DNA from: Gemmatimonadales bacterium
Lineage (GTDB): Bacteria > Gemmatimonadota > Gemmatimonadetes > Gemmatimonadales > GWC2-71-9
DNA length: 44,675 nt
Reading direction: 5' to 3'
Assembly: GCA_035707305.1 (NCBI GenBank)
Contig: DASSUE010000187.1
Span: 1-44,675 of the forward strand
A program made the position numbers and the translations under genes. This document shows positions 1 through 44,675 of this stretch, in pieces. Positions within the stretch are counted from its first letter, which is position 1, and each line of letters opens with the position of its first letter. Below the pieces are notes generated by a model that ran no database searches, was not told the DNA's origin, and saw only the letters and a list, made by a program, of their open reading frames with translations.

Positions 1-357
1 GCCATAGGCGGCCACATCGTACGACATCGGGGTGCGGACCCGCCCTGCCACGTAGAAAGCCGCGGCCGCCGGCAGCCAGCCACCCCGCCCGGCGTCGGTG
101 ACAAACGCGGTCCCCTTTACGGACGGCGCCTTCCTCATCCAATTCACCAGGCATCCTGGTTCGCCGAACTTTCTCGCTTGTCCGCCAACCTCGATGAACT
201 CCGCCGCCAGCCGCGGATCGTCGATTGTCATCCTGCAGTAGGAGCACTCGTCGCGCCCGAATTCGATCTCTACTGGGGCGGGGGCATGTGCTCTCGGCCG
301 ACAAGCCGCCAGCAGTGCGGTGGCGAGCAACGTGCCCAGGAGCTCGCGCCGGGTCAC
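1..357 (-). CDS. nosL: NosL-family copper-chaperone lipoprotein, partial (C-terminus lies beyond window edge)
   Basis: Absent from the ORF track because it runs off the edge. Hand translation of the minus strand from GTG at 357-355 (GTGA overlap with the nosF stop) gives VTRRELLGTLLATALLAAC (lipobox) RPRAHAPAPVEIEFGRDECSYCRMTIDDPRLAAEFIEVGGQARKFGEPGCLVNW... This is the Cys-x2-Cys-x-Met pattern typical of NosL. It sits directly after nosDF. Confidence 0.7.
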   Translation of the reverse strand, partial: MTRRELLGTLLATALLAACRPRAHAPAPVEIEFGRDECSYCRMTIDDPRLAAEFIEVGGQARKFGEPGCLVNWMRKAPSVKGTAFVTDAGRGGWLPAAAAFYVAGRVRTPMSYDVAAYG

Positions 358-1079
358 GCCACTCTCCGGATCGGGGCCAGCCCGGTAAGGCCACGGTACA
401 CGTCCTCGAGGCTCCGCCCGCCGGTGATTCCCAAGAGTTCCGAGAGAGTCCCGATTGCTAACACGCGGCCGGCCGAGAAGACCGCGATGCGATCGGCGAG
501 AGCGGACACTTCGGCGAGATCGTGAGAAGACAGGATGACAGTGGTGGAACGGATGCGCGCCTCGATCAGGAGGTCTCGCACCAGCAGCGCTCCGGTGGGA
601 TCCAGCGCTGCGCTTGGCTCGTCGAACGCGAGAGCTCGCGGGCGTCCCAACAGCGCCGCCGCGAGCCCGAGCCGCTGGCGCATGCCACCAGAAAAGCCAT
701 CAACGACTCGATCGGCCGCTGCCGAGAGTTCGACCCGCTCGAGCAGGGTCTCGACCTCATCACGCGGCGTCCCGCGGAGCTTCGCGCAGAGACGGAGCGC
801 GGCCCGCGCGGTCACGCCGTCGGGGAGCGCCAGGCGCTGGGGTAGGTAGCCGATCAGACCGCGGACTTCCCGACCGGCCGTCGCGACGTCTACCCCGCCA
901 ACCATAACGCGGCCGGCCGTGGGCCGAATGAGCCCGACCAGCGCCTTGAGCGTGGTCGTCTTCCCCGAGCCATTCGGGCCGATCAGCCCCAGCGTCTCGC
1001 CTTCAGCGATGCGCAGATCGATTCCGTCGGCTGCTACGACCGTACCGAACCGTTTGCCGAAGCCGATGTACTGAATCAT
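354..1079 (-). CDS. nosF: ABC transporter ATP-binding protein NosF
   Basis: 241 aa with Walker A GPNGSGKT, ABC signature FSGGMRQR and Walker B LAFDEP. ATGA overlap with the nosD stop (1076-1079). Sits between nosD and nosL. Confidence 0.85.
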   Translation of the reverse strand: MIQYIGFGKRFGTVVAADGIDLRIAEGETLGLIGPNGSGKTTTLKALVGLIRPTAGRVMVGGVDVATAGREVRGLIGYLPQRLALPDGVTARAALRLCAKLRGTPRDEVETLLERVELSAAADRVVDGFSGGMRQRLGLAAALLGRPRALAFDEPSAALDPTGALLVRDLLIEARIRSTTVILSSHDLAEVSALADRIAVFSAGRVLAIGTLSELLGITGGRSLEDVYRGLTGLAPIRRVA

Positions 1080-2347
1080 CTGGTGGCAAGCATAGGCGGC
1101 CGATGCAGCGTCGGCCGGCGAGCCAGCGGATGGGGATCCTCCACGCGCGGCATGTCGAAGACCGGAAACGCCTCGTCCGCCCAGGCCAGAGCACGGGCGG
1201 CGAGCGTGCCTGTGAAAATGTCGAGCACCGGGCGCGTCGCGGCCAGCGTGGCATAAGCGTCGCCCGCCCGGTACGGCCGGTCCCCGATGCCGTCACCGTC
1301 GAGATCGAATACCGACCGGTCGCCCCAGAAGTTGCCGCGGCCATCCGCCGACCAGCGGTTCTCGCTGGTTCCGAGCACCCGTCGCACCGCGATCCGGTTG
1401 TCCGTGATGATGTTGCCGGTGAACGTGTTGTTCTCGGCGCTCGCCAGAAGATCGACGCCCACGCCGTTGTCCGAGATCACGTTGTCCCGGAAGATGTCGC
1501 CGGTCGCGCCGTCAAGGAACAGGCCGGTAAGATTGCCCTCGATCCGGTTTCGCTCCGCCAGCACCTGCTCGGCGGTCTGGAGCAGGATGCCGTAAGCCCG
1601 GTAACCCACGTGCTCGGCGAAGACATTTTCGCGGAACGTGATGCGCTTCGAGAACATGATCGCCGCACCGGCCGCGTTGCGGGTAAACACGTTGCGCTCG
1701 AACGTGTTGTCGTCCGAGTACATGTAGTGAAGGCCGTAGCGGACGTGCGCGACGTCGTTGCCGACGACCGTGTTGCCGCTGGCGAATGAAAAGTAGATCC
1801 CGTCACGGGTGCCGCGGACCGTATTGCCGGCAAGACGGTTGCCCGATGAGTTGAAAAGGTGCACCCCGTTGCCGCGGGCCGATTCGACGAGATCGGCCGC
1901 GCCCGTGATCCGATTGCGCTCCACAGCAACCGCGTGTGCTTCGAGCAGATATACGGCGTGAAGGGGATCCTCGATGACATTATCGGAGATCTGCACGCGG
2001 CGGGCGCGGATCACTTTCACGACCGCGTCGTCGCGCTCCAGCGAGCGTCCACTCGCCCGAAGCGTGAAACCACGTACCGTGACACTGTCGGCGAGAATGG
2101 TGATCACGGTTCCAGTGCGACCGCCGTCAAGGATGGCCCCGGGCTCGCCGATGAGAACGATCGGCTTCTCGAGCTGGAGGCATTCACGATAGCGCCCAGC
2201 GCGAACCCGGACGGTGTCGTGCGGCAGGGAGGCTGCAACCGCCGCCCGGATCGTCGCGTGCTCGGCGCCCAGGCCGACGGTCCGGGTCCGCGGCGGATCC
2301 GCCGTGATGGCGCCCAGCGCCAGGGCGAACAGTGCGATGCCGGCCAT
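1076..2347 (-). CDS. nosD: NosD periplasmic parallel beta-helix copper-maturation protein
   Basis: Repetitive N/G-rich beta-helix repeats (NRITGA.., GNRLAGNTV.., GNTVVGNDV.., NVFTRN.., NRIEGN.., DNVISDNG.., GNIITDN). I place the start at ATG 2347, giving signal-like MAGIALFALALGAITA, because it overlaps the upstream stop as TGATG. The longer ORF to 2467 would overlap the nosB-like gene. Confidence 0.85.
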   Translation of the reverse strand: MAGIALFALALGAITADPPRTRTVGLGAEHATIRAAVAASLPHDTVRVRAGRYRECLQLEKPIVLIGEPGAILDGGRTGTVITILADSVTVRGFTLRASGRSLERDDAVVKVIRARRVQISDNVIEDPLHAVYLLEAHAVAVERNRITGAADLVESARGNGVHLFNSSGNRLAGNTVRGTRDGIYFSFASGNTVVGNDVAHVRYGLHYMYSDDNTFERNVFTRNAAGAAIMFSKRITFRENVFAEHVGYRAYGILLQTAEQVLAERNRIEGNLTGLFLDGATGDIFRDNVISDNGVGVDLLASAENNTFTGNIITDNRIAVRRVLGTSENRWSADGRGNFWGDRSVFDLDGDGIGDRPYRAGDAYATLAATRPVLDIFTGTLAARALAWADEAFPVFDMPRVEDPHPLARRPTLHRPPMLATR

Positions 2348-2958
2348 CAGGCCACCTGCAACGCGGCCGTGACGGGCCGAGGGGCCCGCGGCCGAGGGCG
2401 TCGGAGGTCCGCGACGAGCACCAGCGCCACCAGCCCACCCGCCACCAACGGGAGAATGGTGCCCCAATCGAAGTACGCGTACGTCGCGAACTGAGCGATC
2501 TGATTTTCGCCCAGCATCGGCGGAGTGAATGGCGTAATCTCGATGGCGGCCGTCGGGTCCAGGTCATGCCCGAACTGATACAGCCGCCGCTGCATGGACC
2601 AGAGGCCATACCCTGCCAGCGCGCCCATCAGCGCGAGGGGCACGACTGCGACCCACCGGCGCCGGATGAAGGTGGCGAGGAGGCAGGTCGCCGCCACCAC
2701 ACCGAAGGCAAGCGGAAGCAGCTTGAGCTCCGGGAAAAACGCGTCGGAGATGGGAATCATGCCGATGTAATGGTTCAATGCGTTCAGCTCACCGACGTCG
2801 CCCGTGATCCGGCGGGCGTACACGATCAGCCGGAGCCCGTCCGGGTACTGCGTGCTCACCAGCGTCATGCCCCAGAGTGGCAGGAACACCGCGGCCAGCG
2901 TCAGGGCGGCCGCCGCCAGCAGCAGCTGGCGGCGGTGCCGCGTCACGAGCGCGATCAT
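2347..2958 (-). CDS. NosB-like integral membrane protein (4 predicted TM) directly downstream of clade II nosZ
   Basis: The ATG at 2958 is preceded by GGGAGG and lies 2 nt after the nosZ TAA stop. There are four hydrophobic segments with a large loop after TM1. A membrane protein immediately after atypical nosZ matches the described nosB position. No catalytic motif recognised. Confidence 0.5.
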   Translation of the reverse strand: MIALVTRHRRQLLLAAAALTLAAVFLPLWGMTLVSTQYPDGLRLIVYARRITGDVGELNALNHYIGMIPISDAFFPELKLLPLAFGVVAATCLLATFIRRRWVAVVPLALMGALAGYGLWSMQRRLYQFGHDLDPTAAIEITPFTPPMLGENQIAQFATYAYFDWGTILPLVAGGLVALVLVADLRRPRPRAPRPVTAALQVA

Positions 2959-2959
2959 G

Positions 2960-4966
2960 TTACCTCCCGACAGCAGCCGTTCCAGCCGTGTGAGCATGGG
3001 ACGACTGCGCATGATCGGTGGTGGCCGGCGTGGTTCCCCGGCGGTCGAACGCCATCTCCCCCTGGCCGTTCCGATAGGCTGCCAGCGGGCGCCCGCTCGG
3101 CACGATCTCCAGGTAGCCCTGCATCTCCTGGTGGAGTGCCGAGCAGAAGTTGGTGCAATAGTACGGATACACGCCCGACTTCCGCGCCACGAACTTCAGT
3201 GTCTTGGTCTCGCCCGGATCGATCACGATGTTCTTGTCGAACGCGACCAGACCGAATCCATGGATCTCATCCCGCGCCTGCTCGGCGTTGGTGATGTGCA
3301 GGACCACGGTGTCGCCTTCCTGCACTTGAATGCGACCGGGCTCGAAATAACTCCGGATGGCATACACCTTCCCCTCGACGGTGCGAGTGGCCGCGTTGCG
3401 GATCACCCTGGCGTCGGCCGGAGCCCAAATGGCATTGGGGTCGTGACTCTCCGCTTTCGGATAGAACTCGATCGGCTTGATCACGTCCCGATGCACTAGC
3501 TGCGCGAAGTGCGGCTCCGGCTCGGTGAATGCTTCGTACGTCATCACCATCTTCTGACCGGTGATGTCGATCAGCTGCGAGCTCTCCGGGATCGACGGGC
3601 CCACGTTCAGGTGCCGGCCCTTCGACATCTTGTTCATCGCGACCAGGAAGTCGCCCTTGGGGTGCCGGGTGTCGCCATGCGCGGTCACCAGGTGTCCCAC
3701 GTTGAACTGCACCGGGATCTTATCCAGCACCAGCGACTTCGGGTCGGTGCCGGGCGCGTACGGCGGCAGCTTCCATTTTGCGATCGCGCTCTCGACGTAG
3801 AGCGAGGTGTAGGCATTGCCCCTGCCGTCGAACTGGGTATGGAGCGGACCGAGTCCGACCGGCACTTCCATCAGCACGGCCGACTCGTAGCGAAGCACTG
3901 GAATCCCGTCCTCGCTTCCGGTGAAGTCCTTCTTGTCGATCGCCTCGCGAATCTTCGTGAAGGAGAACACGGTCGAGGTCGGCTGCAGCTTGCCCGAGCA
4001 GACCACGTATTCCCCGCTGGGATCTACGTCCACGCCGTGGGGGCTCTTCCCGCAGGCGATCAGATACATGACACCGGGTACCTTCGCCGGGTCGATCACC
4101 TTCAGGCCGCCAGCCTCGAACGTCCGGCCTGCGGCCGCTGCTGCTTCCGCCGCCTTCCAGTTCACGATGGCGACGTAATCCTTGTCCCGCTGGGTGCTCG
4201 AGGTTTCGAGCTTGCCGGTCGCCCGCTCGGCGTTATACGAGGTCCAGAAGGCCCAGTCCACGGACGGCCCCTTGCCGGTGGCGCCGAGATCCCAGTTGAA
4301 CGGCGGCGTCATGATCTGCCAGCCGATGCTCATCGCTCCGCTCCTCGGGTCCACCTTGATCCCTGTCACGGCGCCCTTGTACTTGGTCGCATAGTCCTCC
4401 AGCGGCTCGTACTTCGAGGCCATCGGCGCGGAGAAGCGAGTCGCGACCAGGGCGTACTCGGTGTTGTCGGTGACCATCGATGAGCCGTGGTTCCCCATCG
4501 TGTTGGGGATCGGCCCGAGGATCTGCTTGGTCTTGAGGTCACGCAGGTCGATGCGGGCGATGCGGTTGTTCGCATTGTCGTTCACGAACAGCCACCGACC
4601 GTCGTAGTCGCCGGCAGTCTTGGAGAGCGCGGGGTGGTGCACGTCGCCCCAGGTATAGCTCCCCATCATCGCCTTGGTTTCCTCGTCGAAGCCGTAGCCG
4701 GTGCCCGGATAGAGACCGAACACCGGGATCGTGGCGATGTGGCGCATCGATGGCACGCCGGCCACGAACACCTGCCCGGAATGCCCTCCGGAGTAGAAGA
4801 GGTAGTAGTCGTCGAAATCGCCCGGCTTCACGTAGGTGGCAAGGGCCGCCTTCTGCACATCACCCGTCGCCATCGGCCGTTGACCGGGGGCTTGGGGCTT
4901 GGTGCCGCTGCAGGCGGCGAGGCTCACGAGAGTGAAAAGCGCGGCGCGATACGCAGCTCTGGGCAT
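2960..4966 (-). CDS. nosZ: Nitrous-oxide reductase NosZ, clade II (Sec/lipobox signal)
   Basis: 668 aa. C-terminal CuA motif YYCTNFCSALHQEMQGYLEIV (C-x3-C-x3-H-x2-M) with an upstream HGFG His. Propeller region contains WGDVHHPA. The N-terminus MPRAAYRAALFTLVSLAAC has no twin-arginine motif. Strong RBS AAGGAGGA just upstream of the ATG at 4966. Confidence 0.95.
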   Translation of the reverse strand: MPRAAYRAALFTLVSLAACSGTKPQAPGQRPMATGDVQKAALATYVKPGDFDDYYLFYSGGHSGQVFVAGVPSMRHIATIPVFGLYPGTGYGFDEETKAMMGSYTWGDVHHPALSKTAGDYDGRWLFVNDNANNRIARIDLRDLKTKQILGPIPNTMGNHGSSMVTDNTEYALVATRFSAPMASKYEPLEDYATKYKGAVTGIKVDPRSGAMSIGWQIMTPPFNWDLGATGKGPSVDWAFWTSYNAERATGKLETSSTQRDKDYVAIVNWKAAEAAAAAGRTFEAGGLKVIDPAKVPGVMYLIACGKSPHGVDVDPSGEYVVCSGKLQPTSTVFSFTKIREAIDKKDFTGSEDGIPVLRYESAVLMEVPVGLGPLHTQFDGRGNAYTSLYVESAIAKWKLPPYAPGTDPKSLVLDKIPVQFNVGHLVTAHGDTRHPKGDFLVAMNKMSKGRHLNVGPSIPESSQLIDITGQKMVMTYEAFTEPEPHFAQLVHRDVIKPIEFYPKAESHDPNAIWAPADARVIRNAATRTVEGKVYAIRSYFEPGRIQVQEGDTVVLHITNAEQARDEIHGFGLVAFDKNIVIDPGETKTLKFVARKSGVYPYYCTNFCSALHQEMQGYLEIVPSGRPLAAYRNGQGEMAFDRRGTTPATTDHAQSSHAHTAGTAAVGR

Positions 4967-4977
4967 AGAATCCTCCT

Positions 4978-5412
4978 TCAGTCGTCGTCTTCAACTTCGA
5001 GTTCGCCCGTCATTCCAAGGGCGGCGTGCGGATCGCACTGGAAGAAGTACTCGCCGGGCGTGAGCGTGACCGGCACATCGAGCGTCTGGCCTGGGAGCTG
5101 GAGCAGCTCGGTCGCGGGAGGAAGTCCCTGTACGCCCGGGTTCTTCTCCGCGGGGAAGTGGAAGTTGTGCACGCCGCTCACCAGCGTGAGGCGAAGCACG
5201 TCCCCCGGTTTGGCTTCCACCTCCTTGGGCTCGAAGTAGTTGCCCTTGTCGTCCGAGATCATCTTGATCGCGATGACCGAGCCAGTCGGCGCGGCCGGCG
5301 CGGCGGCGGCGGCTGGCGCGCTCTCAGTGGTCGCCGGTTCGTTCCTGGACCGCTCGCCACAGGCGGTCAGTCCGGCGGTGAGCACCACGGCGGCGAGAAT
5401 GGCTGGCTTCAC
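4978..5412 (-). CDS. Cupredoxin (type-1 blue copper) lipoprotein, first gene of the nos operon
   Basis: 144 aa. Lipobox LTAC followed by an Ala/Pro linker. Type-1 Cu ligand pattern VHNFHF ... C-D-P-H-A-A-L-G-M (C-x2-H-x4-M). GTG start preceded by GGAAGGAG. The stop lies 11 nt before the nosZ start. Confidence 0.8.
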   Translation of the reverse strand: MKPAILAAVVLTAGLTACGERSRNEPATTESAPAAAAAPAAPTGSVIAIKMISDDKGNYFEPKEVEAKPGDVLRLTLVSGVHNFHFPAEKNPGVQGLPPATELLQLPGQTLDVPVTLTPGEYFFQCDPHAALGMTGELEVEDDD

Positions 5413-5452
5413 GGTCGCTCCTTCCGAGTGTCGAGCTGGGTCGGATGCCCCG

Positions 5453-5497
5453 AAGCTACCGGCGACGGTTCAAGCCGCTGATGAAGGCATTGTGAAG
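5453..5497 (-). promoter_or_regulatory. Candidate response-regulator box plus -10 for the cupredoxin-nosZ operon
   Basis: The minus strand reads CTTCAC-aatgc-CTTCAT-cagcgg-CTTGAA-n10-TAGCTT. This is the same phased-repeat architecture found at about nine other promoters in the window (see findings). An inverted GTGAAGG lies just upstream at 5501-5507. Confidence 0.5.
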
Positions 5498-5534
5498 CTT
5501 CCTTCACGGCTGGCCGGCTCTCGCCCGCGTCGGC

Positions 5535-5580
5535 TTGACAATTGGAATATTGTATATAATCATGAGCATATGATGAATAT
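5535..5580 (+). promoter_or_regulatory. AT-rich promoter/operator region upstream of the Rrf2 regulator gene
   Basis: A ~45-bp AT-rich island in a G+C-rich genome: TTGACA (5535-5540), TATAAT (5555-5560, only a 14-nt spacer), inverted repeat ATCAT-n6-ATGAT (5560-5575) and direct repeat GAATAT (5545, 5575). It ends 20 nt before the rrf2 ATG. Confidence 0.4.
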
Positions 5581-5600
5581 CGGGTGAGAGAGCGTTTCGC

Positions 5601-6020
5601 ATGCTTTCCCAGACCGCGCAGTATGCCCTCCGCACGGTAGTGCTCATTGCCGCTCGACCGCCGGACCAGGCCGTGTCGGTCGAGGAGATCGCGAGCGAGC
5701 TCGGCGTGCCGCGAAACTACCTGTCCAAGACCCTTCATCAGCTCGCGCGGGCCGGGGTGCTGCGCTCTACGCGTGGTCCCGGGGGCGGCTTCCGACTCGC
5801 GGTGCCGGCCGCGCGGCTTCCCTTGGTACGGATCATCGAGCGGTTCGACGACATCGGGACCGGCCGACGCTGCCTCCTGGGTCAGCCGCAGTGCAGCGAC
5901 CGGAAGGCGTGCCGGGCGCATGACCGCTGGAAGGCGGCGGGCGAGGCGATCGTGGCCTTCTTCCGCGACACCACCGTCGCCGACCTGCTCGACGGCCATC
6001 GGAGCGCGGTGGCGGGGTAG
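5601..6020 (+). CDS. Rrf2-family transcriptional regulator (NsrR/IscR-like, Fe-S type)
   Basis: 139 aa. N-terminal wHTH MLSQTAQYALRTVVLIA...VSVEEIASELGVPRNYLSKTLHQLARAGVLRSTRGPGGGFRLA. Three-Cys cluster C-x6-C-x5-C (CLLGQPQCSDRKAC). Confidence 0.85.
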   Translation: MLSQTAQYALRTVVLIAARPPDQAVSVEEIASELGVPRNYLSKTLHQLARAGVLRSTRGPGGGFRLAVPAARLPLVRIIERFDDIGTGRRCLLGQPQCSDRKACRAHDRWKAAGEAIVAFFRDTTVADLLDGHRSAVAG

Positions 6021-6046
6021 GACGGGGCTGAAGGAGATCGACGCAC

Positions 6047-6511
6047 ATGGACTGGTTCGTTCGGGCCTTCATTAAGGCCAGCGTGGCCTGGCTCTCGGCG
6101 GGGGTCACCCTCGGCGTGGCCATGGCCGTGCACCCGCCGTGGGTGATCTATCGTCCGGCCCACATTCACCTCAACGTGCTGGGGTTCGTGGCGATGATGA
6201 TCTTCGGGGTGGGCTATCATGTGCTGCCGCGCATCGCGGGCCACCCCCTGGGTCACCCAAGACTTGCCGCCGCGCACTGGTGGCTGGCGAACATCGGCCT
6301 TGCCCTGTTCGTCGCCGGCCTCGTGGCCCGCGCCCACACGGTCGCGGTCGCGCCGGCGGTGCTGGGGGCGGGGGCGGCGCTGTCGGCGGCCGGCGCCTAT
6401 GCCTTCGCATGGAACATCTGGCGCACGCTCGCCGCCGCGGGCCGGCGCCAGGCTTCGACTGATCGGGGAACGCCGCCCCGCAGGCGCGCGCTGCCGATCG
6501 CGGCGCACTGA
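6047..6511 (+). CDS. 4-TM membrane protein with haem-copper-oxidase helix-X-like AHxH motif (paralog A)
   Basis: 154 aa with four hydrophobic helices. AHIHLNVLGFVAMMIFGVGYHVLPR resembles the COX1/NorB helix X segment (AHFHYVLSMGAVF...WFP). RBS GAAGGAG upstream. Lies between rrf2 and nrfH. Confidence 0.6.
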   Translation: MDWFVRAFIKASVAWLSAGVTLGVAMAVHPPWVIYRPAHIHLNVLGFVAMMIFGVGYHVLPRIAGHPLGHPRLAAAHWWLANIGLALFVAGLVARAHTVAVAPAVLGAGAALSAAGAYAFAWNIWRTLAAAGRRQASTDRGTPPRRRALPIAAH

Positions 6512-6515
6512 CGCG

Positions 6516-6950
6516 GTGGATCGGCTCGTTCAGCGTTACCTGAAGACGGCTATCGGATTTCTCGCCCTTGGCCTCGTGCTCGGCGCACTGATGATCATCC
6601 GACGCGAGCTCCAGGGAGTTTACCCACCGCCGCACTGGATCAGCGCGCATACCCACGCGCTGCTGGTCGGGTTCGTAATGATGCTGATCCAGGGAGTCGC
6701 GCTCTGGATGTTTCCGCGGCCGGACCAGGCTGACCTCCGCTACCGACCTGCGCTCGCGGAATTGGCCTACTGGCTGGTGGCACTATCCACGGTGCTGCGC
6801 CTGGCTGGCGAACTACTTCGCCCCACCGTGGACGCAGTTGCCCTACGGTGGCTCGTGGTCGGCGGGGGGGTGGGGCAAGTCCTCGGAATCCTCGTCTTCT
6901 TCGTAAACATGTGGCCCCGGATCCGCTCCGCGGGAGCCCGCACCCGCTGA
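6516..6950 (+). CDS. 4-TM membrane protein, paralog B of 6047-6511
   Basis: I place the start at GTG 6516, in frame with track ORF 6219-6950 and 5 nt after the paralog A stop. It begins VDRLVQRYLKTAIGFLALGL. AHTHALLVGFVMMLIQGVALWMFPR aligns with the paralog A motif. The part of the track ORF upstream of 6516 overlaps gene A and looks like non-coding Arg/Pro-rich sequence. Confidence 0.55.
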   Translation: MDRLVQRYLKTAIGFLALGLVLGALMIIRRELQGVYPPPHWISAHTHALLVGFVMMLIQGVALWMFPRPDQADLRYRPALAELAYWLVALSTVLRLAGELLRPTVDAVALRWLVVGGGVGQVLGILVFFVNMWPRIRSAGARTR

Positions 6951-6992
6951 CCGGTTCTTGCTCATCACGGCCGTTCAGCCTTAACCTGCGCC

Positions 6993-7535
6993 ATGCCGCA
7001 GGTGCCCACCGGGGCCGGACCGGTTCTGGCAGCGGCGGCCGTCGGACTGGCCGTCGGGCTGGGTGCCTTCACGTTCGGGTATGCGAAGGGTGCCTCCTAT
7101 CTCAGCACCGATCCCGCCGTCTGCGCCAACTGCCACATCATGGGCGAGCACTTCACGGCCTGGCAGCGGTCGAGCCATCGGCAGGCCGCGGCGTGTGCCG
7201 ACTGCCACATGCCGCACGATGTCGTTGGGAAATACGTCGCGAAGGCGTCGAACGGCTTCTGGCATTCGCTCGCCTTCACTACGGGGAACTTCCCCGATCC
7301 ATTGCAGATCAAGCCGCACAACCGCGCCATCACCGAGCACGCCTGTCGCCATTGTCACGGGGACGTCGTGGCGGCGATCGATCCGGCGGACGGCCCGGCG
7401 GACTTCGCAATCCGGTCGGCCTTCGCCGGAGGAGCCGCTGCCGAGCGGCCGCAGATTCACGATGGGCCGATCGACGCAGGCTGGAGCGACTCCTGCATCC
7501 GTTGTCATACCTATGTAGGGCACATGGTGCGGTGA
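6993..7535 (+). CDS. nrfH: NrfH, membrane-anchored tetrahaem NapC/NirT-family quinol dehydrogenase
   Basis: 180 aa with an N-terminal TM helix. Four CxxCH motifs (CANCH, CADCH, CRHCH, CIRCH). Immediately upstream of nrfA. Confidence 0.9.
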   Translation: MPQVPTGAGPVLAAAAVGLAVGLGAFTFGYAKGASYLSTDPAVCANCHIMGEHFTAWQRSSHRQAAACADCHMPHDVVGKYVAKASNGFWHSLAFTTGNFPDPLQIKPHNRAITEHACRHCHGDVVAAIDPADGPADFAIRSAFAGGAAAERPQIHDGPIDAGWSDSCIRCHTYVGHMVR

Positions 7536-7557
7536 CCCGAGTGGACCGGAGAGCATT

Positions 7558-9051
7558 ATGACCGAACCACCGGACTCCTCCAGCGACGTCAGGCCCGCCG
7601 CCCGGCGGACCGCCCGCTGGATCGTGATCGCCGCGGTCTCATCGGCGCTTGCAGCCCTCGCGCTCGGCGCTCTGCTCACGAACATCTTCGAACGCAAGCA
7701 GGAGGCACGAAACCCGTTCTACCGGGTCGTGGAGTTGACCGACAGCACGATCGATCCCGCGATCTGGGGCAAGAATTTCCCGCAGCAGTACGACGACTAC
7801 CGCAAGACAGTGGACATGGTTCACACCCGCTATGGCGGCAGCGAAGGAACGCCCCGCAATCCGACTGCGATCGATCCCCGCCGAGTCGTAGCCCAGAGCC
7901 GGCTGGAGGAGGATCCACGTTTGATGCGGATGTGGGCGGGCTACGCATTTGCCCGGGATTTCCGGGAGGAGCGCGGCCATGCCTACATGCTGGATGACCA
8001 GGTCTTCACGGGGCGGCAGCAGGCTGCACCGCAGCCCGGCGCTTGCCTACACTGCCACGCCTCGATGTACGTCGCCTACAAACGTGCCGGCGCCGGCGAT
8101 CTGATCGCGGGCTTCGAGCGGATCAATCCAATGCCATATGCCGAGGCGAAGGTGCTGGCCGGCAACCATCCGGTTGCATGCATCGACTGCCACGATCCGG
8201 CGACGATGGAGCTGCGGGTGACGCGGCCAGGATTTCTGGAAGGAATCCGGACCCTCAAAGCGTCGCAGGGGGTGCGCGCGTACGACGTGAATCGGGATGC
8301 CTCGAGGCAAGAGATGCGGACGTACGTGTGCGGCCAGTGCCATGTGGAGTACTACTTCAAGGGCAAGGAGAAGCGGCTCACCTATCCGTGGGACCGTGGC
8401 CTCAAGGTGGACAGCATCCTGTCGCACTACGAGGCAAGTGGGCACACGGATTGGATCCACGAGCGCTCCGGCGCCCCCGTTCTCAAGGCCCAGCACCCCG
8501 AGTTCGAGATGTACAGCCAAGGGGTGCATGCCCGCTCGGGAGTGGCGTGCGCCGACTGTCACATGCCCTACGAGCGCCGCGGTGCGCTCAAGATCAGTGA
8601 TCACCACGTGCGCAGCCCATTGCTGAACATCAATCAGGCGTGCCAGACCTGTCACAAGATCTCGGAGGCCGAGCTTCGCGACCGGGTGTATCTGATCCAG
8701 GATCGCACGTTCGAAATGCGGAACATCGCCATCGACGCACTTCTGGATCTGGTCACCGGCATCCAACGCGCGCGTGCGGCGGATAGCACCGCGCCGGTCG
8801 TGGCGAAAGCGCAGCGCTACCAGCGCGCAGCGCAGTTCTTCGCCGACTTCGTGGAAGCAGAGAACTCGATGGGTTTCCACGCCGACCAGGAGGCGGTGCG
8901 CATTCTCGGCAACTCGATCAATTTCTCGCGCCTCGGCCAGGCCGTGCTCAGGGGCGAGCGGGTACCGGACGCGCCCCTCGAGGGCGCCAGCGGTTCGGCG
9001 CACCAGCTGCCGCGGGCCGCGCGGCCGGCTGAACCGATAGATCGGCGCTAG
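7558..9051 (+). CDS. nrfA: Pentahaem cytochrome c nitrite reductase NrfA (ammonia-forming), CxxCH-type active-site haem
   Basis: 497 aa with an N-terminal anchor/signal. Five haem motifs CLHCH, CIDCH, CGQCH (in the conserved CGQCHVEYYF), CADCH and CQTCH. The first motif is CxxCH, not the classical CxxCK. Confidence 0.9.
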   Translation: MTEPPDSSSDVRPAARRTARWIVIAAVSSALAALALGALLTNIFERKQEARNPFYRVVELTDSTIDPAIWGKNFPQQYDDYRKTVDMVHTRYGGSEGTPRNPTAIDPRRVVAQSRLEEDPRLMRMWAGYAFARDFREERGHAYMLDDQVFTGRQQAAPQPGACLHCHASMYVAYKRAGAGDLIAGFERINPMPYAEAKVLAGNHPVACIDCHDPATMELRVTRPGFLEGIRTLKASQGVRAYDVNRDASRQEMRTYVCGQCHVEYYFKGKEKRLTYPWDRGLKVDSILSHYEASGHTDWIHERSGAPVLKAQHPEFEMYSQGVHARSGVACADCHMPYERRGALKISDHHVRSPLLNINQACQTCHKISEAELRDRVYLIQDRTFEMRNIAIDALLDLVTGIQRARAADSTAPVVAKAQRYQRAAQFFADFVEAENSMGFHADQEAVRILGNSINFSRLGQAVLRGERVPDAPLEGASGSAHQLPRAARPAEPIDRR

Positions 9052-9551
9052 CGCCGTCTGGGAATGCTGAGCGTTTGCCAGCGCTCACCGACTAGGTGGC
9101 GGGCGAGCTGCACGATCTGACCGACGTGGTAGGCGTAGTGAGCTAGCTGACGGTCGATCGCCTGCAATACCGAGTGCGGCTCACCGCGGATGGTCACGGT
9201 GCGCAGCAGATCGTCCGGGCCGAGGGGCTCCAGCGCCGAAAAGACCACGCGCCAGCCGTCCTCCCACCAGCGGTGCACGTCGGCTGCCGCGGTATTGCCG
9301 CTGAGCTCGAACTCCGCATCGCGATTCCGGTCCGGCTTCTCACCGTCGGTGGTAAGAAAATCGGTCCAGCGTGAGCGCATGTTCCCAGCCATGTGCTTGA
9401 CAATGACCGCGATGCTGTTCGACTCTGCGTCGAGCGCGTGGAACAACCCCCGCGGCTCCACCTGCGCCATTGCCTTTTCGCCGAGCGCCTTGTACTGGCG
9501 GAACACACGCAGCGCTTCCGCGAGGTATGCGGCACCGATCTCCTCGCTCAT
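9048..9551 (-). CDS. DinB/DUF1572-like four-helix-bundle protein
   Basis: C-terminal LAHYAYHVGQIVQLARHL and internal HMAGNMRSRW fit the DinB-family His pattern. The ATG at 9551 is preceded by GGGAG. The track ORF extends to a GTG at 9599. Its stop overlaps the nrfA stop convergently. Confidence 0.55.
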   Translation of the reverse strand: MSEEIGAAYLAEALRVFRQYKALGEKAMAQVEPRGLFHALDAESNSIAVIVKHMAGNMRSRWTDFLTTDGEKPDRNRDAEFELSGNTAAADVHRWWEDGWRVVFSALEPLGPDDLLRTVTIRGEPHSVLQAIDRQLAHYAYHVGQIVQLARHLVGERWQTLSIPRRR

Positions 9552-9606
9552 GCCGGCTCCCGAAGCTGTTGGGATAGAGCTGGAATCCCTTCCTGCCACT
9601 AGGCCA

Positions 9607-10194
9607 TCACCGCGCTCGGCGTCCCAGCGCCCGGATCTTCTCCAGCCATCGGCCGTGCCGCTCCGGACCGCCGGACTCGACGCTTCCCACGATCGTATCC
9701 CGCACCGGCGCGATACCGCAGAACTTGAGGATGTTGCGCTCGAGACTTCTGAGCGAGTGCGCGCCGAAGTACCAGCGGTAGACCGGCGCCGGCATGCCCA
9801 TGGTGATGATCACGTGGGCGCTTTTTCCCCGCAGTCCCTTTGTTCCGCCCGTTGCCAGTGACCCCGAGAACGCGAACCCGGGGCGGAACAGTTGTTCCAG
9901 GAAGGCTCTCAGCAGCGCCGGCAATCCGCCGAGCCAGAGGGGAAAGATGATCACGAGGTGCTCCGCCCAGCGGACGTCGTCCTGGCAGCGTCGGATGGAC
10001 TCCGGCGGCGGGGTGCTTTCCCACTGCTCGCGGGTCCGGAGCACCGGAAAGTCGAGCGCCGCCACCTGGACTCTTCGGATCTCGTGGCCGGCGTCCCGCG
10101 CACCCTCCGCGTAGGCGTCGGCGAGCGCGTGACAATAATGGGAGGCACCCGGATCCGGATGTCCCTGGATCAGCAGCACGCGTTTGGCAGCCAT
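9607..10194 (-). CDS. NAD(P)H-dependent quinone oxidoreductase, flavodoxin-like fold (Flavodoxin_2 type)
   Basis: 195 aa. MAAKRVLLIQGHPDPGASHYCHALADAY...HLVIIFPLWLGGLPALLRAFLEQL is typical of the NAD(P)H dehydrogenase (quinone)/KefF-MdaB group. Starts 2 nt after the yceI stop. Confidence 0.7.
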   Translation of the reverse strand: MAAKRVLLIQGHPDPGASHYCHALADAYAEGARDAGHEIRRVQVAALDFPVLRTREQWESTPPPESIRRCQDDVRWAEHLVIIFPLWLGGLPALLRAFLEQLFRPGFAFSGSLATGGTKGLRGKSAHVIITMGMPAPVYRWYFGAHSLRSLERNILKFCGIAPVRDTIVGSVESGGPERHGRWLEKIRALGRRAR

Positions 10195-10196
10195 GC

Positions 10197-10838
10197 TCAG
10201 GGCACGCGAATCGCTTCGATCGCGACAGTGATCTCGACTTCGTTGCCGATACCAGGCACGCCGTTCACCAGCTCCTTGTAGGTAAGCCCGAAGTCGCGGC
10301 GATCGATCAACGTGCTTGCGTCGAACGCGATCCGCTGCTGGCCGACGTAGTCCTTCGCTGTGCCGCGGTACTGGCCGACGAGCACCACCTGGCGCGCGTG
10401 GCCCTTGAGGGTCAGAATCCCCCCGATCTCCACGGTGCTATCGGTCGCTACGATGCCGGTGCTCTCGAACGTCATGCGCGGGAAGCTGTCGGAGGCGAAA
10501 AACCGCGCGCTCCGGAGATCGGCGTCCCGGTGTATGTTCCCGGTGTTCACGCTGGCGGTCTGCACTCCCACGTTCACTGTTCCGTGCGTCCAGTCCCCGT
10601 CCCGGGTGACGATGACCCCGTACCAGTCGTCGAATGTGCCGCGCACCCGGCCCACGAGGTGCCTGACCCGGAAGTCTACCTGAGAGTGTACCGGGTCCAC
10701 GACCCACCGCGTCCCGGTCGATGGGATCTGGCTCGACGCCCGCACTGCCGCCGGGTCGGCCTGCGCGGCGGCGCCTGATGCGAGGGCAGTGAACAGCACG
10801 AGGGCGAGGAGTGCGTTAACGGCGACACGAGGTTTCAT
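10197..10838 (-). CDS. YceI-family periplasmic (polyisoprenoid-binding) protein
   Basis: 213 aa with a signal peptide. VDPVHSQVDFRVRHLVGRVRGTFDDW is the YceI-family hallmark. RBS GGAAGG upstream. Confidence 0.8.
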   Translation of the reverse strand: MKPRVAVNALLALVLFTALASGAAAQADPAAVRASSQIPSTGTRWVVDPVHSQVDFRVRHLVGRVRGTFDDWYGVIVTRDGDWTHGTVNVGVQTASVNTGNIHRDADLRSARFFASDSFPRMTFESTGIVATDSTVEIGGILTLKGHARQVVLVGQYRGTAKDYVGQQRIAFDASTLIDRRDFGLTYKELVNGVPGIGNEVEITVAIEAIRVP

Positions 10839-10864
10839 CGGGCCTTCCGGTACATGATACTAGT

Positions 10865-10898
10865 ATCGTAGCGGGGCGCGAGTGAAGCGATCGTGAAG
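10865..10898 (-). promoter_or_regulatory. Candidate response-regulator box plus -10 for the yceI operon
   Basis: The minus strand reads CTTCAC-gatcg-CTTCAC-n11-TACGAT. The -10 candidate sits inside the perfect 12-bp palindrome GATACTAGTATC (10856-10867). Confidence 0.5.
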
Positions 10899-11061
10899 GG
10901 TCTTGCACCCCCACTTCATTGAGCATCGCTGGATGAAGGGTCTTTCAACGTTGGTTCACGCGGGGCGGTGGGGCTGGGCGAGCGGCTCGATGGCGGCCGG
11001 CGCGAACGCGTTGGTGGCTGTGGCTCTCTTTTTCAGTGTGCACTTGTAGTCGCGCGGGGCG

Positions 11062-11475
11062 CTACTCGGCTTCGGCAGGTCCCGCGCGAATCCGGCTTCC
11101 AACAAGTCCCCCGATCAGGCCGCCGACGGCTGCGCCCGCAACACCGCCGATGAGGATCTCCTCGGTGCAGCCATCAGTGGCGGCACCTTCGGCGCTGTCG
11201 TCGGCGGCGCAGAATCCCGCCGCGAGGAACCCTCCCGCCGCGCCGAAGACCACTCCACCTATGACCGCGCCCTCCACCCACCTGCTCCGGCCCACTGCCT
11301 TCCGGATCCCAAGGCGCTCGGCCGCGAGTGGATCAGGCTGCAAAGGCGTGGGATATAGAGCGGTCGCGACGCGGGAAATCGTTGCGAGCGGCTGGTCCAT
11401 GGCGAACTGTGCGTGAAGCGCTGTGGGTGCGACCGCGAGCCAGAGCGCCAGGGCCGGCACCGACCGGCGGTGCAT
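11062..11475 (-). CDS. Secreted glycine-zipper protein, hypothetical
   Basis: The start at ATG 11475 gives signal peptide MHRRSVPALALWLAVAPTALHA. The C-terminal half is Gly/Ala-rich (GAVIGGVVFGAAGGFLAAG ... GGVAGAAVGGLIGGLVG), like glycine-zipper surface proteins. Confidence 0.45.
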   Translation of the reverse strand: MHRRSVPALALWLAVAPTALHAQFAMDQPLATISRVATALYPTPLQPDPLAAERLGIRKAVGRSRWVEGAVIGGVVFGAAGGFLAAGFCAADDSAEGAATDGCTEEILIGGVAGAAVGGLIGGLVGSRIRAGPAEAE

Positions 11476-11567
11476 CAGTCGCCCAGTGGGCCGATCATCG
11501 CCCGGCAGAAGGACGGGCCCAGCGGCGCGCGTGCGGGACGTGATCATGTTCCGTCCCCGGTCTGGGG

Positions 11568-11915
11568 TCACCACGGCGGGATCCGTGAAATATCGATCGC
11601 TGTGGAAGCTACGGTGATCGGAGGTGCGGGTGGTAGCTCTGAAGGGCGAGCCGGGAGCGCGGTCGGCGCCCAGACGTCGCTGCGCCCCAGCGCGCCGGCT
11701 TTGGGCTCACCGGGAATGAAGCGTTCGAAAACCAGACTGTCGGCGTCGAGCGCTATCAGCCGAACGATGACGAACTCGGTTGTGTCCGGCCAGCCGGCGT
11801 AGCGGACCCGGGCCCCGGCGACTGGGATCGGAGCAGGAGTTTTCACTACGTCCGCGGGGGCGCAGGCGATGCAGAGGCCGATCGTGAGGCCGAGCGGGAG
11901 GCCGGTGATCCGCAT
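11568..11915 (-). CDS. Hypothetical lipoprotein
   Basis: 115 aa. MRITGLPLGLTIGLCIAC is a lipobox-like signal. No recognisable domain. Preceded by a phased-repeat box. Confidence 0.4.
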   Translation of the reverse strand: MRITGLPLGLTIGLCIACAPADVVKTPAPIPVAGARVRYAGWPDTTEFVIVRLIALDADSLVFERFIPGEPKAGALGRSDVWAPTALPARPSELPPAPPITVASTAIDISRIPPW

Positions 11916-11940
11916 CGACGTTCCTGCGAGAAGTGCTCCG

Positions 11941-11974
11941 ATATTGTCGATCAGCCGGTAAGAACCGCCTGAAG
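11941..11974 (-). promoter_or_regulatory. Candidate response-regulator box plus -10 (weaker match)
   Basis: The minus strand reads CTTCAG-gcggt-TCTTAC-n11-CAATAT and ends 26 nt upstream of the ATG at 11915. Confidence 0.35.
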
Positions 11975-12405
11975 ACGCCGTGCGACTCAGTTCAAGAGGA
12001 AGTGGATATCTCCGACCGCATGCGGCCGAAACGGGCGGCTCGGCCCTGCTTGTGGATGTTAGTCAGCAGCAGCAGCCGAGATGGTCGGCGAGGCGCCGGA
12101 AGCTCTGGGGCCAACCACCCCGCGTGCTGCGCCACTCCTCTGCGAGGGCAGTTCGCGGCCGTCTGAGAATCCTTTGCACCGCAGCTCATGATTCCTTCAT
12201 GCGCCGAGAACAACGTTTTGTCGCCCGGCTTCTCAAAGTCCGCGAACGCCACGGGCCGTGGACCTGGTCGAGATACTCCGGCCTAAGGGACAGATGCTCG
12301 GGGAACGATCGACGGTCCGTTGAGTGCAGAGCGGGTCGAATTTCGGGCGCATGCCACGCTCGAGATCGCGCTTGTAAGCACGCGTCCCGACTTCCCGGAG
12401 GACCA

Positions 12406-13020
12406 ATGCGCAGTCCAGCAGACGCCATCAACAGCTATGTCACCGACATGCTTGCCATCGAGGAGCATATCGAGAAGGCCGTGGCGGGCCAGATCCAATC
12501 CTTGGCGGACCATCCGCAGGTCGGGGCGGAGCTAGAGACAATCCAACGCTGGATCCGGCTCCATATCGCGAACCTGAAGCAATTGACGGGAACGCGAGGC
12601 TTGGCCACAACGACCGGCGCAATCAAGCGGGCGGGTTCCAGCGTCCTCGGACGGGCCGCGGGAGCCATCGACCTTCTCCGTCACGAAGGACAGGCCAAGA
12701 ACCTTCGTGACGATTATACCGCTTTCAGCTTGGCGGCCATCGGCTACGTGATGCTGCACACCACTGCCCTAGCGTTGGGAGACAAGGAAGTAGCCAATCT
12801 CGCCTACCAGCACCTGGGGAATTACGCCCGGGGGCTGATCGCATTGCAGTACATCCTCCCGGCGGTGGTCGTGCGGTCGCTTCAGACGGAGGGGCTGCCA
12901 GCTCGTGAGGACGTCCTCACGGATGTGTTCCGGAACATGGAGGTGGTCTGGGGGCTCGGCGGGACCGTGCGGACCCCTACCCGTAGGGGAACCACGGTCC
13001 CAGACCGGCCGAGCCACTAG
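12406..13020 (+). CDS. Ferritin-like / DUF892 (YciE-YciF-like) stress protein, tentative
   Basis: The ATG at 12406 is preceded by GGAGG. The upstream part of the track ORF is Arg-rich and implausible as protein. MRSPADAINSYVTDMLAIEEHIEKAVAGQI... and later DDYTAFSLAAIGYVMLHTTALALGD suggest a helical-bundle ferritin-like fold. The assignment is from pattern memory only. Confidence 0.4.
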   Translation: MRSPADAINSYVTDMLAIEEHIEKAVAGQIQSLADHPQVGAELETIQRWIRLHIANLKQLTGTRGLATTTGAIKRAGSSVLGRAAGAIDLLRHEGQAKNLRDDYTAFSLAAIGYVMLHTTALALGDKEVANLAYQHLGNYARGLIALQYILPAVVVRSLQTEGLPAREDVLTDVFRNMEVVWGLGGTVRTPTRRGTTVPDRPSH

Positions 13021-13228
13021 ACCCGGCGACAGGCTCGATCTATCTCGCGCAACCTCTCTCGGTGCGTCGGACCGTGCCGGCGGTCCTGGGTGGTGTACGC
13101 CATCCGACCGCTCGGAGTCAGGAGTCCGGCCAGCACCGCCGCCCGAAGCAGGCGAGTCGGCGCAGCCTTGGGGATATCGTCCCTGGCTGCGAATTGGCCG
13201 TATCGCTCTCAAGCGACTTTCCGCCGCT

Positions 13229-13245
13229 CTTCACAACATCTTCAT
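13229..13245 (+). promoter_or_regulatory. Candidate response-regulator box upstream of P-family copy 1
   Basis: CTTCAC-aacat-CTTCAT with an exact 11-bp period, 44 nt upstream of the ATG at 13290. Confidence 0.5.
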
Positions 13246-13289
13246 GGGGGCAGGTCAACCATACGAGCGACCCGTAACAGGAGTTCCCA

Positions 13290-13766
13290 ATGGCTGCCGC
13301 CTCGATCGCTCCGCTGGTTGCCCGAGACACCCCAATGACGGCAGATGCGCTGGCGCCGCTTCACGAACAATGGCTCGCCGCCGTGCGGAAGGCCTTCGAT
13401 CCTGTGCTGCTCGGCTCGCGCGCGATTCGGGATCGCTGGACAGCCTTGCGGCACCTCGGTCAGGTCACCGAACGGCTGGAGCAGGAGCGGTGGATGATCG
13501 ATCGAACGCCGGGTCTCGCGCCGTCCTCTCGTGCGAGAATCGAGAATGGCTTCAACGCCCTCCAGCGGGTTCGGGAGCAGGTCGGCAAGGTTGGAGGCCG
13601 GGCGGCCTCTCACGGCTCGCTCGTCTACCTGCTCGCGCATTTCGTGGACATGCTGGCGGACTGGTATGCCACGATCGAGCACGCGGCAGCCCGGGTTCCG
13701 TTGAACGAGCTCCCGACCAAAGCTTTGGCGGCGTTGTCGCAGCTCGAGTCGGGGAACGGGAGGTAA
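13290..13766 (+). CDS. Uncharacterised P-family protein, copy 1 (~158 aa, predicted all-helical)
   Basis: RBS AGGAG. Aligns along its whole length with 14126-14614, 21510-22001 and 42554-43012. Shared motifs are L-x-P-L/M-H-x-x-W, LLG-x-x-x-I-x-DRW-x-A-x-R-Y/H-L, E-R, H-x-G-x-L and W-x4-E. Confidence 0.7.
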   Translation: MAAASIAPLVARDTPMTADALAPLHEQWLAAVRKAFDPVLLGSRAIRDRWTALRHLGQVTERLEQERWMIDRTPGLAPSSRARIENGFNALQRVREQVGKVGGRAASHGSLVYLLAHFVDMLADWYATIEHAAARVPLNELPTKALAALSQLESGNGR

Positions 13767-13830
13767 ATAGACGTCGCGCCCTGCCGATCTCCATCTCATC
13801 GTGCGACCGGACTGGAGCGTCGGCATGACG

Positions 13831-14040
13831 GACGGTCGCGCCCGGGTGGTCGCGGGTGATCCTCACCGGAGGCGGCTCCGACGCGACCGACGGGGTGCAA
13901 GGTGTGAAAAGCGCGAGGTGGTCTGCTGATCGCCCAGGACCGCGCCACCTCGCAGGTCTTCGGGATGCCGGGAGCGGCCATCGCAACCGGCCTGGTTGAC
14001 AAAACCCTTCCACTGGCGCTTGAGCATCTGCCGGCTCAGC
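13831..14040 (+). pseudogene. cheB: Remnant of the 3' end of a cheB (chemotaxis methylesterase) gene, frameshifted
   Basis: Three reading frames together spell DGRARVVAG / VILTGGGSDATDGVQGVKSAR / GGLLIAQDRATSQVFGMPGAAIATGLVDKTLPLALEHLPAQ. This matches the CheB C-terminus (GVILTGMGxDG ... AQxExxxVVFGMPxxAI). No upstream catalytic part is present, and at least two frameshifts are needed. Confidence 0.55.
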
Positions 14041-14044
14041 GGAG

Positions 14045-14100
14045 CTTCAAGGCCGCTTCCTGGCTGGTTCACGGTGTCTTCACGCCGGGCAGTGCATCGT
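14045..14100 (+). promoter_or_regulatory. Four phased repeats plus -10 upstream of P-family copy 2 (best example of the box)
   Basis: CTTCAA (14045), CTTCCT (14056), GTTCAC (14067) and CTTCAC (14078) have an exact 11-bp period. An 11-nt spacer then leads to CATCGT (14095-14100). Confidence 0.55.
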
Positions 14101-14125
14101 GAGGTGGACTCAGCAGGAGCCGCTC

Positions 14126-14614
14126 ATGCCCGCCACGCTGAACACCCGTTGCGCGCCCCGCTCCGCCGCGATGCTCGACGAGGTGCTCACACCGATGCAT
14201 CGAGACTGGGCCGCATGTGTGGCACGGGCGTGTGCCCCGGCGTTGCTGGGCACGTCCACGATCTGGGATCGCTGGAGCGCGGTGCGGTATCTGAATGATG
14301 CGTTTCAGGAGCACCTGGGGCAGGAACGCGAGCTGATCCGGCGGCTTCCCCGGATTGACTCGCAGACGCGTGAGCGGCTCGCGGCGGTGTTCGAGACTCT
14401 CGAGCGGCTCCGCGCCCGGATCGATTCAGCTGGCCGGCGGCATCATACCGGGGGTCTCGTCACCGTCCTGCTCAAGAACTTGCTGGAGCAGCTCGATGCC
14501 TGGTGCGCGGCGACCGAGCATGTCGCTGGATCCATTCCTCTGGCCCTACTGCCTGACCAGGCACTCGACCTCCTGATTGAGATCCAGGCACACGCGCCCC
14601 GCCATCGGGGGTGA
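14126..14614 (+). CDS. Uncharacterised P-family protein, copy 2
   Basis: I place the start at ATG 14126, preceded by AGGAG. The track ORF starts at GTG 14099. LTPMHRDW..LLGTSTIWDRWSAVRYL..RRHHTGGL..AWCAATEH..IPLALLP is closest to copy 3. Roughly half of positions look identical by eye. Confidence 0.7.
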   Translation: MPATLNTRCAPRSAAMLDEVLTPMHRDWAACVARACAPALLGTSTIWDRWSAVRYLNDAFQEHLGQERELIRRLPRIDSQTRERLAAVFETLERLRARIDSAGRRHHTGGLVTVLLKNLLEQLDAWCAATEHVAGSIPLALLPDQALDLLIEIQAHAPRHRG

Positions 14615-14690
14615 CCGTGGCCACGGGAGCCCCTACGGAGCAGGTATCGCCTCCGCAGGTGCAGGGCTGAAGGCTGGAAGGAGAACACAC

Positions 14691-15338
14691 ATGATCTTCG
14701 CCAATCGCTATGACGCGGGGCGCCGCCTGGCGGGGCTCCTTGAACGGTACCGGGCGGAGCGCCCCGTACTCCTCGCGCTGCCCCGAGGTGGCGTGCCGGT
14801 GGCATTTGAAGTGGCGCGGGCGCTCGGGGCGCCGCTGGACGTTTGCGTCGCCCGAAAGTTGGGTGTTCCCGGCGCCGAGGAAGTTGCGATGGGGGCGGTC
14901 GCCGGCGGAACTGCCGTGGTCGACCACGAGCTGATCGCTCGGCTCGGGATTCCGAATACGTACGTCCAGCGGGTGGTGGCCCGGGAAATCGCGGAGATGG
15001 CCCGCCAGGAAGGGACCTTCCGGCGTGGTCGCGCACCTATCGACGTCGCGGGGCGCACCGTTATCCTGGTCGACGACGGCCTGGCCACTGGAGCGACTGC
15101 GTACGCCGCGGTCAAGGCGCTCAGGACGCGCAACCCCCGTCGCATCGTATTTGCGTCGCCGGTTTGTGCCCCTGACGGCGCCGAAATGCTCCGTGGGGTC
15201 GCCGACGACGTGATCTGTGTCGACTGCCCGGCCGACTTCCGCGCGGTCGGACTCTGGTATGAGGATTTTTCGCCGGTGAGCGACGCCGAGGTGGTGGATT
15301 GCCTCGAAGCCGTAGCGCCGGGGAGGATTTCAGCATGA
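14691..15338 (+). CDS. Phosphoribosyltransferase-family protein (stress-island type)
   Basis: The ATG at 14691 is preceded by GGAAGGAG. It has LALPRGGVPVAFEVARALGAPLDV and the PRPP-binding loop VILVDDGLATGAT. This is the same type as the N-terminal half of mycobacterial PRTase-hydrolase fusions. Confidence 0.8.
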   Translation: MIFANRYDAGRRLAGLLERYRAERPVLLALPRGGVPVAFEVARALGAPLDVCVARKLGVPGAEEVAMGAVAGGTAVVDHELIARLGIPNTYVQRVVAREIAEMARQEGTFRRGRAPIDVAGRTVILVDDGLATGATAYAAVKALRTRNPRRIVFASPVCAPDGAEMLRGVADDVICVDCPADFRAVGLWYEDFSPVSDAEVVDCLEAVAPGRISA

Positions 15339-16051
15339 GCCCGGTGACAATGACACACGGTGCGCGAGCCGTGATGATCCCGGCCGATGGAGTACAACTG
15401 GCCGGCGAGCTGGCCTGGCCGCAGCATCCGGGCGGGATGGTGCTGTTCGCACACGGAAGCGGCAGCGGCCGACTCAGCCCGCGCAACCGCTTCGTGGCGG
15501 AGCGATTGCGGGATGCCGGCCTGGCGACGCTCCTGTTCGATCTGCTTACGGAGGGGGAAGCGGGCGACCGGCACAACGTCTTCGATATCCCACTGCTGGC
15601 GCGACGGCTGGTCGCGGCAACCACGTGGGCGGCGCAGCAGGCCGATCTCGCCGGGCTTCCCGTGGGGTATTTCGGCGCCAGCACCGGTGCCGCTGCGGCG
15701 CTCACGGCAGCGGCGTTGTCCCCTCTGGCAGCCGCCGCTATCGTCTCACGCGGCGGCCGGCCCGACCTCGCCGGCAATGCGTTGGACCGGGTAACCGCTC
15801 CGACGCTGTTGCTGGTGGGAGGCCGTGACCCGGTTGTGCTCGACCTCAACCGTGCAGCGCTCGCGCGGCTGCGGGGGCCGAGGGAACTGGTGATCGTACC
15901 CGGTGCCGGACATCTCTTCGAGGAGCGCGGTGCCATGGAAGCAGTCGCGGATGCGGCGGCCGGATGGTTCGTGCGCTACCTGGAACTGGAGCGGGTCTGG
16001 CGGGGCGCCCATTTGCGAAATGATCCGTCGGTGGCTGCCGGGCCGTGGTGA
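15335..16051 (+). CDS. Dienelactone-hydrolase-like alpha/beta hydrolase
   Basis: ATGA overlap with the PRTase stop, with GGGAGG upstream. Contains VLFAHGSGSGRLSPRNRFVAERL, GYFGASTGAAAAL (nucleophile elbow G-x-S-x-G) and VIVPGAGHLFEE. Confidence 0.75.
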   Translation: MSPVTMTHGARAVMIPADGVQLAGELAWPQHPGGMVLFAHGSGSGRLSPRNRFVAERLRDAGLATLLFDLLTEGEAGDRHNVFDIPLLARRLVAATTWAAQQADLAGLPVGYFGASTGAAAALTAAALSPLAAAAIVSRGGRPDLAGNALDRVTAPTLLLVGGRDPVVLDLNRAALARLRGPRELVIVPGAGHLFEERGAMEAVADAAAGWFVRYLELERVWRGAHLRNDPSVAAGPW

Positions 16052-16055
16052 CAGC

Positions 16056-16096
16056 AAATGGCCTGCTCGCCGAGAAACTCGGCGAGCAGGCCATTT
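16056..16096 (+). terminator. Perfect 19-bp stem hairpin after the PRTase-hydrolase operon
   Basis: AAATGGCCTGCTCGCCGAG-aaa-CTCGGCGAGCAGGCCATTT starts 5 nt after the stop codon. Only a short TTT tail follows. A second hairpin GCCGAAGGA-ga-TCCTTCGGC lies at 16150-16169. Confidence 0.6.
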
Positions 16097-16187
16097 GGCC
16101 GGCTACCGGCAGCCAGGGAATCACTTCCCTGTTCTTTTCCGTCGGCGACGCCGAAGGAGATCCTTCGGCGGATGCGCCTTCAGAGTC

Positions 16188-16297
16188 CCGGATTCGATTG
16201 CCAGTCGGTGTCACACGCACCGCTTGGTTCGCCGGTCAGCGCTGCGGGACGGACGCGTCGCGAGCCATCATCCCGCACTGCACGCCGCCGCGCCACC
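16188..16297 (+). repeat. Copy 1 of a ~110-nt intergenic repeat (partner at 26444-26553)
   Basis: Hand alignment gives roughly 80 percent identity overall and higher in the 3' 60 nt. Shared blocks are CCGGATT, CGGTGT, CGCACC, AGCGCTGCGGG, GCGTCGCGAGCCATC, GCACGCC and CCGCGCCACC. The indels are not multiples of 3. Confidence 0.6.
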
Positions 16298-16376
16298 GCG
16301 GCGTGTGGTGAGCCATGCGACCGTTCTCACCTGACTCCAAGATACTGAATCGTCGTGAAATGACCTTGAATCGAGG

Positions 16377-18035
16377 ATGAAGATCGATTCTCGATCGTAC
16401 AGCAGCGTTATCAGCCTGCTGGTGTCGTTGGCTGCGCTCGGCATGCCGGCAAGTGCCACGGCCCAGAGCGGTGACGCCGTGGTGATCCGGGGCCTGATCG
16501 CCGCCGCGCGGGTCCCGGGCGCCCGGTGGCCCGACTTTCCACGCTACCTGGATGACGTCGCCCGGCTGTACGCATCACACAACGGTGTTCCGGTCTGGTT
16601 TCGTGAAGGCCGACTCTCATCCGCGGGGCAGGCAGCTATCGGCAGTCTCCTCGGCGCCGCCAGTCACGGGCTCGCGCCGGAGGACTACGACGCTGCGCCG
16701 CTCGACAGCCTCGCGCAGGGCAGCGGTCCCAGCCTGCCTCCTGCCGAGGTAGGCCGGCTGGACCTGATGCTCAGCGTCGATCTCATCCGTTACCTCGATG
16801 ACCTGCGCCGCGGCCGGAGCAAGGGAGTGGTCCGGAGCGGCACCGTGGCCCGAATGGACCCGCCCGACTGGGCCGACGCCATCGACCAGGGGTTGCGCGG
16901 AGACAGCATCGGCAAGCTGGCCGATCAGGCGGCTCCGGCCCTCACCCAGTATCGCAACCTGCGGGCATTGCTCGCGCGGTATCGTCGGTTGGCCAGAGAC
17001 ACGGTAGCGTTCGCGGCGTTGCCGGCGGTGCCACCAGCCATGCCGGGGCAGCCGTACGCCGCGCTCACGGAGCTGAAGCGGCGCCTCGTACTGGTGGGCG
17101 ATCTGGCCGGCGCGGGCAGCGGCGACACGCTGTACACCGGCGAAGCGGTTGAAGCCGTTCGCCAGTTTCAGCGACGGCACGGCCTCGAGCCGGACGGCGT
17201 CATCGGTCCCGCCACGTCGGCCGCGTTGAACGTGCCGCCGGCCCGTCGGGTACGGCAGATCGAGCTCGCGCTCGAGCGGATCCGGTGGCTCCCGCCGCTG
17301 GGACGGGAGCCATTTCTCGTGGTCAACATTCCCGCGTTCTATCTCTTCGGCTTCGACTCCGCCGGAGGCACCGGCGCTCCGTCGTTCACCAGCCGCGTGG
17401 TCGTCGGGCGGGCTCTCGACACCGAGACACCGGTGCTCTACGAGTCGCTTCGGTACGTAGAGTTCCGACCGTATTGGAACGTTCCCCGGAGCATCGTCCT
17501 CAACGAGATTCTCCCACGGCTGCGCCGCGACCCGGAATACCTTGGCAGGTATCATATGGAAGTCGTTGGCCCAGCCGACAGGCTGGTGGACGATACAGCC
17601 AGCTCCGACCTGCTTCGCCGGCTCACCGGAGGAGAGATCCGAATCCGCCAGCGACCGGGCCTATCCAACGCGCTGGGCCTGGTCAAGTTCGTTTTTCCCA
17701 ATGCGGCCAGTGTCTACCTGCACGATACGCCCGACACCGAGCTGTTCAGCCGCTCCCGCCGCGACTTCAGCCATGGCTGCATCCGGGTCGAGGAGGCCGA
17801 AGCGCTCGCCGTCTGGGTGCTGCGGGGCCAGCCCGCGTGGGACAGCGCACAGGTGCACGCCGCGGTCAAAGGACCCGGAACGAGGCGAGCGTTTCTCACG
17901 CGGCCAATGCCGGTGGCCATCCTCTACACGACCGCCGTCGCTACGCCGTCGGGAGAGGCGTGGTTCTTCGAGGACATCTACGACCACGATCGAGCGCTGG
18001 AAGAAGTTCTGCGGGCTGGCCCATCACCACCGTGA
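16377..18035 (+). CDS. L,D-transpeptidase (YkuD domain) with PG-binding domain, YcbB/LdtD-like
   Basis: 552 aa with a signal peptide. PG_binding_1-like EAVRQFQRRHGLEPDGVIGPATSAAL. Catalytic YLHDTPDTELFSRSRRDFSHGCIRVEE (SHGC). Confidence 0.85.
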   Translation: MKIDSRSYSSVISLLVSLAALGMPASATAQSGDAVVIRGLIAAARVPGARWPDFPRYLDDVARLYASHNGVPVWFREGRLSSAGQAAIGSLLGAASHGLAPEDYDAAPLDSLAQGSGPSLPPAEVGRLDLMLSVDLIRYLDDLRRGRSKGVVRSGTVARMDPPDWADAIDQGLRGDSIGKLADQAAPALTQYRNLRALLARYRRLARDTVAFAALPAVPPAMPGQPYAALTELKRRLVLVGDLAGAGSGDTLYTGEAVEAVRQFQRRHGLEPDGVIGPATSAALNVPPARRVRQIELALERIRWLPPLGREPFLVVNIPAFYLFGFDSAGGTGAPSFTSRVVVGRALDTETPVLYESLRYVEFRPYWNVPRSIVLNEILPRLRRDPEYLGRYHMEVVGPADRLVDDTASSDLLRRLTGGEIRIRQRPGLSNALGLVKFVFPNAASVYLHDTPDTELFSRSRRDFSHGCIRVEEAEALAVWVLRGQPAWDSAQVHAAVKGPGTRRAFLTRPMPVAILYTTAVATPSGEAWFFEDIYDHDRALEEVLRAGPSPP

Positions 18036-18718
18036 GCCCAGCGCCCGGCAACACCGATCGTTCCTGGCGGCCCCGCCGCCCCGCCGTGCTCACCCTGATC
18101 CTCATCGTCGGGACCATCACGCTGTTGGCCCCGCCGGTGCACGACCAGTTGCTCGGCTGGCTCAGCCGGGCCGAGCCGCTGATCCGCGGGCATCCACGGC
18201 TGGGAATGGCGGTCTTCGTGCTGCTCGCGGCCGTGTCAGCGCTGCTGGCGTTTTTCTCCAGCGCGCTGCTCGTCCCGGTGGCAGTCTACGTGTGGGGTCC
18301 GACCGTCTGCGTGCTGCTGTTGTGGAGCGGGTGGCTCATCGGGGGAATCATCGCGTATGCCGTCGGGCGCTACCTCGGACGGCCGGTGGTGCAGGGGCTC
18401 TTGCGCGCCGGCACGCTCGCCCGGTATGAGCGCTGGGTGCAGGCTGGAGCCGGGTTCGTACCTGTGGTGTTACTGCAGCTCGCGATTCCTTCCGATGTGG
18501 CGGGTTACCTGTTCGGTCTGGTTCGCTGCCGGTTTCGTGTCTTCGTCCCCGCACTGGCCGTAGCCGAGATCCCGTACGCGATCGGTGCGGTGTACCTCGG
18601 CGCGAGCTTTCTTCAAGGGGACCTGGTGTCCTTGATCGGCCTCGGCCTCGTCGGCGTGGCCCTGGGCATGGCGGCGACGCGGACGCTACGGGGCGGCAAC
18701 GCCGGTCTCGTCAGCTAG
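18032..18718 (+). CDS. DedA/TVP38-TMEM64 (SNARE-associated) family membrane protein
   Basis: The start at GTG 18032 is in frame with track ORF 17285-18718 and makes a GTGA overlap with the ldt stop. The protein is polytopic, with GWLIGGIIAYAVGRYLGRPVV typical of the family. The track ORF upstream of 18032 overlaps ldt. Confidence 0.6.
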   Translation: MSPAPGNTDRSWRPRRPAVLTLILIVGTITLLAPPVHDQLLGWLSRAEPLIRGHPRLGMAVFVLLAAVSALLAFFSSALLVPVAVYVWGPTVCVLLLWSGWLIGGIIAYAVGRYLGRPVVQGLLRAGTLARYERWVQAGAGFVPVVLLQLAIPSDVAGYLFGLVRCRFRVFVPALAVAEIPYAIGAVYLGASFLQGDLVSLIGLGLVGVALGMAATRTLRGGNAGLVS

Positions 18719-18819
18719 TCCGTGGGCCTGGCCGGCACCTTCTCGCGGCTGATCCCCACACATAGGCGGTGATTTGATCCACCTGTACCGGATCCAGCCC
18801 ACTCGGCACCCGTGCCTGT

Positions 18820-18855
18820 GGCGGCAGCGACGCTATCCCGCTGCCGCCGTTTCTT
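18820..18855 (+). terminator. Rho-independent-like terminator between convergent DedA and BON genes
   Basis: GGCGGCAGCG-acgctatcc-CGCTGCCGCC forms a perfect 10-bp stem followed by GTTTCTT. Confidence 0.55.
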
Positions 18856-18865
18856 GCACCCGTAC

Positions 18866-19537
18866 TTACATCGCAACTGGGGCCGGCACCTCGATCGTCA
18901 GGTTGTTCTCGACGATCGTCACCCCGGGGGTCTGCCAGGCCGCACGTTCGGCGTCGCGCTTTTCGGCGAACGACCGAACCTTGCCGCGGAGCTTCGCGGT
19001 GTGACCGACAATGTCGACCGCTACGTCCTCGGCATCGAACTCGGCCTGGCGCTTGAGCATGTCGCGGATGCGCTGCTTGACGTCGGCCGGAGTCGGTGTC
19101 CTGCGAACGGCGATGGCGTTGGTCACGCCGCGCACGCCGGTCAACCCCCGCACCACCCGTTCCGCTGCACTACGTTGGTATTGCCATTCGACTTCGCCCT
19201 GGAGCGTGAGCCAGCCATTGACGATCTTCAGCTTGAGCTGCTCTTCCGGGACTTCGCTGTCCCACTTGAGCGCGTTCAGCGCGGAGTGGGCGATGTCAGG
19301 GTCGGACCTTTCCTTCGCGCTCGGCACCAGCACCTTGAGATCGTTCACGATGGCGCGAATGCCCTTGACCCGCTCGGCGGCCCGCCCGGCAGCGTACCAC
19401 TGCGCATAGCTGTCGACCGTTCCTGCCAGGGTGACGGTCCCTTCCTTGACCGCTACCGCGATGTCCTCGTTCCGAATGCTGGCGTCCCAATTGAGCTCGG
19501 CGACGACGTCGCGCTGCAGTTCGGAATCCAGCCTCAT
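18866..19537 (-). CDS. BON-domain (OsmY-like) protein, tandem BON repeats
   Basis: The ATG at 19537 is preceded by GGAGAG. MRLDSELQRDVVAELNWDASIRNEDIAVAVKEGTVTLAGTVDSYAQ... has the BON pattern, which repeats further along the protein. Confidence 0.75.
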   Translation of the reverse strand: MRLDSELQRDVVAELNWDASIRNEDIAVAVKEGTVTLAGTVDSYAQWYAAGRAAERVKGIRAIVNDLKVLVPSAKERSDPDIAHSALNALKWDSEVPEEQLKLKIVNGWLTLQGEVEWQYQRSAAERVVRGLTGVRGVTNAIAVRRTPTPADVKQRIRDMLKRQAEFDAEDVAVDIVGHTAKLRGKVRSFAEKRDAERAAWQTPGVTIVENNLTIEVPAPVAM

Positions 19538-19577
19538 AGGTCTCTCCAGTGATTGTGGCGTGCCCATATTACAGCAT

Positions 19578-19621
19578 ACGCTATGAGACCGGCCTGAAAC
19601 CGGCATGAACATTCCGGGAAC
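19578..19621 (-). promoter_or_regulatory. Candidate response-regulator box plus -10 for the BON gene (degenerate repeats)
   Basis: The minus strand reads GTTCCC-ggaat-GTTCAT-gccgg-TTTCAG-n10-TAGCGT. The period is exactly 11 bp. Confidence 0.4.
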
Positions 19622-19688
19622 GCGCCGCGGCACAGTTTGCCAAGCTCAACGCTAGAGATGTCATAGCGCGTTCCGGCGGCGGGGGCGG

Positions 19689-21173
19689 TCAGACCGGCAG
19701 CATGGCAAGCAGCAGCCGGCCCCACTGCCGCAGCTGCCGGAACACCAGGAACTCCTCGAACGCGCGCCGTTGCGCCGTGCGGCCCCACGCCCGGAGACGC
19801 TGTGCATCCGCGAGCATCGTCGCCAGCGCTCGTTCGAGCTCGCCCTCGTCTTCCGGATCACGGACCAGCATGCCGTCCATGCCGTCGCGTATCTGCTGTC
19901 GCGGCCCACACGCGCGCGAATTGCTGAGCACTGGCAGCCCCTTCCACATGGCTTCGGTGATCGTGAGCCCGAACCCCTCGCGAAGCGAGTTCTGCACGAC
20001 GATCGTCGAGGCACGCTGGAGCGCGTTGACCAGCAGTGCGCTCTCCTCCGGGTGGTGCAGCGGGGTCGTGACGATGGCGATCTGGCTCTGAATCGAAGTG
20101 GGCAGGGCGAGGTAGGCCGCACGGAGTTCCTCGAGGACGCCGGCCGCTTCCGGGTCGTCCTGCACGGAACCTGGGTCCGGGCCCGCGAGCAGCAGACCGG
20201 CCAGCGCGAGGCTGCGGGCCGGCGTCCCCGGCTCAGCGGCCGTACTGGCGTGTGCGGCCTTCAGCCGCGCGAACGCTCGCAGCAAAGGCAGGAACCCTTT
20301 CAGCCGGTCCCAGCGGGACACCTGCGTCACCAGCGGCCGGCTGAGCAGGGCGAAACCATCGGGACCTTCCCGGTGCCGGAAGGTCCCGTCGGCGTGGAGC
20401 CACCGGCTGCGCTGGGCGAAGTAGCCGCCAACCATAGGCCCGGGGGAGAGGATCATGCCGCTGCTGGAGAGGACTTCGATGGTGTCTCGGATCGAGAGGT
20501 CGCGGTTCTTCGAGGCGAGGGGATCGATCCCCGGCAGGATAACGGTCGCGCGACCGGCCAGGCGGGGCGGGATGTACTCCGGAGCGGAGAAGACAGCTCG
20601 GTCGTACGCCGTGAGGTAGGGATCCAGGAAGCTCCACGCGGCCCTGGTGGCGGCGTTCTCCGTATCCACGCCGATGTGGCATCGCCAGACGGCTGCCAGC
20701 GACAGGCGGTCGCGGAGCATGAAGGCCAGCGGAAGCGGCTGCGGTTCATGAACGACCAGGATATCGTCGGTTCGAACCCACGAGGCGAGGGTCTGCGCAT
20801 TCTCCTGGTTCACCCGCTCGAAGAGGCGCCGCTCGGCGTCTCCCAGCTCCGGATCGCCTTCGCCGTGCACCAGGTTGTGCACGTGCTTCGTGAGCTCGAA
20901 GAATCCGGACTCCCGGCTTCCGATTGTCACCCACTCGGTGCGAATGCCGAGGTTGCGGAGAAACCGCACGATGGTCGGCAGCATCTCCGCCACGCCGCCG
21001 CCCACGGCAGTGGAGTTCACCAGCCAGACGGTGCGGCTTCCCAGTCGCGCCAGGAGCTCCCGGCCCTCGGCCCGCAGCTCGGCCACCGCGGGGGCGAGGT
21101 GTGCATAGCCGGCGTACTCCTCCATGGCAGGCGCCCCGGCCACCGGAACCCGCTGGAGCAGATTGGCACTCAT
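19689..21173 (-). CDS. GT4-family glycosyltransferase, TreT (trehalose glycosyl-transferring synthase)-like
   Basis: About 494 aa from the ATG at 21173 (the track starts at TTG 21179). VWLVNSTAVGGGVAEMLP near the N-terminus and the C-terminal SLREGFGLTITEAMWKGLPV (GT1/GT4 E-x7-E region) recall TreT-type enzymes. The specific TreT call is from memory. Confidence 0.6.
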   Translation of the reverse strand: MSANLLQRVPVAGAPAMEEYAGYAHLAPAVAELRAEGRELLARLGSRTVWLVNSTAVGGGVAEMLPTIVRFLRNLGIRTEWVTIGSRESGFFELTKHVHNLVHGEGDPELGDAERRLFERVNQENAQTLASWVRTDDILVVHEPQPLPLAFMLRDRLSLAAVWRCHIGVDTENAATRAAWSFLDPYLTAYDRAVFSAPEYIPPRLAGRATVILPGIDPLASKNRDLSIRDTIEVLSSSGMILSPGPMVGGYFAQRSRWLHADGTFRHREGPDGFALLSRPLVTQVSRWDRLKGFLPLLRAFARLKAAHASTAAEPGTPARSLALAGLLLAGPDPGSVQDDPEAAGVLEELRAAYLALPTSIQSQIAIVTTPLHHPEESALLVNALQRASTIVVQNSLREGFGLTITEAMWKGLPVLSNSRACGPRQQIRDGMDGMLVRDPEDEGELERALATMLADAQRLRAWGRTAQRRAFEEFLVFRQLRQWGRLLLAMLPV

Positions 21174-21435
21174 CTGCAAACCATGGCTTGCATGCCGCGT
21201 TTCATCTCCGCTTCACGGGGGCGACATACGGACATGTCCGAGGCGAACGCTCGTCACTCTATTACGATCCGAATCTTGCTCATCGGTGCCCCGTTGAGAA
21301 TACGAGCGGTAAGGACGCCGTCGAGAAGCCGTCGGCGGCGAGATCGCGGCGAGGCCGCGCGAAGGCGGCTGTGAGCTGGCGAACGCCCTGTCACCGAACG
21401 ACCAGCGATTCCGTTGGCTGAGGTCTGCAAGGCAG

Positions 21436-21480
21436 TTTCCTCCCTGCTTCACCTGTTCTTCATGATCCCTGCTCCAATCT
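21436..21480 (+). promoter_or_regulatory. Candidate response-regulator box plus -10 for the P3 / phosphorylase / Prs operon
   Basis: TTTCCT (21436), CTTCAC (21447) and CTTCAT (21458), followed by an 11-nt spacer and CAATCT (21475-21480). The ATG is at 21510. Confidence 0.5.
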
Positions 21481-21509
21481 GGACGAGACCCCGATACAGG
21501 AGGACTCCG

Positions 21510-22001
21510 ATGTCGATGACGCTGACCGTCCGGTCCGAGTCGCGGCGGAGCGCCACTGTTGGCGACGTCCTCACTCCGCTGCACGAGCGTTGGCTCGCTG
21601 CCGTTGAGGCGGCAGTGCAACCCGCGCTGCTTGGTACCAGCACGATCTGGGACCGCTGGGCCGCCACGCGGTATCTCGAGGAGCGGTTCGCCACCAGACT
21701 GGAGCTGGAACTCTCCCTGGTGCGTCTGACTGACGTCAGCACTCGGGACCGCGAGCGGATCGAGGCCGATTACACCCGGATCGAGCAGCTCCGCGGCGCG
21801 ATCGAAGCAGTGGCCAGCCGGCATCACACGGGTGGGCTGATCATGTCCCTGCTGCAGGAGTTGCTGAGCTCGCTCACGGGCTGGGTGATCGATGTGGAGC
21901 AGGCGACCGCCCGGATTCCGCTTGCAGCGCTGCCCGGCGAGGCGGTCCGGCTGCTCACAGAACTTGAAGCCGACCCGTTGGAAACGACGGGGCAGCAGTG
22001 A
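21510..22001 (+). CDS. Uncharacterised P-family protein, copy 3
   Basis: The ATG at 21510 is preceded by AGGAGG. LTPLHERW..LLGTSTIWDRWAATRYL..SRHHTGGL..GWVIDVEQ..IPLAALP. Its stop overlaps the GTG of the next gene (GTGA at 21998-22001). Confidence 0.7.
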   Translation: MSMTLTVRSESRRSATVGDVLTPLHERWLAAVEAAVQPALLGTSTIWDRWAATRYLEERFATRLELELSLVRLTDVSTRDRERIEADYTRIEQLRGAIEAVASRHHTGGLIMSLLQELLSSLTGWVIDVEQATARIPLAALPGEAVRLLTELEADPLETTGQQ

Positions 22002-23533
22002 CCACCAGCATCACCGTGCCTCAGGCGGCGCCGCGCGGTGCGGCGGCGCGCGCGCGACGTATCGGCGTCGACACCGGCCAGGAGGCGGTTGCCTACTTCC
22101 GAGCCGACTCCGCGGTCGTGCGGTCGGAGGGGTTCGATTGCGCCACCAGGGTCTGGGTGCGCTGCACCGGACGCGAAACGCTCGCGACGGTTCACGTGGT
22201 CTCCGGCCTCCTGAATCCGAATGAGGTCGGGCTGTCGGAGTCGGCCTGGCGCCGATTGGACCCGACTCCCGGTGCGCGGCTTGAGTTTGCGCATGCGGAG
22301 CCACTCGAGTCGGTGCGGCACGTGCGGTCCAAGGCGTTCGGCGCCCGGCTCGATGCGGGGGCGCTGCGATCGATCGTGCACGACATCGCCGAAGGCCTTT
22401 ACTCGGACATCCACCTGGCGTCGTTCGTCACCGCGTGCGCCGGCCGCAGGCTCGACCGCAACGAAGTTACCGATCTCACGGTGGCGATGCTCGAAGAAGG
22501 CAATCGGCTGCGGTGGGACCGGGAGGTGGTCGCCGACAAGCACTGCGTCGGCGGACTCCCGGGGAACCGCACGTCGTTGATCGTGGTGCCGATCGCCGCG
22601 GCGGCGGGCCTGCTCGTGCCGAAGACGTCATCGCGTGCGATTACCTCGCCCGCCGGGACCGCTGATACGATGGAGATGCTGGCGCCGGTCGACCTGGACG
22701 TGGGCGCGATGCGTCGCGTGGTGGAGCGGGAAGGCGCCTGCATCGTCTGGGGCGGATACGGCCGGCTGAGTCCAGCGGACGACGTGCTGATCCGGGTCGA
22801 GCGTCCGCTTGAGCTGGACAGCCAGGGGCAGTTGGTCGCCTCGGTGCTCTCCAAGAAGGCGGCGGCCGGCGCGACCCGCGTGCTGATCGATGTGCCGGTG
22901 GGCCCCACGGCGAAGGTCCGGTCCCCCGCCGAGGCGGAGCGGCTGTGCGCGGAACTCCGCGCGGTCGGGCGGGCTGTCGAGCTCGAAGTTCTGCCGGTGG
23001 TGACGGATGGGATGCAACCCGTTGGGAAGGGGATCGGGCCGGCGCTCGAAGCGCGGGATGTTTTGGCCGTGCTCGAGGGCAGTGCTGGGGCTCCGGCGGA
23101 CCTGCGCGAGCGGTCACTCCAGCTCGCGGGGCGCCTGCTGGAGCTGGGCGGCGCGGCGGCTGCGCCCACCGGACGCGCCACCGCCGGAGCCATTCTGGAC
23201 GACGGCCGAGCCTGGCGGAAGTTCCAGGCTATCTGCGACGCGCAGGGCGGCCTGCGGGAGCCACCCCGGCCGCGGCACATTCGCGCGGTCCCAGCCCGTT
23301 GCTCGGGACGGGTTTCCGCGATCGACAATCGCAGGCTCGCGCGTCTGGCTCGCTTGGCGGGAGCGCCGCATGATCCCGGTGCCGGGCTGGAGTTGCACGT
23401 GCGCATCGGTGACACCGTCGTCCCCGGTCAACCGCTGCTCACCCTGCACGCCGCCGCCCAAGGCGAGCTGGATTACGCCGTGGCTTACGCGGGCAGTGCG
23501 CGTGACATCATCGCCTTGGAGCGCAACCGATGA
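21998..23533 (+). CDS. Thymidine-phosphorylase-family protein, long form (AMP-phosphorylase-like with N-terminal extension)
   Basis: 511 aa. Family core HLASFVTACAGRRL...ADKHCVGGLPGNRTSLIVVPIAAAAGLLVPKTSSRAITSPAGTADTME plus a ~90-aa N-terminal domain, as in the archaeal AMP phosphorylase / 'putative thymidine phosphorylase' group. Confidence 0.8.
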   Translation: MTTSITVPQAAPRGAAARARRIGVDTGQEAVAYFRADSAVVRSEGFDCATRVWVRCTGRETLATVHVVSGLLNPNEVGLSESAWRRLDPTPGARLEFAHAEPLESVRHVRSKAFGARLDAGALRSIVHDIAEGLYSDIHLASFVTACAGRRLDRNEVTDLTVAMLEEGNRLRWDREVVADKHCVGGLPGNRTSLIVVPIAAAAGLLVPKTSSRAITSPAGTADTMEMLAPVDLDVGAMRRVVEREGACIVWGGYGRLSPADDVLIRVERPLELDSQGQLVASVLSKKAAAGATRVLIDVPVGPTAKVRSPAEAERLCAELRAVGRAVELEVLPVVTDGMQPVGKGIGPALEARDVLAVLEGSAGAPADLRERSLQLAGRLLELGGAAAAPTGRATAGAILDDGRAWRKFQAICDAQGGLREPPRPRHIRAVPARCSGRVSAIDNRRLARLARLAGAPHDPGAGLELHVRIGDTVVPGQPLLTLHAAAQGELDYAVAYAGSARDIIALERNR

Positions 23534-24492
23534 TCGTCCATTCTGCCGAGAATTCGCTGATTGCCGCGCTGCCGGGAAGCGAGCGGCTTGGGACCGATCT
23601 GGCCGAGCGACTCGGCGGCCGGCGTCAACTGGTCGAGATGCGGCGCTTCCCGGATGGTGAGTCGTACGTCCGAATCAATGGTCAGCTGCGGGACACACCG
23701 CTCGTGATCGTCGGACCGCTCGATCGACCCGACGAGAAGCTCCTGCCGCTGCTCCTCCTCGCCGCCACCGCACGCGAGCTCGGCGCCACCGAGGTGGGGC
23801 TGGTCGCACCCTACCTCGCCTATCTGCGGCAGGACCGTCGCTTCCGCCCCGGGGAGGCCGTGAGCGCGGTCCATTTCGCGAGGCTGTTGTCCGACCGCTT
23901 CGACTGGGTGGTGACTATTGAGCCGCACCTGCATCGCCTCCGAAATCTCGGCGACATCTACCAGGTGCCGGCCCGCGCGGTGAGTGCCGGACGGCTGATC
24001 GCCGCCTGGATTCGGGCCAACGTTCAGCGGCCCGTGATCATCGGCCCTGACGAGGAGAGCCGGCAGTGGGTGGAGCCGGTCGCTGCCGCGGCGGATGCCC
24101 CGTTCATCGTCGTGCGGAAATGCCGCGTCGGTGACTTCCACGTTGAGGTGTCGCTGCCGGACTTGGCAGCGTTCCGGGATCGAACACCCGTCGTTCTCGA
24201 CGACATCATATCAACGGGGGGCACGGTGGAGCAGATCGTTCGTATGCTGGTCGGCGCCGGATTTCCGGCTCCCGCCTCCATCGCGGTGCACGGGATATTC
24301 GCGGGCGACGCCTACGAGCGGATCGTCAACGCCGGTGCGAAGGTCATCGTGACCTGCAACACCATACCGCACGTGAGCAACGCTATCGATGTGACGGCTC
24401 ACTTAGCGGCAGCGGCGCGGGCGATGCTGGAGCGCACGGCGGAGGGATGGAACGAGCGTGCATCCCCGTCCGCAATCGCGGTGGAGCAATAA
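23530..24492 (+). CDS. Ribose-phosphate pyrophosphokinase (Prs)-family protein
   Basis: ATGA overlap with the upstream gene. Contains RRFPDGESYVRI, VAPYLAYLRQDRRF and the PRPP loop VVLDDIISTGGT. Confidence 0.8.
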   Translation: MIVHSAENSLIAALPGSERLGTDLAERLGGRRQLVEMRRFPDGESYVRINGQLRDTPLVIVGPLDRPDEKLLPLLLLAATARELGATEVGLVAPYLAYLRQDRRFRPGEAVSAVHFARLLSDRFDWVVTIEPHLHRLRNLGDIYQVPARAVSAGRLIAAWIRANVQRPVIIGPDEESRQWVEPVAAAADAPFIVVRKCRVGDFHVEVSLPDLAAFRDRTPVVLDDIISTGGTVEQIVRMLVGAGFPAPASIAVHGIFAGDAYERIVNAGAKVIVTCNTIPHVSNAIDVTAHLAAAARAMLERTAEGWNERASPSAIAVEQ

Positions 24493-24530
24493 CAGCTGCG
24501 GCCGGGGCCGCAATCGAGGCCTCCAAGATC

Positions 24531-25967
24531 TTAGCCTTTCACCACACCGATCGGCCGGAGGCGCGCAACCTTGCGGGCGAGGCCGGCCTGGTTCACGACG
24601 CTCACGACCCGTTCCACGTCCTTGTACGCGGTTGGGGCTTCCTCGGCGAGCTCGCCGCTGGACGGACACCGAACGACGATCCCCTGGCGCTCCAGCTCCT
24701 TGCGCACCTCCGCCCCTGCGCGGAGCCGCTTGGCTTCGCCCCGGCTCATGGCCCTGCCGGCTCCGTGGCAGGTGCTCCCGAAGCTCAGGCCGAGCGCCGC
24801 GTCGGTGCCGGCCAGCACATACGATGCCGTGCCCATGCTCCCGGGAATGAAGACCGGCTGGCCCACGGAGCGATAGCGTTGCGGTGTTTCCCGATGGGAT
24901 GGACCGAAGGCACGGGTGGCGCCCTTACGATGCACGCAGACCTGCTCGTCACCGTGCTGCTCGAGCTTGGCGATGTTGTGAGCGACGTCGTAGACCAGGG
25001 ACAGACATCCGGCATCGCCGAAGACACGGGAGAAAACGGTGCGGGCGCTGTGGGTGATCGCCTGCCGGTTGGACCAGGCGAAGTTCGCGGCGGCGCACAT
25101 CGCGGCGAAGTAGTCCTGGCCCTCGGGGGAAGCGAGCGGCGCGCAGGCGAGCTGCCGGTCGGGGAGCCGGATGCCGTAGCGCTCCATCACCTGGTCCATC
25201 AGGCGCACATAATCCGTGCACACCTGGTGACCGAGACCGCGCGAGCCGGTGTGGATCAGGACGGTGATCTGGTCGGCGTGGAGCCCGTACACCCGGGCCG
25301 CCTCGGTGTCGAAGATCTCGTCGACGACCTGCACCTCGACGAAGTGGTTTCCCGAGCCGATCGTGCCGAGCTGGTTGTGTCCCCGCTGCTTCGCGCGGGC
25401 GGAGACCTTGGCCGCGTCGGCGCCTGCGAGAGCGCCCCCCGCCTCGATGGTGGGGATGTCCTCGGGGAGCGCGAGTCCCAGCTCGGTGAGGTAGCCGCAT
25501 CCCTCCTGCAGGACGCGGTCGAGCTCGGCCGTTCCGAGGTCGAGTCGCGCGTGCCGGGCCGGGCCGGAGGGAATGCTCCGGCTCAGGTCGTGAACGGCCT
25601 CTTCGAGATGCTGGCGGGCGGCGGAAAGCTCGAGCGCAGAGGCGAGCAGGCGCACGCCGCAATTAATGTCGTATCCCACACCTCCCGGGGAGATCACGCC
25701 GTCGGCGGCACGCATCGCCGCCACGCCACCCACGGGGAAGCCGTAGCCTTCGTGCACATCGGGCATGGCGTAGACGCAGCCGGTCGCGCCCGGCAGCGTG
25801 GCGACGTTGACCGCCTGCTCCAGGGAGCGGTCATCCGCGATCTGCTGCCACAGCTCGTCATCGGCATAGATCCGGACCGGTACCCGCATGTCCGCCCGAG
25901 CGCTCACCGGAATCTCCCGGAGTAGCGGCGTGACTTGGACAATCGGGAACGGAGCGGCGTTGGTCAT
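24531..25967 (-). CDS. rtcB: RtcB RNA 3'-phosphate ligase
   Basis: The start at ATG 25967 makes an ATGA overlap with the archease stop. Long RtcB-typical blocks are present: AMPDVHEGYGFPVGGV, GGVGYDINCGVR, GSGNHFVEVQ, IHTGSRGLGHQV, NFAWSNRQ, HNIAKLE, KGATRAF, PGSMGTASY, CHGAGR. Confidence 0.95.
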   Translation of the reverse strand: MTNAAPFPIVQVTPLLREIPVSARADMRVPVRIYADDELWQQIADDRSLEQAVNVATLPGATGCVYAMPDVHEGYGFPVGGVAAMRAADGVISPGGVGYDINCGVRLLASALELSAARQHLEEAVHDLSRSIPSGPARHARLDLGTAELDRVLQEGCGYLTELGLALPEDIPTIEAGGALAGADAAKVSARAKQRGHNQLGTIGSGNHFVEVQVVDEIFDTEAARVYGLHADQITVLIHTGSRGLGHQVCTDYVRLMDQVMERYGIRLPDRQLACAPLASPEGQDYFAAMCAAANFAWSNRQAITHSARTVFSRVFGDAGCLSLVYDVAHNIAKLEQHGDEQVCVHRKGATRAFGPSHRETPQRYRSVGQPVFIPGSMGTASYVLAGTDAALGLSFGSTCHGAGRAMSRGEAKRLRAGAEVRKELERQGIVVRCPSSGELAEEAPTAYKDVERVVSVVNQAGLARKVARLRPIGVVKG

Positions 25968-26386
25968 ATGTCGAGGATGACCTCCGCTTCGATCATGCTG
26001 TTCACCTCGCGCACGTGCAGCGCATGCATCGTGGCCGCCTTGACCAGCCCTCTCACCTGCGGAACCTCGACGCCCCGCACCGTGGCCACCACCGACGTGC
26101 CGTCCGCGCGGTCTATCTGAAATTCCGTAGCGACCCACCGGTCGGTCTCGGCCAGGAAGATCAGCTCGTTCAGCCAGTCTACCAACAGCCGCTCGCGGTC
26201 GGGCGCGGTGAGCCGGAGTTGCCGGCGGCCCGCCGCGGGAGCCGAGTGGCCGCGCGGAAGCTGGAGTTCGGCGACCGCACGCCCCGATTCGGCGAGAAGG
26301 TCGGCGAACGACCCCGCCCGGACGCGAAGCTGAATCTCTGACGTATGGTCGATCAGCTCGTGGGAAGGGGCGGGCCCGTGGCTCAT
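25964..26386 (-). CDS. Archease (RtcB activator)
   Basis: About 140 aa from the ATG at 26386, with GAGGG upstream (the track ORF starts at GTG 26401). HELIDHTSEIQLRVRAGSFADLLAE matches the archease N-terminal H-T-A/S-D/E-I motif. Translationally coupled to rtcB. Confidence 0.8.
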   Translation of the reverse strand: MSHGPAPSHELIDHTSEIQLRVRAGSFADLLAESGRAVAELQLPRGHSAPAAGRRQLRLTAPDRERLLVDWLNELIFLAETDRWVATEFQIDRADGTSVVATVRGVEVPQVRGLVKAATMHALHVREVNSMIEAEVILDI

Positions 26387-26443
26387 GCCGCCCTCTCGCA
26401 CTTAGGCAAGTGCCCGGCGCAGGAGCGGGTGGCTTCGAGCGCT

Positions 26444-26553
26444 CCGGATTGTATTCCCGCGCGGTGTGATCGCACCACGAAGTTCACCGGCCGGAGCGCT
26501 GCGGGTCGGATGCGTCGCGAGCCATCCATCGCACGGCACGCCACCGCGCCACC
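26444..26553 (+). repeat. Copy 2 of the ~110-nt intergenic repeat (partner at 16188-16297)
   Basis: See copy 1. It fills almost the whole gap between the degraded USP gene and the archease gene, in the same absolute orientation as copy 1 although the flanking genes are on the opposite strand. Confidence 0.6.
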
Positions 26554-26555
26554 TC

Positions 26556-27485
26556 TCAGGCGAGCACCGGCGTGACCAGCACCGGCACATCGCTCCCGCG
26601 CACGACCTTGTCAGCCACGCTGCCAAGGACGAGACGCTCCAGCCCACGCCGGCCGTGTGTCCCCAGGGCGATCAGGTCTGCACCAGTCGTCCGGGCGAGG
26701 TCGAGCAGCTCGGCGGCGGCCGGCCGACCGACCACTACGTGAGTTTCGGTAGCAACGCCGCGGGCACACAGGTGCGGAGCCAACGGCTCGAGGAAGGCGA
26801 CTGCCGCGCGGTGTCGAGCCTCGATCCACTCTGGCCCGAGGTTTGGCTGGTGCACCGGCACCGGTGGGATTACCGGCGGCGGGGGTTCAACGACGTGCGC
26901 GAGCACGTACGATGTCGTACCGGCGAGCGCACCCACGGTGAGGGCGGGCTCCAGCACCTCCAGCTCGGCCCGCTCTCCGATGGCCACCAGGATGCGTCGG
27001 TACCCCGTGGCCGGCGGGCTATCGTGCGGCCGGAGCAACAGGATAGGTACCGCGACCGTGCGCAGCAGCCGGTCGGCTACGCTCCCCAACCACATCCGGC
27101 TGAACACGCCGCGCCCATGCGTCGTCATCACCACGAGCTCATCAGGTGGTCCCGCACATACGCGGCCAACCGCTCCGCAGGCGGGCCCTGCAGCAATGTG
27201 GCGGACACCGCGAATCGCTGGCCCTGACGTTTCCCGCTACCTGCTCCACGTAAGCCCGCATCGCGAGCGCGGTCTCCGCCTGTACCTGCTACGCCACCCC
27301 AGCGGCGTCGGAAGCGAGCACCAGGGGCGGCAGTGGGGGTTGGACCGTGACGAGGTGAAGGTGGCGCCGGAGCGCCGGGCCGCAGCGCAGGCGATTGGCA
27401 GCGCTTGCTCGGCGAGCGCCTGCCCATCGAGCGGAACCAGGAGCGACCGGAAACCGATCGCTGGGCGTTCCACCGCCCGGCTCAC
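26556..27485 (-). pseudogene. Tandem universal stress protein, degraded (three frameshifts plus one in-frame TAG)
   Basis: The frames read MSRAVERPAIGFRSLLVPLDGQALAEQALPIACAAARRSGAT | LHLVTVQPPLPPLVLASDAAGVA * QVQAETALAMRAYVEQVAG | KRQGQRFAVSATLLQGPPAERLAAYVRDH | PDELVVMTTHGRGVFSRMWLGSVADRLL... to [20 protein letters not shown]. Together they align with the intact paralog at 33717-34616. The pieces are track ORFs 27237-27485, the end of 27289-28104, 27128-27427 and 26556-27134. Confidence 0.7.
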
Positions 27486-28663
27486 CGGAACCGGAGGAAT
27501 CCCGCCAGCCCGTCGATCGAGCCAGCGAGCTCCTGATCGTCGATGACCATAACTTCCACGCGCTGGCGAAGCGCCTCTTCGAGCGCTTCGTCGACGAGAT
27601 CCTGTACCGCGGCCGGCGCTCCTTCACCCCGGCAGTCGCCCTTGGCGAGTACCAGGCGGCCGGTGTCGCCGCACCGGTAGCCGCTTCCGGTAAGATCGCT
27701 CCGCACGATGAGGGTGCGCAGTTGGCCGCGCGCAAGCGCGCGCAGCGTTTCGCGGGCATCGTTGACCGCCCAGCCGGCCCCCACCGCATTATCCAGTCTC
27801 CGCAGGAGGTCGGCGAGCATCCTCCCGTGGTGCTCCGCGGCGACCTCGAGTGCCAGCGCCTGAATTTCTGCGGGGGTGACGGCCCGTGGGTTCGCCCTGC
27901 GAGTCCCAAGCAGCCGCGCGGCGAGACGCTGCGGCAGGAAGCGACGGAGCGCAGCGGTGTGATCAGCAGGACCCACGAGCAGGAATCCACGATTCGGCGT
28001 ACCGGCGGCGACTGTTTCGAGCGCCTCGACCACCGCGGCGTAGTGTCGGTGCCGTTCCTCCTCGAGCCTGGTGTGATAGCGGTGCTCGCCCCAGCCGGGG
28101 GCATCGGCCCGGTCGGTAACGAACTTGCCCCCGCGCCGCGCCGGCGTGACCGGAGCCGGCAGCTCGACCACCTCGGTCGCGCTTGCCTGGAACACCCGGG
28201 CGTGCGTGCGGTCGACCGCGGCGACTACTACGGTGCCGAGGTCACGTTCCGCGGCCACGAGCTCCAGCAGCCAGGGTGTATCGTCGAGTACGACCCGGGT
28301 TCGGTGCACCCGCGGCAAAGGCACGAGCATGAAGAGATCCAGCGCTTCACACGCGAAGAGCGCCACTCCCCGGGTTCGCGGGAGGGCGGCCGGGCGCTCG
28401 AGGCCCGCAGTGATGCGCCCGAAGTCGCGCTCCACCGCCAGCCGTCGGTCCCGCGCGAGGCCGGTCAGATCGATGGCGCCCGCGCGCGTCTTGATCTCCG
28501 TGAGATAGCGACCCTGGGTGCGGTCGTCGGACTCGAGCCGTACGTAGCAGGAAATGACGTCGTACCGTCCCGGCTCGATCGCGGCGAGCTGCTTCAGTTG
28601 GGCGGCCAAGGCGGTACCTTGCGGCGGTTGCAGGGTCGGGGCGGCGAGTGTGGATGCGGACAT
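27482..28663 (-). CDS. eRF1/Pelota-like protein (bacterial aeRF1, 'baeRF' family)
   Basis: About 393 aa from the ATG at 28663 (the track ORF runs to 28747). The layout looks three-domain. The C-terminal ...VEVMVIDDQELAGSIDGLAGFLRFR matches the eRF1/Pelota domain-3 ending (GGIAAxLRY-like). A central RRGGKF loop occupies the position of the GGQ loop. GTGA overlap with the downstream USP pseudogene. Confidence 0.6.
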   Translation of the reverse strand: MSASTLAAPTLQPPQGTALAAQLKQLAAIEPGRYDVISCYVRLESDDRTQGRYLTEIKTRAGAIDLTGLARDRRLAVERDFGRITAGLERPAALPRTRGVALFACEALDLFMLVPLPRVHRTRVVLDDTPWLLELVAAERDLGTVVVAAVDRTHARVFQASATEVVELPAPVTPARRGGKFVTDRADAPGWGEHRYHTRLEEERHRHYAAVVEALETVAAGTPNRGFLLVGPADHTAALRRFLPQRLAARLLGTRRANPRAVTPAEIQALALEVAAEHHGRMLADLLRRLDNAVGAGWAVNDARETLRALARGQLRTLIVRSDLTGSGYRCGDTGRLVLAKGDCRGEGAPAAVQDLVDEALEEALRQRVEVMVIDDQELAGSIDGLAGFLRFR

Positions 28664-28754
28664 GGCTTCCGGGTCCTCGGCAGATGGTTGGCACCTGGCC
28701 GCCAACATGCGCCGACCAGGATGAGCCCGCGATGAAACCGCGGTCAAGATGCCT

Positions 28755-30158
28755 TCATGCGGGGGCGGCCGGCTGCCGGGCGCGGGGGAGCTCTGCCCGC
28801 ACCCTGAGCCCGCCTCCGTTCACCCGCTCGGCACGCACCTCGCCGCCGTGGAGCTCGATGATGGCCGCGACGAGCGTGAGGCCGAGCCCTGGGCCACTTT
28901 CTCGGCCCCGAGCCGAATCCGCCCGGAAGAACCGTTCGAACAGGTGGGGGAGGAGCTCGGGGGACACTCCCGGACCGTTGTCCTCGACGACCAGGCCGAT
29001 CGAGTCGTCGCTCGACTGGATGGACACCTCCACCAGCGTGCCGGGGGGTGTATGGCGCTTCGCGTTGTCGAGGAGCTGGTCGAGTGCGAGCCCGAGCAGG
29101 CGGGCATCGCCGATGAGCGGTGCCGCTACCATGGGCCGGGTGAACCGGAAGACGTGCGCTCCGATCCGCTGCTGCATCCGCCCCACCGCCCCGGCCGCCA
29201 CCTCGGCAAGCTCGACGGTGTCCCTCGCGATCTCGAGATCGCCGGATTCCAAACGCCCCAGCAAGACCAGCGCATCGCTGATGAGCGTCAGCCGCTCGAT
29301 CTCTTCCATGGCGCTTCCCAGCGTGCGCCGGTATTCGTCCGGCCGGCGTTCGCGCCAGAGAGCGACCTCGACGCCGGCCCGCAGCGCGGTGATGGGCGTG
29401 CGGAGGTCGTGGGCCAGATCCCGGATGATCCGGCGGTGCCAGACCGTCGCGTCCTCGAGGCGGCCAATCATCTCGTTGAGAACCTCGATGAGTCGGCGAA
29501 ACTCCACCACGTCCGCATGTGCCGTGATCCGCTGCGGCTGCCGCCCGCCGGTGACCGCCTTGGCCTGCGCAGCAATGTCCGCCACGGGCGTCAGCGCCCG
29601 GCGCGCGAGCCAGCTCGAGCCGGCGAACGTGGCGAGGGAAGCCAAGACGACGGTGATCACCATGAGCAGGATCATGCTTTGGAGGTCCTGTTGCAGGGGG
29701 ATCAGCGACATTGCGACCTGCACCACCTTGGCGTCGACCGGAGCACCCGGCGGCGCGGCCAGGTAGACGGTGCGAACCGGCTCGCCCTCCAACCGGCTCG
29801 TGGCCCACGCCGGTCCCCCGTTCAATGCGGTGCGGAAGCTGCCCGCATCCACAGTGAGCAATCGGGCCAGTGGCGAGTTTGCCTGAAGGATGCGGCCGTT
29901 GCTGTCCCGCACGACGACGAGTCGGTTGTACGCGCGGAGGGATCGTCGCCCGTCTACGTGGTCGCGATGCTCCGCGATCGTACGATGGGTGCTGAGCACG
30001 TCGACGATGGTCTGCCCCGCGGTGCGCAGCGTCCCGTCGAGCTGCCGGTGCACGATATGGCGCACACCCGCATAGGCCCAGAGCCCGATGAGCGTGAGGG
30101 CGCCGAACATCGTAGCACAGAAGCGCCGCTGAAGCGTCGCCCGGAGGGTGCGCGCCAT
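28755..30158 (-). CDS. Sensor histidine kinase (periplasmic sensor, HAMP, HisKA, HATPase_c)
   Basis: 467 aa with two TM segments flanking a ~150-aa loop. H-box RDLAHDLRTPITAL, N-box LDNAKRHTP, G-boxes EDNGPGV and GPGLGLTLV. Confidence 0.85.
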   Translation of the reverse strand: MARTLRATLQRRFCATMFGALTLIGLWAYAGVRHIVHRQLDGTLRTAGQTIVDVLSTHRTIAEHRDHVDGRRSLRAYNRLVVVRDSNGRILQANSPLARLLTVDAGSFRTALNGGPAWATSRLEGEPVRTVYLAAPPGAPVDAKVVQVAMSLIPLQQDLQSMILLMVITVVLASLATFAGSSWLARRALTPVADIAAQAKAVTGGRQPQRITAHADVVEFRRLIEVLNEMIGRLEDATVWHRRIIRDLAHDLRTPITALRAGVEVALWRERRPDEYRRTLGSAMEEIERLTLISDALVLLGRLESGDLEIARDTVELAEVAAGAVGRMQQRIGAHVFRFTRPMVAAPLIGDARLLGLALDQLLDNAKRHTPPGTLVEVSIQSSDDSIGLVVEDNGPGVSPELLPHLFERFFRADSARGRESGPGLGLTLVAAIIELHGGEVRAERVNGGGLRVRAELPRARQPAAPA

Positions 30159-30164
30159 CGTCGG

Positions 30165-30530
30165 TTAGCCTGCGTCATCCACTGTAAGGGCTTGCATCCG
30201 GTCGAGCAGTTCCTGAAAGCGGAACGGCTTGCTCATGAAATCGGTCGCCCCCGCCGCGAGCGCCTGTCGGCGGTCCTCAGCCGAATCCCGGGCGGTCAGC
30301 ATGAGGATGGGCACGCGCCCGCCCCGCGCGCGCAACTCCGCCGCGACCTCGGGGCCGCTCTTCACCGGAAGCATGAAATCGAGCAGCACGATGTCGTAGC
30401 GATGCTCCGTGGCCATAGCCAGCGCCTCGCCGCCATCGGCCGCACGGTCCACCTCGAATGCTTCCTCGCGCAGGCCCTGCTCCAAAAATCCCGCCACCTT
30501 GTGGTCGTCCTCGACGAGCAGCACCCGCAT
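30165..30530 (-). CDS. Stand-alone receiver-domain response regulator (OmpR-like receiver, no output domain)
   Basis: The ATG at 30530 is preceded by GGAGGG. The 121-aa protein reads MRVLLVEDDHKVAGFLEQGL...VLLDFMLPVKSG...ILMLTARD...KPFRFQELLDRMQAL and stops where the linker would begin. It aligns with the receiver of the full-length regulator at 39456-40154. Confidence 0.8.
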   Translation of the reverse strand: MRVLLVEDDHKVAGFLEQGLREEAFEVDRAADGGEALAMATEHRYDIVLLDFMLPVKSGPEVAAELRARGGRVPILMLTARDSAEDRRQALAAGATDFMSKPFRFQELLDRMQALTVDDAG

Positions 30531-30558
30531 GGATCCCTCCAGGGCTCCGGGCACGGGG

Positions 30559-31908
30559 TCAAACCTCAAAAGGATACGTCTCCGGCAGCTCCGCCTCACC
30601 CTTCTCCCAGACCGGTGTTCGCTCCAGCGGCTCGACCGCGCGCGAATGGTCGTAGTGCAGCACGGCATCGAACTGGCGGGGCAGCGTCGCGAAAAAATAG
30701 TGGCTCATCCGCTCAGTATCGGGCCGGTAGATCACCCCGATGGCCCGTTCCAAATGCGGCCCCACGAGAGCGGCGGCCAGCTCGCCCTGCCGCAAGTCGA
30801 GCAGGAACGCCGGCAGGCCGCAGTTGTGAAAGAGCGCTTCATAGCTGCCGGCCAGCGCGGGGCGCACCCGCTTCCGCTCGGCCGGGGAGTCCCAATCCGA
30901 GGCCGCCGTTACCGTTCCGGTGTAGGTGGTGAATCCCACGAGCACCGCGCGCGCTCCGAAACGCTCGCGAACGAGCTGCCCGAGGTTGAGCTCCCCGTGG
31001 GTGCCCATCTCGGTGGCGCGGGCGTTCCCCAGGTGCGAGTTGTGCGCCCAGACGACCACCTTGGCATGGCGGGCGTCACCACCCAGGAACTGCAGTACGG
31101 CGTCCAGCGTTTCGGCCATGTGCCGGTCTCGCAGGTTCCACGACTCGGTCCGGCTCTGGAACATCACGCGGTAGTACTGCTCGGCGGTGGCGACCACTCT
31201 CGCGTTCTGCTCGGCGAGGAACAGGTCGTCCGCTGCCAGGCGGCCATCCCTCCGGGCATATTCGGCCGCGGAGCCGCGCAGCTCGACCAGCTGCCGTACC
31301 ACCTCGGACTCGCACGACGGCGACAGGCCCAGCGTGGTGGCGTACCCATAGACCTGCGGGTCGGCGCCGAAATGGTCGAAGCAGGCGTACCGACGCTCGG
31401 CCCGCCGGGCCGCCTCCGGATCGGCCAGGCGAAGGTACTGCAGCACCGCCTGCATCGAGGCATGCAGGCTGTAGAGGTCGAGACCGTACACGCCCGCCTT
31501 GCCGCGCTCGTCGCTGATCTCGTCGTTGTGCTCGCGAAGCCAGCCGACGAAGTCGAGCATGTCGGCGTTTCGCCACATCCACTGCGGGAACCGGAGAAAG
31601 CCGCTCAGGGCCTCCGCGGCGTCGCCGTCAGCCGATCGTCCGCGCACGTAGCGATTGACGCGGTAGGCATCGGGCCAATCCGCCTCGATGGCGACACCGA
31701 GAAACCCCTTCTCGCGGATCAGCCGTTTGGTGATCTCGGCACGGATGCGGTAGAACTCGTGGGTCCCATGCGAGGCCTCGCCCAGCAGCACCAGCGGCGC
31801 CTCACCGATGCGATCCAGCAGGAGATCGAAATCGGCTGGAGAGCCGCGCAGCGGATGGGCGGTCTCGCGGACGAGTGCGGCCACGGAACGTGCGTCAGCT
31901 TCGGACAT
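30559..31908 (-). CDS. Erythromycin-esterase (EreA/ChaN-like) family protein
   Basis: 449 aa. LVLLGEASHGTHEFYRIRAEITKRLIREKGFLGVAIEADWPDAYRVNRYVRG is the family's N-terminal signature. First gene of the minus-strand operon that ends with rtcB. Confidence 0.8.
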   Translation of the reverse strand: MSEADARSVAALVRETAHPLRGSPADFDLLLDRIGEAPLVLLGEASHGTHEFYRIRAEITKRLIREKGFLGVAIEADWPDAYRVNRYVRGRSADGDAAEALSGFLRFPQWMWRNADMLDFVGWLREHNDEISDERGKAGVYGLDLYSLHASMQAVLQYLRLADPEAARRAERRYACFDHFGADPQVYGYATTLGLSPSCESEVVRQLVELRGSAAEYARRDGRLAADDLFLAEQNARVVATAEQYYRVMFQSRTESWNLRDRHMAETLDAVLQFLGGDARHAKVVVWAHNSHLGNARATEMGTHGELNLGQLVRERFGARAVLVGFTTYTGTVTAASDWDSPAERKRVRPALAGSYEALFHNCGLPAFLLDLRQGELAAALVGPHLERAIGVIYRPDTERMSHYFFATLPRQFDAVLHYDHSRAVEPLERTPVWEKGEAELPETYPFEV

Positions 31909-31951
31909 GCCTCGTAGGTACCAGCCGGGATCCTCTATCGCGGCGCCTCCA

Positions 31952-31985
31952 AGCCTATCCCACCCTCCATGAAGCCAGCATGATG
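31952..31985 (-). promoter_or_regulatory. Candidate response-regulator box plus -10 for the EreA-like operon
   Basis: The minus strand reads CATCAT-gctgg-CTTCAT-n11-TAGGCT. It ends 43 nt upstream of the ATG at 31908. Confidence 0.4.
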
Positions 31986-32021
31986 ACAGCTATAACGGGC
32001 GCTGCCTGATCGTGAAGGTTT

Positions 32022-32066
32022 CCTCACCGGAGCTTCATCGCCCGGTCAACGCTGGCGCGATAGCGT
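32022..32066 (+). promoter_or_regulatory. Candidate response-regulator box plus -10 for the groEL-USP operon
   Basis: CCTCAC (32022), CTTCAT (32033) and GGTCAA (32044), followed by an 11-nt spacer and TAGCGT (32061-32066). The ATG is at 32098. Confidence 0.45.
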
Positions 32067-32097
32067 GCGGAGGACACTCCAACCGCGGAGATCTCCA

Positions 32098-33720
32098 ATG
32101 CCGCACACGCATCTCATGCTCGAGGCCGCCGCCCGGGAAAAGGTTCTCCGAGGCGCGAGCGCCCTTGCCGACGCCGTACGGGTCACGTTGGGCCCGAAGT
32201 CCAAGTCGGTGCTCATCGGGAAGCGATGGGGACACCCGGTGGTCTGCAATGACGGGGTCACGATCGCGAAGGAACTGGATCTCGAAGACCCGGAGGAACG
32301 GCTTGGCGCCCAGGTCATCCGGGAAGCCGCCGAGCGCACCGGCGAGGCTGTGGGCGATGGTACGACGACCGCCACGCTGCTCGCGCATGCCATCTATGCC
32401 GACGGCGTTCGCAACGTCACCGCCGGGGCGAGCGCCGTCGACCTCAAACGCGGCCTCGAACGTGGGCTGCGGGCAGCCGTGAGCGCGATCCGTGCCTTGT
32501 CGCGCCCGGTGCAGACCACCCGCGAGAAGGAGCAGATCGCCACCGTCTCGGCGCACAATGACACCGCCATCGGCAAGCTCGTGGCCGATGCAATCGAGCG
32601 GGTCGGCTCCGAGGGGGTTGTGACGGTGGAGGAGGCGAAAGGAACCGAGACCGCGCTGGAGGTCGTCGAGGGGATGCAGTTCGACCGCGGCTATCTCTCC
32701 GCGTATTTCGTCACCGATACGGCCAGCATGGAGGCGGTGCTCGACGAGCCGCACATCCTGCTCCACGAGCGTCCGATCACCTCGATGCAGGATCTCCTTC
32801 CCCTGCTCGAAGCGGTGGCCAAGTCAGGCCGACCCCTGCTCGTTGTAGCAGAGGACATCGGGGGCGATGCGCTGGCAACGCTGGTCGTCAACCGGCTGCG
32901 CGGCAATCTGCCCTGTGTTGCTGTGAAGGCTCCGGGCTTCGGCGACCGCCGCAAGGCCATGCTGCAGGACATGGCGATCCTCACCGGCGGCAAGGTCATC
33001 GCGGAGGAGCTCGGCGTGCGTCTCGATCATGTGACCCTCGAGGAGCTGGGAAGGGCCAAGCGGGTTACTGTCACCCGCGAGAATGCAACCATCGTCGGCG
33101 GCGCGGGCGCGTCCGCGGCAATCGCGGGCCGATGCGAGGAGCTGCGGCGCCAGATCGCCGATACCACCTCCGACTATGACCGCGAGAAGCTCGAGGAGCG
33201 GCTCGCCAAGCTGGCCGGCGGCGTGGCGGTCATCCGGGTCGGCGCTCCGACCGAAACCGAAATGAAGAACCGTAAGGAGGCGTTCGAGGACGCCATCAGT
33301 GCCACCAAGGCAGCGGTGGCAGAGGGGATCGTGCCCGGCGCCGGCCTCGCCTTGCTCCGCGCGATTCCCGCTGTCGCCGCCGAGGAATCCGGCTGTGCGG
33401 GAGACGAACGGACCGGTCTGCAGATACTCCGGCGGGCGCTGGAAGCTCCGACGCGCCAGATCGCGGACAATTCGGCGATGGATGCCGGCGTCGTCGTGGA
33501 GCGCATGCGCGGCGGGAGCGGCGCCCAGGGGCTCGACGCGGCCTCCGGCACCTACGTGGATCTGATGGAGGCCGGCATCGTGGACGCGACCAAGGTGGTG
33601 CGGCTCGCGCTCGAGAACGCCGTTTCGGTGGCCAGCACGCTGCTCTTGACGGAAGCCACCCTTACCGAGATTCCGGAGCCAAAAGCCGACCGGACGCCGG
33701 GCGGGGATGACGGGCTGTGA
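32098..33720 (+). CDS. groEL: Chaperonin GroEL/Cpn60 paralog (no adjacent groES, no GGM tail)
   Basis: The ATG at 32098 has GGAG upstream. [28 protein letters not shown] and [14 protein letters not shown] are classic Cpn60 blocks. The C-terminus ends ...[14 protein letters not shown] instead of a Gly-Gly-Met repeat. GTGA overlap with the next gene. Confidence 0.9.
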
Positions 33721-34616
33721 AGAGCATCCTCGTGCCGCTGGACGGCTCGCCTCTGGCCGAACAGGGGCTCGGCTTCGCCGTCCCTGTGGCGCGCGCTGCC
33801 AGCGCCAAGCTGCGACTCGCCCTGGTGCATGAGCCGGCGGCACTCAAGAGCGGGGCCATCGTCCACCTTGAAGCGAGTCTCCGCCGGGCGGAGCGAGCGT
33901 ATCTCGACCGGACGGTTGAGCACCTGAAGCGGGAAGGACTCGCAGGGGTCACGTCAGTCGTGTTGACCGGGCGTCCCGGCGACGAGCTTGTTCGGCACGC
34001 CGAAGAACGGGACCCCGATCTCGTCGTGCTCGCGACCCATGGCCGTGGCGGACTCGAGCGGGCCTGGCTCGGCAGCGTCGCTGACCACCTCATCCAAAAC
34101 CTGACCGTACCGGTGGTAGCGGTGCATGCCACCGACCCACCCCCGGCCGCCGCTCCGGTCCGGCGGATTCTGGTTGCGCTGGACGGCTCGAGATCGGCGG
34201 AGACGGCGCTCGATCCCGCGAGCAAACTCGCGAGAGTGCTCGACGCGGAGCTGCTCGTTTGCCGTGTGGTGCTTCCCGTGCCACTGCCGGCCGATCCACT
34301 GCTGCCGGTGACGGTTGCCTACGATACCGAGCTGACCGCGGAGCTCGAGGCTGAAGCGGGACGCTACGTGGACCGACAGGTGCGGCAGCTCGTCGCGAGC
34401 GGGTTCCGCGCCAACGGGAAGGTGCTCGTGGGCGGCCCCAGGATCGCGCCCACTCTACTCCGCGCGGCCGACGAGGAGCGCGCCGGGCTGATCGCGATGA
34501 CAACGCGCGCCCGGGGCCGGCTGCGCCGCCTCGGACTCGGCAGCGTCGCCGACAAGGTGATGCGGGCCGCGCCCTGTCCCGTGATGCTCACCCGGGCCTC
34601 GAGGCGGGCGTCATGA
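33717..34616 (+). CDS. Tandem universal stress protein (2 x UspA domain), intact
   Basis: 299 aa. [15 protein letters not shown]...[25 protein letters not shown] and a second repeat [16 protein letters not shown]...[36 protein letters not shown]. Confidence 0.9.
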
Positions 34617-35632
34617 CCTGGCGACATGCCGGCGGGCTGCTCCTGCTGGCCCATGGGCTGGCCCACACGCTCCCCGGCATGCGGGCCGCTGCGGAGTTTG
34701 CGGTGCTTCCCACGGCTCTATGGGCAGTCGCGGTCGCGGGGTTCGCGGGCGCAGGTTTCGGGCTGCTCGGAGCCAGGGCCTTTTGCGCTCGATGGAGCGC
34801 CTGGGCTGCCGCCGGCGTGTCCGCATCGGCCTGGCTCCTGATCGGCACCTGGCCAACGCCGCTCGGACACGTGGGGCTGCTGACAGATCTGCTGGTCATC
34901 CTGCTCATCGCGCACCGGGGGGAGTGGCTGACCGACGAAGCCGCGCATCCACCGAAGAAGGTGAGACAGCGCCGCAATGCCTTCGCCATCGCGGCAGTCG
35001 CGGTCCTGACCGGGCTGGTGCTCGCGCGCGCCTGGCATCTGCGGTGGGGCTCTACCTCGGACGAGCTCCGGGCCGCCTGGCCCGGCGACGCGCTCGTGCC
35101 GAAGGCGAATTACGTGATCCAGCACGCAGTCACCATCGACGCGGCCCCCTCCGCCGTCTGGCCCTGGCTCGCCCAACTGGGTCAGGATCGCGGCGGTTTC
35201 TACAGCTATGCGTGGTTGGAGAACGTGTTCGGCCTCAAGATCCGGAACGCGGATCGCGTGCACCCCGAATGGCAGTCGATCAGCGCAGGTGATTCGGTGT
35301 TTGCCACCCCGCCACACTGGCTTGGCCTCGATCGGCGCCTCGGGTGGCGGGTGGGCTGGGTGGAACCCGGCCGCATGCTCCTTCTCGAGAACTGGGGCGC
35401 GTTCATACTGCATCCCGACAACGGTCGCACTCGGCTCATCGTCAGGACTCGCGGCGCTGCCGCAGACCGCCCTGTCGATCTCGCACTCGCGCCCATCGGC
35501 CTGGTGCTCTTCGAGCCTGCCCATTTTCTCATGCAGCGGAAGATGCTGCTCGAGATCAAGCGGCACGTGGAATCGAGTCGGCCCGCGCTGGCCGGGGATT
35601 ACGACTCGGCCGCCGCTACGATCGTGAAGTAG
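34613..35632 (+). CDS. Membrane-anchored SRPBCC-family protein
   Basis: ATGA overlap with the USP stop. The N-terminal ~130 aa are hydrophobic (LLLLAHGLAHTLPG...). The C-terminal domain has AVWPWLAQLGQDRGGFYSYAWLEN, typical of an SRPBCC subgroup. Confidence 0.55.
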   Translation: MTWRHAGGLLLLAHGLAHTLPGMRAAAEFAVLPTALWAVAVAGFAGAGFGLLGARAFCARWSAWAAAGVSASAWLLIGTWPTPLGHVGLLTDLLVILLIAHRGEWLTDEAAHPPKKVRQRRNAFAIAAVAVLTGLVLARAWHLRWGSTSDELRAAWPGDALVPKANYVIQHAVTIDAAPSAVWPWLAQLGQDRGGFYSYAWLENVFGLKIRNADRVHPEWQSISAGDSVFATPPHWLGLDRRLGWRVGWVEPGRMLLLENWGAFILHPDNGRTRLIVRTRGAAADRPVDLALAPIGLVLFEPAHFLMQRKMLLEIKRHVESSRPALAGDYDSAAATIVK

Positions 35633-36559
35633 GTGACGATCGAGAGCAGATCCTGCAGCAGTGTCGCCAGCGGGCCGCTCCCAAACGCCGGGTCCAGTCC
35701 GAGACGCCCCAGCACCAGGGGAGGAGCAGTGCGGCGGAGGTGGCAGTCGTGCAAGCAGCGCCGATAGCGAGCGCGATGGCGACAGCGAGCCCAGCATCTC
35801 CCCACCGCCACCAGATCAGCGGCCCAGCGGCTACGGCGAGGATGCCCCCGATGGCTGCGCCGGCCAGCAACTCGCGGAGGACCATCCGTCGCATCGGGAT
35901 GCCGATGGAGAGCCCCCGTACGGCGATGGTCCCGGTCTGGGTTCCCACTGCGTCGGCCAGGTAGACGATGCCCGGAAGGAAGAAGGCGAGGAGGACCGTG
36001 GCCCGGAGTTGGTCCTCGAACCACCCCACCACGTGCGCCGCCGCGGGCGCGCCCACCAGGCCGACATCAGCCATGGGAGGCGGTGGCGCACGCGCCGCCG
36101 CACCGGCTCCTCGCTCGTAGTCCGAATCAGCAGCTCGCTCCCCGTGAAGCCGCTGAGCCGGGAGAGATCTTCCTCGTGCTCCGCGAGCAGCATGGCCACG
36201 AGACGCCGGGGTGGTACCAGGCCCAGGAAGCGGCCGTCGGCGTCCGTGACGCACAGCGCCGTCTCGTCCTTGCGGACCGGCTGCCAGGCGGCGGCTTCCT
36301 CGTCTCTATCCGGGTTCACCACCGGCGGGTCACGATCCATAAGCGAGCTCAGCGGCGCGTCGCGTGGCGCCGCGAGCAGTGCCTCGATCGGGAGCAGCCC
36401 AGCCAGCCTTCCGCCGTCACACACCGCGACGTGGCTGGAGCAGTCGAACTTGCGGCCGAGCAGCGCTTCACGCACCGCGCCGGCCCGTTCGTCGGGCGCA
36501 GCGCGTGGCACCCGAGTAGCGAGACGATCGTCGGTCGTGCCTGGCTGTTCGGTCTTCAT
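35599..36559 (-). pseudogene. mgtE: MgtE-type Mg2+ transporter (CBS pair + TM domain, no N-domain), two frameshifts
   Basis: The CBS part and RVRHRLPWL lie in frame of track ORF 35831-36616. ADVGLVGAPAAAHVVGWFEDQLRATVLLAFFLPGIVYLADAVGTQTGTIAVRGL... lies in frame of 35616-36254. The C-terminus VLGRLGLDPAFGSGPLATLLQDLLSIVTYF lies in frame of 35599-36024. The junctions are near 36070 and 35720, the latter at a C4 run. Confidence 0.65.
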
Positions 36560-36945
36560 GTTCGGGCAACCTCTTTCGCGGCAGGTCTGGGTGCGTGCTG
36601 CGCTGATCGTGGTCATGGTGCTCCACGGTCGAGCCCACCTTTCCGGGGTTATCGTCGATTGGCGGCTCTCCCGGCTTGCCGAGCTGCGCTACCGCACGAC
36701 GCTCTCTGGGGCAGGCTCGACGTGGGTAACGGCGGGATGCGAATCATGGGTGCACTCTGGCTGGGGGCTGGAGTCGCATTCGAGGTCGCTGCCCTCGTGG
36801 CGGGCCTTGACCGCCCCCGGTGGCTGCCGGTCGCCATGGCAGCCGCTGCCCTGTCGCTGACGATCAGCATCCTGGCTGCGCCCGATGCTCTCGTCGGCGT
36901 CGCAGTCAACCTGCTCATCATCCCCGCGATTCTCTTCGTAACCGC

Positions 36946-37501
36946 TTACCGATGTGGCGGAAGTTGGAGCGCCGCAGCGGGCCCGTGGATCACCGCCGCG
37001 CCATGCATGACCACATGCGCGAGAATGGGAGCGAGCGGATTACCGGTCAGGAGATATCCAGTGGTGATAATGCCGTTGCCAACCAGGGGATTCACCAGCG
37101 CGGTGCCGCGGTACTGAGGGAATCCGACGTGGTACAGAGCAGTCACGAGCAGACTTCCTGCGAGTGCCGCCAGCCCCTACCGGAGCCGCGGCCCGATGCC
37201 ACGGCGCGACTCCGCGCCTCTGGTGCCGTAAAGGCACAGCACGGGAACTATGCTGAGCAGGAGGGCATCCGCCACGCCATACCCCACTCCGAGCCACAGC
37301 AGCGCCACCAGCAGATCCACCCCTTGCGGGCTGTGGTGATGCTGGCTGGTCTAGGACGCTGTTCGCGAGCATGGCGCCGATGAGCGCGCCGCCCATGACC
37401 CCGGTGCCCCAACGTCGACGGAGCTGTTCGCGCCAATCGAGACCCGTCCACCGGACATAAGCCGCGGTGTAGATCGCCACGATTACGGTGTGAGCGCCCA
37501 C
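36946..37501 (-). pseudogene. Polytopic membrane protein of unknown family, degraded (frameshift plus in-frame TAG)
   Basis: The frame from GTG 37501 gives VGAHTVIVAIYTAAYVRWTGLDWREQLRRRWGTGVMGGALIGAMLANS. A second frame continues ...VDLLVALLWLGVGYGVADALLLSIVPVLCLYGTRGAESRRGIGPRLR*GLAALAGSLLVTALYHVGFPQYRG...NPLAPILAHVVMHGAAVIHG. A partial homolog lies at 43921-44196. Confidence 0.5.
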
Positions 37502-37608
37502 GAAGCCTGACCGCTCGAGCCCCCACAGTGAGTACGCGTCTCCGCAAGACTGCGCCGACGCCCTGAATCTGTGATGAAACCTGGGGTGGGGTGAAACCGC
37601 TTCACCTG

Positions 37609-37648
37609 GTCATCCCGTCATCCCGTCATCCCGTCATCCCGTCATCCG
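37609..37648. repeat. 8-bp tandem repeat GTCATCCC x4 plus one variant unit
   Basis: The sequence is gtcatccc gtcatccc gtcatccc gtcatccc gtcatccg. The last unit contains the ATPase stop codon (tca, 37642-37644). The minus strand reads GGGATGAC repeats. Confidence 0.9.
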
Positions 37649-39621
37649 GCGGCCCGGAGCGCGTTCAGGATAACGGCGACATCGACCGCCTCCTGGAGCA
37701 GCGCCCCCGCCACCGGTGACACGTACCCAGCGGCGGCGGCCACCATGGCAGCGGCGCTGAGACCGAGCCCGATCCAGATGCTCTGCCGAGCGATCCTCAT
37801 CGTCCGCCGGCTGATCTCCACGGCGTCGGCCAGACGCCCCGGGTCGTCTCCGAGAATGACCGCATCGGCGGCCTCCGCTGTGATGCCGCCTCCGCCACTG
37901 GCGAGCGCGACACCGACCGTCGCGACTCCCAGGGCCGGGGCGTCGTTGGTGCCGTCTCCGAGCATCACGACGCGTTCGCCTGCCGCAACCAGTGCACGCA
38001 CGGTATCGACTTTTTGCTCCGGCAGAAGATCGCCGCGGGCCTCATCCACCTGGACGGCGGCCGCCACGGATGCCACGTTGTCAGCCGCATCACCCGACAG
38101 AACGATCATCCGCCGCACCCCAAGCCGCCGTAAGCGCTCGATCAATGGGGACGCCCCAGACCGCACCGCATCGGCGTACTCGATGATGCCGGCCAGGTGC
38201 CCGCCGATAGTCACGTAGGCGCGGAGTCCACTGCCCGGCACGGGTGCCGGGGCTCCGCTCCCCGCGGTCGACGCACGGGCGGACACGAACGGCCAGGCGC
38301 CGACGGCCACCTCCTTGTCCTCCACCAGGCCGCTGACGCCCTGGCCGGGGGCTTCATTCACTGCCGCTGCGTTGGGTATCGCGATGCCACGGCGCACCGT
38401 CTCCTCCACCAGGGTACGGGCCAGGAGGTGCCCGGATCCCTGTTCGACGGCTCCCGCGAGCCGGAGCACCTCATGCTCGGTGAACGGCATCAGCGCCAGC
38501 ACCCGCGACACGGCGGGCCGGCCAAGCGTAAGGGTGCCGGTCTTGTCGAACACCGCCGTCGTGACCGAGCCCAGCTGCTCGATAGCCGTGCCGTGGCGGA
38601 AGATGACTCGGCGCCGCGCCGCCCGGTTGATGCCTCCCACCACTGCGACCGGTGCCGCGAGGATCAAGGGGCAGGGGGTGGCCACGACGAGCACGGCCAG
38701 CACTCGGACCGGGTTGTGGGACAGAAGCCAGGCCCCCGCGCACACGGCAAGCGTGAAGGGAGTGAACCAGATGGCGTAGCGGTCCGCCAAACGCTGGATC
38801 GGCGCCTTGCTGGCCTGAGCGCTTCGGACCAGCTCGACGATACGGGCGTACTGGCTCTCTCCGGCGGGGGCGAGGACGCGGAGCGTGAGCGGCCCTTCCA
38901 GGTTCCGGCTCCCGCTCAGCAGCTTGTCACCGGTACGCGCCACTCGGGGGATCGGTTCCCCGGTGAGCTGTGCCGCATCGACATGGGAGCGGCCATCGAG
39001 CACCACGCCATCGCAGGGGACGAGCTCGCCTGGGCGCACGAGGATCTCGTCGCCCGGCACCACGGCTTCCGCGAGCACATCGACAAGGCTATCGCCGTCC
39101 CGACGGTGGGTCACGCGGGGAGCATTCGCCTCGAGCTCTCTCACGGCGTCCGAGGCCCGACCGCGGGCGAAGGTTTCCAGCGCTTCGCCGCCCGTCTGCA
39201 TGAGTACGACAATGAGGCCGGGCAGCGGCTGACCGAGTAGCACGGCAGCCAGGATGGCGAGCGTGGCGACGAGATCGGCAGCGAAACGGCGGCCAAGAAC
39301 GCCGTGGGCGGTGCGCACCACGACCGGAAGTCCCGTGAGTACGAGACCAGCCATCCAGATGTGATGACCGAGCGGGGTGGAGCGGCCGCTCCCGATGACC
39401 AGACCGAGGGTGATGAAAGCAAGCACCGCTGCAGGCAGGACTGCGGAGCGGCGCGTCAGCCCTCTGGCGCGGAGACCGCGTTCGGAGAACGGCGCAGGCT
39501 GAACCCCACGCCGCGGATCGTCTGAATAAGCTGCTCCCCCGCGGCCTCCGCCAGTTTCCGGCGCAGGTTCCCCACGTGCACGTCTACCACGTTGCTCTCC
39601 GGATCGAAGTGCATGTCCCAT
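37642..39621 (-). CDS. P1B-type heavy-metal P-type ATPase with TPCP transmembrane motif (P1B-5-like), no N-terminal CxxC domain
   Basis: Motifs [24 protein letters not shown] and TM motif [13 protein letters not shown]. No CxxC metal-binding domain is present. The start is uncertain: the ATG at 39621 overlaps the upstream regulator gene by 166 nt, and the true start may be internal, before the first TM helix ([15 protein letters not shown]). Confidence 0.8.
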   Translation of the reverse strand: [659 protein letters not shown]

Positions 39622-40154
39622 ACCTTCTCCAGAAGCGTGGTGCGCCGGACGACCTCTTCGGGGTGCAGCAGGAAGTACTCGAGAAGCTGGAATTCCTTGG
39701 GCGTCAGATCGAAGGGCCGATCCCGCACCGTTACAACGTGCCGGAGGCGGTCGAGGGCGATCGGGCCGAAGCTCAGAGTCTCGAGCCGCTCGGCGCCCCC
39801 GCGGCGATGGAGCGCGCGGATGCGAGCCAGAAGCTCGTCAAACCGGAACGGCTTCGCGAGGTAGTCGTCCGCTCCCGCATCCAATCCGCGAACGACATCC
39901 TCGGTGGAATCGCGGGAGGTAAGCATCAGGATCGGCGTGTGTCGCCCCTCGCGCCGGAGCTCGGTAGCAACCTGGAAGCCGTTCTTTTTGGGAAGCACCA
40001 CGTCGAGCAGGATGACATCGTAGTCGTACACGTGCGCCAGCATCGTCGCCTCGTCGCCATCCGGAGCGATGTCGACGACGTACCCCTCTTCCTTCAGCCC
40101 CTGCTCGATGAACCCGGCGACCTTCCGGTCGTCCTCCACGACGAGAATCTTCAT
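39456..40154 (-). CDS. OmpR/PhoB-family response regulator (receiver + winged-helix)
   Basis: Starts at ATG 40154 with MKILVVEDDRKVAGFIEQGL...ILLDVVLPKKNG...ILMLTSRD...KPFRFDELLARI. The C-terminal LTPKEFQLLEYFLLHP...VDVHVGNLRRKL...IQTIRGVGFSL is the trans_reg_C domain. Confidence 0.9.
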   Translation of the reverse strand: MKILVVEDDRKVAGFIEQGLKEEGYVVDIAPDGDEATMLAHVYDYDVILLDVVLPKKNGFQVATELRREGRHTPILMLTSRDSTEDVVRGLDAGADDYLAKPFRFDELLARIRALHRRGGAERLETLSFGPIALDRLRHVVTVRDRPFDLTPKEFQLLEYFLLHPEEVVRRTTLLEKVWDMHFDPESNVVDVHVGNLRRKLAEAAGEQLIQTIRGVGFSLRRSPNAVSAPEG

Positions 40155-40211
40155 GGCTCGAACCTTACCCTTGGCGCATGAACCCGACCGCAACCGTCCG
40201 TGAAGGTTCCT

Positions 40212-41423
40212 TCACCATTCCTCGGCGGCGGGGAGCTCGAGGATGAAGCAGCCTCCGGAGCTCTGGGGGACGGCCCGAAGCTCGCCCCCGAGCAACCGGG
40301 CGAGCCGGCGCGACAGCGGGAGCCCCAGCCCGAAGCTCCGGCTCTCATCGCCCGGATTGGTCACGTAGATGTCGAAGATCCGCTCGATGTCGTCGGGGTC
40401 GATGCCCGGCCCATCGTTTTCTACCGTAAAAGTGATTCGGCCTGGGGGCGAGGCGAGGGTTACCCTAACGGTTCCTCGCTCGGAAGAGTGTCTGATCCCG
40501 TTCCCTACAAGATTGACGAGGATCTGTTCCAGCCTGCTCGCGTCGGTATGGCAAGGCGGCAGGTGCGCCTCCGCCCGCGTCTCCAAGGAGACGTTGCGGG
40601 CCTCGGCGGCAGGCAGCAGACGTCCGACTGCGCGCCGGGTTATCGTCAACGCGTCCACCGGGCGGATTACCGGACGGAGACGGTCTTCATCCACCCTGCT
40701 CAGGTCGAGCAGGTCGTTGATCAGCTTGACCGCCTGGTCGGCCGAGTCGACCACCTCATAAGCCGCTCGCGGCACTGTCGCGGGGTCCTTCTTCCGCACC
40801 AGCATCTCGGCCCAGCCATAGGTGGCCGCCAGCGCGTTTCGTAGCTCGTGGTTCACCATGGCGAAGAACCGCTCGCGGGCCCGATGAAGGTTTTGCACCT
40901 CCTCCAGCAACCTGGCGCTCTCCTCGTGCAATCGTGCATTTTCCACCGCCGCCCCGGTCTGAGCCGCGAGCAGCACGACGATCCGCTCGTCCTCTTCAGT
41001 GAACTCCCCGGCGCCCAGCTTTTCGGTGAGATACAGATTGCCGAACACCCCTCGCCGTCCTGTGATTGGCGCGCCGAGGAAGGAACGCATCGGCGGATGA
41101 TGCGGCGGAAAGCCGTAGGAATCGGGATGCCGGCTGAGATCCGGCAGACGGATGACGCGGGGCTCGCGGATCACAAGCCCGAGGATGCCGTGCCCGCGCG
41201 GCGGCGGGCCGATTGCCGCCCGCTCGGCATCGGATATGCCGTGGGTGTGGAATCGCTCGATGGTCCGGCCATCAGAGGCAAGGACGCCGATGGCCGCGTA
41301 TCGAGCGCCGATGACGCTCGCTGCGATCTGAACAGTACGCTCGAGCACACCTTCAAGCGACAGCTCCGAGACCAGGAGCGTGCCTGCCTCGACTAGGCGC
41401 TCGAGCCGCCCGTGTTCTTGCAT
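40212..41423 (-). CDS. GAF-domain sensor histidine kinase; GAF closely resembles the DosS/DosT haem-binding GAF-A
   Basis: 403 aa. ARYAAIGVL...GHGILGLVI..P..IRLPDLSRHPDSYGFPPHHPPMRSFLGAPI...GVFGNLYLTEK aligns from memory with DosS ARYGAMEVH...GLGVIGLLI...[41 protein letters not shown]. A HisKA H-box (NHELRNAL) and HATPase_c follow. Confidence 0.8.
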   Translation of the reverse strand: MQEHGRLERLVEAGTLLVSELSLEGVLERTVQIAASVIGARYAAIGVLASDGRTIERFHTHGISDAERAAIGPPPRGHGILGLVIREPRVIRLPDLSRHPDSYGFPPHHPPMRSFLGAPITGRRGVFGNLYLTEKLGAGEFTEEDERIVVLLAAQTGAAVENARLHEESARLLEEVQNLHRARERFFAMVNHELRNALAATYGWAEMLVRKKDPATVPRAAYEVVDSADQAVKLINDLLDLSRVDEDRLRPVIRPVDALTITRRAVGRLLPAAEARNVSLETRAEAHLPPCHTDASRLEQILVNLVGNGIRHSSERGTVRVTLASPPGRITFTVENDGPGIDPDDIERIFDIYVTNPGDESRSFGLGLPLSRRLARLLGGELRAVPQSSGGCFILELPAAEEW

Positions 41424-41440
41424 GCGACAATTCTAACGGG

Positions 41441-41474
41441 CTTCATCCTGACTTCATCCCCGTCCGGCCATCGT
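41441..41474 (+). promoter_or_regulatory. Candidate response-regulator box plus -10 for the USP / DUF2892 / P4 operon
   Basis: CTTCAT-cctga-CTTCAT-n11-CATCGT. The hexamer and spacing are identical to the P2 promoter. The ATG is at 41494. It shares a 70-bp divergent region with the GAF kinase gene. Confidence 0.55.
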
Positions 41475-41493
41475 TGGGCACGGAGGTGGGTCG

Positions 41494-42330
41494 ATGGAGC
41501 TTCAAAGAATCGTCGTCGCGGCGGATGAGTCGGAGGCCAGCCGGCAGGGGATCCGGACGGCACTGGCTTGGGGGTCGGCTCTGGCTGCCCCCGTCACGCT
41601 ATATCACGTGGTCTCGCGGACGCCAGCTGCGGCGCTAGTGCCGGTGGGTGGGCCTGAATCAAAGCGGTCTTGCGCTGGCGACGCACTCGGCGCGCTGGAG
41701 GCATGGGTGACGGCCGAGCTGGCCGATCAGCCCGACCGTGTCGCCCCCGCAGTGGAGACGGGGTACGGCCTCCCGGGCGTCGAGATCCCCCGATTCGCCG
41801 AACGCTTAGGCGCGGAGCTGCTCGTGCTGGGTCGTAAGCCGCGTTCCAACGCCCAACGAATGTTCCAGGGGGATACCGCAGACGCCGTCGCGCGGCGCAG
41901 CACCGTCCCATGCCTGTTCGTGCGAAAGCCCCTTCTCGCCCCCGCCCGCATGCTTGTGGCGGTCGATGGGACCGAACGGGGCATGACGGTCCTCGAATTC
42001 GCCCGAAGCGTCGCGGCGCGGCTCAACACCACTCTCAGCGGAGTGATCGTGGAACGTTCGTTTGCCGGGGAGGCTGCCAGCCTCGCGACCTCGGTGCCGG
42101 CTGCTCGAACAGCCGCGCTGCAGCGACGGGTCAACGGCGCGCTCCGGCCACTGCTGGTGCGCCGTGGGGATGCGGCTGCCGAGATCTTGCAGGCGGCGGA
42201 GGAGGTGGGCGCTGAGGTGATCGTCATCGGTTACCGACGGGGAGGACCGCCGGGCGTCATCGAGGCTGGCAGTGTGGCGCGCTACGTCTCCCATCACGCA
42301 CGGTGCGCTGTTCTTACCGTCCCACTCTGA
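41494..42330 (+). CDS. Tandem universal stress protein
   Basis: 278 aa. RIVVAADESEASRQGI...LLVLGRKPRSNAQRMFQGDTADAVARRSTVPCLFV and a second repeat MLVAVDGTERGM...VIVIGYRRGGPPGVIEAGSVARYVSHHARCAVLTV. Confidence 0.85.
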   Translation: MELQRIVVAADESEASRQGIRTALAWGSALAAPVTLYHVVSRTPAAALVPVGGPESKRSCAGDALGALEAWVTAELADQPDRVAPAVETGYGLPGVEIPRFAERLGAELLVLGRKPRSNAQRMFQGDTADAVARRSTVPCLFVRKPLLAPARMLVAVDGTERGMTVLEFARSVAARLNTTLSGVIVERSFAGEAASLATSVPAARTAALQRRVNGALRPLLVRRGDAAAEILQAAEEVGAEVIVIGYRRGGPPGVIEAGSVARYVSHHARCAVLTVPL

Positions 42331-42347
42331 GCTGAAGGGAGGAGTTC

Positions 42348-42557
42348 ATGCTGCGTAACATCACCAAACCGGAACGGGTATTTCGGCTGATTGTGGGAGT
42401 GGTGATCCTGGGCCTGTTCGGTGCGCTCCCGTCGCCGTGGAAGTATCTCACCCTGGTCGGGCTCATCCCGCTGGGTACAGCACTGACCGGATCCTGCCCC
42501 ATCTACTCGGCGATCGGCTGGAACGCGAATGTCGGATCGAAGGGGGGTCAAACATGA
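42348..42557 (+). CDS. DUF2892 (YgaP-like) small membrane protein
   Basis: 69 aa. RVFRLIVGVVILGLFG...LVGLIPLGTALTGSCPIYSAIG carries the family's two TM helices and G-x-C-P-x-Y motif. RBS GGGAGGAG. Confidence 0.75.
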   Translation: MLRNITKPERVFRLIVGVVILGLFGALPSPWKYLTLVGLIPLGTALTGSCPIYSAIGWNANVGSKGGQT

Positions 42558-43012
42558 ACACCGATTCGACGGTAGTCGGACCGATGCTGGGACAGCTTCA
42601 TCAGAGCATCCGTCAGGAACTCGATGGAGTCCTCCTCGCGGCGTGCGCGCCCGACGCGGGGCCTTGGCAGCAGTGGGCGGCCGTGCGATTGCTCGACACC
42701 GAGCTCCGCCCGCGCCTGCGGAGAGAGCGGGATCTGGTACACACCGTGCTTCGTGACGCACCGGCCGGCATCGTTGAACAACTCTGGTCGCTCGGTGAGC
42801 TGCTCGAGGCGCTCGGCCACCGGCTTTGCGAGGTAGGTCGGACCGGGCAGCGGGCGCCTGAGTTTGTCCGGATCGCCGACAAATACCGACTCGCGCTGGA
42901 GTATTGGTGTCGCGCAGTCGAGGCAGCCGCCGGTGAAGTTAGCATCGCACTCGCGCCGCCACAGCTACTTGAGTGGCTCGAAACCATGGCAGAGCCCGCA
43001 CCCGCCATGTAG
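42554..43012 (+). CDS. Uncharacterised P-family protein, copy 4 (most divergent)
   Basis: ATGA overlap with the DUF2892 stop. MLGQLHQSI..WQQWAAVRLLDTELRPRLRRERDLV...YWCRAVEAAAG..ALAPPQLL keeps the conserved H, W-x-A-x-R-x-L, E-R and W-x4-E positions of copies 1-3. Confidence 0.55.
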   Translation: MNTDSTVVGPMLGQLHQSIRQELDGVLLAACAPDAGPWQQWAAVRLLDTELRPRLRRERDLVHTVLRDAPAGIVEQLWSLGELLEALGHRLCEVGRTGQRAPEFVRIADKYRLALEYWCRAVEAAAGEVSIALAPPQLLEWLETMAEPAPAM

Positions 43013-43203
43013 CGATGCGTTGCGTGTGCTACCGATGGTGCCGCGGCACCGACGCGCGCTGGTCACCACCGTGCGCGACCGCTCCCCAGGACTAGGGCCG
43101 GTCCCTGAAGGCATGGCGGCGCGGCGATCATTGAAGGGCGATGGGGGCCTACCACCGGCTCACCTGCGGATCCTCCCTGCAGGTCTCAGGAGGCCAGCCG
43201 AGT

Positions 43204-43920
43204 ATGAAGCGCACCCTCGGAACAGTTCGATTGGGCGGCGCGGTCCTGGGCGCCGCCGGTATCGCGGCGCTTTCCTATGCGGGTTATGCCGCGACGACAT
43301 GGGCGCGGTACGGGCGCCGCGATGCCCCACATAGTCCTGACCCGCTGCTCGATCGCTTCATGCCCGACTACGAGGTTGCCGAGCGGCACGAGCTGCGCGT
43401 CCGCGCGCCGGCTGAGATCGTATACTCGGCCGCGTGCAACCTTGACCTCACCTCGTCCCCGGTCGTGCGAGCGCTCTTCGCTGGCCGGTCATTGATCATG
43501 GGAGCAAAAGGGTCTCGAAGCGAGCCACCCGGGCCCCTCCTGCAATACATGCAGGCGCTTGGGTGGGGGCTTCTCTCCGAAGTGGCCGGGCGCAAGGCCG
43601 TGTTCGGTGCCTTCACGCAGCCGTGGCGCGCTGAGGTTGCCCTCCATCGCGTGCCACCGGACGAGTTCGCGGCCTTCGCGCACCCCGGATACGCGAAAAT
43701 CGTCTGGACGATCGAAGCCGAACCAGCGGCCGGCGACGGCTCCATCGCTCGGACCGAGACCCGGGTCACCACGACCGATCCAGAGTCGCGCGAGCGGTTC
43801 CGCCGCTACTGGGCGGCGTTCTCGCCGGGGATTCTCCTGATCCGTCGCCAGTTGCTCAGAGCAATTCGTCGGGAGGCGGAGCGGGCTTGGATGGCCCGGC
43901 GAGTCCCGGCGACCATCTAG
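43204..43920 (+). CDS. Hypothetical membrane-anchored protein (possible SRPBCC/START-like fold)
   Basis: The ATG at 43204 has AGGAGG upstream. It has an N-terminal TM helix (LGGAVLGAAGIAALSYAGYAA) followed by a ~200-aa soluble domain. The fold guess rests only on the mixed beta/alpha sequence character. Confidence 0.4.
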   Translation: MKRTLGTVRLGGAVLGAAGIAALSYAGYAATTWARYGRRDAPHSPDPLLDRFMPDYEVAERHELRVRAPAEIVYSAACNLDLTSSPVVRALFAGRSLIMGAKGSRSEPPGPLLQYMQALGWGLLSEVAGRKAVFGAFTQPWRAEVALHRVPPDEFAAFAHPGYAKIVWTIEAEPAAGDGSIARTETRVTTTDPESRERFRRYWAAFSPGILLIRRQLLRAIRREAERAWMARRVPATI

Positions 43921-44400
43921 AAGTGAGGAGGAAGGTGGATCGTAGCGTCCACCCGGGGATCACCGCGGCGCCGTGCATCATGACGTGCGCGAGAAACGGC
44001 CCAGCGGGCTCCCGGCCGGCAGGTGGCTGCAGCACACCGCGCACCAGCGAGATGCCGAAATCCGAGCCCACCGCCGATGCCGCTGAGCCAGCGTCGGCGA
44101 CCTGATCACCAGCGTGACCAGCAGTGTTCCGACGACAACCAGCCACACCACCGCGAATATTGGAAACAACCCGCCGATGCGGGCATGTAGCAGCATCCTA
44201 TCGTCCTCTCCGTCGATCGCCGGCTGAGTCGCCGCCCGAAGCGCGTTCACGATCACTGCAGTATCGATCGCCGCGTGGAGCGGCGCACCAACCGTCGGCC
44301 CGAGGCCTGCTGCCGCGGCGATCATTGCTGCGCCGCTCAACCCCCCAGCCGCAGCTACTGGATCGGCTCGAGGCGACGGCGGAACTCGCGCCGGCGACAT
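43921..44400 (-). pseudogene. Remnant duplicate of the ATPase 3' end plus the downstream membrane gene (paralogous to about 36946-37760)
   Basis: The minus strand encodes GGLSGAAMIAAAAGLGPTVGAPLHAAIDTAVIVNALRAA, compared with the ATPase C-terminus [42 protein letters not shown]. It also encodes ...PFLAHVMMHGAAVIPG, compared with PILAHVVMHGAAVIHG. DNA similarity is visible (ggatcaccgc.gcgcc.tgcat.a..ac.tgcgcgaga). No ATPase body is present, and the frames are broken. Confidence 0.5.
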
Positions 44401-44438
44401 CGCTGCGCGCTCGGCTCTGGACCAGCCAGTACGGCGCT

Positions 44439-44675
44439 TTATTGACGCGGAGAGGACGTCGGCTTTTTCGGGGTGGTCGCGGTCCACCCGATGGGCAGGG
44501 CAGCGTCGGCCGGGGCGTCCGCATGGGGGAGCGCCACTCCGTCCGGAATGCACGAGAGAATCTTCGCGGCGCGCTGGGCGCCGGTGGGGTGCAGGTTGTC
44601 GAACCGGAAGGGCCCCAGGCGCGTGAAGAACTCGAGGGCGGCCGACACCGCGACACCGTTCCGCTCGGCGAGCGC
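44439..44675 (-). CDS. C-terminal part of a possible SGNH/GDSL-family hydrolase (partial; N-terminus beyond window end)
   Basis: The minus-strand frame reads ALAERNGVAVSAALEFFTRLGPFRFDNLHPTGAQRAAKILSCI... D-x-x-H-P-x-x-x-G is like SGNH block V. Only about 78 codons are visible. Confidence 0.35.
   Translation of the reverse strand, partial: ALAERNGVAVSAALEFFTRLGPFRFDNLHPTGAQRAAKILSCIPDGVALPHADAPADAALPIGWTATTPKKPTSSPRQ

Follow-up and report, generated by a model that had tools for sequence, protein, structure and literature searches.

Subunit I of the haem-copper oxidases (HCOs) and the membrane protein NnrS each contain 12 helices, in which a four-helix module recurs three times round a pseudo-threefold axis, and this three-fold pseudo-symmetry has long been known for subunit I of both the HCOs and the NO reductases. 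In CcoN, subunit I of the cbb3 oxidase, we take H345 and H347 of the 3mk7 structure to be the ligands of haem b3 and haem b, and haem b is presumably held by H347 together with H60. To our knowledge, neither a molecular function nor a mechanism is available for NnrS. A passage of PMC3345576 (citing Bartnikas 2002) describes NnrS as a haem-copper membrane protein that is important in NO resistance, and nnrS is reported as a core member of the NO regulon that at times shares an operon with nsrR (PMC1274295).

Genes A and B of the window, which is the whole 44,675-nt stretch of DNA analysed here, belong to the superfamily of HCO subunit I and NnrS but encode a single, free-standing repeat each; that their module corresponds to one of the three repeats within those proteins is new here. 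Gene A (positions 6047–6511, + strand) is preceded by the Shine-Dalgarno sequence GAAGGAGA and encodes, from an ATG start, a four-helix HCO/NnrS-superfamily module of 154 residues. Gene B (6516–6950, + strand), which encodes a more divergent module of 144 residues, begins at a GTG 4 nt past the stop of A, a start that agrees with homologs opening MDRLVQRYLKT (P0121: 93% identity, 100% coverage, 144 aa). The two products share 34% identity (E 5e-9) and are thus paralogs; no further copy is found in the window by tblastn with A and B as queries. In the AlphaFold2 model of A (pLDDT 89.6) the helices span residues 3–28, 30–64, 71–95, and 102–141, and, judged from the sequence and these helices, the helix 2–3 loop and the C-terminal tail are rich in arginine. 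Helix 2 carries an AHxH motif in both proteins: residues 38–62 of A, AHIHLNVLGFVAMMIFGVGYHVLPR, begin with AHIH (residues 38–41, 6158–6169, + strand), whose H39 (6161–6163) and H41 (6167–6169) are presumed haem or metal ligands, and residues 44–68 of B, AHTHALLVGFVMMLIQGVALWMFPR, begin with AHTH (residues 44–47, 6645–6656, + strand; H45, 6648–6650; H47, 6654–6656). The paralogous pair with four helices and AHxH motifs described in the original prediction thus stands, as the identity, the modelled helices of A, and the segments then quoted all agree with it. Homologs fall into 946 clusters for A, those listed being ~150 aa long, and 830 clusters for B. H39 and H41, whose conservation had been singled out beforehand as decisive, are invariant across 114 aligned A- and B-type homologs, and H45 and H47 of B are conserved in 100% of 120 B-type sequences. 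A full-text literature search returned no paper on this protein family, in agreement with the earlier statement that no characterised protein has this architecture.

The kinship with HCO subunit I is evident in both sequence and predicted fold. Both proteins exceed the Pfam COX1 cutoff of 34.8 bits (A, 43.4 bits; B, 37.2 bits), the same profile is matched by all 114 homologs, and solved CcoN chains are matched by sequence (A, E 4.5e-9; B, E 2e-3), with the best alignment to helices IX–XII of CcoN. In this alignment H39 of A falls on H345 and H41 on H347, in helix X of P. stutzeri CcoN, and the invariant G46 and G54 of the module align with glycine residues of the same helix. A also matches CcoN residues 8–106, where H39 falls on H60, and residues 202–243. 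No claim is made that CcoN H207 (helix VI, CuB) corresponds to H41: the local alignment begins one residue past H207, and its ungapped extension puts H207 on L42. In Foldseek searches the model of A matches CcoN with a TMq of 0.74, most aa3 and caa3 oxidases with 0.70–0.73, bo3 with 0.57–0.73, and NorB and qNOR with 0.55–0.64. The earlier claim of homology to the haem-binding core of subunit I is borne out by the COX1 profile, the solved CcoN chains, and this structural comparison with COX1, NorB, and CcoN, in which the HCO matches of A span TMq 0.55–0.74, and the identification of AHxH with the helix X ligand motif agrees with the alignment on H345 and H347, haem ligation by the module itself being a prediction from sequence. 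The HH pair occurs in neither the A nor the B sequence, and there is no repeat 2 or 3 to hold CuB or FeB ligands. Genes for the partner subunits CcoO/CcoP, CoxB, and NorC are found neither among the scanned ORFs of 354–10838 nor in related loci.

The repeat relationship is made explicit by relatives that contain the module more than once. Among the best 150 representatives, the A/B profile matches three times in 45 and twice in 5. The two-repeat fusions are 273–291 aa long (P0248, P0294, P0416), and P0248 is collinear with COX1 profile positions 168–432, which comprise two adjacent repeats. In the three-repeat protein P0241 each repeat scores 85–99 bits against the A-family HMM, and a 24-sequence alignment shows five histidines of its three HxH motifs to be invariant and the sixth to be present at ≥90%. 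The model of P0241 (pLDDT 91.7, pTM 0.90) predicts a full 12-helix HCO core, devoid of a CuB site, that matches whole CcoN (TMq 0.79, TMt 0.70) and NorB (0.77, 0.72), and no non-HCO structure matches it above a TM of 0.21. Matching A and B to particular repeats failed, as all repeats of all multi-repeat proteins score higher against the A-family HMM than against the B-family HMM. No N-oxide genes are present in the single context read for the P0241 family or in the contexts of the distant relatives P0398 (three repeats) and P0416 (two repeats), and P0424, which combines one repeat with two DUF1858 domains, has a Crp/Fnr gene as its only relevant neighbour.

Sequence kinship extends to NnrS. 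The three-repeat proteins P0256 and P0257 score 50–54 bits against Pfam NnrS (cutoff 28), and NnrS (PF05940) is matched at E ≤0.01 by 46 of the 114 A/B homologs; A and B of the window give no match to this profile at E ≤1. Five tested B-type homologs align with profile positions 253–366 of 371 at 26–29 bits (cutoff 28), and through these homologs gene B can be placed near the final third of that profile. With P0257 as query, no solved NnrS structure is found by sequence match. In P0246, P0258, and P0272 an NnrS-like protein is joined in one chain to DUF1858/ScdA_N domains. A further possible relative is DUF2871 (PF11070), whose profile of ~134 positions is similar in size to A and B: the best-scoring homolog, of B type, spans positions 2–119 of 134 at 26.8 bits, below the cutoff of 27.4, and A reaches 11.4 bits. 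We know of no function for DUF2871, and the literature mentions found concern Staphylococcus genomes. The original prediction did not include the kinship to NnrS, DUF2871, and the ScdA_N/DUF1858 partners.

On the + strand of the window, the gene for an Rrf2-family regulator (5601–6020) is followed by A after a gap of 26 nt, by B after 4 nt, by nrfH after 42 nt, and then by nrfA, and no terminator-like site is found between any of these genes. The regulator bears the Fe-S-type signature C91-x6-C98-x5-C104-x2-H107 and scores 107.7 bits against Pfam Rrf2 and 114.8 against TIGR00738 (cutoff 73.3), but reaches the cutoff of neither the NsrR equivalog NF008240 (56.6 vs 182) nor IscR (70.4 vs 207.55), of which IscR gives the higher score. 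Its earlier description as NsrR-like is therefore retained for the cluster type, an Rrf2 protein with three cysteines, but not for NsrR itself. Upstream of the regulator, within 5535–5580 on the + strand, an AT-rich promoter-like site, TTGACA-17-AATCAT (5535–5563), is the sole sigma-70-like match in 4900–9700; it is overlapped by the conserved element TCATGAG[C/T]ATATGATGAAT, and a palindrome lies at 5554–5571. The element, about 22 nt long, is kept upstream of the orthologous Rrf2 gene in L003, where the remaining spacer differs, and from the sequence we infer that it is a candidate Rrf2 operator. An operator palindrome with a 6-nt spacer is absent from the window, whose conserved element differs, and a palindrome search with a 5-nt spacer gave nothing meaningful.

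Downstream of B on the + strand, nrfH (6993–7535) encodes a tetrahaem quinol dehydrogenase (TIGR03153, 147.8 bits vs cutoff 134.2) and nrfA (7558–9051) a predicted pentahaem nitrite reductase (Pfam cytochrome c552, 422.7 bits; equivalog score 279.9 vs 595), the translation of which contains five CxxCH and zero CxxCK haem motifs. A divergent nos cluster occupies the − strand. Its first gene encodes a plastocyanin/pseudoazurin-like cupredoxin (4978–5412; Pfam Copper-bind, 40 bits), and the cluster proper (354–4966) comprises a Sec-dependent, clade II nosZ (2960–4966; TIGR04246, 808.7 bits vs cutoff 625), a 221-aa ORF for a conserved unnamed membrane protein (2347–3012; 36% identity to its positional counterpart in L087), nosD (1076–2467; NosD by Pfam), and nosF (354–1079; ABC_tran by Pfam). 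The identification of A or B as the NosB of clade II nos clusters was rejected because this separate membrane protein at 2347–3012 holds the NosB position. Only selected ORFs of the window are annotated, since at its GC content of 67.5% gene calling based on GC3 is too weak to resolve all genes.

The wider genetic setting was surveyed in 80 related loci of Gemmatimonadota. A denitrification or NO-response gene lies within 4 kb in 66 of them, as expected from the earlier claim that the homologs are linked to N-oxide genes. NirK is found in 32 loci (TIGR02376 confirmation, 376 bits), nos genes or a cupredoxin in 23, ScdA_N or a cupin in 33, and Rrf2 or Crp in 20. Elsewhere than in the window the order is nirK-nirV-ScdA_N-cupin-A(-B), and a ScdA_N-Cupin_2-A operon, in which A occurs without B, was observed directly. 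Cupredoxin genes adjoin A in many loci, strings of the form nosZ-nosL-nosD-nosF-nosY-cupredoxin-A occur (L012, L016, L024, L026, L036, and L041 are examples), and the nos clusters read contain none of NosR, NosG, and NosH. In 6 loci a gene for a CopD/DUF4149 membrane protein separates A from B. Of the 80 loci, 33 have B no more than 4 kb from A and 47 have A with no B nearby; the A–B gap is 0–30 nt in L003, L034, L037, L058, and L061, and B stands alone after Rrf2 in L087.

Rrf2 is directly upstream of A or B in ten loci (L003, L038, L062, L066, L080, L087, and L092–L095). The linkage to nrfHA does not generalise: it is found in 2 of the 80 related loci, and among five close syntenic relatives nrfH follows B in L094 and L095 and is missing in L003, L092, and L093. 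In the window and in L092–L095, with or without nrfHA, Rrf2-A-B faces a nos cluster headed by a cupredoxin or cytochrome c gene. The conserved unit is Rrf2-A-B facing a nos cluster, and nrfHA next to A and B is a lineage-specific, variable add-on.

Considered together, these features lead us to propose, with moderate confidence and from sequence comparison, that A and B together form an NnrS-like membrane protein which is split into separate chains, carries haem or possibly haem and a metal, and belongs to an NO/denitrification regulon; its modules would oligomerise and serve an NnrS-like role towards NO. The nsrR-nnrS operons parallel the Rrf2-A-B arrangement, as both lie beside or behind NO-type regulators. 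The modules would assemble in the membrane as homo- or hetero-oligomers, the likeliest being a three-module ring that rebuilds a 12-helix HCO-like core, a model that extrapolates from the predicted fold of the fused relative P0241. Such a ring is favoured over an A/B heterodimer by the range of relatives, with one, two, or three repeats, and by the 12-helix core predicted for a three-repeat one. On the pattern of CcoN, where H60 and H347 presumably hold haem b, b-type haems may be held between the histidine at position 39 of one module and that at position 41 of its neighbour, and one of the sites may contain a metal; alternatively, the HxH motifs could bind Cu, Fe, or Zn instead of haem. The haem sites would lie about three helical turns beneath the periplasmic face, with the N and C termini cytoplasmic. 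Such a complex would be, like NnrS, an NO-responsive membrane haem protein: the Fe-S Rrf2 regulator may de-repress the operon once NO or nitrite appears, and at the membrane the A/B complex may bind NO or convert it, close to NirK, NrfA, and NosZ, which make NO or are poisoned by it. Where present, the ScdA_N/DUF1858 and cupin partners would act cytoplasmically on the inner face. Reduction of NO by A and B is speculation. Several observations weigh against this reading: a simple ring of three can accommodate the two-repeat proteins P0248, P0294, and P0416 only if a third module pairs with them, the repeats of all multi-repeat proteins are closer to A than to B, A and B of the window fall short of the NnrS profile, the regulator does not score as NsrR, and N-oxide genes are missing from the contexts of the distant multi-repeat relatives.

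The two-repeat fusions, among them P0248 with its two adjacent COX1 repeats, speak for the strict A/B heterodimer of the original prediction, an eight-helix unit in which four histidines would hold two bis-His haems, as do the 4-nt gap that couples A and B translationally in the window and the 0–30 nt gaps in several other loci. However, a dedicated heterodimer is hard to reconcile with the presence of B within 4 kb of A in fewer than half of the loci (33 of 80), with B alone after Rrf2 in L087, and with A alone after ScdA_N-cupin; in addition, the two-repeat fusions consist of two A-like halves and not of A plus B, half-sites would stay open with two adjacent repeats in the HCO architecture, and three-repeat forms outnumber two-repeat ones about ninefold (45 vs 5 in the best 150 representatives). 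With these facts and the 12-helix predicted fold, the heterodimer is not the best model, and we consider it unlikely.

A role in electron entry is likewise possible but doubtful. A small b-haem oligomer might oxidise quinol, or relay electrons, with a cupredoxin or cytochrome c of the periplasm as the acceptor that in turn supplies clade II NosZ and NirK; comparable roles are filled elsewhere by NosGH or NosR, and by NrfH for NrfA. The position of A immediately behind the cupredoxin gene that closes the nosZ-nosL-nosD-nosF-nosY-cupredoxin strings, the orientation of Rrf2-A-B towards nos clusters headed by a cupredoxin or cytochrome c gene (in the window and L092–L095), the closeness of the presumed haem sites to the periplasmic face, and the lack of NosR, NosG, and NosH in the nos clusters read are all consistent with this role. 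Nevertheless, the module has no known quinol-site signature, a quinol dehydrogenase with all its haems at one depth in the membrane, towards the periplasm, would be unusual in design, and many A genes have no cupredoxin with them, being linked to nirK or standing alone. Nor does electron entry explain the partnerships and fusions with ScdA_N/DUF1858 and cupin or the kinship to NnrS.

A bolder form of the NnrS-like reading takes the single-repeat modules to assemble into a haem(-metal) enzyme of minimal size, which would remove NO by reduction or in some other way, and takes the one-, two-, and three-repeat forms to be surviving stages of the triplication behind the 12-helix core of HCOs, NO reductases, and NnrS. 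Gemmatimonadota that carry nirK and nosZ are reported with a "missing nitric oxide reductase" (PMC11316326), which such modules might supply; judged from sequence, we regard this as quite improbable.

Handling of copper, in which the HxH modules would bind or move Cu for the maturation of NirK, NosZ, and cupredoxin and bind no haem, is in our estimation highly improbable. The neighbours are mostly Cu proteins, a CopD/DUF4149 gene separates A from B in 6 loci, weak CopD matches are obtained for five homologs (best E 5e-4), and Cu in NnrS is reported in a passage of PMC3345576 that cites Bartnikas 2002. Against this, the histidines align with the haem ligands of CcoN and the glycine pattern of the haem-packing helix is retained, Cu delivery is already encoded in the nos cluster (NosDFY, NosL), and both the regulator and the ScdA_N/DUF1858 partners suggest a link with NO and not with Cu. 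That A and B are simply subunit I of a cbb3 oxidase, or a degenerating piece of it, as might be supposed from the source name "cbb3-type cytochrome c oxidase subunit I" of their homologs and from the top sequence match to CcoN helices IX–XII, has next to no likelihood and is contradicted by the presence of 4 helices instead of 12, by scores against the ccoN equivalog TIGR00780 (A, 34.3 bits; B, 23.4 bits) far below the cutoff of 583.15, by the absence of CuB ligands and of ccoO/ccoP nearby, and by a size of ~150 aa kept, with starts and stops intact, in >900 (A) and >800 (B) clusters.

The ~150-aa entries that bear this name number thousands in databases and are mis-named; counted as oxidases in MAG surveys, they inflate inferred aerobic capacity. 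Free-standing one-, two-, and three-repeat relatives with intact haem-ligand histidines make the triplication origin of the oxidase core open to experiment, and provide material for studying the path from symmetric bis-His sites to an asymmetric haem-Cu site. They also tie NnrS, a widespread NO-stress protein, to the same repeat and offer a 150-aa model system for it. The A and B genes are embedded in nirK and nosZ clusters of Gemmatimonadota, abundant N2O reducers in which a recognisable NO reductase is reported missing (PMC11316326).

Among described proteins, CcoN (PDB 3mk7, 8smr, 9g6b) is the closest match of A and B in sequence and fold. CcoN and the module have in common the G-x7-G pattern, the helix-end YH..P[KR], the AHxWLAxIG motif of the next helix, and an N-in topology; however, CcoN has twelve helices where A and B each have one repeat of four, it has the CuB ligands (a histidine in helix VI, HH in helix VII) that A and B lack, and its genes lie in oxidase operons, whereas those of A and B lie in NO/denitrification operons. 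NorB and qNOR belong to the same fold family and share the denitrification setting, but they have an FeB site of three histidines plus glutamate, and NorC, both of which are lacking from A/B. The P0241 family (~413 aa), with three A-like repeats in one chain, is in effect a covalent A3; it comes from another phylum and is called cbb3 subunit I in MAGs of Proteobacteria/Deltaproteobacteria. NnrS differs from A and B (154 and 144 aa, four helices each) in being a single 12-helix chain of ~400 aa, and the NnrS relatives found here have HxH in repeat 1 only, with a single histidine in repeats 2 and 3. Nevertheless, NnrS-like relatives carry, in fused form, the same ScdA_N/DUF1858 domains that adjoin A, and proteins that score above the NnrS cutoff contain three matches each to the A/B profile, which places NnrS and the A/B modules in one superfamily.

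The two paralogous four-helix membrane proteins A and B (34% identity, E 5e-9) are encoded at 6047–6511 (+, ATG start, 154 residues, Shine-Dalgarno sequence GAAGGAGA) and 6516–6950 (+, GTG start, 144 residues, 4 nt past the stop of A). They lie between an Rrf2 gene (5601–6020, +, 26-nt gap to A) and nrfH (6993–7535, +, 42-nt gap after B), itself followed after 22 nt by nrfA (7558–9051, +). Equally long homologs opening with MDRLVQRYLKT (homologous protein P0121, 93% identity, full coverage) confirm that B begins at this GTG. No terminator-like sites were found within the Rrf2-A-B-nrfH-nrfA string, and the sole sigma-70-like promoter of region 4900–9700 is at 5535–5563, upstream of Rrf2. From this promoter region a clade II nos cluster diverges on the opposite strand, with genes for a cupredoxin (4978–5412, −), Sec-dependent NosZ (2960–4966, −; TIGR04246, 808.7 bits against a cutoff of 625), an unnamed conserved membrane protein of 221 residues between nosZ and nosD (2347–3012, −), NosD (1076–2467, −) and NosF (354–1079, −). 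The 221-residue protein has no Pfam or NCBIfam match and is 36% identical (E 6e-20) to the product of the same-position gene in another Gemmatimonadota nos cluster (locus L087, 2997–3677, −); it is probably a clade II nos accessory membrane protein in the NosB position. The NrfA of the window has five CxxCH haem motifs (CLHCH, CIDCH, CGQCH, CADCH and CQTCH) and no CxxCK active-site motif, and falls short of the NCBIfam equivalog cutoff for NrfA (279.9 versus 595) though its Pfam c552 match is strong. Convergent with nrfA, at 9048–10838 (−), are genes for a DUF1572/DinB protein, a flavodoxin-like NAD(P)H quinone reductase and YceI, a trio syntenic in related loci L092, L094 and L095.

The original prediction of four-helix proteins carrying the AHxH motif of helix X of haem-copper oxidase (HCO) subunit I, in segments at residues 38–62 of A and 44–68 of B, stands, and homology to the oxidase core is almost certain. 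Both proteins exceed the Pfam COX1 gathering score of 34.8 (A 43.4 bits, B 37.2 bits), and their significant matches among all PDB sequences are exclusively subunit I chains, with cbb3 CcoN first (E 4.5e-9 to 6.9e-9 for A, 2e-3 to 7e-3 for B) and weak ba3 and COX1 matches after it. The strongest stretch for A is CcoN 332–400, helices X–XI, where A38-H39-I40-H41 falls on G344-H345-V346-H347 in the 3mk7 alignment and CcoN counterparts exist for the invariant G46 and G54, the YH..P[RK] helix end and the AHWWLANIG of the next helix. From the published cbb3 structure we take H345 to be the haem b3 ligand and H347 and H60 the haem b ligands. Weaker alignments of A cover CcoN 8–106, where H39 meets H60 of helix II, and 202–243, from helix VI onward. 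These stretches correspond to arcs one and two of the three four-helix arcs in subunit I, whose pseudo-threefold arrangement has been known since the first oxidase structures. The AlphaFold2 model of A, computed with 114 homologs, has four helices and a pLDDT of 89.6, and the Foldseek comparison with the PDB that had been proposed ranks CcoN first (E 2.8e-4, TMq 0.74, rmsd 2.9 Å), followed by other HCO subunit I chains (aa3/caa3 ∼0.70–0.73, bo3 0.57–0.73, NorB/qNOR 0.55–0.64).

A search of 1.84 billion representative proteins with a profile made from 10 A-type and 9 B-type sequences gave 3281 matches at E ≤1e-3, 1146 at ≤1e-10 and 81 at ≤1e-30. Among the best 150 matches, 100 have one repeat of the four-helix unit (∼100–200 residues; HxH in 89), five have two (four of them 273–291 residues long) and 45 have three (397–767 residues). 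Three-repeat proteins are of two kinds. The first (P0241, P0261, P0286, P0314, P0350, P0380) has HxH in each repeat and matches Pfam COX1 only. The second (P0256, P0257, P0246, P0258, P0272 and others) as a rule carries HxH in repeat 1 and one His each in repeats 2 and 3, and the five members scanned with Pfam score 43–54 bits for NnrS against a cutoff of 28; by these sequence matches the A/B module is present in triplicate in NnrS, as it is in COX1. Of the 114 A/B homologs, all match COX1, 46 NnrS and seven DUF2871 (E ≤0.01 for these matches); the B-type sequences map onto the final third of the NnrS profile (253–366 of 371), with scores straddling its cutoff. No protein of solved structure matching the NnrS-like P0257 by sequence was found. 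Because the closest counterpart of A is specifically repeat 3 of the C-family oxidase, the single-repeat proteins could be a derived CcoN fragment, later re-triplicated, rather than an ancestral relic.

The 413-residue P0241 is effectively a covalent A-A-A, since each repeat scores 85–99 bits against the A-family HMM. Across 24 homologs (51–65% identity) five of the histidines, H40, H42, H185, H187 and H324, never vary, and H322 is kept in at least 90%. Its AlphaFold2 model (pLDDT 91.7, pTM 0.90) matches complete CcoN (TMq 0.79, TMt 0.70) and NorB (4xyd; 0.77, 0.72); all significant structure matches are HCO subunit I, with TM ≤0.21 outside the superfamily. P0241 has no HH pair at the helix VII position and is thus not a canonical oxidase or NO reductase. 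Judging from this full-core fold, three A-like modules would pack as in subunit I, and the most plausible assembly of free modules would be a ring of three, to which we give about an even chance; the strict A/B heterodimer of the original prediction is unlikely. In CcoN, the two haem b ligands are H60, a position-39-type His in repeat 1, and H347, a position-41-type His in repeat 3, while H345, the position-39-type His in repeat 3, binds haem b3; by analogy, a symmetric HxH ring would offer at most three inter-subunit bis-His sites. Haem binding by A and B is somewhat probable. Stand-alone two-repeat, eight-helix genes (P0248, P0294, P0301, P0330, P0416–P0423; 273–291 residues), of which P0248, P0294 and P0301 have HxH in one repeat and a single His in the other, are at odds with a simple ring of three.

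Among 185,579 species genomes scanned, 240 relatives were confirmed, and the best 80 loci, almost all from Gemmatimonadota MAGs (one is labelled Bacillota and two 'bacterium' only), were analysed by clustering ORFs within 4 kb of A and checking recurring clusters against Pfam and NCBIfam. NirK (TIGR02376, 376 bits against a cutoff of 296) occurs in 32 of the 80 loci, nos genes or cupredoxin in 23, and one or the other in 47. ScdA_N and/or a small cupin lies directly upstream of A in 33 loci, an Rrf2 or Crp/Fnr regulator nearby in 20 and B in 33; leaving B uncounted, at least one of these neighbours is present in 66, which upholds the expected linkage of homologs to N-oxide genes. Recurrent strings are nirK-FGE/NirV-ScdA_N-cupin-A(-B), nosZ-nosL-nosD-nosF-nosY-cupredoxin-A and Rrf2-A(-B); L081–L086 have an ScdA_N (75 residues)-Cupin_2 (128 residues)-A operon of called genes (e.g., L081:7391–8465), and in L087 Rrf2 is followed by B without A, opposite a nos cluster. 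Fusions strengthen the case for the ScdA_N partnership by giving the same link: P0424 is one repeat with two DUF1858 domains, and P0246, P0258 and P0272 are NnrS-like with DUF1858/ScdA_N at one or both ends. P0425 is also among such fusion proteins. The fused ends are predicted to be cytoplasmic from the topology suggested by the Arg-rich helix 2–3 loop and C-tail.

The association with nrfHA noted originally is not general: nrfHA is near A in two of the 80 loci. In five loci (L003, L092–L095) A is 74–76% identical to that of the window; L094 and L095 repeat the entire arrangement, nrfHA included, L092 has Rrf2-A-B and then a TonB_C gene with the same DinB/flavodoxin/YceI flank, and L093 and L003 have Rrf2-A-B without nrfHA. 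What is conserved is thus the Rrf2-A-B unit opposite the nos cluster, with nrfHA as a variable insertion beside it. The spot between B and the convergent DinB gene holds nrfHA, the TonB_C gene or nothing in syntenic relatives (L092:2816–3565; L094:6919–8949). Elsewhere, a CopD/DUF4149 membrane protein (165 residues, Pfam CopD 41.8 bits) adjoins A in L009, L011, L015, L018 (6490–6987), L028 and L079, in four of these six between A and B; as five A/B homologs match CopD weakly, it may be a further distant relative or partner. A nitronate monooxygenase-like gene (∼473–490 residues) adjoins A in 14 loci (L005, L014, L025, L042, L056, L062, L080 and others), and tandem universal-stress-protein genes do so in 17.

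The Rrf2 protein of the window, predicted to be an Fe-S regulator of the NO-sensing type, has the cluster-binding pattern C91-x6-C98-x5-C104-x2-H107 but reaches neither the NsrR nor the IscR equivalog cutoff. In at least five other Gemmatimonadota loci the palindrome TTCTCAT-N6-ATGAGAA lies ∼30–37 nt upstream of the Rrf2 start, and in four more it heads the same nirK/A gene string; there are nine good matches (L008:2580, L029:551, L038:5443, L044:4939, L047:327, L057:1408, L062:5463, L068:4737 and L076:2703) versus 1.2 expected in shuffled sequence. The palindrome is absent from the window, where a promoter-like TTGACA-17-AATCAT lies in an AT-rich island (5535–5580, +; window GC 67.5%). Inside this island, overlapping the −10 element, is a ∼22-nt TCATGAG[C/T]ATATGATGAAT shared with L003 (∼4740–4770), whose surrounding spacer differs between the two orthologs. 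Both elements are candidate Rrf2 autoregulatory operators.

A role related to N-oxides is likely. That A and B form an electron-entry module for cupredoxin, NosZ and NirK is improbable. In marine MAGs, NirK/S was reported in 62 of 245, NosZ in 125 and NrfAH in eight, and missing nitric oxide reductase was taken to imply a need for metabolic handoffs in two sampling areas (PMC11316326); that A and B are an NO-reducing enzyme filling this gap in Gemmatimonadota is a long shot, and copper handling slightly more so. Thousands of database entries exist for A/B-type proteins, mostly unnamed or called 'cbb3-type cytochrome c oxidase subunit I' or 'haem/copper-type oxidase subunit 1', and the cbb3 name is scarcely credible, being contradicted by several membership tests (ccoN equivalog 34 versus 583 bits; neither 12 helices nor CuB). 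A literature search found no paper on A/B-type proteins, which are members of a known superfamily, though their architecture and genomic setting are new.

We favor, with middling confidence, the reading that A and B are a split counterpart of NnrS, a haem or possibly haem-metal complex in the membrane that would be NO-responsive and accompany NO-producing or NO-sensitive periplasmic reductases. NnrS is described as a haem-copper membrane protein that contributes to NO resistance in Vibrio cholerae (PMC3345576, citing Bartnikas 2002). The regulons of NsrR, NorR, DNR and NnrR count nnrS among their core genes, and in some cases it shares an operon with nsrR (PMC1274295). The preference for a split NnrS-like complex rests on the resemblance of Rrf2-A-B in the window to a split version of this nsrR-nnrS unit.

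Follow-up and report, generated by a model that had tools for sequence, protein, structure and literature searches.

A family of small proteins with a predicted four-helix bundle, so far confined to Gemmatimonadota, in a putative regulon marked by CTTCA direct repeats

Four paralogous genes in the window

The DNA analysed here, a 44,675-nt stretch referred to as the window, contains four open reading frames that were proposed in an initial annotation to code for homologous proteins of about 155 residues. All four were found at the coordinates and starts given there (copies 1 to 4, c1-c4; Table 1), and NCBI carries identical sequences for them, each titled 'hypothetical protein [Gemmatimonadales bacterium]'. 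In the following, FAM denotes any gene or protein of the family.

Table 1. The four family members, the direct-repeat boxes and the neighbouring genes in the window.
Feature	Position	Strand	Remarks
DUF892 (ferritin-like) gene	12400..13020	+	upstream of c1; same order in a related JGI contig
Box CTTCAC-N5-CTTCA	13229..13244	+	45 nt 5' of the c1 ATG
c1	13290..13766	+	158 aa, HET8623474.1; downstream of the DUF892 gene, own box
Box GTTCAC-N5-CTTCA	14067..14082	+	one mismatch; 43 nt 5' of the c2 ATG
c2	14126..14614	+	162 aa, HET8623475.1; first before the PRTase-DLH pair
PRTase (14694-15338) and DLH-type alpha/beta hydrolase (15335-16051)	14694..16051	+	ATGA overlap
Box CTTCAC-N5-CTTCA	21447..21462	+	47 nt 5' of the c3 ATG
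c3	21510..22001	+	163 aa, HET8623482.1; stop overlaps the GTG start of the TP-like phosphorylase
TP-like phosphorylase (PRK04350/TIGR02645 type, N-terminal extension) and Prs (PRK07199 type)	21998..24492	+	
OmpR-family response regulator (39456-40193) and GAF histidine kinase (40212-41423)	39456..41423	-	divergent from the USP-YgaP-c4 operon; candidate box regulator
Box CTTCAT-N5-CTTCA	41441..41456	+	ahead of the USP-YgaP-c4 operon
Tandem-USP protein and YgaP-like TM protein	41494..42557	+	upstream of c4
c4	42554..43012	+	152 aa, HET8623503.1; divergent old subfamily; end gene of the USP-YgaP-FAM operon

The proposed homology was upheld by BLASTP comparisons among the copies and, for the subfamily of c4, by the family profile, which picks up this subfamily at E values of 1e-30 to 1e-45. 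Copies 2 and 3, described as about half identical, share 45.8% of their residues over 155 aa (E 1.6e-41), and c1 is 36% identical to c2 (E 6e-30) and 37% identical to c3 (E 1e-25). The much greater divergence ascribed to c4 is also seen, with 28% identity to c2 (E 4e-11), an E value of 8e-4 to c3 and no significant BLASTP match for the pair c1-c4 alone. Copies c1-c3 are a young lineage-specific expansion, and c4 is a member of an old, separate subfamily. The motifs listed as shared are present in c1-c3 and, in part, in c4.

In DNA with 67.5% GC and long open frames on both strands, reading frames of this length could be spurious. This was refuted in practice, and its probability is negligible. 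Homologues occur in 187 clusters, and the selective constraint, which the initial annotation had proposed to measure, amounts to dN/dS values of 0.12-0.51 among close orthologues, which is purifying selection. The codon-position GC of the four frames is gene-like (~0.70/0.50/0.78-0.81), a pattern stronger than in the antisense frames, AGGAG-type ribosome-binding sites lie upstream of c1-c3, and the AF2 folds are confident. The four ORFs are genuine related genes, paralogues of one small protein family.

The overlaps originally described were confirmed, GTGA between c3 and the phosphorylase gene and ATGA between the YgaP-like gene and c4. Coupling of c2 to the PRTase gene has to be corrected: there is none, as the likely PRTase ATG is located at 14694, 79 nt past the c2 stop. 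No sigma-70-type promoters or intrinsic terminators were found around c1 and c2, and an Rfam search of the whole window gave zero matches.

A putative regulon marked by phased direct repeats

The box reported in front of c1-c3 and of the c4 operon was found at each of these places, once with a mismatch (Table 1). The window contains ten box matches where 0.53 are expected by chance, and they precede c1, c2, c3 and the USP, Cpn60, EreA, YceI and cupredoxin-nosZ operons. Elsewhere, an NTTCA-N6-NTTCA box is present upstream of 29 of 42 homologous family genes (0.027 expected per 230 nt). We counted as members of the regulon those genes or operons with a phased NTTCA-N6-NTTCA direct repeat 25-125 nt upstream; c1, c2, c3 and the c4 operon are among them.

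Adjacency and the direct-repeat architecture suggest that the protein most likely to bind the boxes is the OmpR-type response regulator, paired with the neighbouring GAF histidine kinase. This pair adjoins USP-YgaP-FAM in four more loci (L004, L005, L006 and L042), two of which, L005 and L006, encode an identical family protein. The regulon comprises USPs, Cpn60, BON, TreT, RtcB-archease, an Rv2629-like release-factor homologue, nucleotide-salvage enzymes and nosZ. From this gene content, it looks like a low-oxygen or dormancy programme; a literature search for hypoxia regulons of Gemmatimonadetes gave no result.

Distribution of the family and its gene neighbourhoods

When 1.84 billion representatives were scanned in full with HMMER, only the 187 clusters mentioned above were matched, 118 of them at E<1e-10. 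The matched representatives are nearly all stand-alone proteins of ~160 aa, and for 184 of the 185 retrieved proteins the best BLAST match is a family member of the window or of Gemmatimonadales loci (30-100% identity). Two seemingly longer or multi-domain members were rejected: the low-complexity N-terminal stretch of P0105 (495 aa) resembles a wrong-frame extension, and P0137 is an unrelated repeat protein that has only an RW-AVR motif in common with the family.

Genome loci were gathered with a degenerate DNA motif scan followed by confirmation with the family HMM. The ~30 confirmed loci all belong to Gemmatimonadales/Gemmatimonadota MAGs with the exception of one 'Bacillota' MAG contig, whose neighbour proteins are 67-72% identical to window proteins and which is apparently misbinned. 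The family is so far confined to Gemmatimonadales/Gemmatimonadota, a restriction that rests on the degenerate-motif scan, which would miss divergent members. Representatives from metagenomes interleave with the Gemmatimonadales/Gemmatimonadota loci, and identity between the family clades is 25-35%.

Neighbour tables of the loci were built from ORF/BLAST maps and called genes. The non-random placement noted in the window and the association with the box are both conserved in ~30 other Gemmatimonadales loci. The proposed tabulation of homologue neighbours showed that the linkage to TP-Prs, PRTase-(EreA)-DLH and USP-YgaP recurs.

Fold prediction and search for known relatives

The initial annotation had described an all-helical protein, possibly a four-helix bundle, with no characterised domain. 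AF2 models of c2 and c4 (pLDDT 86, pTM 0.80-0.81) bear out this description: both have the same topology, in which four helices form a bundle and a short fifth one is added, in the c2 model at the C-terminus. The four copies, 90 members and four consensus sequences were scanned against Pfam and NCBIfam, and profiles built from 8 and from 90 sequences were compared with the PDB sequences; none of these searches gave a significant match. In a Foldseek search of both models against the PDB, which had also been suggested, the best E value of 0.24 is not significant. The structural neighbours, the FAT domain, the vinculin tail, the talin rod and PsbQ (TM 0.45-0.59, E at least 0.24, identity 9-18%), are alike in their up-down topology of four or five helices, with no sign of common ancestry with the family.

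Within the window, hhalign comparisons with the neighbouring DUF892 (ferritin-like) protein and with the DinB/DUF1572 four-helix bundles yielded a probability of 0.1% each. VMAP-M8 (PF19969) was matched weakly over helices 1-2 by 11 of the 90 members and by the family consensus (E 0.003-0.1). Membership in VMAP-M8 was rejected, as the best score is 17.4 bits compared with a gathering score of 27 bits and a vWA-MoxR context is missing; the matches probably reflect composition or helical similarity.

Conserved residues and a candidate binding site

Residues H25, W28, W47, R49, W50, R54, E67, W126, C127 and E131 are conserved family-wide. Conservation is 97% for H25, 85-87% for E67, 98% for W126, 86-88% for E131 and 64-75% for C127, which is absent from about a quarter of the members. 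The invariants of the whole family are H25, W47/R49/W50, R54, E67, W126 and E131; the '[HS]-H-[TG]-G' motif, originally listed as shared, exists in the c1-c3 clade only. The additional histidines H63, H106/107 and H132 are clade-specific, with H132 restricted to the c1-c3 clade.

Judged by their helical-wheel offsets, H25, E67, C127 and W126 face the core, and W47, R54 and Y55 point outwards. The presumed proximity of H25, E67 and E131 was derived from the helix register and the distances from the helix ends. Correlated substitutions, in sequences that are not phylogenetically independent, were also observed at these positions: HHCD occurs in 6 sequences, and Q is found at 67 and 131 together in 4 sequences (HQFQ twice, HQLQ and TQFQ), all of which also lack C127. 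The earlier suggestion that the family binds a metal or a small ligand is kept as a possibility with some indirect support; the buried His-Glu network could also be purely structural.

Possible function and alternative explanations

The best explanation we can offer is a cytoplasmic protein of ~155-165 aa, a predicted four-helix bundle belonging to the regulon marked by the phased CTTCA direct repeats, which is probably a generic component of this regulon and not the subunit of one enzyme. H25 (helix 1), E67 (helix 2) and C127/E131 (helix 4) would form a buried polar site for a metal ion or small ligand, and the conserved, exposed W47/R54/Y55 patch on helix 2 may contact a partner. The protein could serve as a small sensor or buffer, co-produced with the regulon enzymes and USPs, often by translational coupling. 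Taken in full, with the regulon, the ligand site and the partner patch, we assign this explanation a probability of about 35%.

A ligand-free structural or protective stress protein (scaffold, chaperone-like or interaction hub), in which the polar core residues only stabilise the fold, is possible, albeit somewhat improbable. The family is multi-copy, fast-evolving and regulon-wide, much like USPs or small heat-shock proteins, and its structural neighbours FAT, vinculin tail and talin rod are protein-binding bundles, with scores that are not significant. However, a functional site is more typically the place of buried His, Glu and Trp that are nearly invariant and show E-to-H, E-to-D and paired E-to-Q exchanges. 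Alternatively, the protein may be dedicated to the products of the downstream genes, as a regulatory or structural subunit either of the TP-like phosphorylase with Prs or of the PRTase with DLH. In the window, a related JGI contig and 10 other loci, the family gene is immediately followed by TP and usually then by Prs; its stop overlaps or abuts the TP start where the latter can be placed (L024, L043, L014 and c3), and it recurs near PRTase-EreA-DLH. Yet coupled TP-Prs genes of the same subfamily, ~63% identical, exist without a family member in a marine contig and in a MAG of the Burkholderiaceae, and the family gene also heads USP operons, stands alone or ends the USP-YgaP operon. In addition, the NJ tree does not track the downstream gene: members linked to TP, USP, PRTase and ATPase genes alternate in it. 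The occurrence of TP-Prs pairs without the family and a tree independent of the downstream gene weaken the suggestion of an adaptor tied to these enzymes and make such a dedicated role unlikely.

A degenerate hemerythrin-like (HHE) domain, an iron-containing four-helix bundle for sensing or detoxification of O2 or NO or, as in RIC/YtfE, for Fe-S cluster repair, would agree with the modelled bundle, the length of ~130-160 aa typical of HHE domains (PF01814), the conserved helix-1 His and the carboxylates of helices 2 and 4, the additional histidines of c2 and c3 (H63, H106/107, H132) and a gene context of O2/NO stress with nosZ, nrfHA and an Rrf2 regulator. Three of 90 members match Pfam Hemerythrin weakly (best E 0.015), and the top Foldseek match of the c4 model (E 0.24) is 3cax, which presumably holds a hemerythrin-like domain. 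But every one of these matches is below significance, c1-c4 do not match PF01814, and neither do the family and subfamily consensus sequences even at E<=10; PDB profile searches yield no hemerythrin, and hhalign against the bacteriohemerythrin 4XPX, a single-sequence template of low sensitivity, gave a probability of 0.1%. The canonical di-iron site of hemerythrin is formed by five His and two carboxylates (H / HxxxE / HxxxH / HxxxxD patterns), whereas only H25, E67 and E131 are conserved in the family, which has one family-wide His and lacks four of the five canonical His ligands. With no significant match in sequence, profile or structure, we regard this relationship as distinctly doubtful. 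A phosphotransfer protein of the HPt/Spo0B type, with H25 as phospho-acceptor between the receiver-only regulator (30165-30668) or the GAF kinase and the OmpR-type regulator, is very improbable: the bundle with a single near-invariant His and the adjacent two-component genes would fit, but HPt (PF01627) is not matched in Pfam, H25 lies in H-x-x-W on the predicted core face instead of an exposed HxxKG-type site, and four copies heading metabolic operons are atypical of a phosphorelay component.

The preferred reading of a generic regulon protein with a buried ligand site has a bolder extension, which we consider a long shot. The family would then constitute a new, Gemmatimonadales-specific class of four-helix-bundle sensors for a metal or a gas/redox ligand, bound at a His/Glu/Cys/Glu site. 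It would be duplicated along with the response-regulator box, as a cassette of 'promoter plus first gene' that recruits new operons (nucleotide salvage, USPs) into the dormancy regulon and gates their products post-translationally. On present evidence, it is a lineage-restricted 'hypothetical' with a generic fold and not a demonstrably new mechanism.

Relation to known dormancy regulons

The gene content of the island resembles that of the mycobacterial DosR regulon and the Burkholderia lxa locus; its own candidate regulator is of the OmpR type. These hypoxia or dormancy regulons likewise hold USPs beside Hsp, BON, PRTase and RtcB (PMC5309233, PMC3721108). Like the family, the USPs of the M. 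tuberculosis DosR regulon and the B. cenocepacia lxa locus are small, co-regulated and present as several paralogues per island, but they adopt an alpha/beta fold in place of the all-alpha bundle of the family, which moreover has no recognised nucleotide-binding motif and is restricted to one bacterial lineage. The DosR regulon also contains a PRTase (Rv0571c), RtcB (Rv2631) and small proteins such as Rv0572c, which is described as 'not yet characterized' (PMC5309233). These small hypotheticals share with the family their place in a dormancy regulon with PRTase and RtcB; however, the full HMMER scan showed no sign of homology between them.

Little is known of the stress physiology of Gemmatimonadota, which are abundant in soil but have few members in culture. 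The family is among the most frequent genes of a conserved island and provides a clean sequence marker of both the regulon and the lineage. As it is not represented in Pfam, NCBIfam or the PDB, a new family entry could be founded on a structure or a ligand, and knowledge of what the protein binds would show how Gemmatimonadota enter or survive low-oxygen dormancy.

A new family of small proteins with a predicted helical-bundle fold

The window, at 67.5% GC the entire contig of a Gemmatimonadales metagenome-assembled genome (MAG), encodes four small homologous proteins, c1 to c4, at the coordinates and starts proposed in the initial annotation, and identical sequences are annotated in NCBI (see the table). 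Pairwise identities are 45.8% for c2-c3 (E 1.6e-41), 36% for c1-c2 (E 6e-30), 37% for c1-c3 (E 1e-25) and 28% for c2-c4 (E 4e-11); c3 and c4 share 29.5% over 44 residues only (E 8e-4), and the c1-c4 comparison gave no significant match by itself. The family profile picks up the c4-type subfamily with E values of 1e-30 to 1e-45. That c1-c4 are real, translated paralogues follows from this homology, a codon-position GC of ~0.70/0.50/0.80, typical for genes of the contig, AGGAG-type ribosome-binding sites upstream of c1-c3, and selective constraint, with dN/dS of 0.12-0.51 among close orthologues on other contigs.

As anticipated, no characterised domain was recognised. Pfam and NCBIfam gave no match for c1-c4 and no significant match for the family and subfamily consensus sequences, while PDB profile searches returned designed coiled coils alone (E>0.02). 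The proposed all-helical four-helix bundle is seen in confident AlphaFold2 models of c2 (8-sequence alignment; pLDDT 86.1, pTM 0.80) and c4 (37-sequence alignment; pLDDT 86.1, pTM 0.81), which have a common predicted topology of four long helices, residues 18-40, 46-72, 79-104 and 109-134 in c2, and a short fifth helix. Foldseek searches of the PDB with both models found generic bundles only (FAT, vinculin tail, talin, PsbQ and designed proteins; E>=0.24). The predicted fold is generic, while the family is new and lineage-restricted; Pfam (2025), NCBIfam (2026) and the PDB hold no entry for it.

HMMER, run without a word index over 1.84 billion representatives, yielded 187 clusters at E<1e-3 and 118 at E<1e-10, nearly all stand-alone proteins of 150-170 residues; the two long matches are artefacts. 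Each GTDB species was represented by a single genome in a scan for a degenerate DNA motif encoding W-x-R-W-x-A-x-R-Y-L-x-[DE]; this gave 42 loci, ~30 of which encode family members by HMM. With one exception, these are all Gemmatimonadales or Gemmatimonadota MAGs; the exception, a contig in a 'Bacillota' MAG, is probably misbinned, as its neighbouring genes encode proteins 67-72% identical to those of the window. Metagenomic representatives interleave with the genome loci at 40-100% identity. The restriction to Gemmatimonadales/Gemmatimonadota is provisional, because divergent members would escape the motif scan. Clustering and a neighbour-joining (NJ) tree agree on a deep split between the c4-type subfamily and the main type, and place c1, c2, c3 and both copies of locus L014 in one young clade. 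It is common for two copies to fall within 8 kb of each other (L001, L014, L018, L026, L035, L042 and L045, loci from other assemblies).

Gene neighbourhood and the CTTCA box

By Pfam and NCBIfam annotation, c1 and c2 lie between DUF892 and genes for a PRTase, an alpha/beta hydrolase (DLH), an L,D-transpeptidase and a VTT protein, with 79 nt separating c2 from the likely PRTase start (14694). BON and TreT follow on the minus strand before c3, which precedes a TP-like phosphorylase (PRK04350/TIGR02645, scoring barely below the AMP-phosphorylase cut-off), Prs (PRK07199), RtcB and archease. A universal stress protein (USP), a YgaP-like transmembrane protein and c4 are encoded divergently from a P-type ATPase, an OmpR-type regulator and a GAF kinase on the minus strand. 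The GTGA overlap of c3 with TP and the ATGA overlap of YgaP with c4 had been read correctly.

The placement of the family genes was suggested to be non-random, which is confirmed by recurrence of the same linkages elsewhere. The family gene is followed by TP (then Prs) in 10 loci, forms USP-YgaP-family gene units beside the kinase/regulator/ATPase block in L004, L005, L006 and L042 (the protein being identical in L005 and L006), lies close to the ATPase gene in L010, L046 and L048 and near PRTase-EreA-DLH in L041, L044, L034, L032 and L025, and adjoins tandem USP genes in L001, L018, L026, L029, L035 and L045.

The phased direct repeat CTTCAY-N5-CTTCA (one mismatch allowed) occurs 10 times in the window versus 0.53 expected. 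As the initial annotation had noted, it stands directly ahead of c1-c3 and ahead of the USP-YgaP-c4 operon. Its distance to the start codons of c1-c3 is 43-47 nt; it also precedes the Cpn60-USP, EreA, YceI-flavodoxin-DinB and cupredoxin-nosZ operons. Aligned upstream regions contain extra TTC half-sites with 11-bp phasing. In other loci, NTTCA-N6-NTTCA is found within ~125 nt upstream of 29 of 42 family genes (background 0.027 per 230 nt), those without it being mostly operon-internal or at contig ends. Judged from the sequences, the box marks a regulon of family genes and other operons. OmpR/PhoB-family regulators usually bind direct repeats about one helical turn apart, and the regulator paired with the GAF kinase is the sole one of this type that consistently adjoins; we infer that it binds the box.

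Features of the window and of compared loci
Feature	Position	Remark
c1	13290-13766	NCBI hypothetical protein HET8623474.1, exact sequence
c2	14126-14614	NCBI hypothetical protein HET8623475.1, exact sequence
c3	21510-22001	NCBI hypothetical protein HET8623482.1, exact sequence
c4	42554-43012	NCBI hypothetical protein HET8623503.1, exact sequence
CTTCA boxes, minus strand	5482-5497(-), 10883-10898(-), 16367-16382(-), 31970-31985(-)	
CTTCA boxes, others	13229, 14067, 21200, 21447, 32022, 41441	
nosF, nosD, nosZ, cupredoxin, nrfH, nrfA	354-9051	anaerobic-respiration genes, left end
Rrf2-family regulator	5601-6020	
COX1-like membrane protein	6047-6511	weak match
RtcB, archease, baeRF family-10 protein	24531-28747	baeRF: weak NCBIfam match to 'Rv2629 family ribosome hibernation factor'
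HAMP histidine kinase, receiver-only response regulator	28755-30668(-)	second two-component pair in the island; kept in syntenic JGI contig
EreA-like esterase, Cpn60, USP	30559-33720	
Conserved hypothetical proteins	26466-27227, 34613-35632, 43141-43920	no Pfam or NCBIfam match; the last has homologues close to family genes or P-type ATPase in L004, L042, L045
Conserved 83-aa ORF	L001 10491-10742, L002 1352-1603	between two tandem family copies, another lineage; no Pfam match
226-aa protein	JGI contig, genes 1721-2913	CheB_methylest Pfam match; replaces second family copy (c2 slot, c1 orthologue to PRTase)
TP-Prs without family gene	L050/L051 (Burkholderiaceae MAG), L052/L053 (TARA contig), 6001-8423	genes overlap; pairs adjoin USP or beta-CASP metallo-beta-lactamase gene

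Conserved residues and a putative binding site

Among 90 aligned members (c2 numbering), conservation is high for W126 (98%), H25 (97%), W50 (96%), R49 (91%), W47 and E131 (88% each), W28 and E67 (87% each), R54 (81%), Y55 (72%) and C127 (64%); a wider set of about 190-218 sequences gave similar values except for W50 (85%) and C127 (75%). The HH(T)GG motif and H132, listed initially as shared features, are restricted to the c1-c3 clade. Helical wheels on the family alignment turn H25, W28, E67, W126 and C127 towards the core and W47, R54 and Y55 outward, with E131 on the flank. From the helix limits of the c2 model, H25, E67, R84 and E131 would each lie 3-7 residues from the same bundle end. 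Positions 25/67/127/131 read HECE in 99 of 169 full-length sequences, with variants HHCD (n=6) and HECD (n=8); in four sequences 67 and 131 are both Q, and these all lack C127 as well. Such variants look more like ligand exchanges than random drift.

We tentatively favour, at a probability of about 0.35, a generic regulon protein whose buried site would bind a metal or small ligand and whose exposed patch on helix 2 would make interactions. The ligand part draws on the core-facing conserved residues, their common bundle end, the HECE pattern and the ligand-like exchanges; rival readings are a scaffold that binds no ligand, a relay protein of HPt type and a degenerate hemerythrin-like domain. 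The Pfam scan of the 90 members gave sub-threshold matches alone, to Hemerythrin in 3 (best E 0.015) and to VMAP-M8 in 11 (best E 0.003).

An adaptor for the downstream enzymes, as initially speculated, or an enzyme-specific subunit is disfavoured by two results. Coupled TP-Prs of the same subfamily, ~63% identical, also occur in other phyla, without a family gene, in a Burkholderiaceae MAG and a marine contig (L052/L053, 4-nt overlap). Moreover, the NJ tree interleaves members with TP, USP or PRTase downstream or facing the ATPase, c2, with PRTase next, being sister to a TP-linked L014 copy. Family gene and box seem to move as a unit, the gene coming first in varied operons.

The regulon itself is of a familiar kind. 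The window gene set differs from the DosR regulon of M. tuberculosis in its adjoining regulator, which is OmpR-type, not NarL-type. In content it resembles that regulon, which includes USPs, the PRTase Rv0571c and the RtcB Rv2631 (PMC5309233), as well as the lxa locus of B. cenocepacia, where USPs occur together with a small Hsp and with BON-type 'phospholipid-binding' proteins (PMC3721108). The gene content suggests a role in low oxygen or dormancy.

What the first reader, a model, noticed from the sequence alone, without database searches (positions are those of the whole stretch)
14045..14100. Pho-box-like regulon signature: 11-bp-phased CTTCA(C/T) direct repeats plus a TAnnnT-like hexamer at about ten promoters
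Intergenic regions carry 2-4 direct repeats of (C/G/T)TTCA(C/T) with an exact 11-bp period. The repeats always point toward the downstream gene and are followed after 10-11 nt by a -10-like hexamer. The sites are listed here. nos operon: minus strand 5497-5453, CTTCAC/CTTCAT/CTTGAA then TAGCTT. yceI: 10898-10865, CTTCAC/CTTCAC then TACGAT. Lipoprotein: 11974-11941, CTTCAG/TCTTAC then CAATAT. P1: 13229-13245, CTTCAC/CTTCAT. P2: 14045/14056/14067/14078 then CATCGT. BON: 19621-19578, GTTCCC/GTTCAT/TTTCAG then TAGCGT. P3: 21436-21480, TTTCCT/CTTCAC/CTTCAT then CAATCT. EreA-like: 31985-31952, CATCAT/CTTCAT then TAGGCT. groEL: 32022-32066, CCTCAC/CTTCAT/GGTCAA then TAGCGT. USP: 41441-41474, CTTCAT/CTTCAT then CATCGT. 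Five sites contain two exact CTTCA pentamers at exactly 11 bp, which is very unlikely by chance in a few kb of G+C-rich spacer. The geometry matches the E. coli Pho box, where direct repeats with 11-bp periodicity replace the -35 element about 10 bp upstream of the -10. That geometry is the hallmark of OmpR/PhoB-family activators. One such regulator (39456-40154) is encoded in the island next to a DosS-like kinase.
Basis: partly seen in the sequence, partly recalled or inferred. Interest (0 to 1): 0.8.

Follow-up and report, generated by a model that had tools for sequence, protein, structure and literature searches.

The report
Conserved stress-regulon promoter motif in Gemmatimonadales
About a dozen promoters in this 45-kb contig from a soil-type Gemmatimonadales bacterium share the same phased CTTCA(C/T) repeats in place of a -35 box. 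The signature is conserved in at least 70 related species and most likely marks genes (stress, dormancy-like and nitrous-oxide reductase genes) switched on by the neighbouring haem-sensor kinase and its OmpR-type regulator.

Summary
Exact CTTCA pairs 11 bp apart occur 5 times in the window, against 0.02 in shuffles.

The window is a Gemmatimonadales MAG contig. In 80 related species (1.1 Mb) the same architecture recurs: 2-4 units of (C/G)TTCA(C/T) at an 11-bp period, then 11 nt, then a TAnnnT-type -10, with no -35. It is mostly non-coding and points at gene starts.

New here:
- The OmpR-family regulator gene (39456-40154) carries the motif in front of a leaderless start in 71 species.
- An inverted half-site, TGAAG-N4-CTTCA, is part of some operators.
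- The adjacent kinase has a DosT/DosS-type haem GAF domain with the haem-contact motifs conserved.
- Target genes mirror the mycobacterial DosR dormancy regulon and add the nos (N2O reductase) operon.

Best explanation: a PhoB-like, -35-replacing activation mechanism by this regulator under a haem (O2/NO/CO) sensor. It is not a Pho regulon and not a DosR orthologue. Binding, transcription starts and the signal are untested. I found no description in the searchable literature. I rate it a new variant of a known kind.

The parts
14045..14083 (+). P2 operator (the nominal finding). Four direct units at an 11-bp period: CTTCAA 14045, CTTCCT 14056, GTTCAC 14067, CTTCAC 14078.
   Evidence: Sequence read. 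Matrix score 28.0. The same four-unit array (CATCAA/CTTCCT/CTTCAC/CTTCAT-N11-CACTGT) stands before the 61%-identical orthologue in L083.
14095..14100 (+). P2 -10-like hexamer CATCGT, 11 nt after the last unit. A CAGGAG Shine-Dalgarno and ATG 14126 follow.
   Evidence: General -10 position.
14126..16051 (+). P2 operon: unknown helical-bundle protein (14126-14614), PRTase-domain protein (14577-15338), alpha/beta hydrolase (15299-16051). A terminator-like hairpin lies at 16114-16131.
   Evidence: Pfam. Terminator scan.
13218..13262 (+). P1 promoter: TTTCCG 13218, CTTCAC 13229, CTTCAT 13240, N11, AACCAT 13257-13262. It drives the paralogue 13290-13766.
   Evidence: (score 28.2). A conserved counterpart is seen in L083.
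21436..21480 (+). P3 promoter: TTTCCT, CTTCAC 21447, CTTCAT 21458, N11, CAATCT 21475-21480. It drives 21510-22001 (paralogue), 21998-23533 (archaeal-type thymidine/AMP phosphorylase) and 23530-24492 (PRPP-synthetase-like).
   Evidence: (score 35.4).
41441..41474 (+). USP promoter: CTTCAT 41441, CTTCAT 41452, N11, CATCGT 41469-41474, then GGAGG and ATG 41494 (tandem-USP gene 41494-42330). It diverges from the kinase gene.
   Evidence: (score 28.5). The orthologous position carries the motif in 52 loci.
40162..40214 (-). Promoter of the regulator gene: TGAAG 40214-40210 (includes the kinase stop codon), CTTCAC 40205-40200, GTTGCG 40194-40189, GTTCAT 40183-40178, N10, TAAGGT 40167-40162. Then 7 nt and ATG 40154, which implies a leaderless mRNA.
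   Evidence: The architecture is conserved in 71 species, and 58/71 have [TC]AnnnT 6-8 nt before the ATG.
39456..40154 (-). OmpR/PhoB-family response regulator (REC + winged-helix Trans_reg_C). It is the proposed binder of the repeats.
   Evidence: Pfam; PDB; NCBIfam (below every named family's cut-off).
40212..41423 (-). Soluble sensor kinase: one DosT/DosS-type haem GAF domain, then HisKA and HATPase_c. Its own leaderless start: TAGAAT 41435-41430, 6 nt, ATG 41423.
31952..31985 (-). EreA-operon promoter: CATCAT 31985, CTTCAT 31974, N11, TAGGCT 31957-31952; ATG 31908. The operon continues on the minus strand: EreA-like, REC-only protein, HAMP kinase, baeRF, USP, archease, RtcB (down to 24531).
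   Evidence: (score 26.2).
32013..32066 (+). Chaperonin promoter: TGAAG 32013, CCTCAC 32022, CTTCAT 32033, GGTCAA 32044, N11, TAGCGT 32061-32066; ATG 32098. Genes: Cpn60 32098-33720 and tandem USP 33717-34616.
   Evidence: (score 17.2).
10865..10898 (-). yceI promoter: CTTCAC 10898, CTTCAC 10887, N11, TACGAT 10870-10865; ATG 10838.
   Evidence: (score 24.1).
5453..5506 (-). nos-operon promoter: TGAAG 5506-5502, CTTCAC 5497, CTTCAT 5486, CTTGAA 5474, N10, TAGCTT 5458-5453; GTG 5412. Genes: cupredoxin, NosZ 2960-4966, NosD, ABC ATPase.
   Evidence: (score 19.6). The motif also stands before nosZ or the cupredoxin gene in L002, L004, L009 and L016.
19566..19621 (-). BON-protein promoter: GTTCCC 19621, GTTCAT 19610, TTTCAG 19599. 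Then either N10 + TAGCGT (19583-19578), or a fourth unit TCTCAT followed by N11 + TAATAT (19571-19566). ATG 19537.
   Evidence: (scores 16.2 and 9.7). BON homologues carry the motif in L019 and L023.
16339..16382 (-). Candidate extra site: CTTCAT 16382, ATTCAA 16371, TTTCAC 16360, N10, TATCTT 16344-16339. Only a 26-codon ORF (ATG 16316) lies downstream.
   Evidence: (score 17.9). No Rfam match.
28704..28748 (-). Weaker candidate internal promoter before the baeRF gene: CTTGAC 28748, TTTCAT 28737, GCTCAT 28726, N11, CATGTT 28709-28704; ATG 28663.
   Evidence: (score 13.5). A baeRF homologue has a strong site (29.0) in L065.

Best explanation
These are activator-dependent promoters of one regulon.

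Each promoter has two to four 11-bp-phased units, consensus (C/G)TTCA(C/T). Some also have an upstream inverted half-site, TGAAG-N4-CTTCA. The units occupy roughly -51 to -24 and end 11 nt before an nAnnnT -10 hexamer. There is no -35 element.

The phosphorylated OmpR-family regulator encoded at 39456-40154 is proposed to bind the units as head-to-tail oligomers on one face of the helix. It would then recruit RNA polymerase, as PhoB does at Pho boxes.

Its partner kinase (40212-41423) senses O2, NO, CO or redox state through a DosT/DosS-type haem GAF domain. The regulator amplifies itself from its own leaderless, motif-bearing promoter.

The output is a dormancy or hypoxia-type programme: USPs, chaperonin, BON and YceI proteins, EreA-like, PRTase, baeRF, archease and RtcB proteins. 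It also includes the clade-II-type nos operon.

Shown: the motif, its geometry, its conservation, its placement before genes, the protein families and the haem-motif conservation. Inferred: who binds, activation rather than repression, and the signal.
For: Motif and geometry:
- Enrichment and exact 11-bp phase in the window and in 80 other species: 65 CTTCA pairs at 11 bp and 24 at 22 bp, against 0-8 at other distances.
- Fixed 11-nt gap to a conserved -10, and no information at the -35 position.
- No sigma-70 -35/-10 consensus in the intergenic regions of the 13-16.4 kb stretch scanned.
- A matrix trained on other genomes finds 10 window sites at >=17, whereas shuffles never exceed 16.3.
- Sites are non-coding and gene-directed.
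- 167 of 191 sites have an ORF start within 60 nt of the -10.
- Arrays of three units occur in 68 of 185 sites, against a per-unit background of 1.4%.

Link to this regulator:
- It is the only winged-helix response regulator found in the window.
- Its gene carries the motif in 71 species, with the -10 placed 6-8 nt before the ATG in 58/71. That spacing independently fits a transcription start at the start codon.
- The USP gene divergent from the kinase carries the motif in 52 loci.

Sensor:
- The GAF domain matches DosT (3e-42) and DevS (2e-36). GFPPHHPPMR and FGNLYLTEK are conserved.

Regulon content:
- It parallels the DevR regulon (Rv2628-Rv2631 including RtcB, Rv0571c PRTase, ctpF, otsB, USPs, hspX; PMC3177182 Table 1, PMC5309233).
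- The baeRF protein hits the Rv2629-family model.
Against: - There are no binding, transcription-start or expression data.
- All comparison loci were fetched through the kinase gene. The motif-kinase association is therefore partly built in, and I could not test genomes that lack the system.
- The regulator gene could instead be a target of another winged-helix protein encoded elsewhere.
- The inverted half-site TGAAG-N4-CTTCA (69 occurrences against 0-2 at most other gaps, 6 at gap 14) is not expected for a purely head-to-tail binder. The regulator's best-scoring named family is the heavy-metal CopR/CusR group, whose boxes are palindromic (from memory), so the binding mode may be more complex.
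- Units overlapping the -35 region could in principle repress.
- A few sites use a 10-nt gap (regulator gene, BON, nos).
- The haem-ligand assignment (His in HHPPM, Tyr in NLYLT) rests on my memory of DevS/DosT structures plus the alignment. It is not a measurement.
Confidence: 0.72

Rival explanations
1. The motif is a real regulon signature, but a different winged-helix (OmpR-family or SARP-like) regulator encoded elsewhere in the genome binds it. The local kinase-regulator operon would be just one of its targets.
For: No binding data exist. All loci were chosen through the kinase, so exclusivity is untested. The regulator belongs to no named family with a known site.
Against: The regulator gene and the gene divergent from the kinase are the two most consistently motif-bearing genes across species (71 and 52 loci). 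That pattern is typical of autoregulated two-component systems. No other DNA-binding response regulator was found in the window: the second one (about 30165-30530) is receiver-only.
Confidence: 0.12
2. The same regulator binds, but as a repressor. Units overlapping the -35 region would block RNA polymerase until the signal removes the protein.
For: The units cover about -40 to -24. In the window, the USP-directed units also lie 5 nt from the kinase gene's own -10 on the other strand, an arrangement that could repress the kinase.
Against: No -35 consensus exists for polymerase to use unaided. The rigid 11-nt gap to the -10 and the one-face phasing are what is seen at -35-replacing activator sites (Pho boxes; PMC4415409). 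Repressor sites rarely keep so strict a register with the -10.
Confidence: 0.1
3. The repeats are the recognition element of an alternative sigma factor (for example ECF type) and not a transcription-factor site.
For: The element sits at a fixed distance from the -10, and the motif is shared by stress genes.
Against: Two to four tandem units one helical turn apart, plus an inverted half-site, cannot be read by one sigma region 4. The -10 is of the housekeeping TAnnnT type, not CGTC-like. No sigma-factor domain was found among the ORFs scanned.
Confidence: 0.03
4. Chance, compositional bias, or a dispersed repetitive element.
For: None found.
Against: 5 observed against 0.02 expected in the window. 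Only the units, the -10 and the Shine-Dalgarno are conserved in orthologous promoters of species whose proteins are 40-70% identical, while the spacers drift.
Confidence: 0.01

Closest known systems
PhoB/PhoP Pho boxes (E. coli CTGTCAT; Streptomyces coelicolor 11-nt direct repeat units with core GTTCACC)
   Same: Both have 11-nt direct repeat units with a conserved 5' part and a variable 3' part, in tandem arrays of variable number. They replace the -35 about 10-11 nt upstream of the -10 and are bound by an OmpR/PhoB-family winged-helix regulator (PMC4415409). The unit here, (C/G)TTCA(C/T), is close to the Streptomyces core GTTCACC.
   Different: The regulator is below the PhoB family cut-off. 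The kinase is a soluble haem-GAF protein, not PhoR. No phosphate-acquisition genes are among the targets. The E. coli pattern is not enriched. An inverted half-site is part of some operators.
Mycobacterium tuberculosis DevS/DosT-DevR (DosR) dormancy regulon
   Same: The sensor has a haem GAF domain about 50% identical to DosT/DevS GAF-A. The target set overlaps strikingly: many USPs, an RtcB plus baeRF (Rv2629-like) cluster, PRTase and hydrolase proteins, a P-type ATPase next to the regulator and a trehalose enzyme; small heat-shock and CBS proteins are targets in related genomes. The EreA-like and archease parallels rest on my memory. Sites are tandem, helically phased and reach the -35 region. 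The regulator is autoregulated together with a USP gene (PMC3177182; PMC5309233).
   Different: The regulator is OmpR-type, not NarL/LuxR-type. There is one GAF domain plus HisKA, instead of two GAF domains plus HisKA_3 (DevS architecture from memory). The motif is a direct repeat, not the 20-bp palindromic Dev box, which has 0 matches in the window. The nos operon is a target. The host phylum is different.
PmrA/BasR boxes (YTTAAK-N5-YTTAAK) and other enterobacterial OmpR-family direct repeats (from memory)
   Same: Hexamer-N5-hexamer direct repeats. CTTAAT differs from CTTCAT by one base. BasR is among the best solved relatives (1e-42).
   Different: Different signal (Fe3+/Al3+/pH), different kinase type, different targets. 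No orthology is shown (PmrA family score 192 < 330).
SARP activators of Streptomyces (from memory)
   Same: Heptamer direct repeats at 11 or 22 bp, with the last one about 8 bp from the -10. The DNA-binding domain is OmpR-like.
   Different: SARPs have no receiver domain and carry a BTAD domain. No such protein was seen in the window. The gap here is 11 nt.

Membership tests
OmpR/PhoB-type -35-replacing (class II) activator promoter | Tandem direct repeats one helical turn (about 11 bp) apart | tested here: met
   Distance spectrum: 5 at 11 bp against 0-1 elsewhere in the window. 65 at 11 bp and 24 at 22 bp in 80 other genomes.
OmpR/PhoB-type -35-replacing (class II) activator promoter | Proximal repeat about 10-11 nt upstream of a -10 hexamer, with no -35 consensus | tested here: met
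   TAnnnT at an offset of 11 nt in 27/70 sites and almost never at other offsets. The logo shows no information where a -35 would lie. No sigma-70 consensus promoters in the intergenic regions of the 13-16.4 kb stretch scanned.
OmpR/PhoB-type -35-replacing (class II) activator promoter | A cognate regulator with receiver plus winged-helix (Trans_reg_C) domains | tested here: met
   39456-40154: PF00072 + PF00486. PDB relatives PrrA, DrrD, PhoP, BasR, MtrA. Its gene carries the motif in 71 species.
OmpR/PhoB-type -35-replacing (class II) activator promoter | Demonstrated binding of the phosphorylated regulator and activation of transcription | not testable with these tools
   Needs EMSA or footprinting, transcription-start mapping and genetics.
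Pho regulon proper (PhoR-PhoB) | Regulator is a PhoB orthologue | tested here: not met
   NCBIfam PhoB models score 202.8 (cut-off 296.2) and 152.4 (cut-off 471).
Pho regulon proper (PhoR-PhoB) | PhoR-type kinase and phosphate-scavenging targets; CTGTCAT boxes | tested here: not met
   The kinase is GAF-HisKA-HATPase. Targets are stress and nos genes. The Pho-box pattern gives 1 match against 1.84 expected.
DevS/DosT-DevR (DosR) two-component dormancy system | Sensor with a haem-binding GAF-A domain | tested here: met
   3e-42 to DosT GAF-A and 2e-36 to DevS GAF-A. HHPPM and NLYLT motifs are conserved. Haem binding itself was not measured.
DevS/DosT-DevR (DosR) two-component dormancy system | NarL/LuxR-type regulator and HisKA_3 kinase core | tested here: not met
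   The regulator has Trans_reg_C, and the kinase has HisKA PF00512.
DevS/DosT-DevR (DosR) two-component dormancy system | Palindromic 20-bp Dev boxes | tested here: not met
   0 matches with up to 3 mismatches.
DevS/DosT-DevR (DosR) two-component dormancy system | Characteristic target genes (USPs, small HSP, CBS, Rv2629/RtcB cluster, PRTase, ctpF-like ATPase, trehalose enzyme) | tested here: met
   Window and related loci. Mtb list: PMC3177182 and PMC5309233. Protein-by-protein orthology to Mtb genes was not tested, except for baeRF against the Rv2629-family model.

The most novel reading that the evidence does not exclude
Gemmatimonadales, among the most abundant soil bacteria, may run a DosR-like dormancy or low-oxygen programme through a rewired circuit. 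A DosT/DosS-type haem sensor is coupled to an OmpR-type regulator with its own CTTCA(C/T) repeat code, instead of to DosR. The same switch would directly turn on the clade-II-type N2O reductase operon. That would make it a haem-based O2/NO gate on an environmentally important N2O sink.
Probability: 0.5. Interest if true: 0.75.

Novelty: new variant of a known kind. Interest (0 to 1): 0.62.

Why it matters
- It gives a concrete, testable regulatory code (motif, geometry, candidate regulator, candidate signal) for a phylum in which, as far as I could find, essentially no transcriptional regulon has been defined.
- It suggests that the 'dormancy regulon' gene set (USPs, RtcB/archease/baeRF, PRTase, EreA-like proteins) is an ancient module that different phyla have placed under the same kind of haem sensor but through non-homologous DNA-binding outputs.
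- It proposes how N2O reductase expression is tied to oxygen or NO sensing in non-denitrifying N2O reducers. That question bears on soil greenhouse-gas budgets.
- The motif can be used at once to predict regulon members in any Gemmatimonadales genome or MAG.

Tried and rejected
- Gene calling by GC3 alone was too noisy. I replaced it with Pfam/NCBIfam scans of candidate ORFs.
- An exact-protein look-up of the kinase returned only a 1.8-kb contig.
- The 'lipoprotein' site (-11974) scores 8.1, within the shuffle range, so I did not accept it.
- Weak pairs at +10944, +21200/21211 and -37579 lack a -10 at the right place or score below 13, so I did not count them.
- The E. coli Pho-box and Mtb Dev-box patterns are absent or at chance level.
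- Rfam finds nothing in the window, including the region downstream of the -16382 site.
- The function of the P1/P2/P3 family stayed unresolved. It has no Pfam or NCBIfam family. Only 6 close relatives turned up by word search and 156 clusters by exhaustive profile search. A confident AlphaFold model (pLDDT 85.7) is a plain helical bundle with no PDB match better than E = 0.35. A hemerythrin-like idea based on invariant His/Glu residues is therefore unsupported.
- Literature searches for Gemmatimonadota with DosR, hypoxia, haem or response regulators returned nothing relevant. One transcriptome paper reports a USP gene induced at 10% O2 in Gemmatimonas phototrophica but names no regulator.
- A kinase homologue search showed that the family is very common in metagenomes and is sometimes auto-labelled 'NarL family DevS'. 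It gave no taxonomy beyond Gemmatimonadales.
Full report

All ten quoted sites are present as written. Exact CTTCA pentamers recur on the same strand at 11 bp five times (+13229, +21447, +41441, -10898, -5497). Three hundred dinucleotide-preserving shuffles give a mean of 0.02 and never more than 1, and no other distance between 5 and 34 bp gives more than 1. With the looser core TTCA there are 12 pairs at 11 bp.

**2. Where does the window come from, and is the motif conserved?**

The kinase at 40212-41423 retrieved 80 loci from 80 species-level genomes. All are Gemmatimonadales or Gemmatimonadaceae MAGs, at 50-74% protein identity. The window itself is a 44,675-bp contig of an NCBI 'MAG TPA Gemmatimonadales bacterium'.

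In these 1.1 Mb, CTTCA pairs occur 65 times at 11 bp and 24 times at 22 bp, against 0-8 at every other distance.

A logo of 70 sites shows this layout:
- a third, upstream unit cTTC (T 50/70, T 63/70, C 51/70);
- the two selected units with C/T at position 6;
- then 11 uninformative positions;
- then c-T-A-n-n-n-T (C 47/70, A 50/70, T 53/70).

Nothing is conserved where a -35 hexamer would lie. A strict TAnnnT is found 11 nt after the proximal unit in 27 of 70 sites, at 12 nt once, and at no other offset from 6 to 15 nt (one more at 16). Arrays of three consecutive units (at least 4/5 match) occur in 68 of 185 strong sites. The per-unit background probability is 1.4%.

**3. Independent test on the window.**

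A weight matrix was built only from the 65 sites of the other genomes.

| Site | Score |
|---|---|
| P3 | 35.4 |
| USP | 28.5 |
| P1 | 28.2 |
| P2 (nominal) | 28.0 |
| EreA | 26.2 |
| yceI | 24.1 |
| nos | 19.6 |
| groEL | 17.2 |
| BON | 16.2 |
| lipoprotein | 8.1 |

Shuffled windows give a mean maximum of 10.8 and at most 16.3. So nine of the ten sites stand, BON only marginally (16.2, just under the largest shuffle value), and the lipoprotein site does not.

The nominal P2 site has four units (14045, 14056, 14067, 14078), then 11 nt, CATCGT (14095-14100), a Shine-Dalgarno and ATG 14126. A metagenomic orthologue with 61% protein identity (L083) has the same four-unit array, CATCAA/CTTCCT/CTTCAC/CTTCAT-N11-CACTGT, with different spacers. 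Its P1-like neighbour mirrors the window's P1 promoter.

**4. Placement.**

There are 208 hits at score >=15 in 1.15 Mb, present in 76 of 81 sequences. Of these, 191 have a plausible ORF start within 250 nt, and 167 of those lie within 60 nt of the -10. Against a crude gene map, sites at >=17 point at a gene start 120 times and at a gene end 28 times, and lie in coding sequence 33 times. Random positions give 11%, 11% and 76%. The 13-16.4 kb region has no sigma-70 -35/-10 consensus in its intergenic parts.

**5. What the sites control.**

Pfam and NCBIfam scans give these motif-headed units:
- **nos:** cupredoxin-NosZ-NosD-ABC.
- **yceI.**
- **P1:** a single gene.
- **P2:** P2, then a PRTase and an alpha/beta hydrolase.
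- **BON:** a protein with three BON domains.
- **P3:** P3, then an archaeal-type thymidine/AMP phosphorylase and a PRPP-synthetase-like protein.
- **EreA operon:** EreA-like, REC-only, HAMP kinase, baeRF, USP, archease, RtcB.
- **Chaperonin:** Cpn60, then a tandem USP.
- **USP:** a tandem USP divergent from the kinase.

Across the other genomes the downstream genes cluster into these groups: tandem USP (64 sites in 52 loci), the regulator gene (32 loci at this threshold), NosZ or cupredoxin, a multicopper-oxidase-like protein, CBS proteins, Hsp20, BON, the P1/P2/P3 family, a PQQ dehydrogenase, a NiFe-hydrogenase small subunit, haem-copper oxidase subunit I, baeRF and thymidine-phosphorylase-like proteins.

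**6. The regulator and its own promoter (new).**

39456-40154 encodes a receiver plus winged-helix protein. Its best solved relatives are Mtb PrrA (3e-48), DrrD, Mtb PhoP, BasR, MtrA and RegX3. It is below the cut-off of every named NCBIfam family: heavy-metal CopR/CusR subfamily 231.9 < 279.2, RppA 218.8 < 250, PhoB 202.8 < 296.2.

The 57-nt spacer between the kinase stop codon and this gene reads as follows on the minus strand:

TGAAG-gaac-CTTCAC-ggacg-GTTGCG-gtcgg-GTTCAT-N10-TAAGGT-tcgagcc-ATG

Anchoring 71 orthologous genes on their ATG gives conserved blocks at:
- -60..-56 (TGAAG);
- -51..-47 (CTTCA);
- -40..-38 (TT);
- -29..-25 (TTCA);
- -13..-8 (TAGaTT).

Of the 71 genes, 58 have [TC]AnnnT 6-8 nt before the ATG. 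That leaves no room for a leader or a Shine-Dalgarno, so the mRNA must be leaderless. It also shows independently that the hexamer behaves as a -10. The kinase gene is likewise preceded by TAGAAT plus 6 nt in the window, and by TAnnnT 5-7 nt before the ATG elsewhere.

**7. An inverted half-site (new).**

TGAAG-N4-CTTCA occurs 69 times in the 1.15 Mb, against 0-2 at most other gaps (6 at gap 14). It heads the regulator-gene promoter in nearly all species. It also heads the nos (5506-5502) and chaperonin (32013-32017) promoters of the window. In some loci it is the centre of two divergent arrays.

There appear to be two promoter layouts:
- weak-strong-strong-N11-(-10): USP, P1-P3, yceI, EreA;
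- palindrome-strong-(variable)-(variable)-N10/11-(-10): the regulator gene, nos, the chaperonin gene.

I cannot say whether the palindrome is a nucleation site, a second binding mode, or a site for the unphosphorylated protein.

**8. The sensor.**

The kinase has no membrane segment. It consists of one GAF domain, then HisKA and HATPase_c. The GAF domain matches the haem-binding GAF-A of DosT (3e-42) and DevS (2e-36) over its full length. GFPPHHPPMRSFLG and FGNLYLTEK are conserved. From memory, these segments carry the proximal His and the distal Tyr of DevS/DosT. The transmitter (HisKA rather than HisKA_3) and the partner (OmpR-type rather than NarL-type) differ. No Dev box exists in the window.

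**9. Comparison with known systems.**

In architecture this is a Pho-box-type promoter. Pho boxes are tandem 11-nt direct repeat units with a conserved core (E. coli CTGTCAT, Streptomyces GTTCACC) that replace the -35 (PMC4415409). The unit here resembles the Streptomyces core. It is not a Pho regulon, as the membership table shows.

In physiology it parallels the mycobacterial DevR regulon. That regulon's promoters also carry tandem, helically phased boxes reaching the -35 region. Its members include USPs, hspX, the Rv2628-Rv2629-Rv2630-Rv2631 (RtcB) operon, Rv0571c (PRTase), ctpF and otsB (PMC3177182 Table 1; PMC5309233). The window's baeRF protein hits NCBI's 'Rv2629 family ribosome hibernation factor' model (2e-14, below cut-off). 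A P-type ATPase follows the regulator gene. From memory, Rv2030c combines EreA-like and PRTase domains and Rv2630 is archease-like; I did not test these two.

**10. Mechanism proposed, and its weak points.**

*Shown:* the motif, its phase, its distance to the -10, its conservation, its gene-directed placement, the protein families and the autoregulatory placement.

*Inferred:*
- The local regulator binds the sites.
- Binding activates transcription.
- The signal is O2, NO, CO or redox state acting through haem.

*Main weaknesses:*
- All comparison loci were reached through the kinase, so exclusivity of the association is untested.
- There are no experimental data.
- The palindrome hints at a more complex binding mode.

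**11. Novelty.**

Full-text searches found nothing on Gemmatimonadota with DosR/DevS, hypoxia or haem regulators. One transcriptome study reports a USP gene induced with cbb3 oxidase at 10% O2 in G. phototrophica but names no regulator. Automatic annotation sometimes labels these kinases 'NarL family DevS', which is wrong for the partner family. The mechanism type is classical. The specific code, the sensor-output rewiring and the inclusion of nos are, as far as I could determine, undescribed. I therefore rate it a new variant of a known kind, with interest 0.62.

Noticed in passing
window 41421-41435 (minus strand): The kinase gene looks leaderless: TAGAAT, 6 nt, then ATG 41423. In the window, the USP-directed repeats lie only 5 nt from this -10 on the other strand, so regulator binding might also affect kinase transcription. 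Other genomes have a longer spacer and a conserved GGGTTCC about 18 nt upstream of the kinase -10.
   Followed up: partly
window 16236-16382 (minus strand): A triple phased repeat plus TATCTT (matrix score 17.9) points into a region with only a 26-codon ORF (ATG 16316) and hairpins. It may be a small protein or an sRNA of the regulon. The first unit is the reverse complement of the YkuD gene's ATGAAG start. No Rfam match.
   Followed up: partly
window about 5540-5590; also L002 8339, L007 8587, L010 8201, L011 6347: An AT-rich element (ATTCATcatatGCTCATgattatatacaatattcc; elsewhere ATTAATcatatATTCATgataatatc) is conserved between nos and the divergent Rrf2-family gene (5601-6020). It is probably the Rrf2/NsrR-type operator, a second input at the nos promoter.
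   Followed up: no
window 13290-13766, 14126-14614, 21510-22001: Three paralogues (35-44% identity) of an unannotated 160-residue family each open a motif-driven transcription unit. There is no Pfam or NCBIfam hit. The family has 156 clusters in 1.84 billion representatives. A confident AlphaFold model is a helical bundle with no significant PDB match. Invariant residues are H25, W28, D48-R49-W50, E67 and E131.
   Followed up: yes
window 24531-31908 (minus strand) and 21998-24492 (plus strand): One long operon joins an EreA-like protein, a receiver-only protein, a HAMP kinase, a baeRF (Rv2629-like) protein, a USP, archease and RtcB. A neighbouring operon has an archaeal-type thymidine/AMP phosphorylase (654 bits, above cut-off) and a PRPP-synthetase-like protein. 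Together they suggest RNA-repair, ribosome-hibernation and nucleotide-salvage functions under one switch.
   Followed up: partly
window 6047-6950 (plus strand): Two overlapping ORFs (6047-6511 and 6219-6950) both match only the first ~145 positions of haem-copper oxidase subunit I. They could be small COX1-like membrane proteins in tandem, or a frameshifted gene. They lie between the Rrf2 gene and napC/nrfA-like genes.
   Followed up: no
window 12184-12217 and 21200-21216 (plus strand): A site scoring 17.9 lies inside the long ORF 11980-13020, whose DUF892 part starts at ATG 12406, so the true gene may be shorter. A TTTCAT/CTTCAC pair abuts the TreT-like gene's start (21179) but points away from it.
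   Followed up: no
all loci; window 5502-5506, 32013-32017, 40210-40214: The inverted pair TGAAG-N4-CTTCA occurs 69 times in 1.15 Mb, against 0-2 at most other gaps (6 at gap 14). It is unexpected for a purely head-to-tail OmpR-type site, and its meaning is unexplained.
   Followed up: partly

Follow-up and report, generated by a model that had tools for sequence, protein, structure and literature searches.

A clade-specific four-helix protein at the head of a putative low-oxygen operon with a phosphorylase/PRPP synthase-like enzyme pair in a Gemmatimonadales bacterium

The window considered here, i.e., the whole 44,675-nucleotide stretch analyzed from contig DASSUE010000187.1 of a soil Gemmatimonadales bacterium (GCA_035707305.1), carries three closely packed genes (Table 1): one for a small protein, P3, with paralogs elsewhere in the window, followed by those for a phosphorylase and a ribose-phosphate diphosphokinase homolog (henceforth Prs-like). 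The P3 frame runs from the ATG at 21510 to the TGA at 21999–22001, and its stop is joined to the GTG start of the phosphorylase (21998) by a 4-nucleotide overlap, GTGA (21998–22001); a second stop/start overlap, ATGA (23530–23533), joins the phosphorylase stop to the ATG of the Prs-like gene (23530). The three frames are real genes, as is evident from the profile scores of the phosphorylase and the Prs-like protein, the paralogs of P3 and its confident structural model. A CTTCAC-N5-CTTCAT box lies 47–63 nucleotides upstream of the P3 ATG, and the general pattern CTTCAY-N5-CTTCAY, with at most one mismatch, is matched 9 times in the window as against 0.28 expected from shuffles; the same box precedes P in 5/5 related genomic P-phosphorylase loci and in 6/9 metagenomic ones. 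The first-pass annotation had described three genes overlapping by GTGA and ATGA behind a single box-containing promoter, and this is how the sequence reads. Such 4-nucleotide overlaps, frequent as they are in operons of high GC content, are not enough to show a complex. The hairpin beyond the Prs-like gene may also end the plus-strand operon.

Table 1. Features of the operon and P-family genes in the window
Feature	Position	Strand	Remarks
P1	13290..13766	+	37% identical to P3; own box at 13229-13245
P2	14126..14614	+	46% identical to P3; own box
Regulon box CTTCAC-N5-CTTCAT	21447..21463	+	two CTTCAY hexamers phased 11 bp apart; operon promoter region
Shine-Dalgarno AGGAGG	21499..21504	+	5-6 nt before P3 ATG; read from sequence
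P3, acidic four-helix-bundle protein	21510..22001	+	163 aa, pI 5.0
Long-form NP-II phosphorylase	21998..23533	+	511 aa; related to archaeal AMP/NMP phosphorylase
Prs-like ribose-phosphate diphosphokinase	23530..24492	+	320 aa; NF005537/PRK07199, class III-like
GC-rich hairpin	24496..24513	.	between convergent Prs-like and RtcB genes; terminator-like score on minus strand
P4	42584..43012	+	distant paralogue, GLCQH-type subgroup

The phosphorylase displays the three-domain core of the NP-II class, with Glycos_trans_3N, Glycos_transf_3 and PYNP_C all above their Pfam cut-offs, and passes the thresholds of both NF003338 (654.6 bits; cut-off 434) and TIGR02645 (582.6 bits; cut-off 434.6). Its helical Glycos_trans_3N domain begins only at residue 111, while the NF003338 match spans residues 17–507, and its alignment with the AMP phosphorylase of T. 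kodakarensis (4GA5) begins at residue 66, ahead of the core domains; the extra N-terminal domain of ~85–100 residues expected of an AMP phosphorylase is present. 4GA5 is the best solved relative at 359.6 bits, whereas structures of ordinary pyrimidine/thymidine phosphorylases reach ~130 bits, and the active-site loops DKH(C/S)(V/I)GGLPGNRT and KTSSRAITSPAGTADTME, near-invariant in 83 family members, are nearly identical to those of 4GA5. Thus, the likeness to the T. kodakarensis AMP (NMP) phosphorylase (4GA4/4GA5/4GA6) takes in the long NP-II form, the additional domain and the phosphate and ribose loops. Enzymes of this type convert a nucleoside 5'-monophosphate and phosphate to a base and ribose-1,5-bisphosphate, which in archaea is the first step of the AMP or pentose bisphosphate pathway. 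In contrast to the archaeal enzyme, the one in the window is bacterial, stays below the cut-off of the AMP-phosphorylase equivalog TIGR03327 (EC 2.4.2.57; 476.6 bits against 535) and has a Prs-like gene of its own as partner in place of the ribose-1,5-bisphosphate isomerase and RuBisCO of the archaeal pathway. A redox switch at the conserved active-site cysteine was considered and rejected because the position is Cys in ~51 and Ser in ~28 of the 83 members.

The Prs-like protein, in which both the Pribosyltran_N and Pribosyltran domains are found, exceeds the cut-off of NF005537 (382 bits; cut-off 322). Its closest structures are class III PRPP synthases, with 1U9Y at the top (144 bits), and it is closer to these than to class I structures. 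The motifs RFPDGE, RQDRRF, PHLHR, GPDEES, KxRxGD and DDIISTGGT are conserved, and those for ATP and ribose-5-phosphate (RFPDGE, RQDRRF, PH..H, GPD, the KxR loop and DDIISTGGT) align with 1U9Y and 4TWB. It resembles the class III enzymes of Methanocaldococcus jannaschii (1U9Y/1U9Z) and Sulfolobus (4TWB) in two-domain architecture and catalytic motifs, with an identical DDIISTGGT ribose-5-phosphate loop; PRPP synthases convert ribose-5-phosphate and ATP to PRPP and AMP. Unlike them, it belongs to a subfamily of its own (NF005537) with the additional invariants PHLHR, ESxQW, KxRxGD and H..N.ID, exists in addition to a class I Prs as a second copy and is encoded by a gene that is almost always fused to or overlapping that of a phosphorylase. 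The enzymes initially proposed for this locus have thus fared well: the ~500-residue phosphorylase with an N-terminal extension is seen as such (511 residues, NF003338 match from 17 to 507), and the ribose-phosphate pyrophosphokinase homolog is borne out by NF005537 and the class III structures, but the AMP-phosphorylase type holds by homology to 4GA5 and not at the TIGR03327 threshold.

This enzyme pair is not special to the source genome. In a comparative set for which the Prs-like protein served as anchor (80 loci), 71 of 79 have a full phosphorylase frame directly upstream on the same strand, with a 4-nucleotide overlap at the junction in 35 of these 71—the very arrangement seen in the window with its ATGA. 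The loci come from Bacteroidota, Alpha-, Beta- and Gammaproteobacteria, Verrucomicrobiota, Acidobacteriota and Gemmatimonadota. In two proteins (P0271, 823 aa; P0272, 770 aa) phosphorylase and Prs-like parts are joined in frame, and with only ~60% identity between the two across the junction, a single assembly error is not the explanation and the fusion has been maintained. A beta-CASP RNase is encoded in 52/80 loci, in 37 of them in the order beta-CASP, phosphorylase, Prs-like; its presence in only these 52 makes it a frequent rather than a defining member of the cassette. Near-identical phosphorylases are seen in Pseudomonas, Burkholderiales and Pigmentiphaga, and the paper on the Burkholderia lxa locus mentions no phosphorylase/Prs pair. 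Among 301 sampled Gemmatimonadota genomes, 8 have the pair, and none of 14 model genomes has a protein above the NF005537 cut-off.

The wider context of the pair consists of stress and low-oxygen genes rather than defense islands. In Bradyrhizobium diazoefficiens, bll3117-bll3116-bll3115 (for a thymidine phosphorylase family protein, a Prs and an MBL-fold hydrolase) are up in microoxia at the protein and mRNA levels (PMC6515984); they have a FixK2 box and are down 6.6- to 30.6-fold in a fixK2 mutant (PMC9104804). The operon in the window has the same phosphorylase-Prs pair and would likewise be part of a low-oxygen regulon, but it includes P where the Bradyrhizobium operon has a beta-CASP/MBL hydrolase and no P, and a direct-repeat CTTCAY box where the latter has the palindrome of the FNR/CRP-type FixK2. 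Thus, the earlier suggestion of nucleotide or ribose-phosphate recycling during non-growth gains from the conservation of the pair across phyla, usually with a beta-CASP RNase, and from the FixK2-dependent, low-oxygen-induced operon: as a reading of sequences, the pair probably recycles nucleotides when respiration fails.

P3 is predicted to form four helices (AlphaFold, pLDDT 92.6). It has no match in Pfam, NCBIfam or PADLOC and none in the PDB by sequence or profile, and a Foldseek search of the PDB gave nothing below E 0.1. VIA-align recovers generic helical bundles only, with a best Z of 11.9 that is inside the background for such folds, and hemerythrins figure among many bundle matches at Z 9–10, other bundles going up to 11.9. 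The best ESM Atlas neighbor (TM 0.58) comes from a cluster with PF01814 in 25% of its members, and the ESM Atlas features for P point to unnamed clusters only. Across the family W50, W125 and E130 are invariant and H25, W28, W47, R49 and E67 near-invariant. P has four long helices like hemerythrin/HHE and other up-down four-helix bundles; unlike hemerythrin, it has no significant sequence or Foldseek match and conserves one near-invariant histidine (H25) and two glutamates (E67, E130) in place of the His/Glu/Asp di-iron set. A HEPN-type RNase was likewise considered and rejected because no Rx4-6H motif is conserved family-wide and the proteins are mostly acidic (median pI 5.7).

The P family is found in one Gemmatimonadota family only. 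Within the window P3 has two clear paralogs and one weaker one, and these adjoin different genes: 76 nucleotides after P2 comes a PRTase-domain gene (14691–15338) and then one for an alpha/beta hydrolase (15299–16051), while P4 comes after a tandem USP gene (41494–42330) and before a 259-residue gene (43141–43920) without known function. Fusions of P to an enzyme were also looked for: there is none among 234 representatives of the family, and the two long matches (P0235, P0224) owe their length to extensions of low complexity that are probably mis-called, contain no Pfam domain and do not resemble the phosphorylase.

In five genomes P directly precedes the phosphorylase, with ATGA or GTGA at the junction in 4 and TGATG in 1, and the stop/start overlap is kept throughout even though the P proteins are only 26–32% identical. 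One of these junctions (G165) is retained with no Prs-like gene after it. A scan of soil metagenomes with the alignment of the P subgroup (the full P alignment is without a conserved stretch) found the same P-phosphorylase order in at least 12 of ~35 assessable contigs, and no other single context is as common in the P2/P3 subgroup. The P-linked phosphorylases form one clade (SH-aLRT 100), and, by the evidence of the sequences, the association is a single evolutionary event in which P was recruited once. What is new here is P as the head gene of the pair. P is, however, lacking in all 80 loci of other lineages, and of the 8 Gemmatimonadota genomes that have the pair, 3 do without it; its paralogs, moreover, head or follow other modules (PRTase/hydrolase, USPs and the 259-residue gene). 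Since the pair occurs elsewhere without it and its paralogs head other modules, P would at best be a clade-specific accessory or regulator and not a core subunit. This weakens the first-pass proposal that P is a subunit or regulator of the pathway; the three-gene order, which was to be sought in other genomes, does recur, though its conservation is confined to a single clade within one Gemmatimonadota family.

In light of the above, we favor, with a probability of roughly 55%, a reading of the locus as a low-oxygen operon in which P stands at the head of a phylum-spanning NMP phosphorylase/PRPP synthase core. The operon would belong to the low-oxygen, dormancy-type regulon of the island and be transcribed from the promoter with the phased CTTCAY repeats. 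Translation would proceed as a chain, with a strong ribosome-binding site for P3 itself and the starts of the other two genes lying inside the stop codons that precede them. The phosphorylase would cleave nucleoside 5'-monophosphates with phosphate to bases and ribose-1,5-bisphosphate, the Prs-like enzyme would make PRPP and AMP from ribose-5-phosphate and ATP, and once respiration fails the two, probably in one assembly, would degrade nucleotides and their ribose phosphate or divert them elsewhere. The nuclease found at the head of the cassette in most other lineages may supply these nucleotides from RNA; in the Gemmatimonadales clade P occupies that position. Tentatively, and at odds somewhat short of even, we see P as an accessory that this clade has added to the phosphorylase, be it for regulation, sensing or assembly; failing that, it would be a stress protein co-expressed with the pair. 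Against this reading of the operon counts that ribose-1,5-bisphosphate is, to our knowledge, no substrate of Prs-like enzymes. The genome, 92% complete, has no match to the ribose-1,5-bisphosphate isomerase (IF-2B family) and no PhnN, and its sole RuBisCO_large match is weak for a form III RuBisCO (65.8 bits), so that the known onward routes from this product were not found in it. A bolder version, in which both enzymes form one machine turning RNA-derived NMPs directly into PRPP, with the Prs-like enzyme acting on ribose-1,5-bisphosphate and P in place of the nuclease as a regulatory subunit through which the phosphorylase senses redox state, oxygen or a metabolite, is distinctly improbable; we know of no formation of PRPP from ribose-1,5-bisphosphate in the Prs family.

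The strongest contender, plausible but with the odds against it, is that P is an independent protein of the stress regulon (e.g., a degenerate hemerythrin-like protein or another four-helix protein that binds a ligand or acts as a sensor) and merely shares the transcript, with the pair acting as it does in lineages devoid of P. Its absence from the other-lineage loci and from three Gemmatimonadota genomes with the pair, the company kept by its paralogs, the lack of any P-enzyme fusion among the family representatives and the unrelated 210-residue protein that takes the head slot in a sister Gemmatimonadota clade would all fit this; on the other hand, an overlap preserved in five genomes despite the divergence of P, the prevalence of the P-phosphorylase context in the P2/P3 subgroup and its survival of the loss of the Prs-like gene speak for a closer bond. 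It is also conceivable, if rather unlikely, that the flux runs in the synthetic direction, with the Prs-like enzyme making PRPP and the phosphorylase-like enzyme re-forming a nucleotide from a free base and either PRPP or ribose-1,5-bisphosphate, i.e., a stress salvage that does not rely on the housekeeping Prs, which ADP inhibits. Consecutive enzymes are the typical case of fusion and tight coupling, the phosphorylase fold family includes the PRPP-using anthranilate phosphoribosyltransferase TrpD (to which profile searches give weak matches), the Prs-like protein keeps every catalytic motif of real PRPP synthases, no enzyme consuming ribose-1,5-bisphosphate was found in the genome and another PRTase lies in the adjoining P2 module; yet the active-site loops match those of the phosphate-using AMP phosphorylase almost residue for residue, and the frequent RNase partner suggests breakdown. 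Only as a lead, the phage NARP1 pair (the Prs-like Adps and a transferase) may be cited, in which a Prs homolog and a ribosyl-transferring enzyme together rebuild a nucleotide cofactor; it differs in the family of the partner enzyme, and the window has no phage context.

A module draining NMP and ATP pools in dormancy or against phages might be suspected from the combination of nucleases with nucleotide-cleaving enzymes and from the mobility of the cassette, as seen in the near-identical phosphorylases of Pseudomonas, Burkholderiales and Pigmentiphaga. We regard it as very improbable: P3, the phosphorylase and the Prs-like protein were checked as a defense system and have no PADLOC match, the neighboring nucleases give marginal matches only, the context is one of stress and low-oxygen genes rather than defense islands and the Bradyrhizobium operon is under FixK2. 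As for ordinary housekeeping thymidine phosphorylase and PRPP synthetase genes, which is what automatic annotation calls them, this account is rejected because the genome has a separate class I Prs (contig C22, 434.7 bits on PRK01259) and short TP/PyNP copies (C431/C382), beside which the phosphorylase and the Prs-like protein are extra copies; the rarity of the pair in Gemmatimonadota, the failure of the model genomes to reach the NF005537 cut-off and the position of the operon behind a stress-regulon box leave it hardly any credence.

RNA and nucleotide handling in non-growing, oxygen-starved bacteria is poorly understood. Here, a pair of enzymes is seen in many phyla, apparently controlled by low oxygen through two regulators that are not related (in Bradyrhizobium FixK2, in the window that of the direct-repeat box), and in one lineage fused into a single protein. 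Given that the archaeal relatives feed a pathway apparently missing here, an as yet undescribed function is probable for the bacterial pair. The Gemmatimonadales variant may be seen as a natural experiment, in which the usual nuclease partner has been swapped for a small clade-specific protein, and might reveal how the pair is controlled; the chemistry of the pair, once solved, would supply a piece now missing from models of how soil bacteria, symbionts and opportunists run their metabolism in dormancy.

No beta-CASP RNase is encoded within the window; elsewhere in the genome there is a single homolog, in a upp-betaCASP-DUF218-NUDIX row on contig C472. As for the 210-residue head protein of the sister clade, it has no Pfam match and its predicted model is of low confidence (pLDDT 39.9); its sequence gives the impression of a PD-(D/E)xK look.

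In the window, which has a GC content of ~67% and comes from a soil Gemmatimonadales genome (G000), the three open reading frames described by the first-pass annotation, their GTGA and ATGA overlaps, and the box (the direct repeat CTTCAY-N5-CTTCAY) ahead of the first of them are borne out by a reading of the sequence. The first gene codes for P3, a small P-family protein, and the other two for a phosphorylase and a Prs-like enzyme. With ≤1 mismatch, the box pattern is matched 9 times in the window as against 0.28 expected. The neighbors of the operon—a TreT-like glycosyltransferase, a BON protein, RtcB, archease and USPs—constitute a dormancy-type context. A further box copy with one mismatch lies close to the divergent TreT-like gene, placing two boxes within the 330-nt intergenic region.

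Coordinates of the operon, its boxes and related features (window positions unless a contig or locus is named)
Feature	Position	Strand	Remarks
TreT-like gene	19689-21179	-	divergent
Box copy	21200-21216	+	TTTCAT-N5-CTTCAC; 21-37 nt from TreT-like start
Box	21447-21463	+	CTTCAC-N5-CTTCAT; ahead of P3
P3	21510-22001	+	ATG 21510, TGA 21999-22001; AGGAGG at 21499-21504 ahead
Phosphorylase	21998-23533	+	GTG start 21998; GTGA overlap with P3 stop
Prs-like gene	23530-24492	+	ATG start 23530; ATGA overlap with phosphorylase stop
P2 module	14126-16051		P2, 76 nt, PRTase-domain gene (RBS GGAAGGAG, ATG 14691), alpha/beta hydrolase
259-aa gene	43141-43920		beside P4, within 42584-43920
210-aa head protein	L102:7577-8209	-	4-nt overlap with phosphorylase start
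210-aa head protein	L065:4661-5290		4-nt overlap with phosphorylase start
210-aa head protein	L101:7673-8263		4-nt overlap with phosphorylase start
Fusion P0271	L169:4001-6472		823 aa
RuBisCO_large match	C433:1404-2135		370-aa frame
upp row (L089)	C472:149-3359		with beta-CASP RNase

Homology and context support the proposal that the pair comprises a putative AMP-phosphorylase-type enzyme and a Prs homolog. The 511-aa phosphorylase has all three NP-II domains and scores above the NF003338 (654.6 bits) and TIGR02645 (582.6) cut-offs, and below that of the AMP-phosphorylase equivalog TIGR03327 (476.6 versus 535). Its closest solved structure is the T. kodakarensis AMP phosphorylase (4GA5, 359.6 bits), with classical PyNP/TP at ~90–130 bits; its active-site loops are near-invariant across 83 family members and near-identical to those of 4GA5. 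The 320-aa Prs-like protein exceeds the NF005537/PRK07199 cut-off (382 versus 322), is nearest to class III PRPP synthases (1U9Y, 4TWB), with every catalytic motif retained. Since a class I Prs (contig C22) and a short TP/PyNP (C431/C382) are encoded elsewhere in the genome as housekeeping copies, the operon's enzymes are extra copies.

The three-gene operon represents a version, specific to its clade, of a widespread, uncharacterized cassette. Searching genome contigs with an alignment of Prs-like proteins as anchor recovered 80 loci spanning Bacteroidota, Alpha-, Beta- and Gammaproteobacteria, Verrucomicrobiota, Acidobacteriota, Bdellovibrionota and Gemmatimonadota. In 71/79 loci a complete phosphorylase ORF stands immediately upstream on the same strand, with a 4-nt overlap in 35, a 1-nt overlap in five and gaps of ≤16 nt at the remaining junctions with a placeable start. 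An aCPSF1-like beta-CASP RNase (Lactamase_B + Beta-Casp + RMMBL) accompanies the pair in 52 of the 80, 37 of these having the order RNase-phosphorylase-Prs, and USPs, a P-type ATPase and a Mrr_cat-like protein are further repeated neighbors. The two enzymes are even fused in frame in P0271, whose contig encodes BON, beta-CASP and USP proteins as well, and in P0272 of Ahniella (770 aa); their identity of only ~60% across the junction argues for a maintained natural fusion. The phosphorylase tree displays inter-phylum transfers, and near-identical proteins (branch lengths 0.002–0.004) in Pseudomonas rhodesiae, a Burkholderiales MAG and Pigmentiphaga (L084, L070, L086) suggest that the cassette moved horizontally among them very recently.

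Within Gemmatimonadota, the Prs-like gene is rare (8/301 genomes), and wherever P and the pair co-occur P is immediately upstream. Conservation of the three-gene order can be affirmed for G137, G119 and G175 besides the source genome, but not for G165, which has P and the phosphorylase without the Prs-like gene; in G013 the contig breaks at the junction. At the P/phosphorylase junction, four genomes have ATGA or GTGA and a fifth has TGATG, at identities of just 26–32% for P and ~65% for the phosphorylases, and a box precedes P in 5/5 genomes with this arrangement. Twelve of ~35 assessable soil contigs bearing a P2/P3-type gene also have P before the phosphorylase, and three more carry decayed remnants of the pair. 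The P-linked phosphorylases form a single clade (SH-aLRT 100), and P was thus recruited once. Decayed operons at L107 (G125), L121, L126 and L130 keep P with either an N-terminal phosphorylase fragment of 42 aa or C-terminal Prs-like fragments after it, with USP or PRTase genes next; the pair has been lost repeatedly and P retained.

The P family itself is small and narrow: it has 234 representatives among 1.84 billion proteins and occurs in 14/301 sampled Gemmatimonadota genomes, all of one family, with all four copies of the source genome inside the window. Family-database searches return no match for P3, and its AlphaFold model, a confident four-helix bundle (pLDDT 92.6), finds only generic structural neighbors. 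The conserved residues (H25, W28, W47, R49, W50, E67, W125, E130) do not suffice for a hemerythrin di-iron site. In a sister Gemmatimonadota clade the overlapping head slot is held by an unrelated 210-aa protein, which has no Pfam match and no usable structure model (pLDDT 39.9). P paralogs also head other modules. In that of P2, a dienelactone-hydrolase-like gene overlaps the PRTase-domain gene, and the two domains presumably resemble the fused PRTase/hydrolase Rv0571c of the M. tuberculosis DosR regulon. Around P4-type copies, a tandem USP lies before the P gene and a 259-aa gene without Pfam or NCBIfam match after it, an arrangement recurring in relatives; homologs of that gene (55–56% identity) adjoin P-family genes at L106 and L119. 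That P is a subunit or regulator of the pathway is a possible but weakened idea: its maintained overlap speaks for a connection to the phosphorylase, whereas absence of P everywhere else and its paralogs in other modules argue that P is an add-on of the regulon rather than a core subunit.

The best-supported reading is that of a low-oxygen operon that would recycle nucleotides and ribose-phosphate. The Bradyrhizobium-type counterpart in B. diazoefficiens, bll3117-bll3116-bll3115, is induced by microoxia (PMC6515984) and forms a FixK2-box operon lowered in a fixK2 mutant (PMC9104804). Fusion and translational coupling indicate that both enzymes act together, and do not give the direction of flux. 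The archaeal onward route from ribose-1,5-bisphosphate was not traced here, as neither an IF-2B-type isomerase nor PhnN was found in the 92%-complete genome and the sole RuBisCO_large match is weak (65.8 bits) and probably represents a RuBisCO-like protein, not a carboxylase. The Prs-like enzyme might instead handle ribose-1,5-bisphosphate in a novel way, the pair might be a PRPP synthase with a base-attaching enzyme, or a further enzyme might join the two steps. The source genome's sole beta-CASP RNase homolog, 34–41% identical to the cassette RNases, lies in a row of upp (uracil PRTase), beta-CASP, DUF218 and NUDIX genes, another link of this RNase type to nucleotide salvage.

Follow-up and report, generated by a model that had tools for sequence, protein, structure and literature searches.

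The window examined here (the whole analysed stretch of 44,675 nt from a Gemmatimonadales bacterium) carries a real cluster of stress genes, at the centre of which lie a putative Balon-type ribosome hibernation factor and an RNA-repair ligase pair. Pfam searches bear out the gene content that a preliminary description had read from the minus strand, with all seven genes present in the order EreA, receiver, kinase, Balon, universal stress protein (USP), archease, and RtcB (Table 1). The PRTase/hydrolase and phosphorylase/Prs modules that flank the cluster are genuine as well, and the surrounding island includes a GroEL paralogue, USPs, BON, TreT, a P1B-type ATPase, nosZ, and nrfA. Two overlaps join neighbouring genes: GTGA, where the USP start meets the Balon stop (27485-27482), and ATGA, where the archease stop meets the RtcB start (25967-25964). 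From these data, the gene order of the proposed seven-gene operon stands; its single shared transcript is not established, with gaps of 91 nt (kinase–Balon) and 169 nt (USP–archease) inside. A terminator-like hairpin where RtcB and Prs converge fits the place where a transcription unit would end; it is the only such hairpin in 24300-32200, where 2.4 are expected by chance, i.e., there is no excess.

Table 1. Features of the stress-gene cluster and of its candidate regulator (positions in the window).
Feature	Position	Strand	Basis or remark
EreA-like erythromycin-esterase-superfamily protein, 449 aa	30559-31908	-	PF05139, 1e-136, 456 bits
Stand-alone receiver, 121 aa, without output domain	30165-30530	-	PF00072 only
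Membrane sensor histidine kinase, CztS/CopS-like	28755-30158	-	2CSK_N-like sensor, HAMP, HisKA, HATPase_c
Balon-type aeRF1-like protein, putative ribosome hibernation factor, 393 aa	27482-28663	-	PF18854 and Foldseek
Tandem USP pseudogene	26556-27485	-	Three frame changes and a TAG
Archease, RtcB activator	25964-26386	-	PF01951, 89.5 bits
RtcB 3'-phosphate/5'-OH RNA ligase, archaeal/eukaryal type	24531-25967	-	PF01139, 563 bits
Terminator-like hairpin	24496-24513	-	3' of RtcB
TTCAY-N6-TTCAY box ATCATGCTGGCTTCAT	31969-31984	-	One mismatch; 61-76 nt 5' of EreA start
Three half-sites TTGAC-N6-TTCAT-N6-CTCAT, 11-bp spacing	28721-28747	-	In kinase–Balon gap, 58-84 nt 5' of Balon ATG
OmpR/CopR-type response regulator	39456-40193	-	Candidate master regulator, with the GAF kinase
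GAF-domain histidine kinase	40212-41423	-	Candidate master regulator, with the response regulator

The first gene encodes a superfamily member for which the identity of a true macrolide esterase was rejected, the EreA, EreB, and EreD NCBIfam models scoring 21-52 bits against cutoffs of 750-800. By sequence, the receiver-only protein is paralogous to the receiver domain found in the OmpR/CopR-type regulator and lacks the DNA-binding domain (58% identity over 115 aa to residues 14-128); a 121-aa version occurs in the nearest relative and orthologues at two further loci. The sensor kinase scores 226 bits with TIGR01386, under the cutoff of 292, and is only 26% identical to the GAF kinase of the island. 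A kinase/receiver pair inside the operon had been regarded as unusual, a view not upheld by the recurrence of the pair 5' of Balon in three or more further genomes.

The tandem USP had been called a pseudogene, and rightly so: the homologous frame shifts at ~27362, ~27220, and 27143, a TAG stop lies at 27291-27289, and no frame is open across the whole N-terminal domain, while the orthologue in the nearest relative is intact (311 aa). The C-terminal ORF of 192 aa (26556-27134) is still open. Archease, with GAGAGGG just 5' of its ATG at 26386, and RtcB form a bona fide RNA-repair ligase pair, as had been proposed; judged by its score with the E. coli-type model PRK09588 (204 bits, cutoff 407), this RtcB is of the archaeal and not the E. 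coli type.

The fourth gene starts, in agreement with its homologues, at ATG 28663 rather than at TTG 28747. The eRF1-like assignment of its product withstands both profile and structure comparison. The protein exceeds the Pfam cutoff for PF18854, baeRF_family10 (50 bits against 27), though its membership in this family is to be taken loosely because the score is modest and near those of families 2 and 3 (39 and 40 bits). The AF2 model is confident (pLDDT 84.7), and its top Foldseek matches are the Balon structures 8v9j_z, 8v9l_z, 8rdv_B, and 8v9k_z; Balon structures make up six of the seven best PDB matches at TM 0.59-0.66, against 0.43-0.48 for ribosome-bound eRF1. The nearest folds, at TM 0.60-0.66, are those of Msmeg1130, Rv2629, and the Psychrobacter Balon, and the family profile matches the Msmeg1130 Balon (7e-7), Rv2629 (4e-4), and aRF1 (3e-7). 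Taken together, fold and profiles argue for a putative Balon-type hibernation factor. The earlier statement that the biochemical function of the ensemble is unknown is outdated for this member, since the mechanism of Balon and its occurrence with RtcB in stress operons were published by Helena-Bueno et al. (Nature 2024, PMC10901736).

The resemblance is nevertheless distant. Identity to the characterised Balon proteins amounts to 15-19%, and the scores lie under the NCBIfam cutoffs for both the curated Rv2629 family (53 bits, cutoff 320) and the AOC03_06830 family. The decoding-centre "HP motif" of Balon could not be placed because the protein has no His-Pro dipeptide. Neither a GGQ nor a NIKS motif was found; in the profile alignment, the position of the aRF1 GGQ reads P-G-W, and across 33 homologues the loop has no conserved Gln, while its region RGGKFxxDRxDAPGWGE does not vary in length and shows high conservation. 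Action on peptidyl-tRNA, suggested in the preliminary description, is therefore unlikely, as is peptide release. The reading of the protein as an active enzyme, either an alternative release factor or a peptidyl-tRNA hydrolase, that frees stalled ribosomes in stress appears very improbable in the face of these motifs, the modest family 10 score, and the Balon-type structural neighbours, even though Burroughs and Aravind (PMC6514570) linked a fixed-length conserved loop to catalytically active families and singled out family 10, the top Pfam match here, as possibly active and as keeping a catalytic Gln, and though the loop does carry the RGGK element.

Comparison with relatives shows the seven-gene set to be a mosaic and not a conserved ensemble, because the nearest relative (Balon 91% identical) lacks archease and RtcB at this locus, and because EreA is usually part of a PRTase-EreA-hydrolase trio. 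In that relative, EreA, receiver, kinase, Balon, and an intact USP are followed directly by Prs. In other Gemmatimonadales, archease-RtcB is a separate unit close to Balon, and the EreA orthologue has the PRTase gene on one side and the alpha/beta-hydrolase gene on the other at four loci and adjoins them at a fifth. The receiver-kinase-Balon order is conserved in four genomes, and several Balon paralogues may occur per genome (three pairs of loci).

A direct repeat, TTCAY-N6-TTCAY, occurs at 24 sites in the window against 2.66 expected (at most 7 in any of 100 shuffles), an enrichment to be read in light of the pattern being partly derived from the window itself; none of the 24 lies within a Pfam-supported domain. 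Repeats stand 50-85 nt 5' of EreA, Balon, GroEL, BON, USP3, and the phosphorylase-Prs unit. The box before EreA falls in the 156-nt divergent EreA/GroEL region, and the three half-sites before Balon are its candidate operator and promoter, which points to a promoter of its own for this gene. Boxes precede Balon orthologues at 9 of 79 loci, a 17-fold enrichment; another, at 41442-41457 in the divergent USP/GAF-kinase promoter region, is conserved in 4-5 other genomes. In other genomes, the box also precedes archease, the receiver-kinase pair, and the PRTase-EreA-hydrolase genes; none with up to one mismatch was found 5' of archease in the present window. Direct repeats of such architecture are typical of OmpR/PhoB-family regulators. 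The boxes thus point to one regulon under the OmpR/CopR-type regulator and the GAF kinase, a pair linked to Balon orthologues at six loci; proximity and repeat architecture suggest this candidate pairing of regulator and box.

The locus is probably best understood as part of a stress or dormancy island with a Balon core, whose units are joined by co-regulation and do not form a dedicated seven-component machine. By analogy with characterised Balon proteins, the aeRF1-like protein most likely occupies the ribosomal A site during stress, probably brought there by EF-Tu, and would keep ribosomes inactive and protected, with the nascent peptide not released. It would once have been translationally coupled to the tandem USP, since decayed in the present genome. 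The periplasm-sensing CopS/CztS-like kinase and the receiver without DNA-binding domain may feed a second signal into the same circuit, in which the receiver could act either as a sink for phosphate or by forming non-productive dimers with the OmpR/CopR-type regulator. Archease-RtcB would be a separate RNA-repair module, in this genome now 3' of the USP, that reseals tRNA or rRNA with 2',3'-cyclic-phosphate or 3'-phosphate and 5'-OH ends, and the EreA-like protein is presumably a relocated member of the PRTase-EreA-hydrolase module. Shared TTCAY-N6-TTCAY control, likely exerted by the regulator and the GAF kinase, would tie these units together.

A coupled system for ribosome rescue and repair similar to PrfH-RtcB2, in which the aeRF1-like factor finds ribosomes jammed by ribotoxin-cleaved rRNA or tRNA, RtcB-archease reseals the break, and the kinase/receiver pair senses the attack, seems unlikely. 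RtcB-archease does lie within 10 kb of Balon orthologues at 5 of 80 Gemmatimonadota loci (~0.4 by chance), the same neighbours are found in the mycobacterial Rv2629-Rv2631 block (PMC5309233), conflict-driven rescue has been proposed for baeRF-1 and RFH-RtcB (PMC6514570), and conservation of the loop at the GGQ position is unusually high. However, peptide release is not expected of this loop, the solved Balon complexes represent hibernation and not rescue (PMC10901736), the nearest relative has no archease-RtcB at this locus and other genomes carry it as a unit of its own, defence-system models gave zero matches, and the neighbours are general stress genes rather than toxins or mobile elements.

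Less probable still is a largely incidental adjacency, with unrelated stress genes piled up in a rearrangement-prone island, and Balon, the two-component pair, EreA, and RtcB unlinked in function. Almost all genomes examined have a gene order of their own, archease-RtcB is an indel when the nearest relative is compared, the USP is in decay, and a repeat of ~125 nt is present in two copies at the USP-archease junction. Against this, the recurrence of these families near Balon orthologues is far above chance, several units have the upstream motif in common and keep it across species, and the receiver-kinase-Balon arrangement persists. Co-regulation around Balon remains the favoured reading.

Among known systems, the RtcB-archease RNA ligation operon (Desai et al. 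2014, 2015; PMC3973293, PMC4604427) likewise has archease followed by RtcB with overlapping stop and start, and an archease-dependent RtcB of the archaeal/eukaryal type; the setting here is a bacterial stress island 3' of a Balon-USP unit, while the known operons belong to a tRNA-splicing or RtcR-regulated rtcBA context. The PrfH (RFH)-RtcB2 pair also links a release-factor-like A-site protein genetically to an RtcB ligase, but PrfH has a bacterial RF fold with GGQ kept, in contrast to the aeRF1 fold here, and the linkage here is loose.

The likeness to the M. tuberculosis DosR (DevR) dormancy regulon, noted at the outset, is real. Rv2630 we take to be archease. The closest blocks are Rv2623-Rv2631, Rv2028c-Rv2032, Rv0569-Rv0574c, and Rv1996-Rv1998c, and the overlap comprises Balon, RtcB, tandem USPs, PRTase with an EreA-like domain, PRTase with a hydrolase, a P-type ATPase, and a GAF-domain sensor kinase (PMC5309233, PMC4410610). 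Rv2631, in DosR block 8 (Rv2623-Rv2631), is RtcB (PMC5309233), Rv2629 is Balon (PMC10901736), and Rv2030c combines PRTase and erythromycin-esterase-superfamily parts (PMC4410610). Like DosR, the island would form one multi-operon regulon, and it adjoins anaerobic respiration genes. Unlike DosR, the island belongs to a different phylum, has separate genes in place of the fusions, and has a kinase with one GAF domain and a HisKA domain; its candidate regulator is of the OmpR/CopR type with 11-bp-spaced direct repeats, whereas DosR is of the NarL/LuxR type with palindromic Dev boxes. The GroEL paralogue, BON, TreT, the AMP/thymidine-phosphorylase-like protein with Prs, and the decoy-like receiver with its own kinase are extras of the island.

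Finally, with the Balon factors of P. urativorans, M. smegmatis (Msmeg1130), and M. tuberculosis (Rv2629), the protein shares the three-domain aeRF1 fold, the absence of GGQ and NIKS, and a two-strand insert in the C-terminal domain. It differs from them, besides its low identity, sub-cutoff scores, and lack of the HP dipeptide, in its longer, strongly conserved loop, in two conserved Cys (C331 and C344) flanking the insert, and in having no RaiA/HPF neighbour within the window. Stress gene clusters with RtcB, USPs, and chaperones, and several paralogues per genome, are common to both. The cluster is a good new example of the Balon/RtcB pairing published since 2024, not an unknown machine.

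Pfam searches agree with the preliminary description on the seven genes and their order on the minus strand from 31908 to 24531, and the GTGA and ATGA overlaps claimed there are seen at 27485-27482 and 25967-25964, respectively. The G+C content of the window is ~68%. Since homologues of the aeRF1-like protein are 385-398 aa long, its start is placed at ATG 28663 and not at an upstream TTG. RtcB and archease possess full-length domains and are encoded by adjacent genes on one strand, with an ATGA overlap. The tandem USP gene, already taken for a pseudogene, is indeed broken: as judged by intact orthologues, the homologous frame shifts at ~27362, ~27220, and 27143, a TAG lies at 27291-27289, and no reading frame is open throughout the first USP domain; the closest relative, a genome with a 91%-identical Balon, bears an intact 311-aa USP at the corresponding position. 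The EreA-like protein reaches 21-52 bits with the NCBIfam EreA/EreB/EreD resistance models, short of their cutoffs of 750-800, and belongs only to the Pfam Erythro_esteras superfamily. PADLOC assigned none of the key proteins to a defence system; its only matches, weak ones to generic domains, were those of the receiver and of the ATPase domain of the kinase. A scan of 24300-32200 for sigma-70 promoters found none, and a terminator scan of the same region found one terminator-like site, not above chance; in both cases, the consensus may not suit this phylum.

Features of the seven-gene stretch, TTCAY-N6-TTCAY boxes, and other members of the island
Feature	Position	Strand	Basis
EreA-like, erythromycin-esterase superfamily	30559-31908	-	Pfam
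Receiver without output domain, 121 aa	30165-30530	-	Pfam
Sensor kinase HAMP/HisKA/HATPase, CztS/CopS-like type	28755-30158	-	Pfam
aeRF1-like protein, 393 aa, start ATG 28663	27482-28663	-	Pfam and homologue lengths
Tandem USP, broken, between aeRF1-like gene and archease		-	Pfam, frame comparison
Archease	25964-26386	-	PF01951, 89.5 bits, profile positions 2-136
RtcB	24531-25967	-	PF01139, 563 bits, profile positions 1-426
Box upstream of EreA	31969-31984		
Box upstream of GroEL	32023-32049		
Box upstream of BON	19594-19620		
Boxes upstream of small-ORF/phosphorylase/Prs unit	21201-21216; 21437-21463		
Box upstream of ORF before PRTase-hydrolase	14057-14083		
Box upstream of USP3	41442-41457		
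Box upstream of YceI operon	10882-10897		
Boxes upstream of cupredoxin-nosZ operon, in cupredoxin/Rrf2 intergenic region	5481-5496; 5562-5588		
Further box	13230-13245		
Island: GroEL paralogue, two further tandem USPs, triple-BON protein, TreT-like trehalose synthase			
Island: archaeal-type thymidine/AMP-phosphorylase-like enzyme with Prs paralogue; P1B-type ATPase			
Upstream of island: nosZ/nosD/nosF, Rrf2 regulator, nrfHA			

Profiles and a structural model predict the aeRF1-like protein to be a Balon-type factor. Its earlier identification as eRF1-like withstood both checks: it matches Pfam PF18854 (baeRF_family10) with 50.2 bits at a gathering threshold of 27.1 (families 3 and 2 follow at 40 and 39 bits), and its fold matches Balon. 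The AF2 model (pLDDT 84.7, pTM 0.78) predicts the three-domain aeRF1-like architecture (N, M, and C/Pelota domains). When it was compared with the PDB by Foldseek, six of the seven best matches (TM 0.59-0.66) were the ribosome-bound Balon structures 8v9j, 8v9l, 8rdv, 8rdw, 8rd8, and 8v9k, for instance, 8v9j_z (E 3.5e-19, TM 0.60/0.65), 8v9k_z (TM 0.62/0.66), and 8rd8_B (TM 0.60/0.64); accommodated, ribosome-bound eRF1 gave TM ~0.45, and Pelota scored lower. A profile of 33 Gemmatimonadota homologues recovers among solved structures archaeal aRF1 (3e-7), Msmeg1130 Balon (7e-7), Pelota, and Rv2629 Balon (4e-4); a single-sequence search against PDB sequences found nothing relevant, and only the family profile and the fold search were successful. 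Identity to characterised Balons is only 15-19%. With 53.4 bits for NF052289, the NCBIfam “Rv2629 family ribosome hibernation factor” (cutoff 320), and 45.7 for NF052287 (cutoff 330), the protein is a distant relative of these equivalog families and not a member of either.

Both the GGQ and the NIKS motif are absent from the sequence. In the profile alignment, GGQ of aRF1 (3agk) falls on P-G-W of the invariant loop RGGKFxxDRxDAPGWGE, in which no Gln is conserved across the 33 homologues; RGGK occupies residues 177-180 and PGWGE residues 189-193. The conserved catalytic Gln that baeRF family 10 is reported to keep (PMC6514570) is not present, and the loop, having neither GGQ nor a conserved Gln, lends no support to the suggested action on peptidyl-tRNA. 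In the C-terminal domain, residues 322-355 form an insert whose strands 328-330 and 351-353 make a β-hairpin in the AF2 model and which is flanked in the homologue alignment by two invariant cysteines, C331 and C344; the two may constitute a redox-sensitive pair or one half of a degenerate zinc ribbon. At this site, Burroughs and Aravind described a degenerate zinc ribbon or an insert of two β-strands, which the model matches (PMC6514570), and Helena-Bueno et al. a β-hairpin facing EF-Tu, where aeRF1 has a zinc ribbon (PMC10901736). The His-Pro dipeptide does not occur anywhere in the protein, and the text of PMC10901736 does not give the position of the Balon “HP motif”; a conserved PRVHRTR element (H120) is only a candidate for it.

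In 2019, Burroughs and Aravind defined the baeRF-1 clade and connected it with hibernation factors (PMC6514570), and Balon-type factors, characterised by binding to the ribosomal A site together with EF-Tu, have since been found to inhibit translation (Helena-Bueno et al., Nature 2024, PMC10901736). [quoted passage not shown] The 2024 work thus makes the statement that the function of such a protein is unknown out of date and has overtaken the view that these families have been discussed only by comparative genomics (PMC10901736). Many Gemmatimonadales genomes carry two Balon paralogues on separate contigs (locus pairs L016/L017, L020/L022, L024/L033, L011/L043, and L015/L055), and at the threshold applied, the more distant class of paralogues (~40-45% identity) has no neighbours in common with the window.

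The seven genes are a mosaic and not a conserved ensemble. With the aeRF1-like protein, 80 related loci were retrieved (L-numbers below), all from Gemmatimonadota and mostly from Gemmatimonadales, and the exact gene order of the window occurs in none of the 80. On the 27-kb JGI contig (3300056388) of the closest relative found, a divergent GroEL-USP pair is followed by EreA, a 121-aa receiver, the kinase, Balon (393 aa), and the intact USP, directly after which come Prs and phosphorylase in convergent orientation, with neither archease nor RtcB at the position after the USP. The receiver-kinase pair lies immediately upstream of Balon in L060, and a BON gene intervenes in L069. Archease-RtcB is found as a separate unit within 10 kb of Balon in five of the 80 loci (L001, L011, L015, L016, and L018), the chance expectation being ~0.4 of 80 for a single-copy gene in a 4-Mb genome. 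EreA lies between PRTase and the α/β-hydrolase in L003, L006, L018, and L069, adjoins both in L060, and adjoins the hydrolase in L010, and a block of GAF kinase, OmpR regulator, P-type ATPase, and USP stands beside Balon in L002, L008, L031, L037, L052, and L068. In the window, EreA has moved away from PRTase-hydrolase (14577-16051) to a place upstream of the receiver-kinase-Balon unit, and archease-RtcB, which follows the decayed USP, has been either gained or kept. The seven genes and their order stand, but instead of an operon they are better seen as three modules lying side by side in a larger, co-regulated island.

PRTase, EreA-like protein, and α/β (DLH-like) hydrolase are clustered in five other Gemmatimonadales loci (L003, L006, L018, L060, and L069), and their counterparts in M. 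tuberculosis are the fused Rv2030c and Rv0571c. An intergenic repeat of ~125 nt with the core GCGCTGCGGGNCGGANGCGTCGCGAGCCATC is present in two copies, in the USP-archease gap (26432-26560), i.e., at the junction where archease-RtcB is present in the window and absent from the nearest relative, and in the hydrolase-Ldt gap (16185-16315). Neither strand of the copy in the USP-archease gap shows significant RNA structure (z -1.0 to +0.1), Rfam contains no match to the repeat, and none of the 80 related loci holds a copy.

A candidate operator recurs throughout the island. In the 91-nt gap between kinase and Balon, three half-sites follow one another at 11-bp spacing as TTGAC-N6-TTCAT-N6-CTCAT (28747-28721, minus strand); they precede the ATG of Balon by 58-84 nt and mark a candidate internal promoter. 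GC-rich noise dominated the output of a generic k-mer search across intergenic regions, in which the TTCAY repeat was spotted by eye before it was tested. A first pattern, TTCATC-N6-TCAY, was dropped as too narrow (only 6 matches upstream of Balon orthologues). The pattern was refined to TTCAY-N6-TTCAY on orthologous USP/GAF-kinase intergenic regions of other genomes. Counted with at most one mismatch, the window contains 24 such sites against 2.66 expected (maximum of 7 in 100 shuffles), and none of the 24 lies inside a Pfam-supported domain. The period is 11 bp, three half-sites are often present, triplets often lie 50-85 nt upstream of start codons, and the orientation is mostly that of the downstream gene.

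In other genomes, the 200 nt preceding Balon orthologues show a 17-fold enrichment in exact matches (9 of 79 loci, mainly the closest orthologues), and boxes occur upstream of archease (L001, L016, L018), of receiver-kinase (L060, L069), and of PRTase-EreA-hydrolase (L006, L069); the box is also conserved in the orthologous USP/GAF-kinase intergenic regions of other Gemmatimonadales. Upstream of archease in the window, no box with up to one mismatch is found, the 169-nt gap holding a two-mismatch candidate, so that archease-RtcB may be transcribed from a promoter that escaped recognition or by read-through from Balon.

Half-sites repeated directly at a distance of one helical turn are the classic signature of OmpR/PhoB-family regulators. 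A half-site spacing of 10-11 bp, occurrence at several promoters, and a regulator encoded nearby (39456-40193) fit a regulon of this type, in which the boxes have a predicted function. This CopR/CztR-like regulator, encoded together with a GAF kinase (40212-41423) and having orthologues 76-88% identical across related genomes, is the obvious candidate for the box-binding protein.

The receiver-only protein (30165-30530) retains every phospho-acceptor residue and, across 115 residues, shares 58% identity with the receiver domain of the regulator 39456-40193, which far exceeds typical receiver-receiver similarity. Judging by this comparison, it looks like a duplicate that lost the DNA-binding domain. 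The truncated receiver has been kept in at least four genomes and is thus no recent accident. The kinase upstream of Balon is only 26% identical to the GAF kinase. The most economical reading would make the embedded pair a second, periplasm-derived input to the circuit of the island regulator, and the receiver-only protein could act by competing for phosphate or by forming non-productive heterodimers.

The stretch 37642-41423 also encodes, following the GAF kinase and the regulator, a P1B-type heavy-metal P-type ATPase (TIGR01525, 480 bits); as listed, the regulator ORF overlaps the ATPase ORF, so their start sites need refinement. The two kinase systems of the island both have relatives of the heavy-metal type, a hint that the signal may be related to metals. 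The island is adjoined by an anaerobic respiration cluster (354-9051) comprising nosF, nosD, nosZ (propeller and cupredoxin), a cupredoxin, a divergent Rrf2-family regulator, and NrfH/NrfA cytochrome c nitrite reductase, with a short COX1-like fragment ORF at 6047-6511. Island ORFs 13290-13766, 14099-14614, 21414-22001, 34613-35632, 35661-36860, and 43141-43920 have no Pfam/NCBIfam match; their GC3 is coding-like, some have TTCAY boxes upstream, and 34613-35632 and 21414-22001 have counterparts on the closest relative's contig.

The preliminary observation was, on the whole, largely correct, and its interpretation partly right and overtaken by the 2024 Balon work; the analysis adds a candidate operator, a decoy-like receiver, and the observation that the dormancy toolkit recurs across phyla. 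As to when cells deploy Balon, which was described only in 2024, the window provides a regulatory hypothesis that is tractable, in a phylum abundant in soil but little studied; its elements are a defined candidate operator motif, a candidate regulator with its kinase, and, beside Balon, a receiver-only paralogue that is conserved. It is tentatively proposed, as a possibility that we hold on balance to be doubtful, that Gemmatimonadales have independently assembled an analogue of the mycobacterial DosR dormancy regulon, with a CopR/OmpR-type regulator, a GAF kinase, and TTCAY-N6-TTCAY boxes, where a paralogue of the regulator's receiver devoid of the DNA-binding domain, paired with its own periplasmic kinase and encoded directly upstream of Balon, would serve as a decoy or second input gating hibernation (Balon) and RNA repair (RtcB-archease).

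The tuberculosis dormancy repertoire (Balon, RtcB, USPs, PRTase/EreA-like/hydrolase, P-type ATPase) reappears in a phylum not related to that of the mycobacteria, there under a regulator of another family, which argues that these poorly understood proteins form a general bacterial quiescence toolkit; its least understood conserved part is the PRTase-EreA-hydrolase trio, fused in Rv2030c and Rv0571c. Rv2630 is presumably the archease of M. tuberculosis. The resemblance to the DosR regulon noticed earlier holds at the family level for Rv2629 (Balon), Rv2631 (RtcB), the USPs, Rv2030c (PRTase and EreA-like), and Rv0571c (PRTase), and a P-type ATPase and GAF kinases are also common to both (PMC5309233, PMC4410610). 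The DosR system relies on a NarL/LuxR-type regulator, the tandem-GAF haem kinases DosS/DosT, and palindromic Dev boxes, whereas the window has an OmpR/CopR-type regulator, a single-GAF kinase with HisKA (PF00512), and a direct-repeat motif. With regulators of different families and operators of different architecture, the two systems are to be regarded as analogues and not as orthologues.
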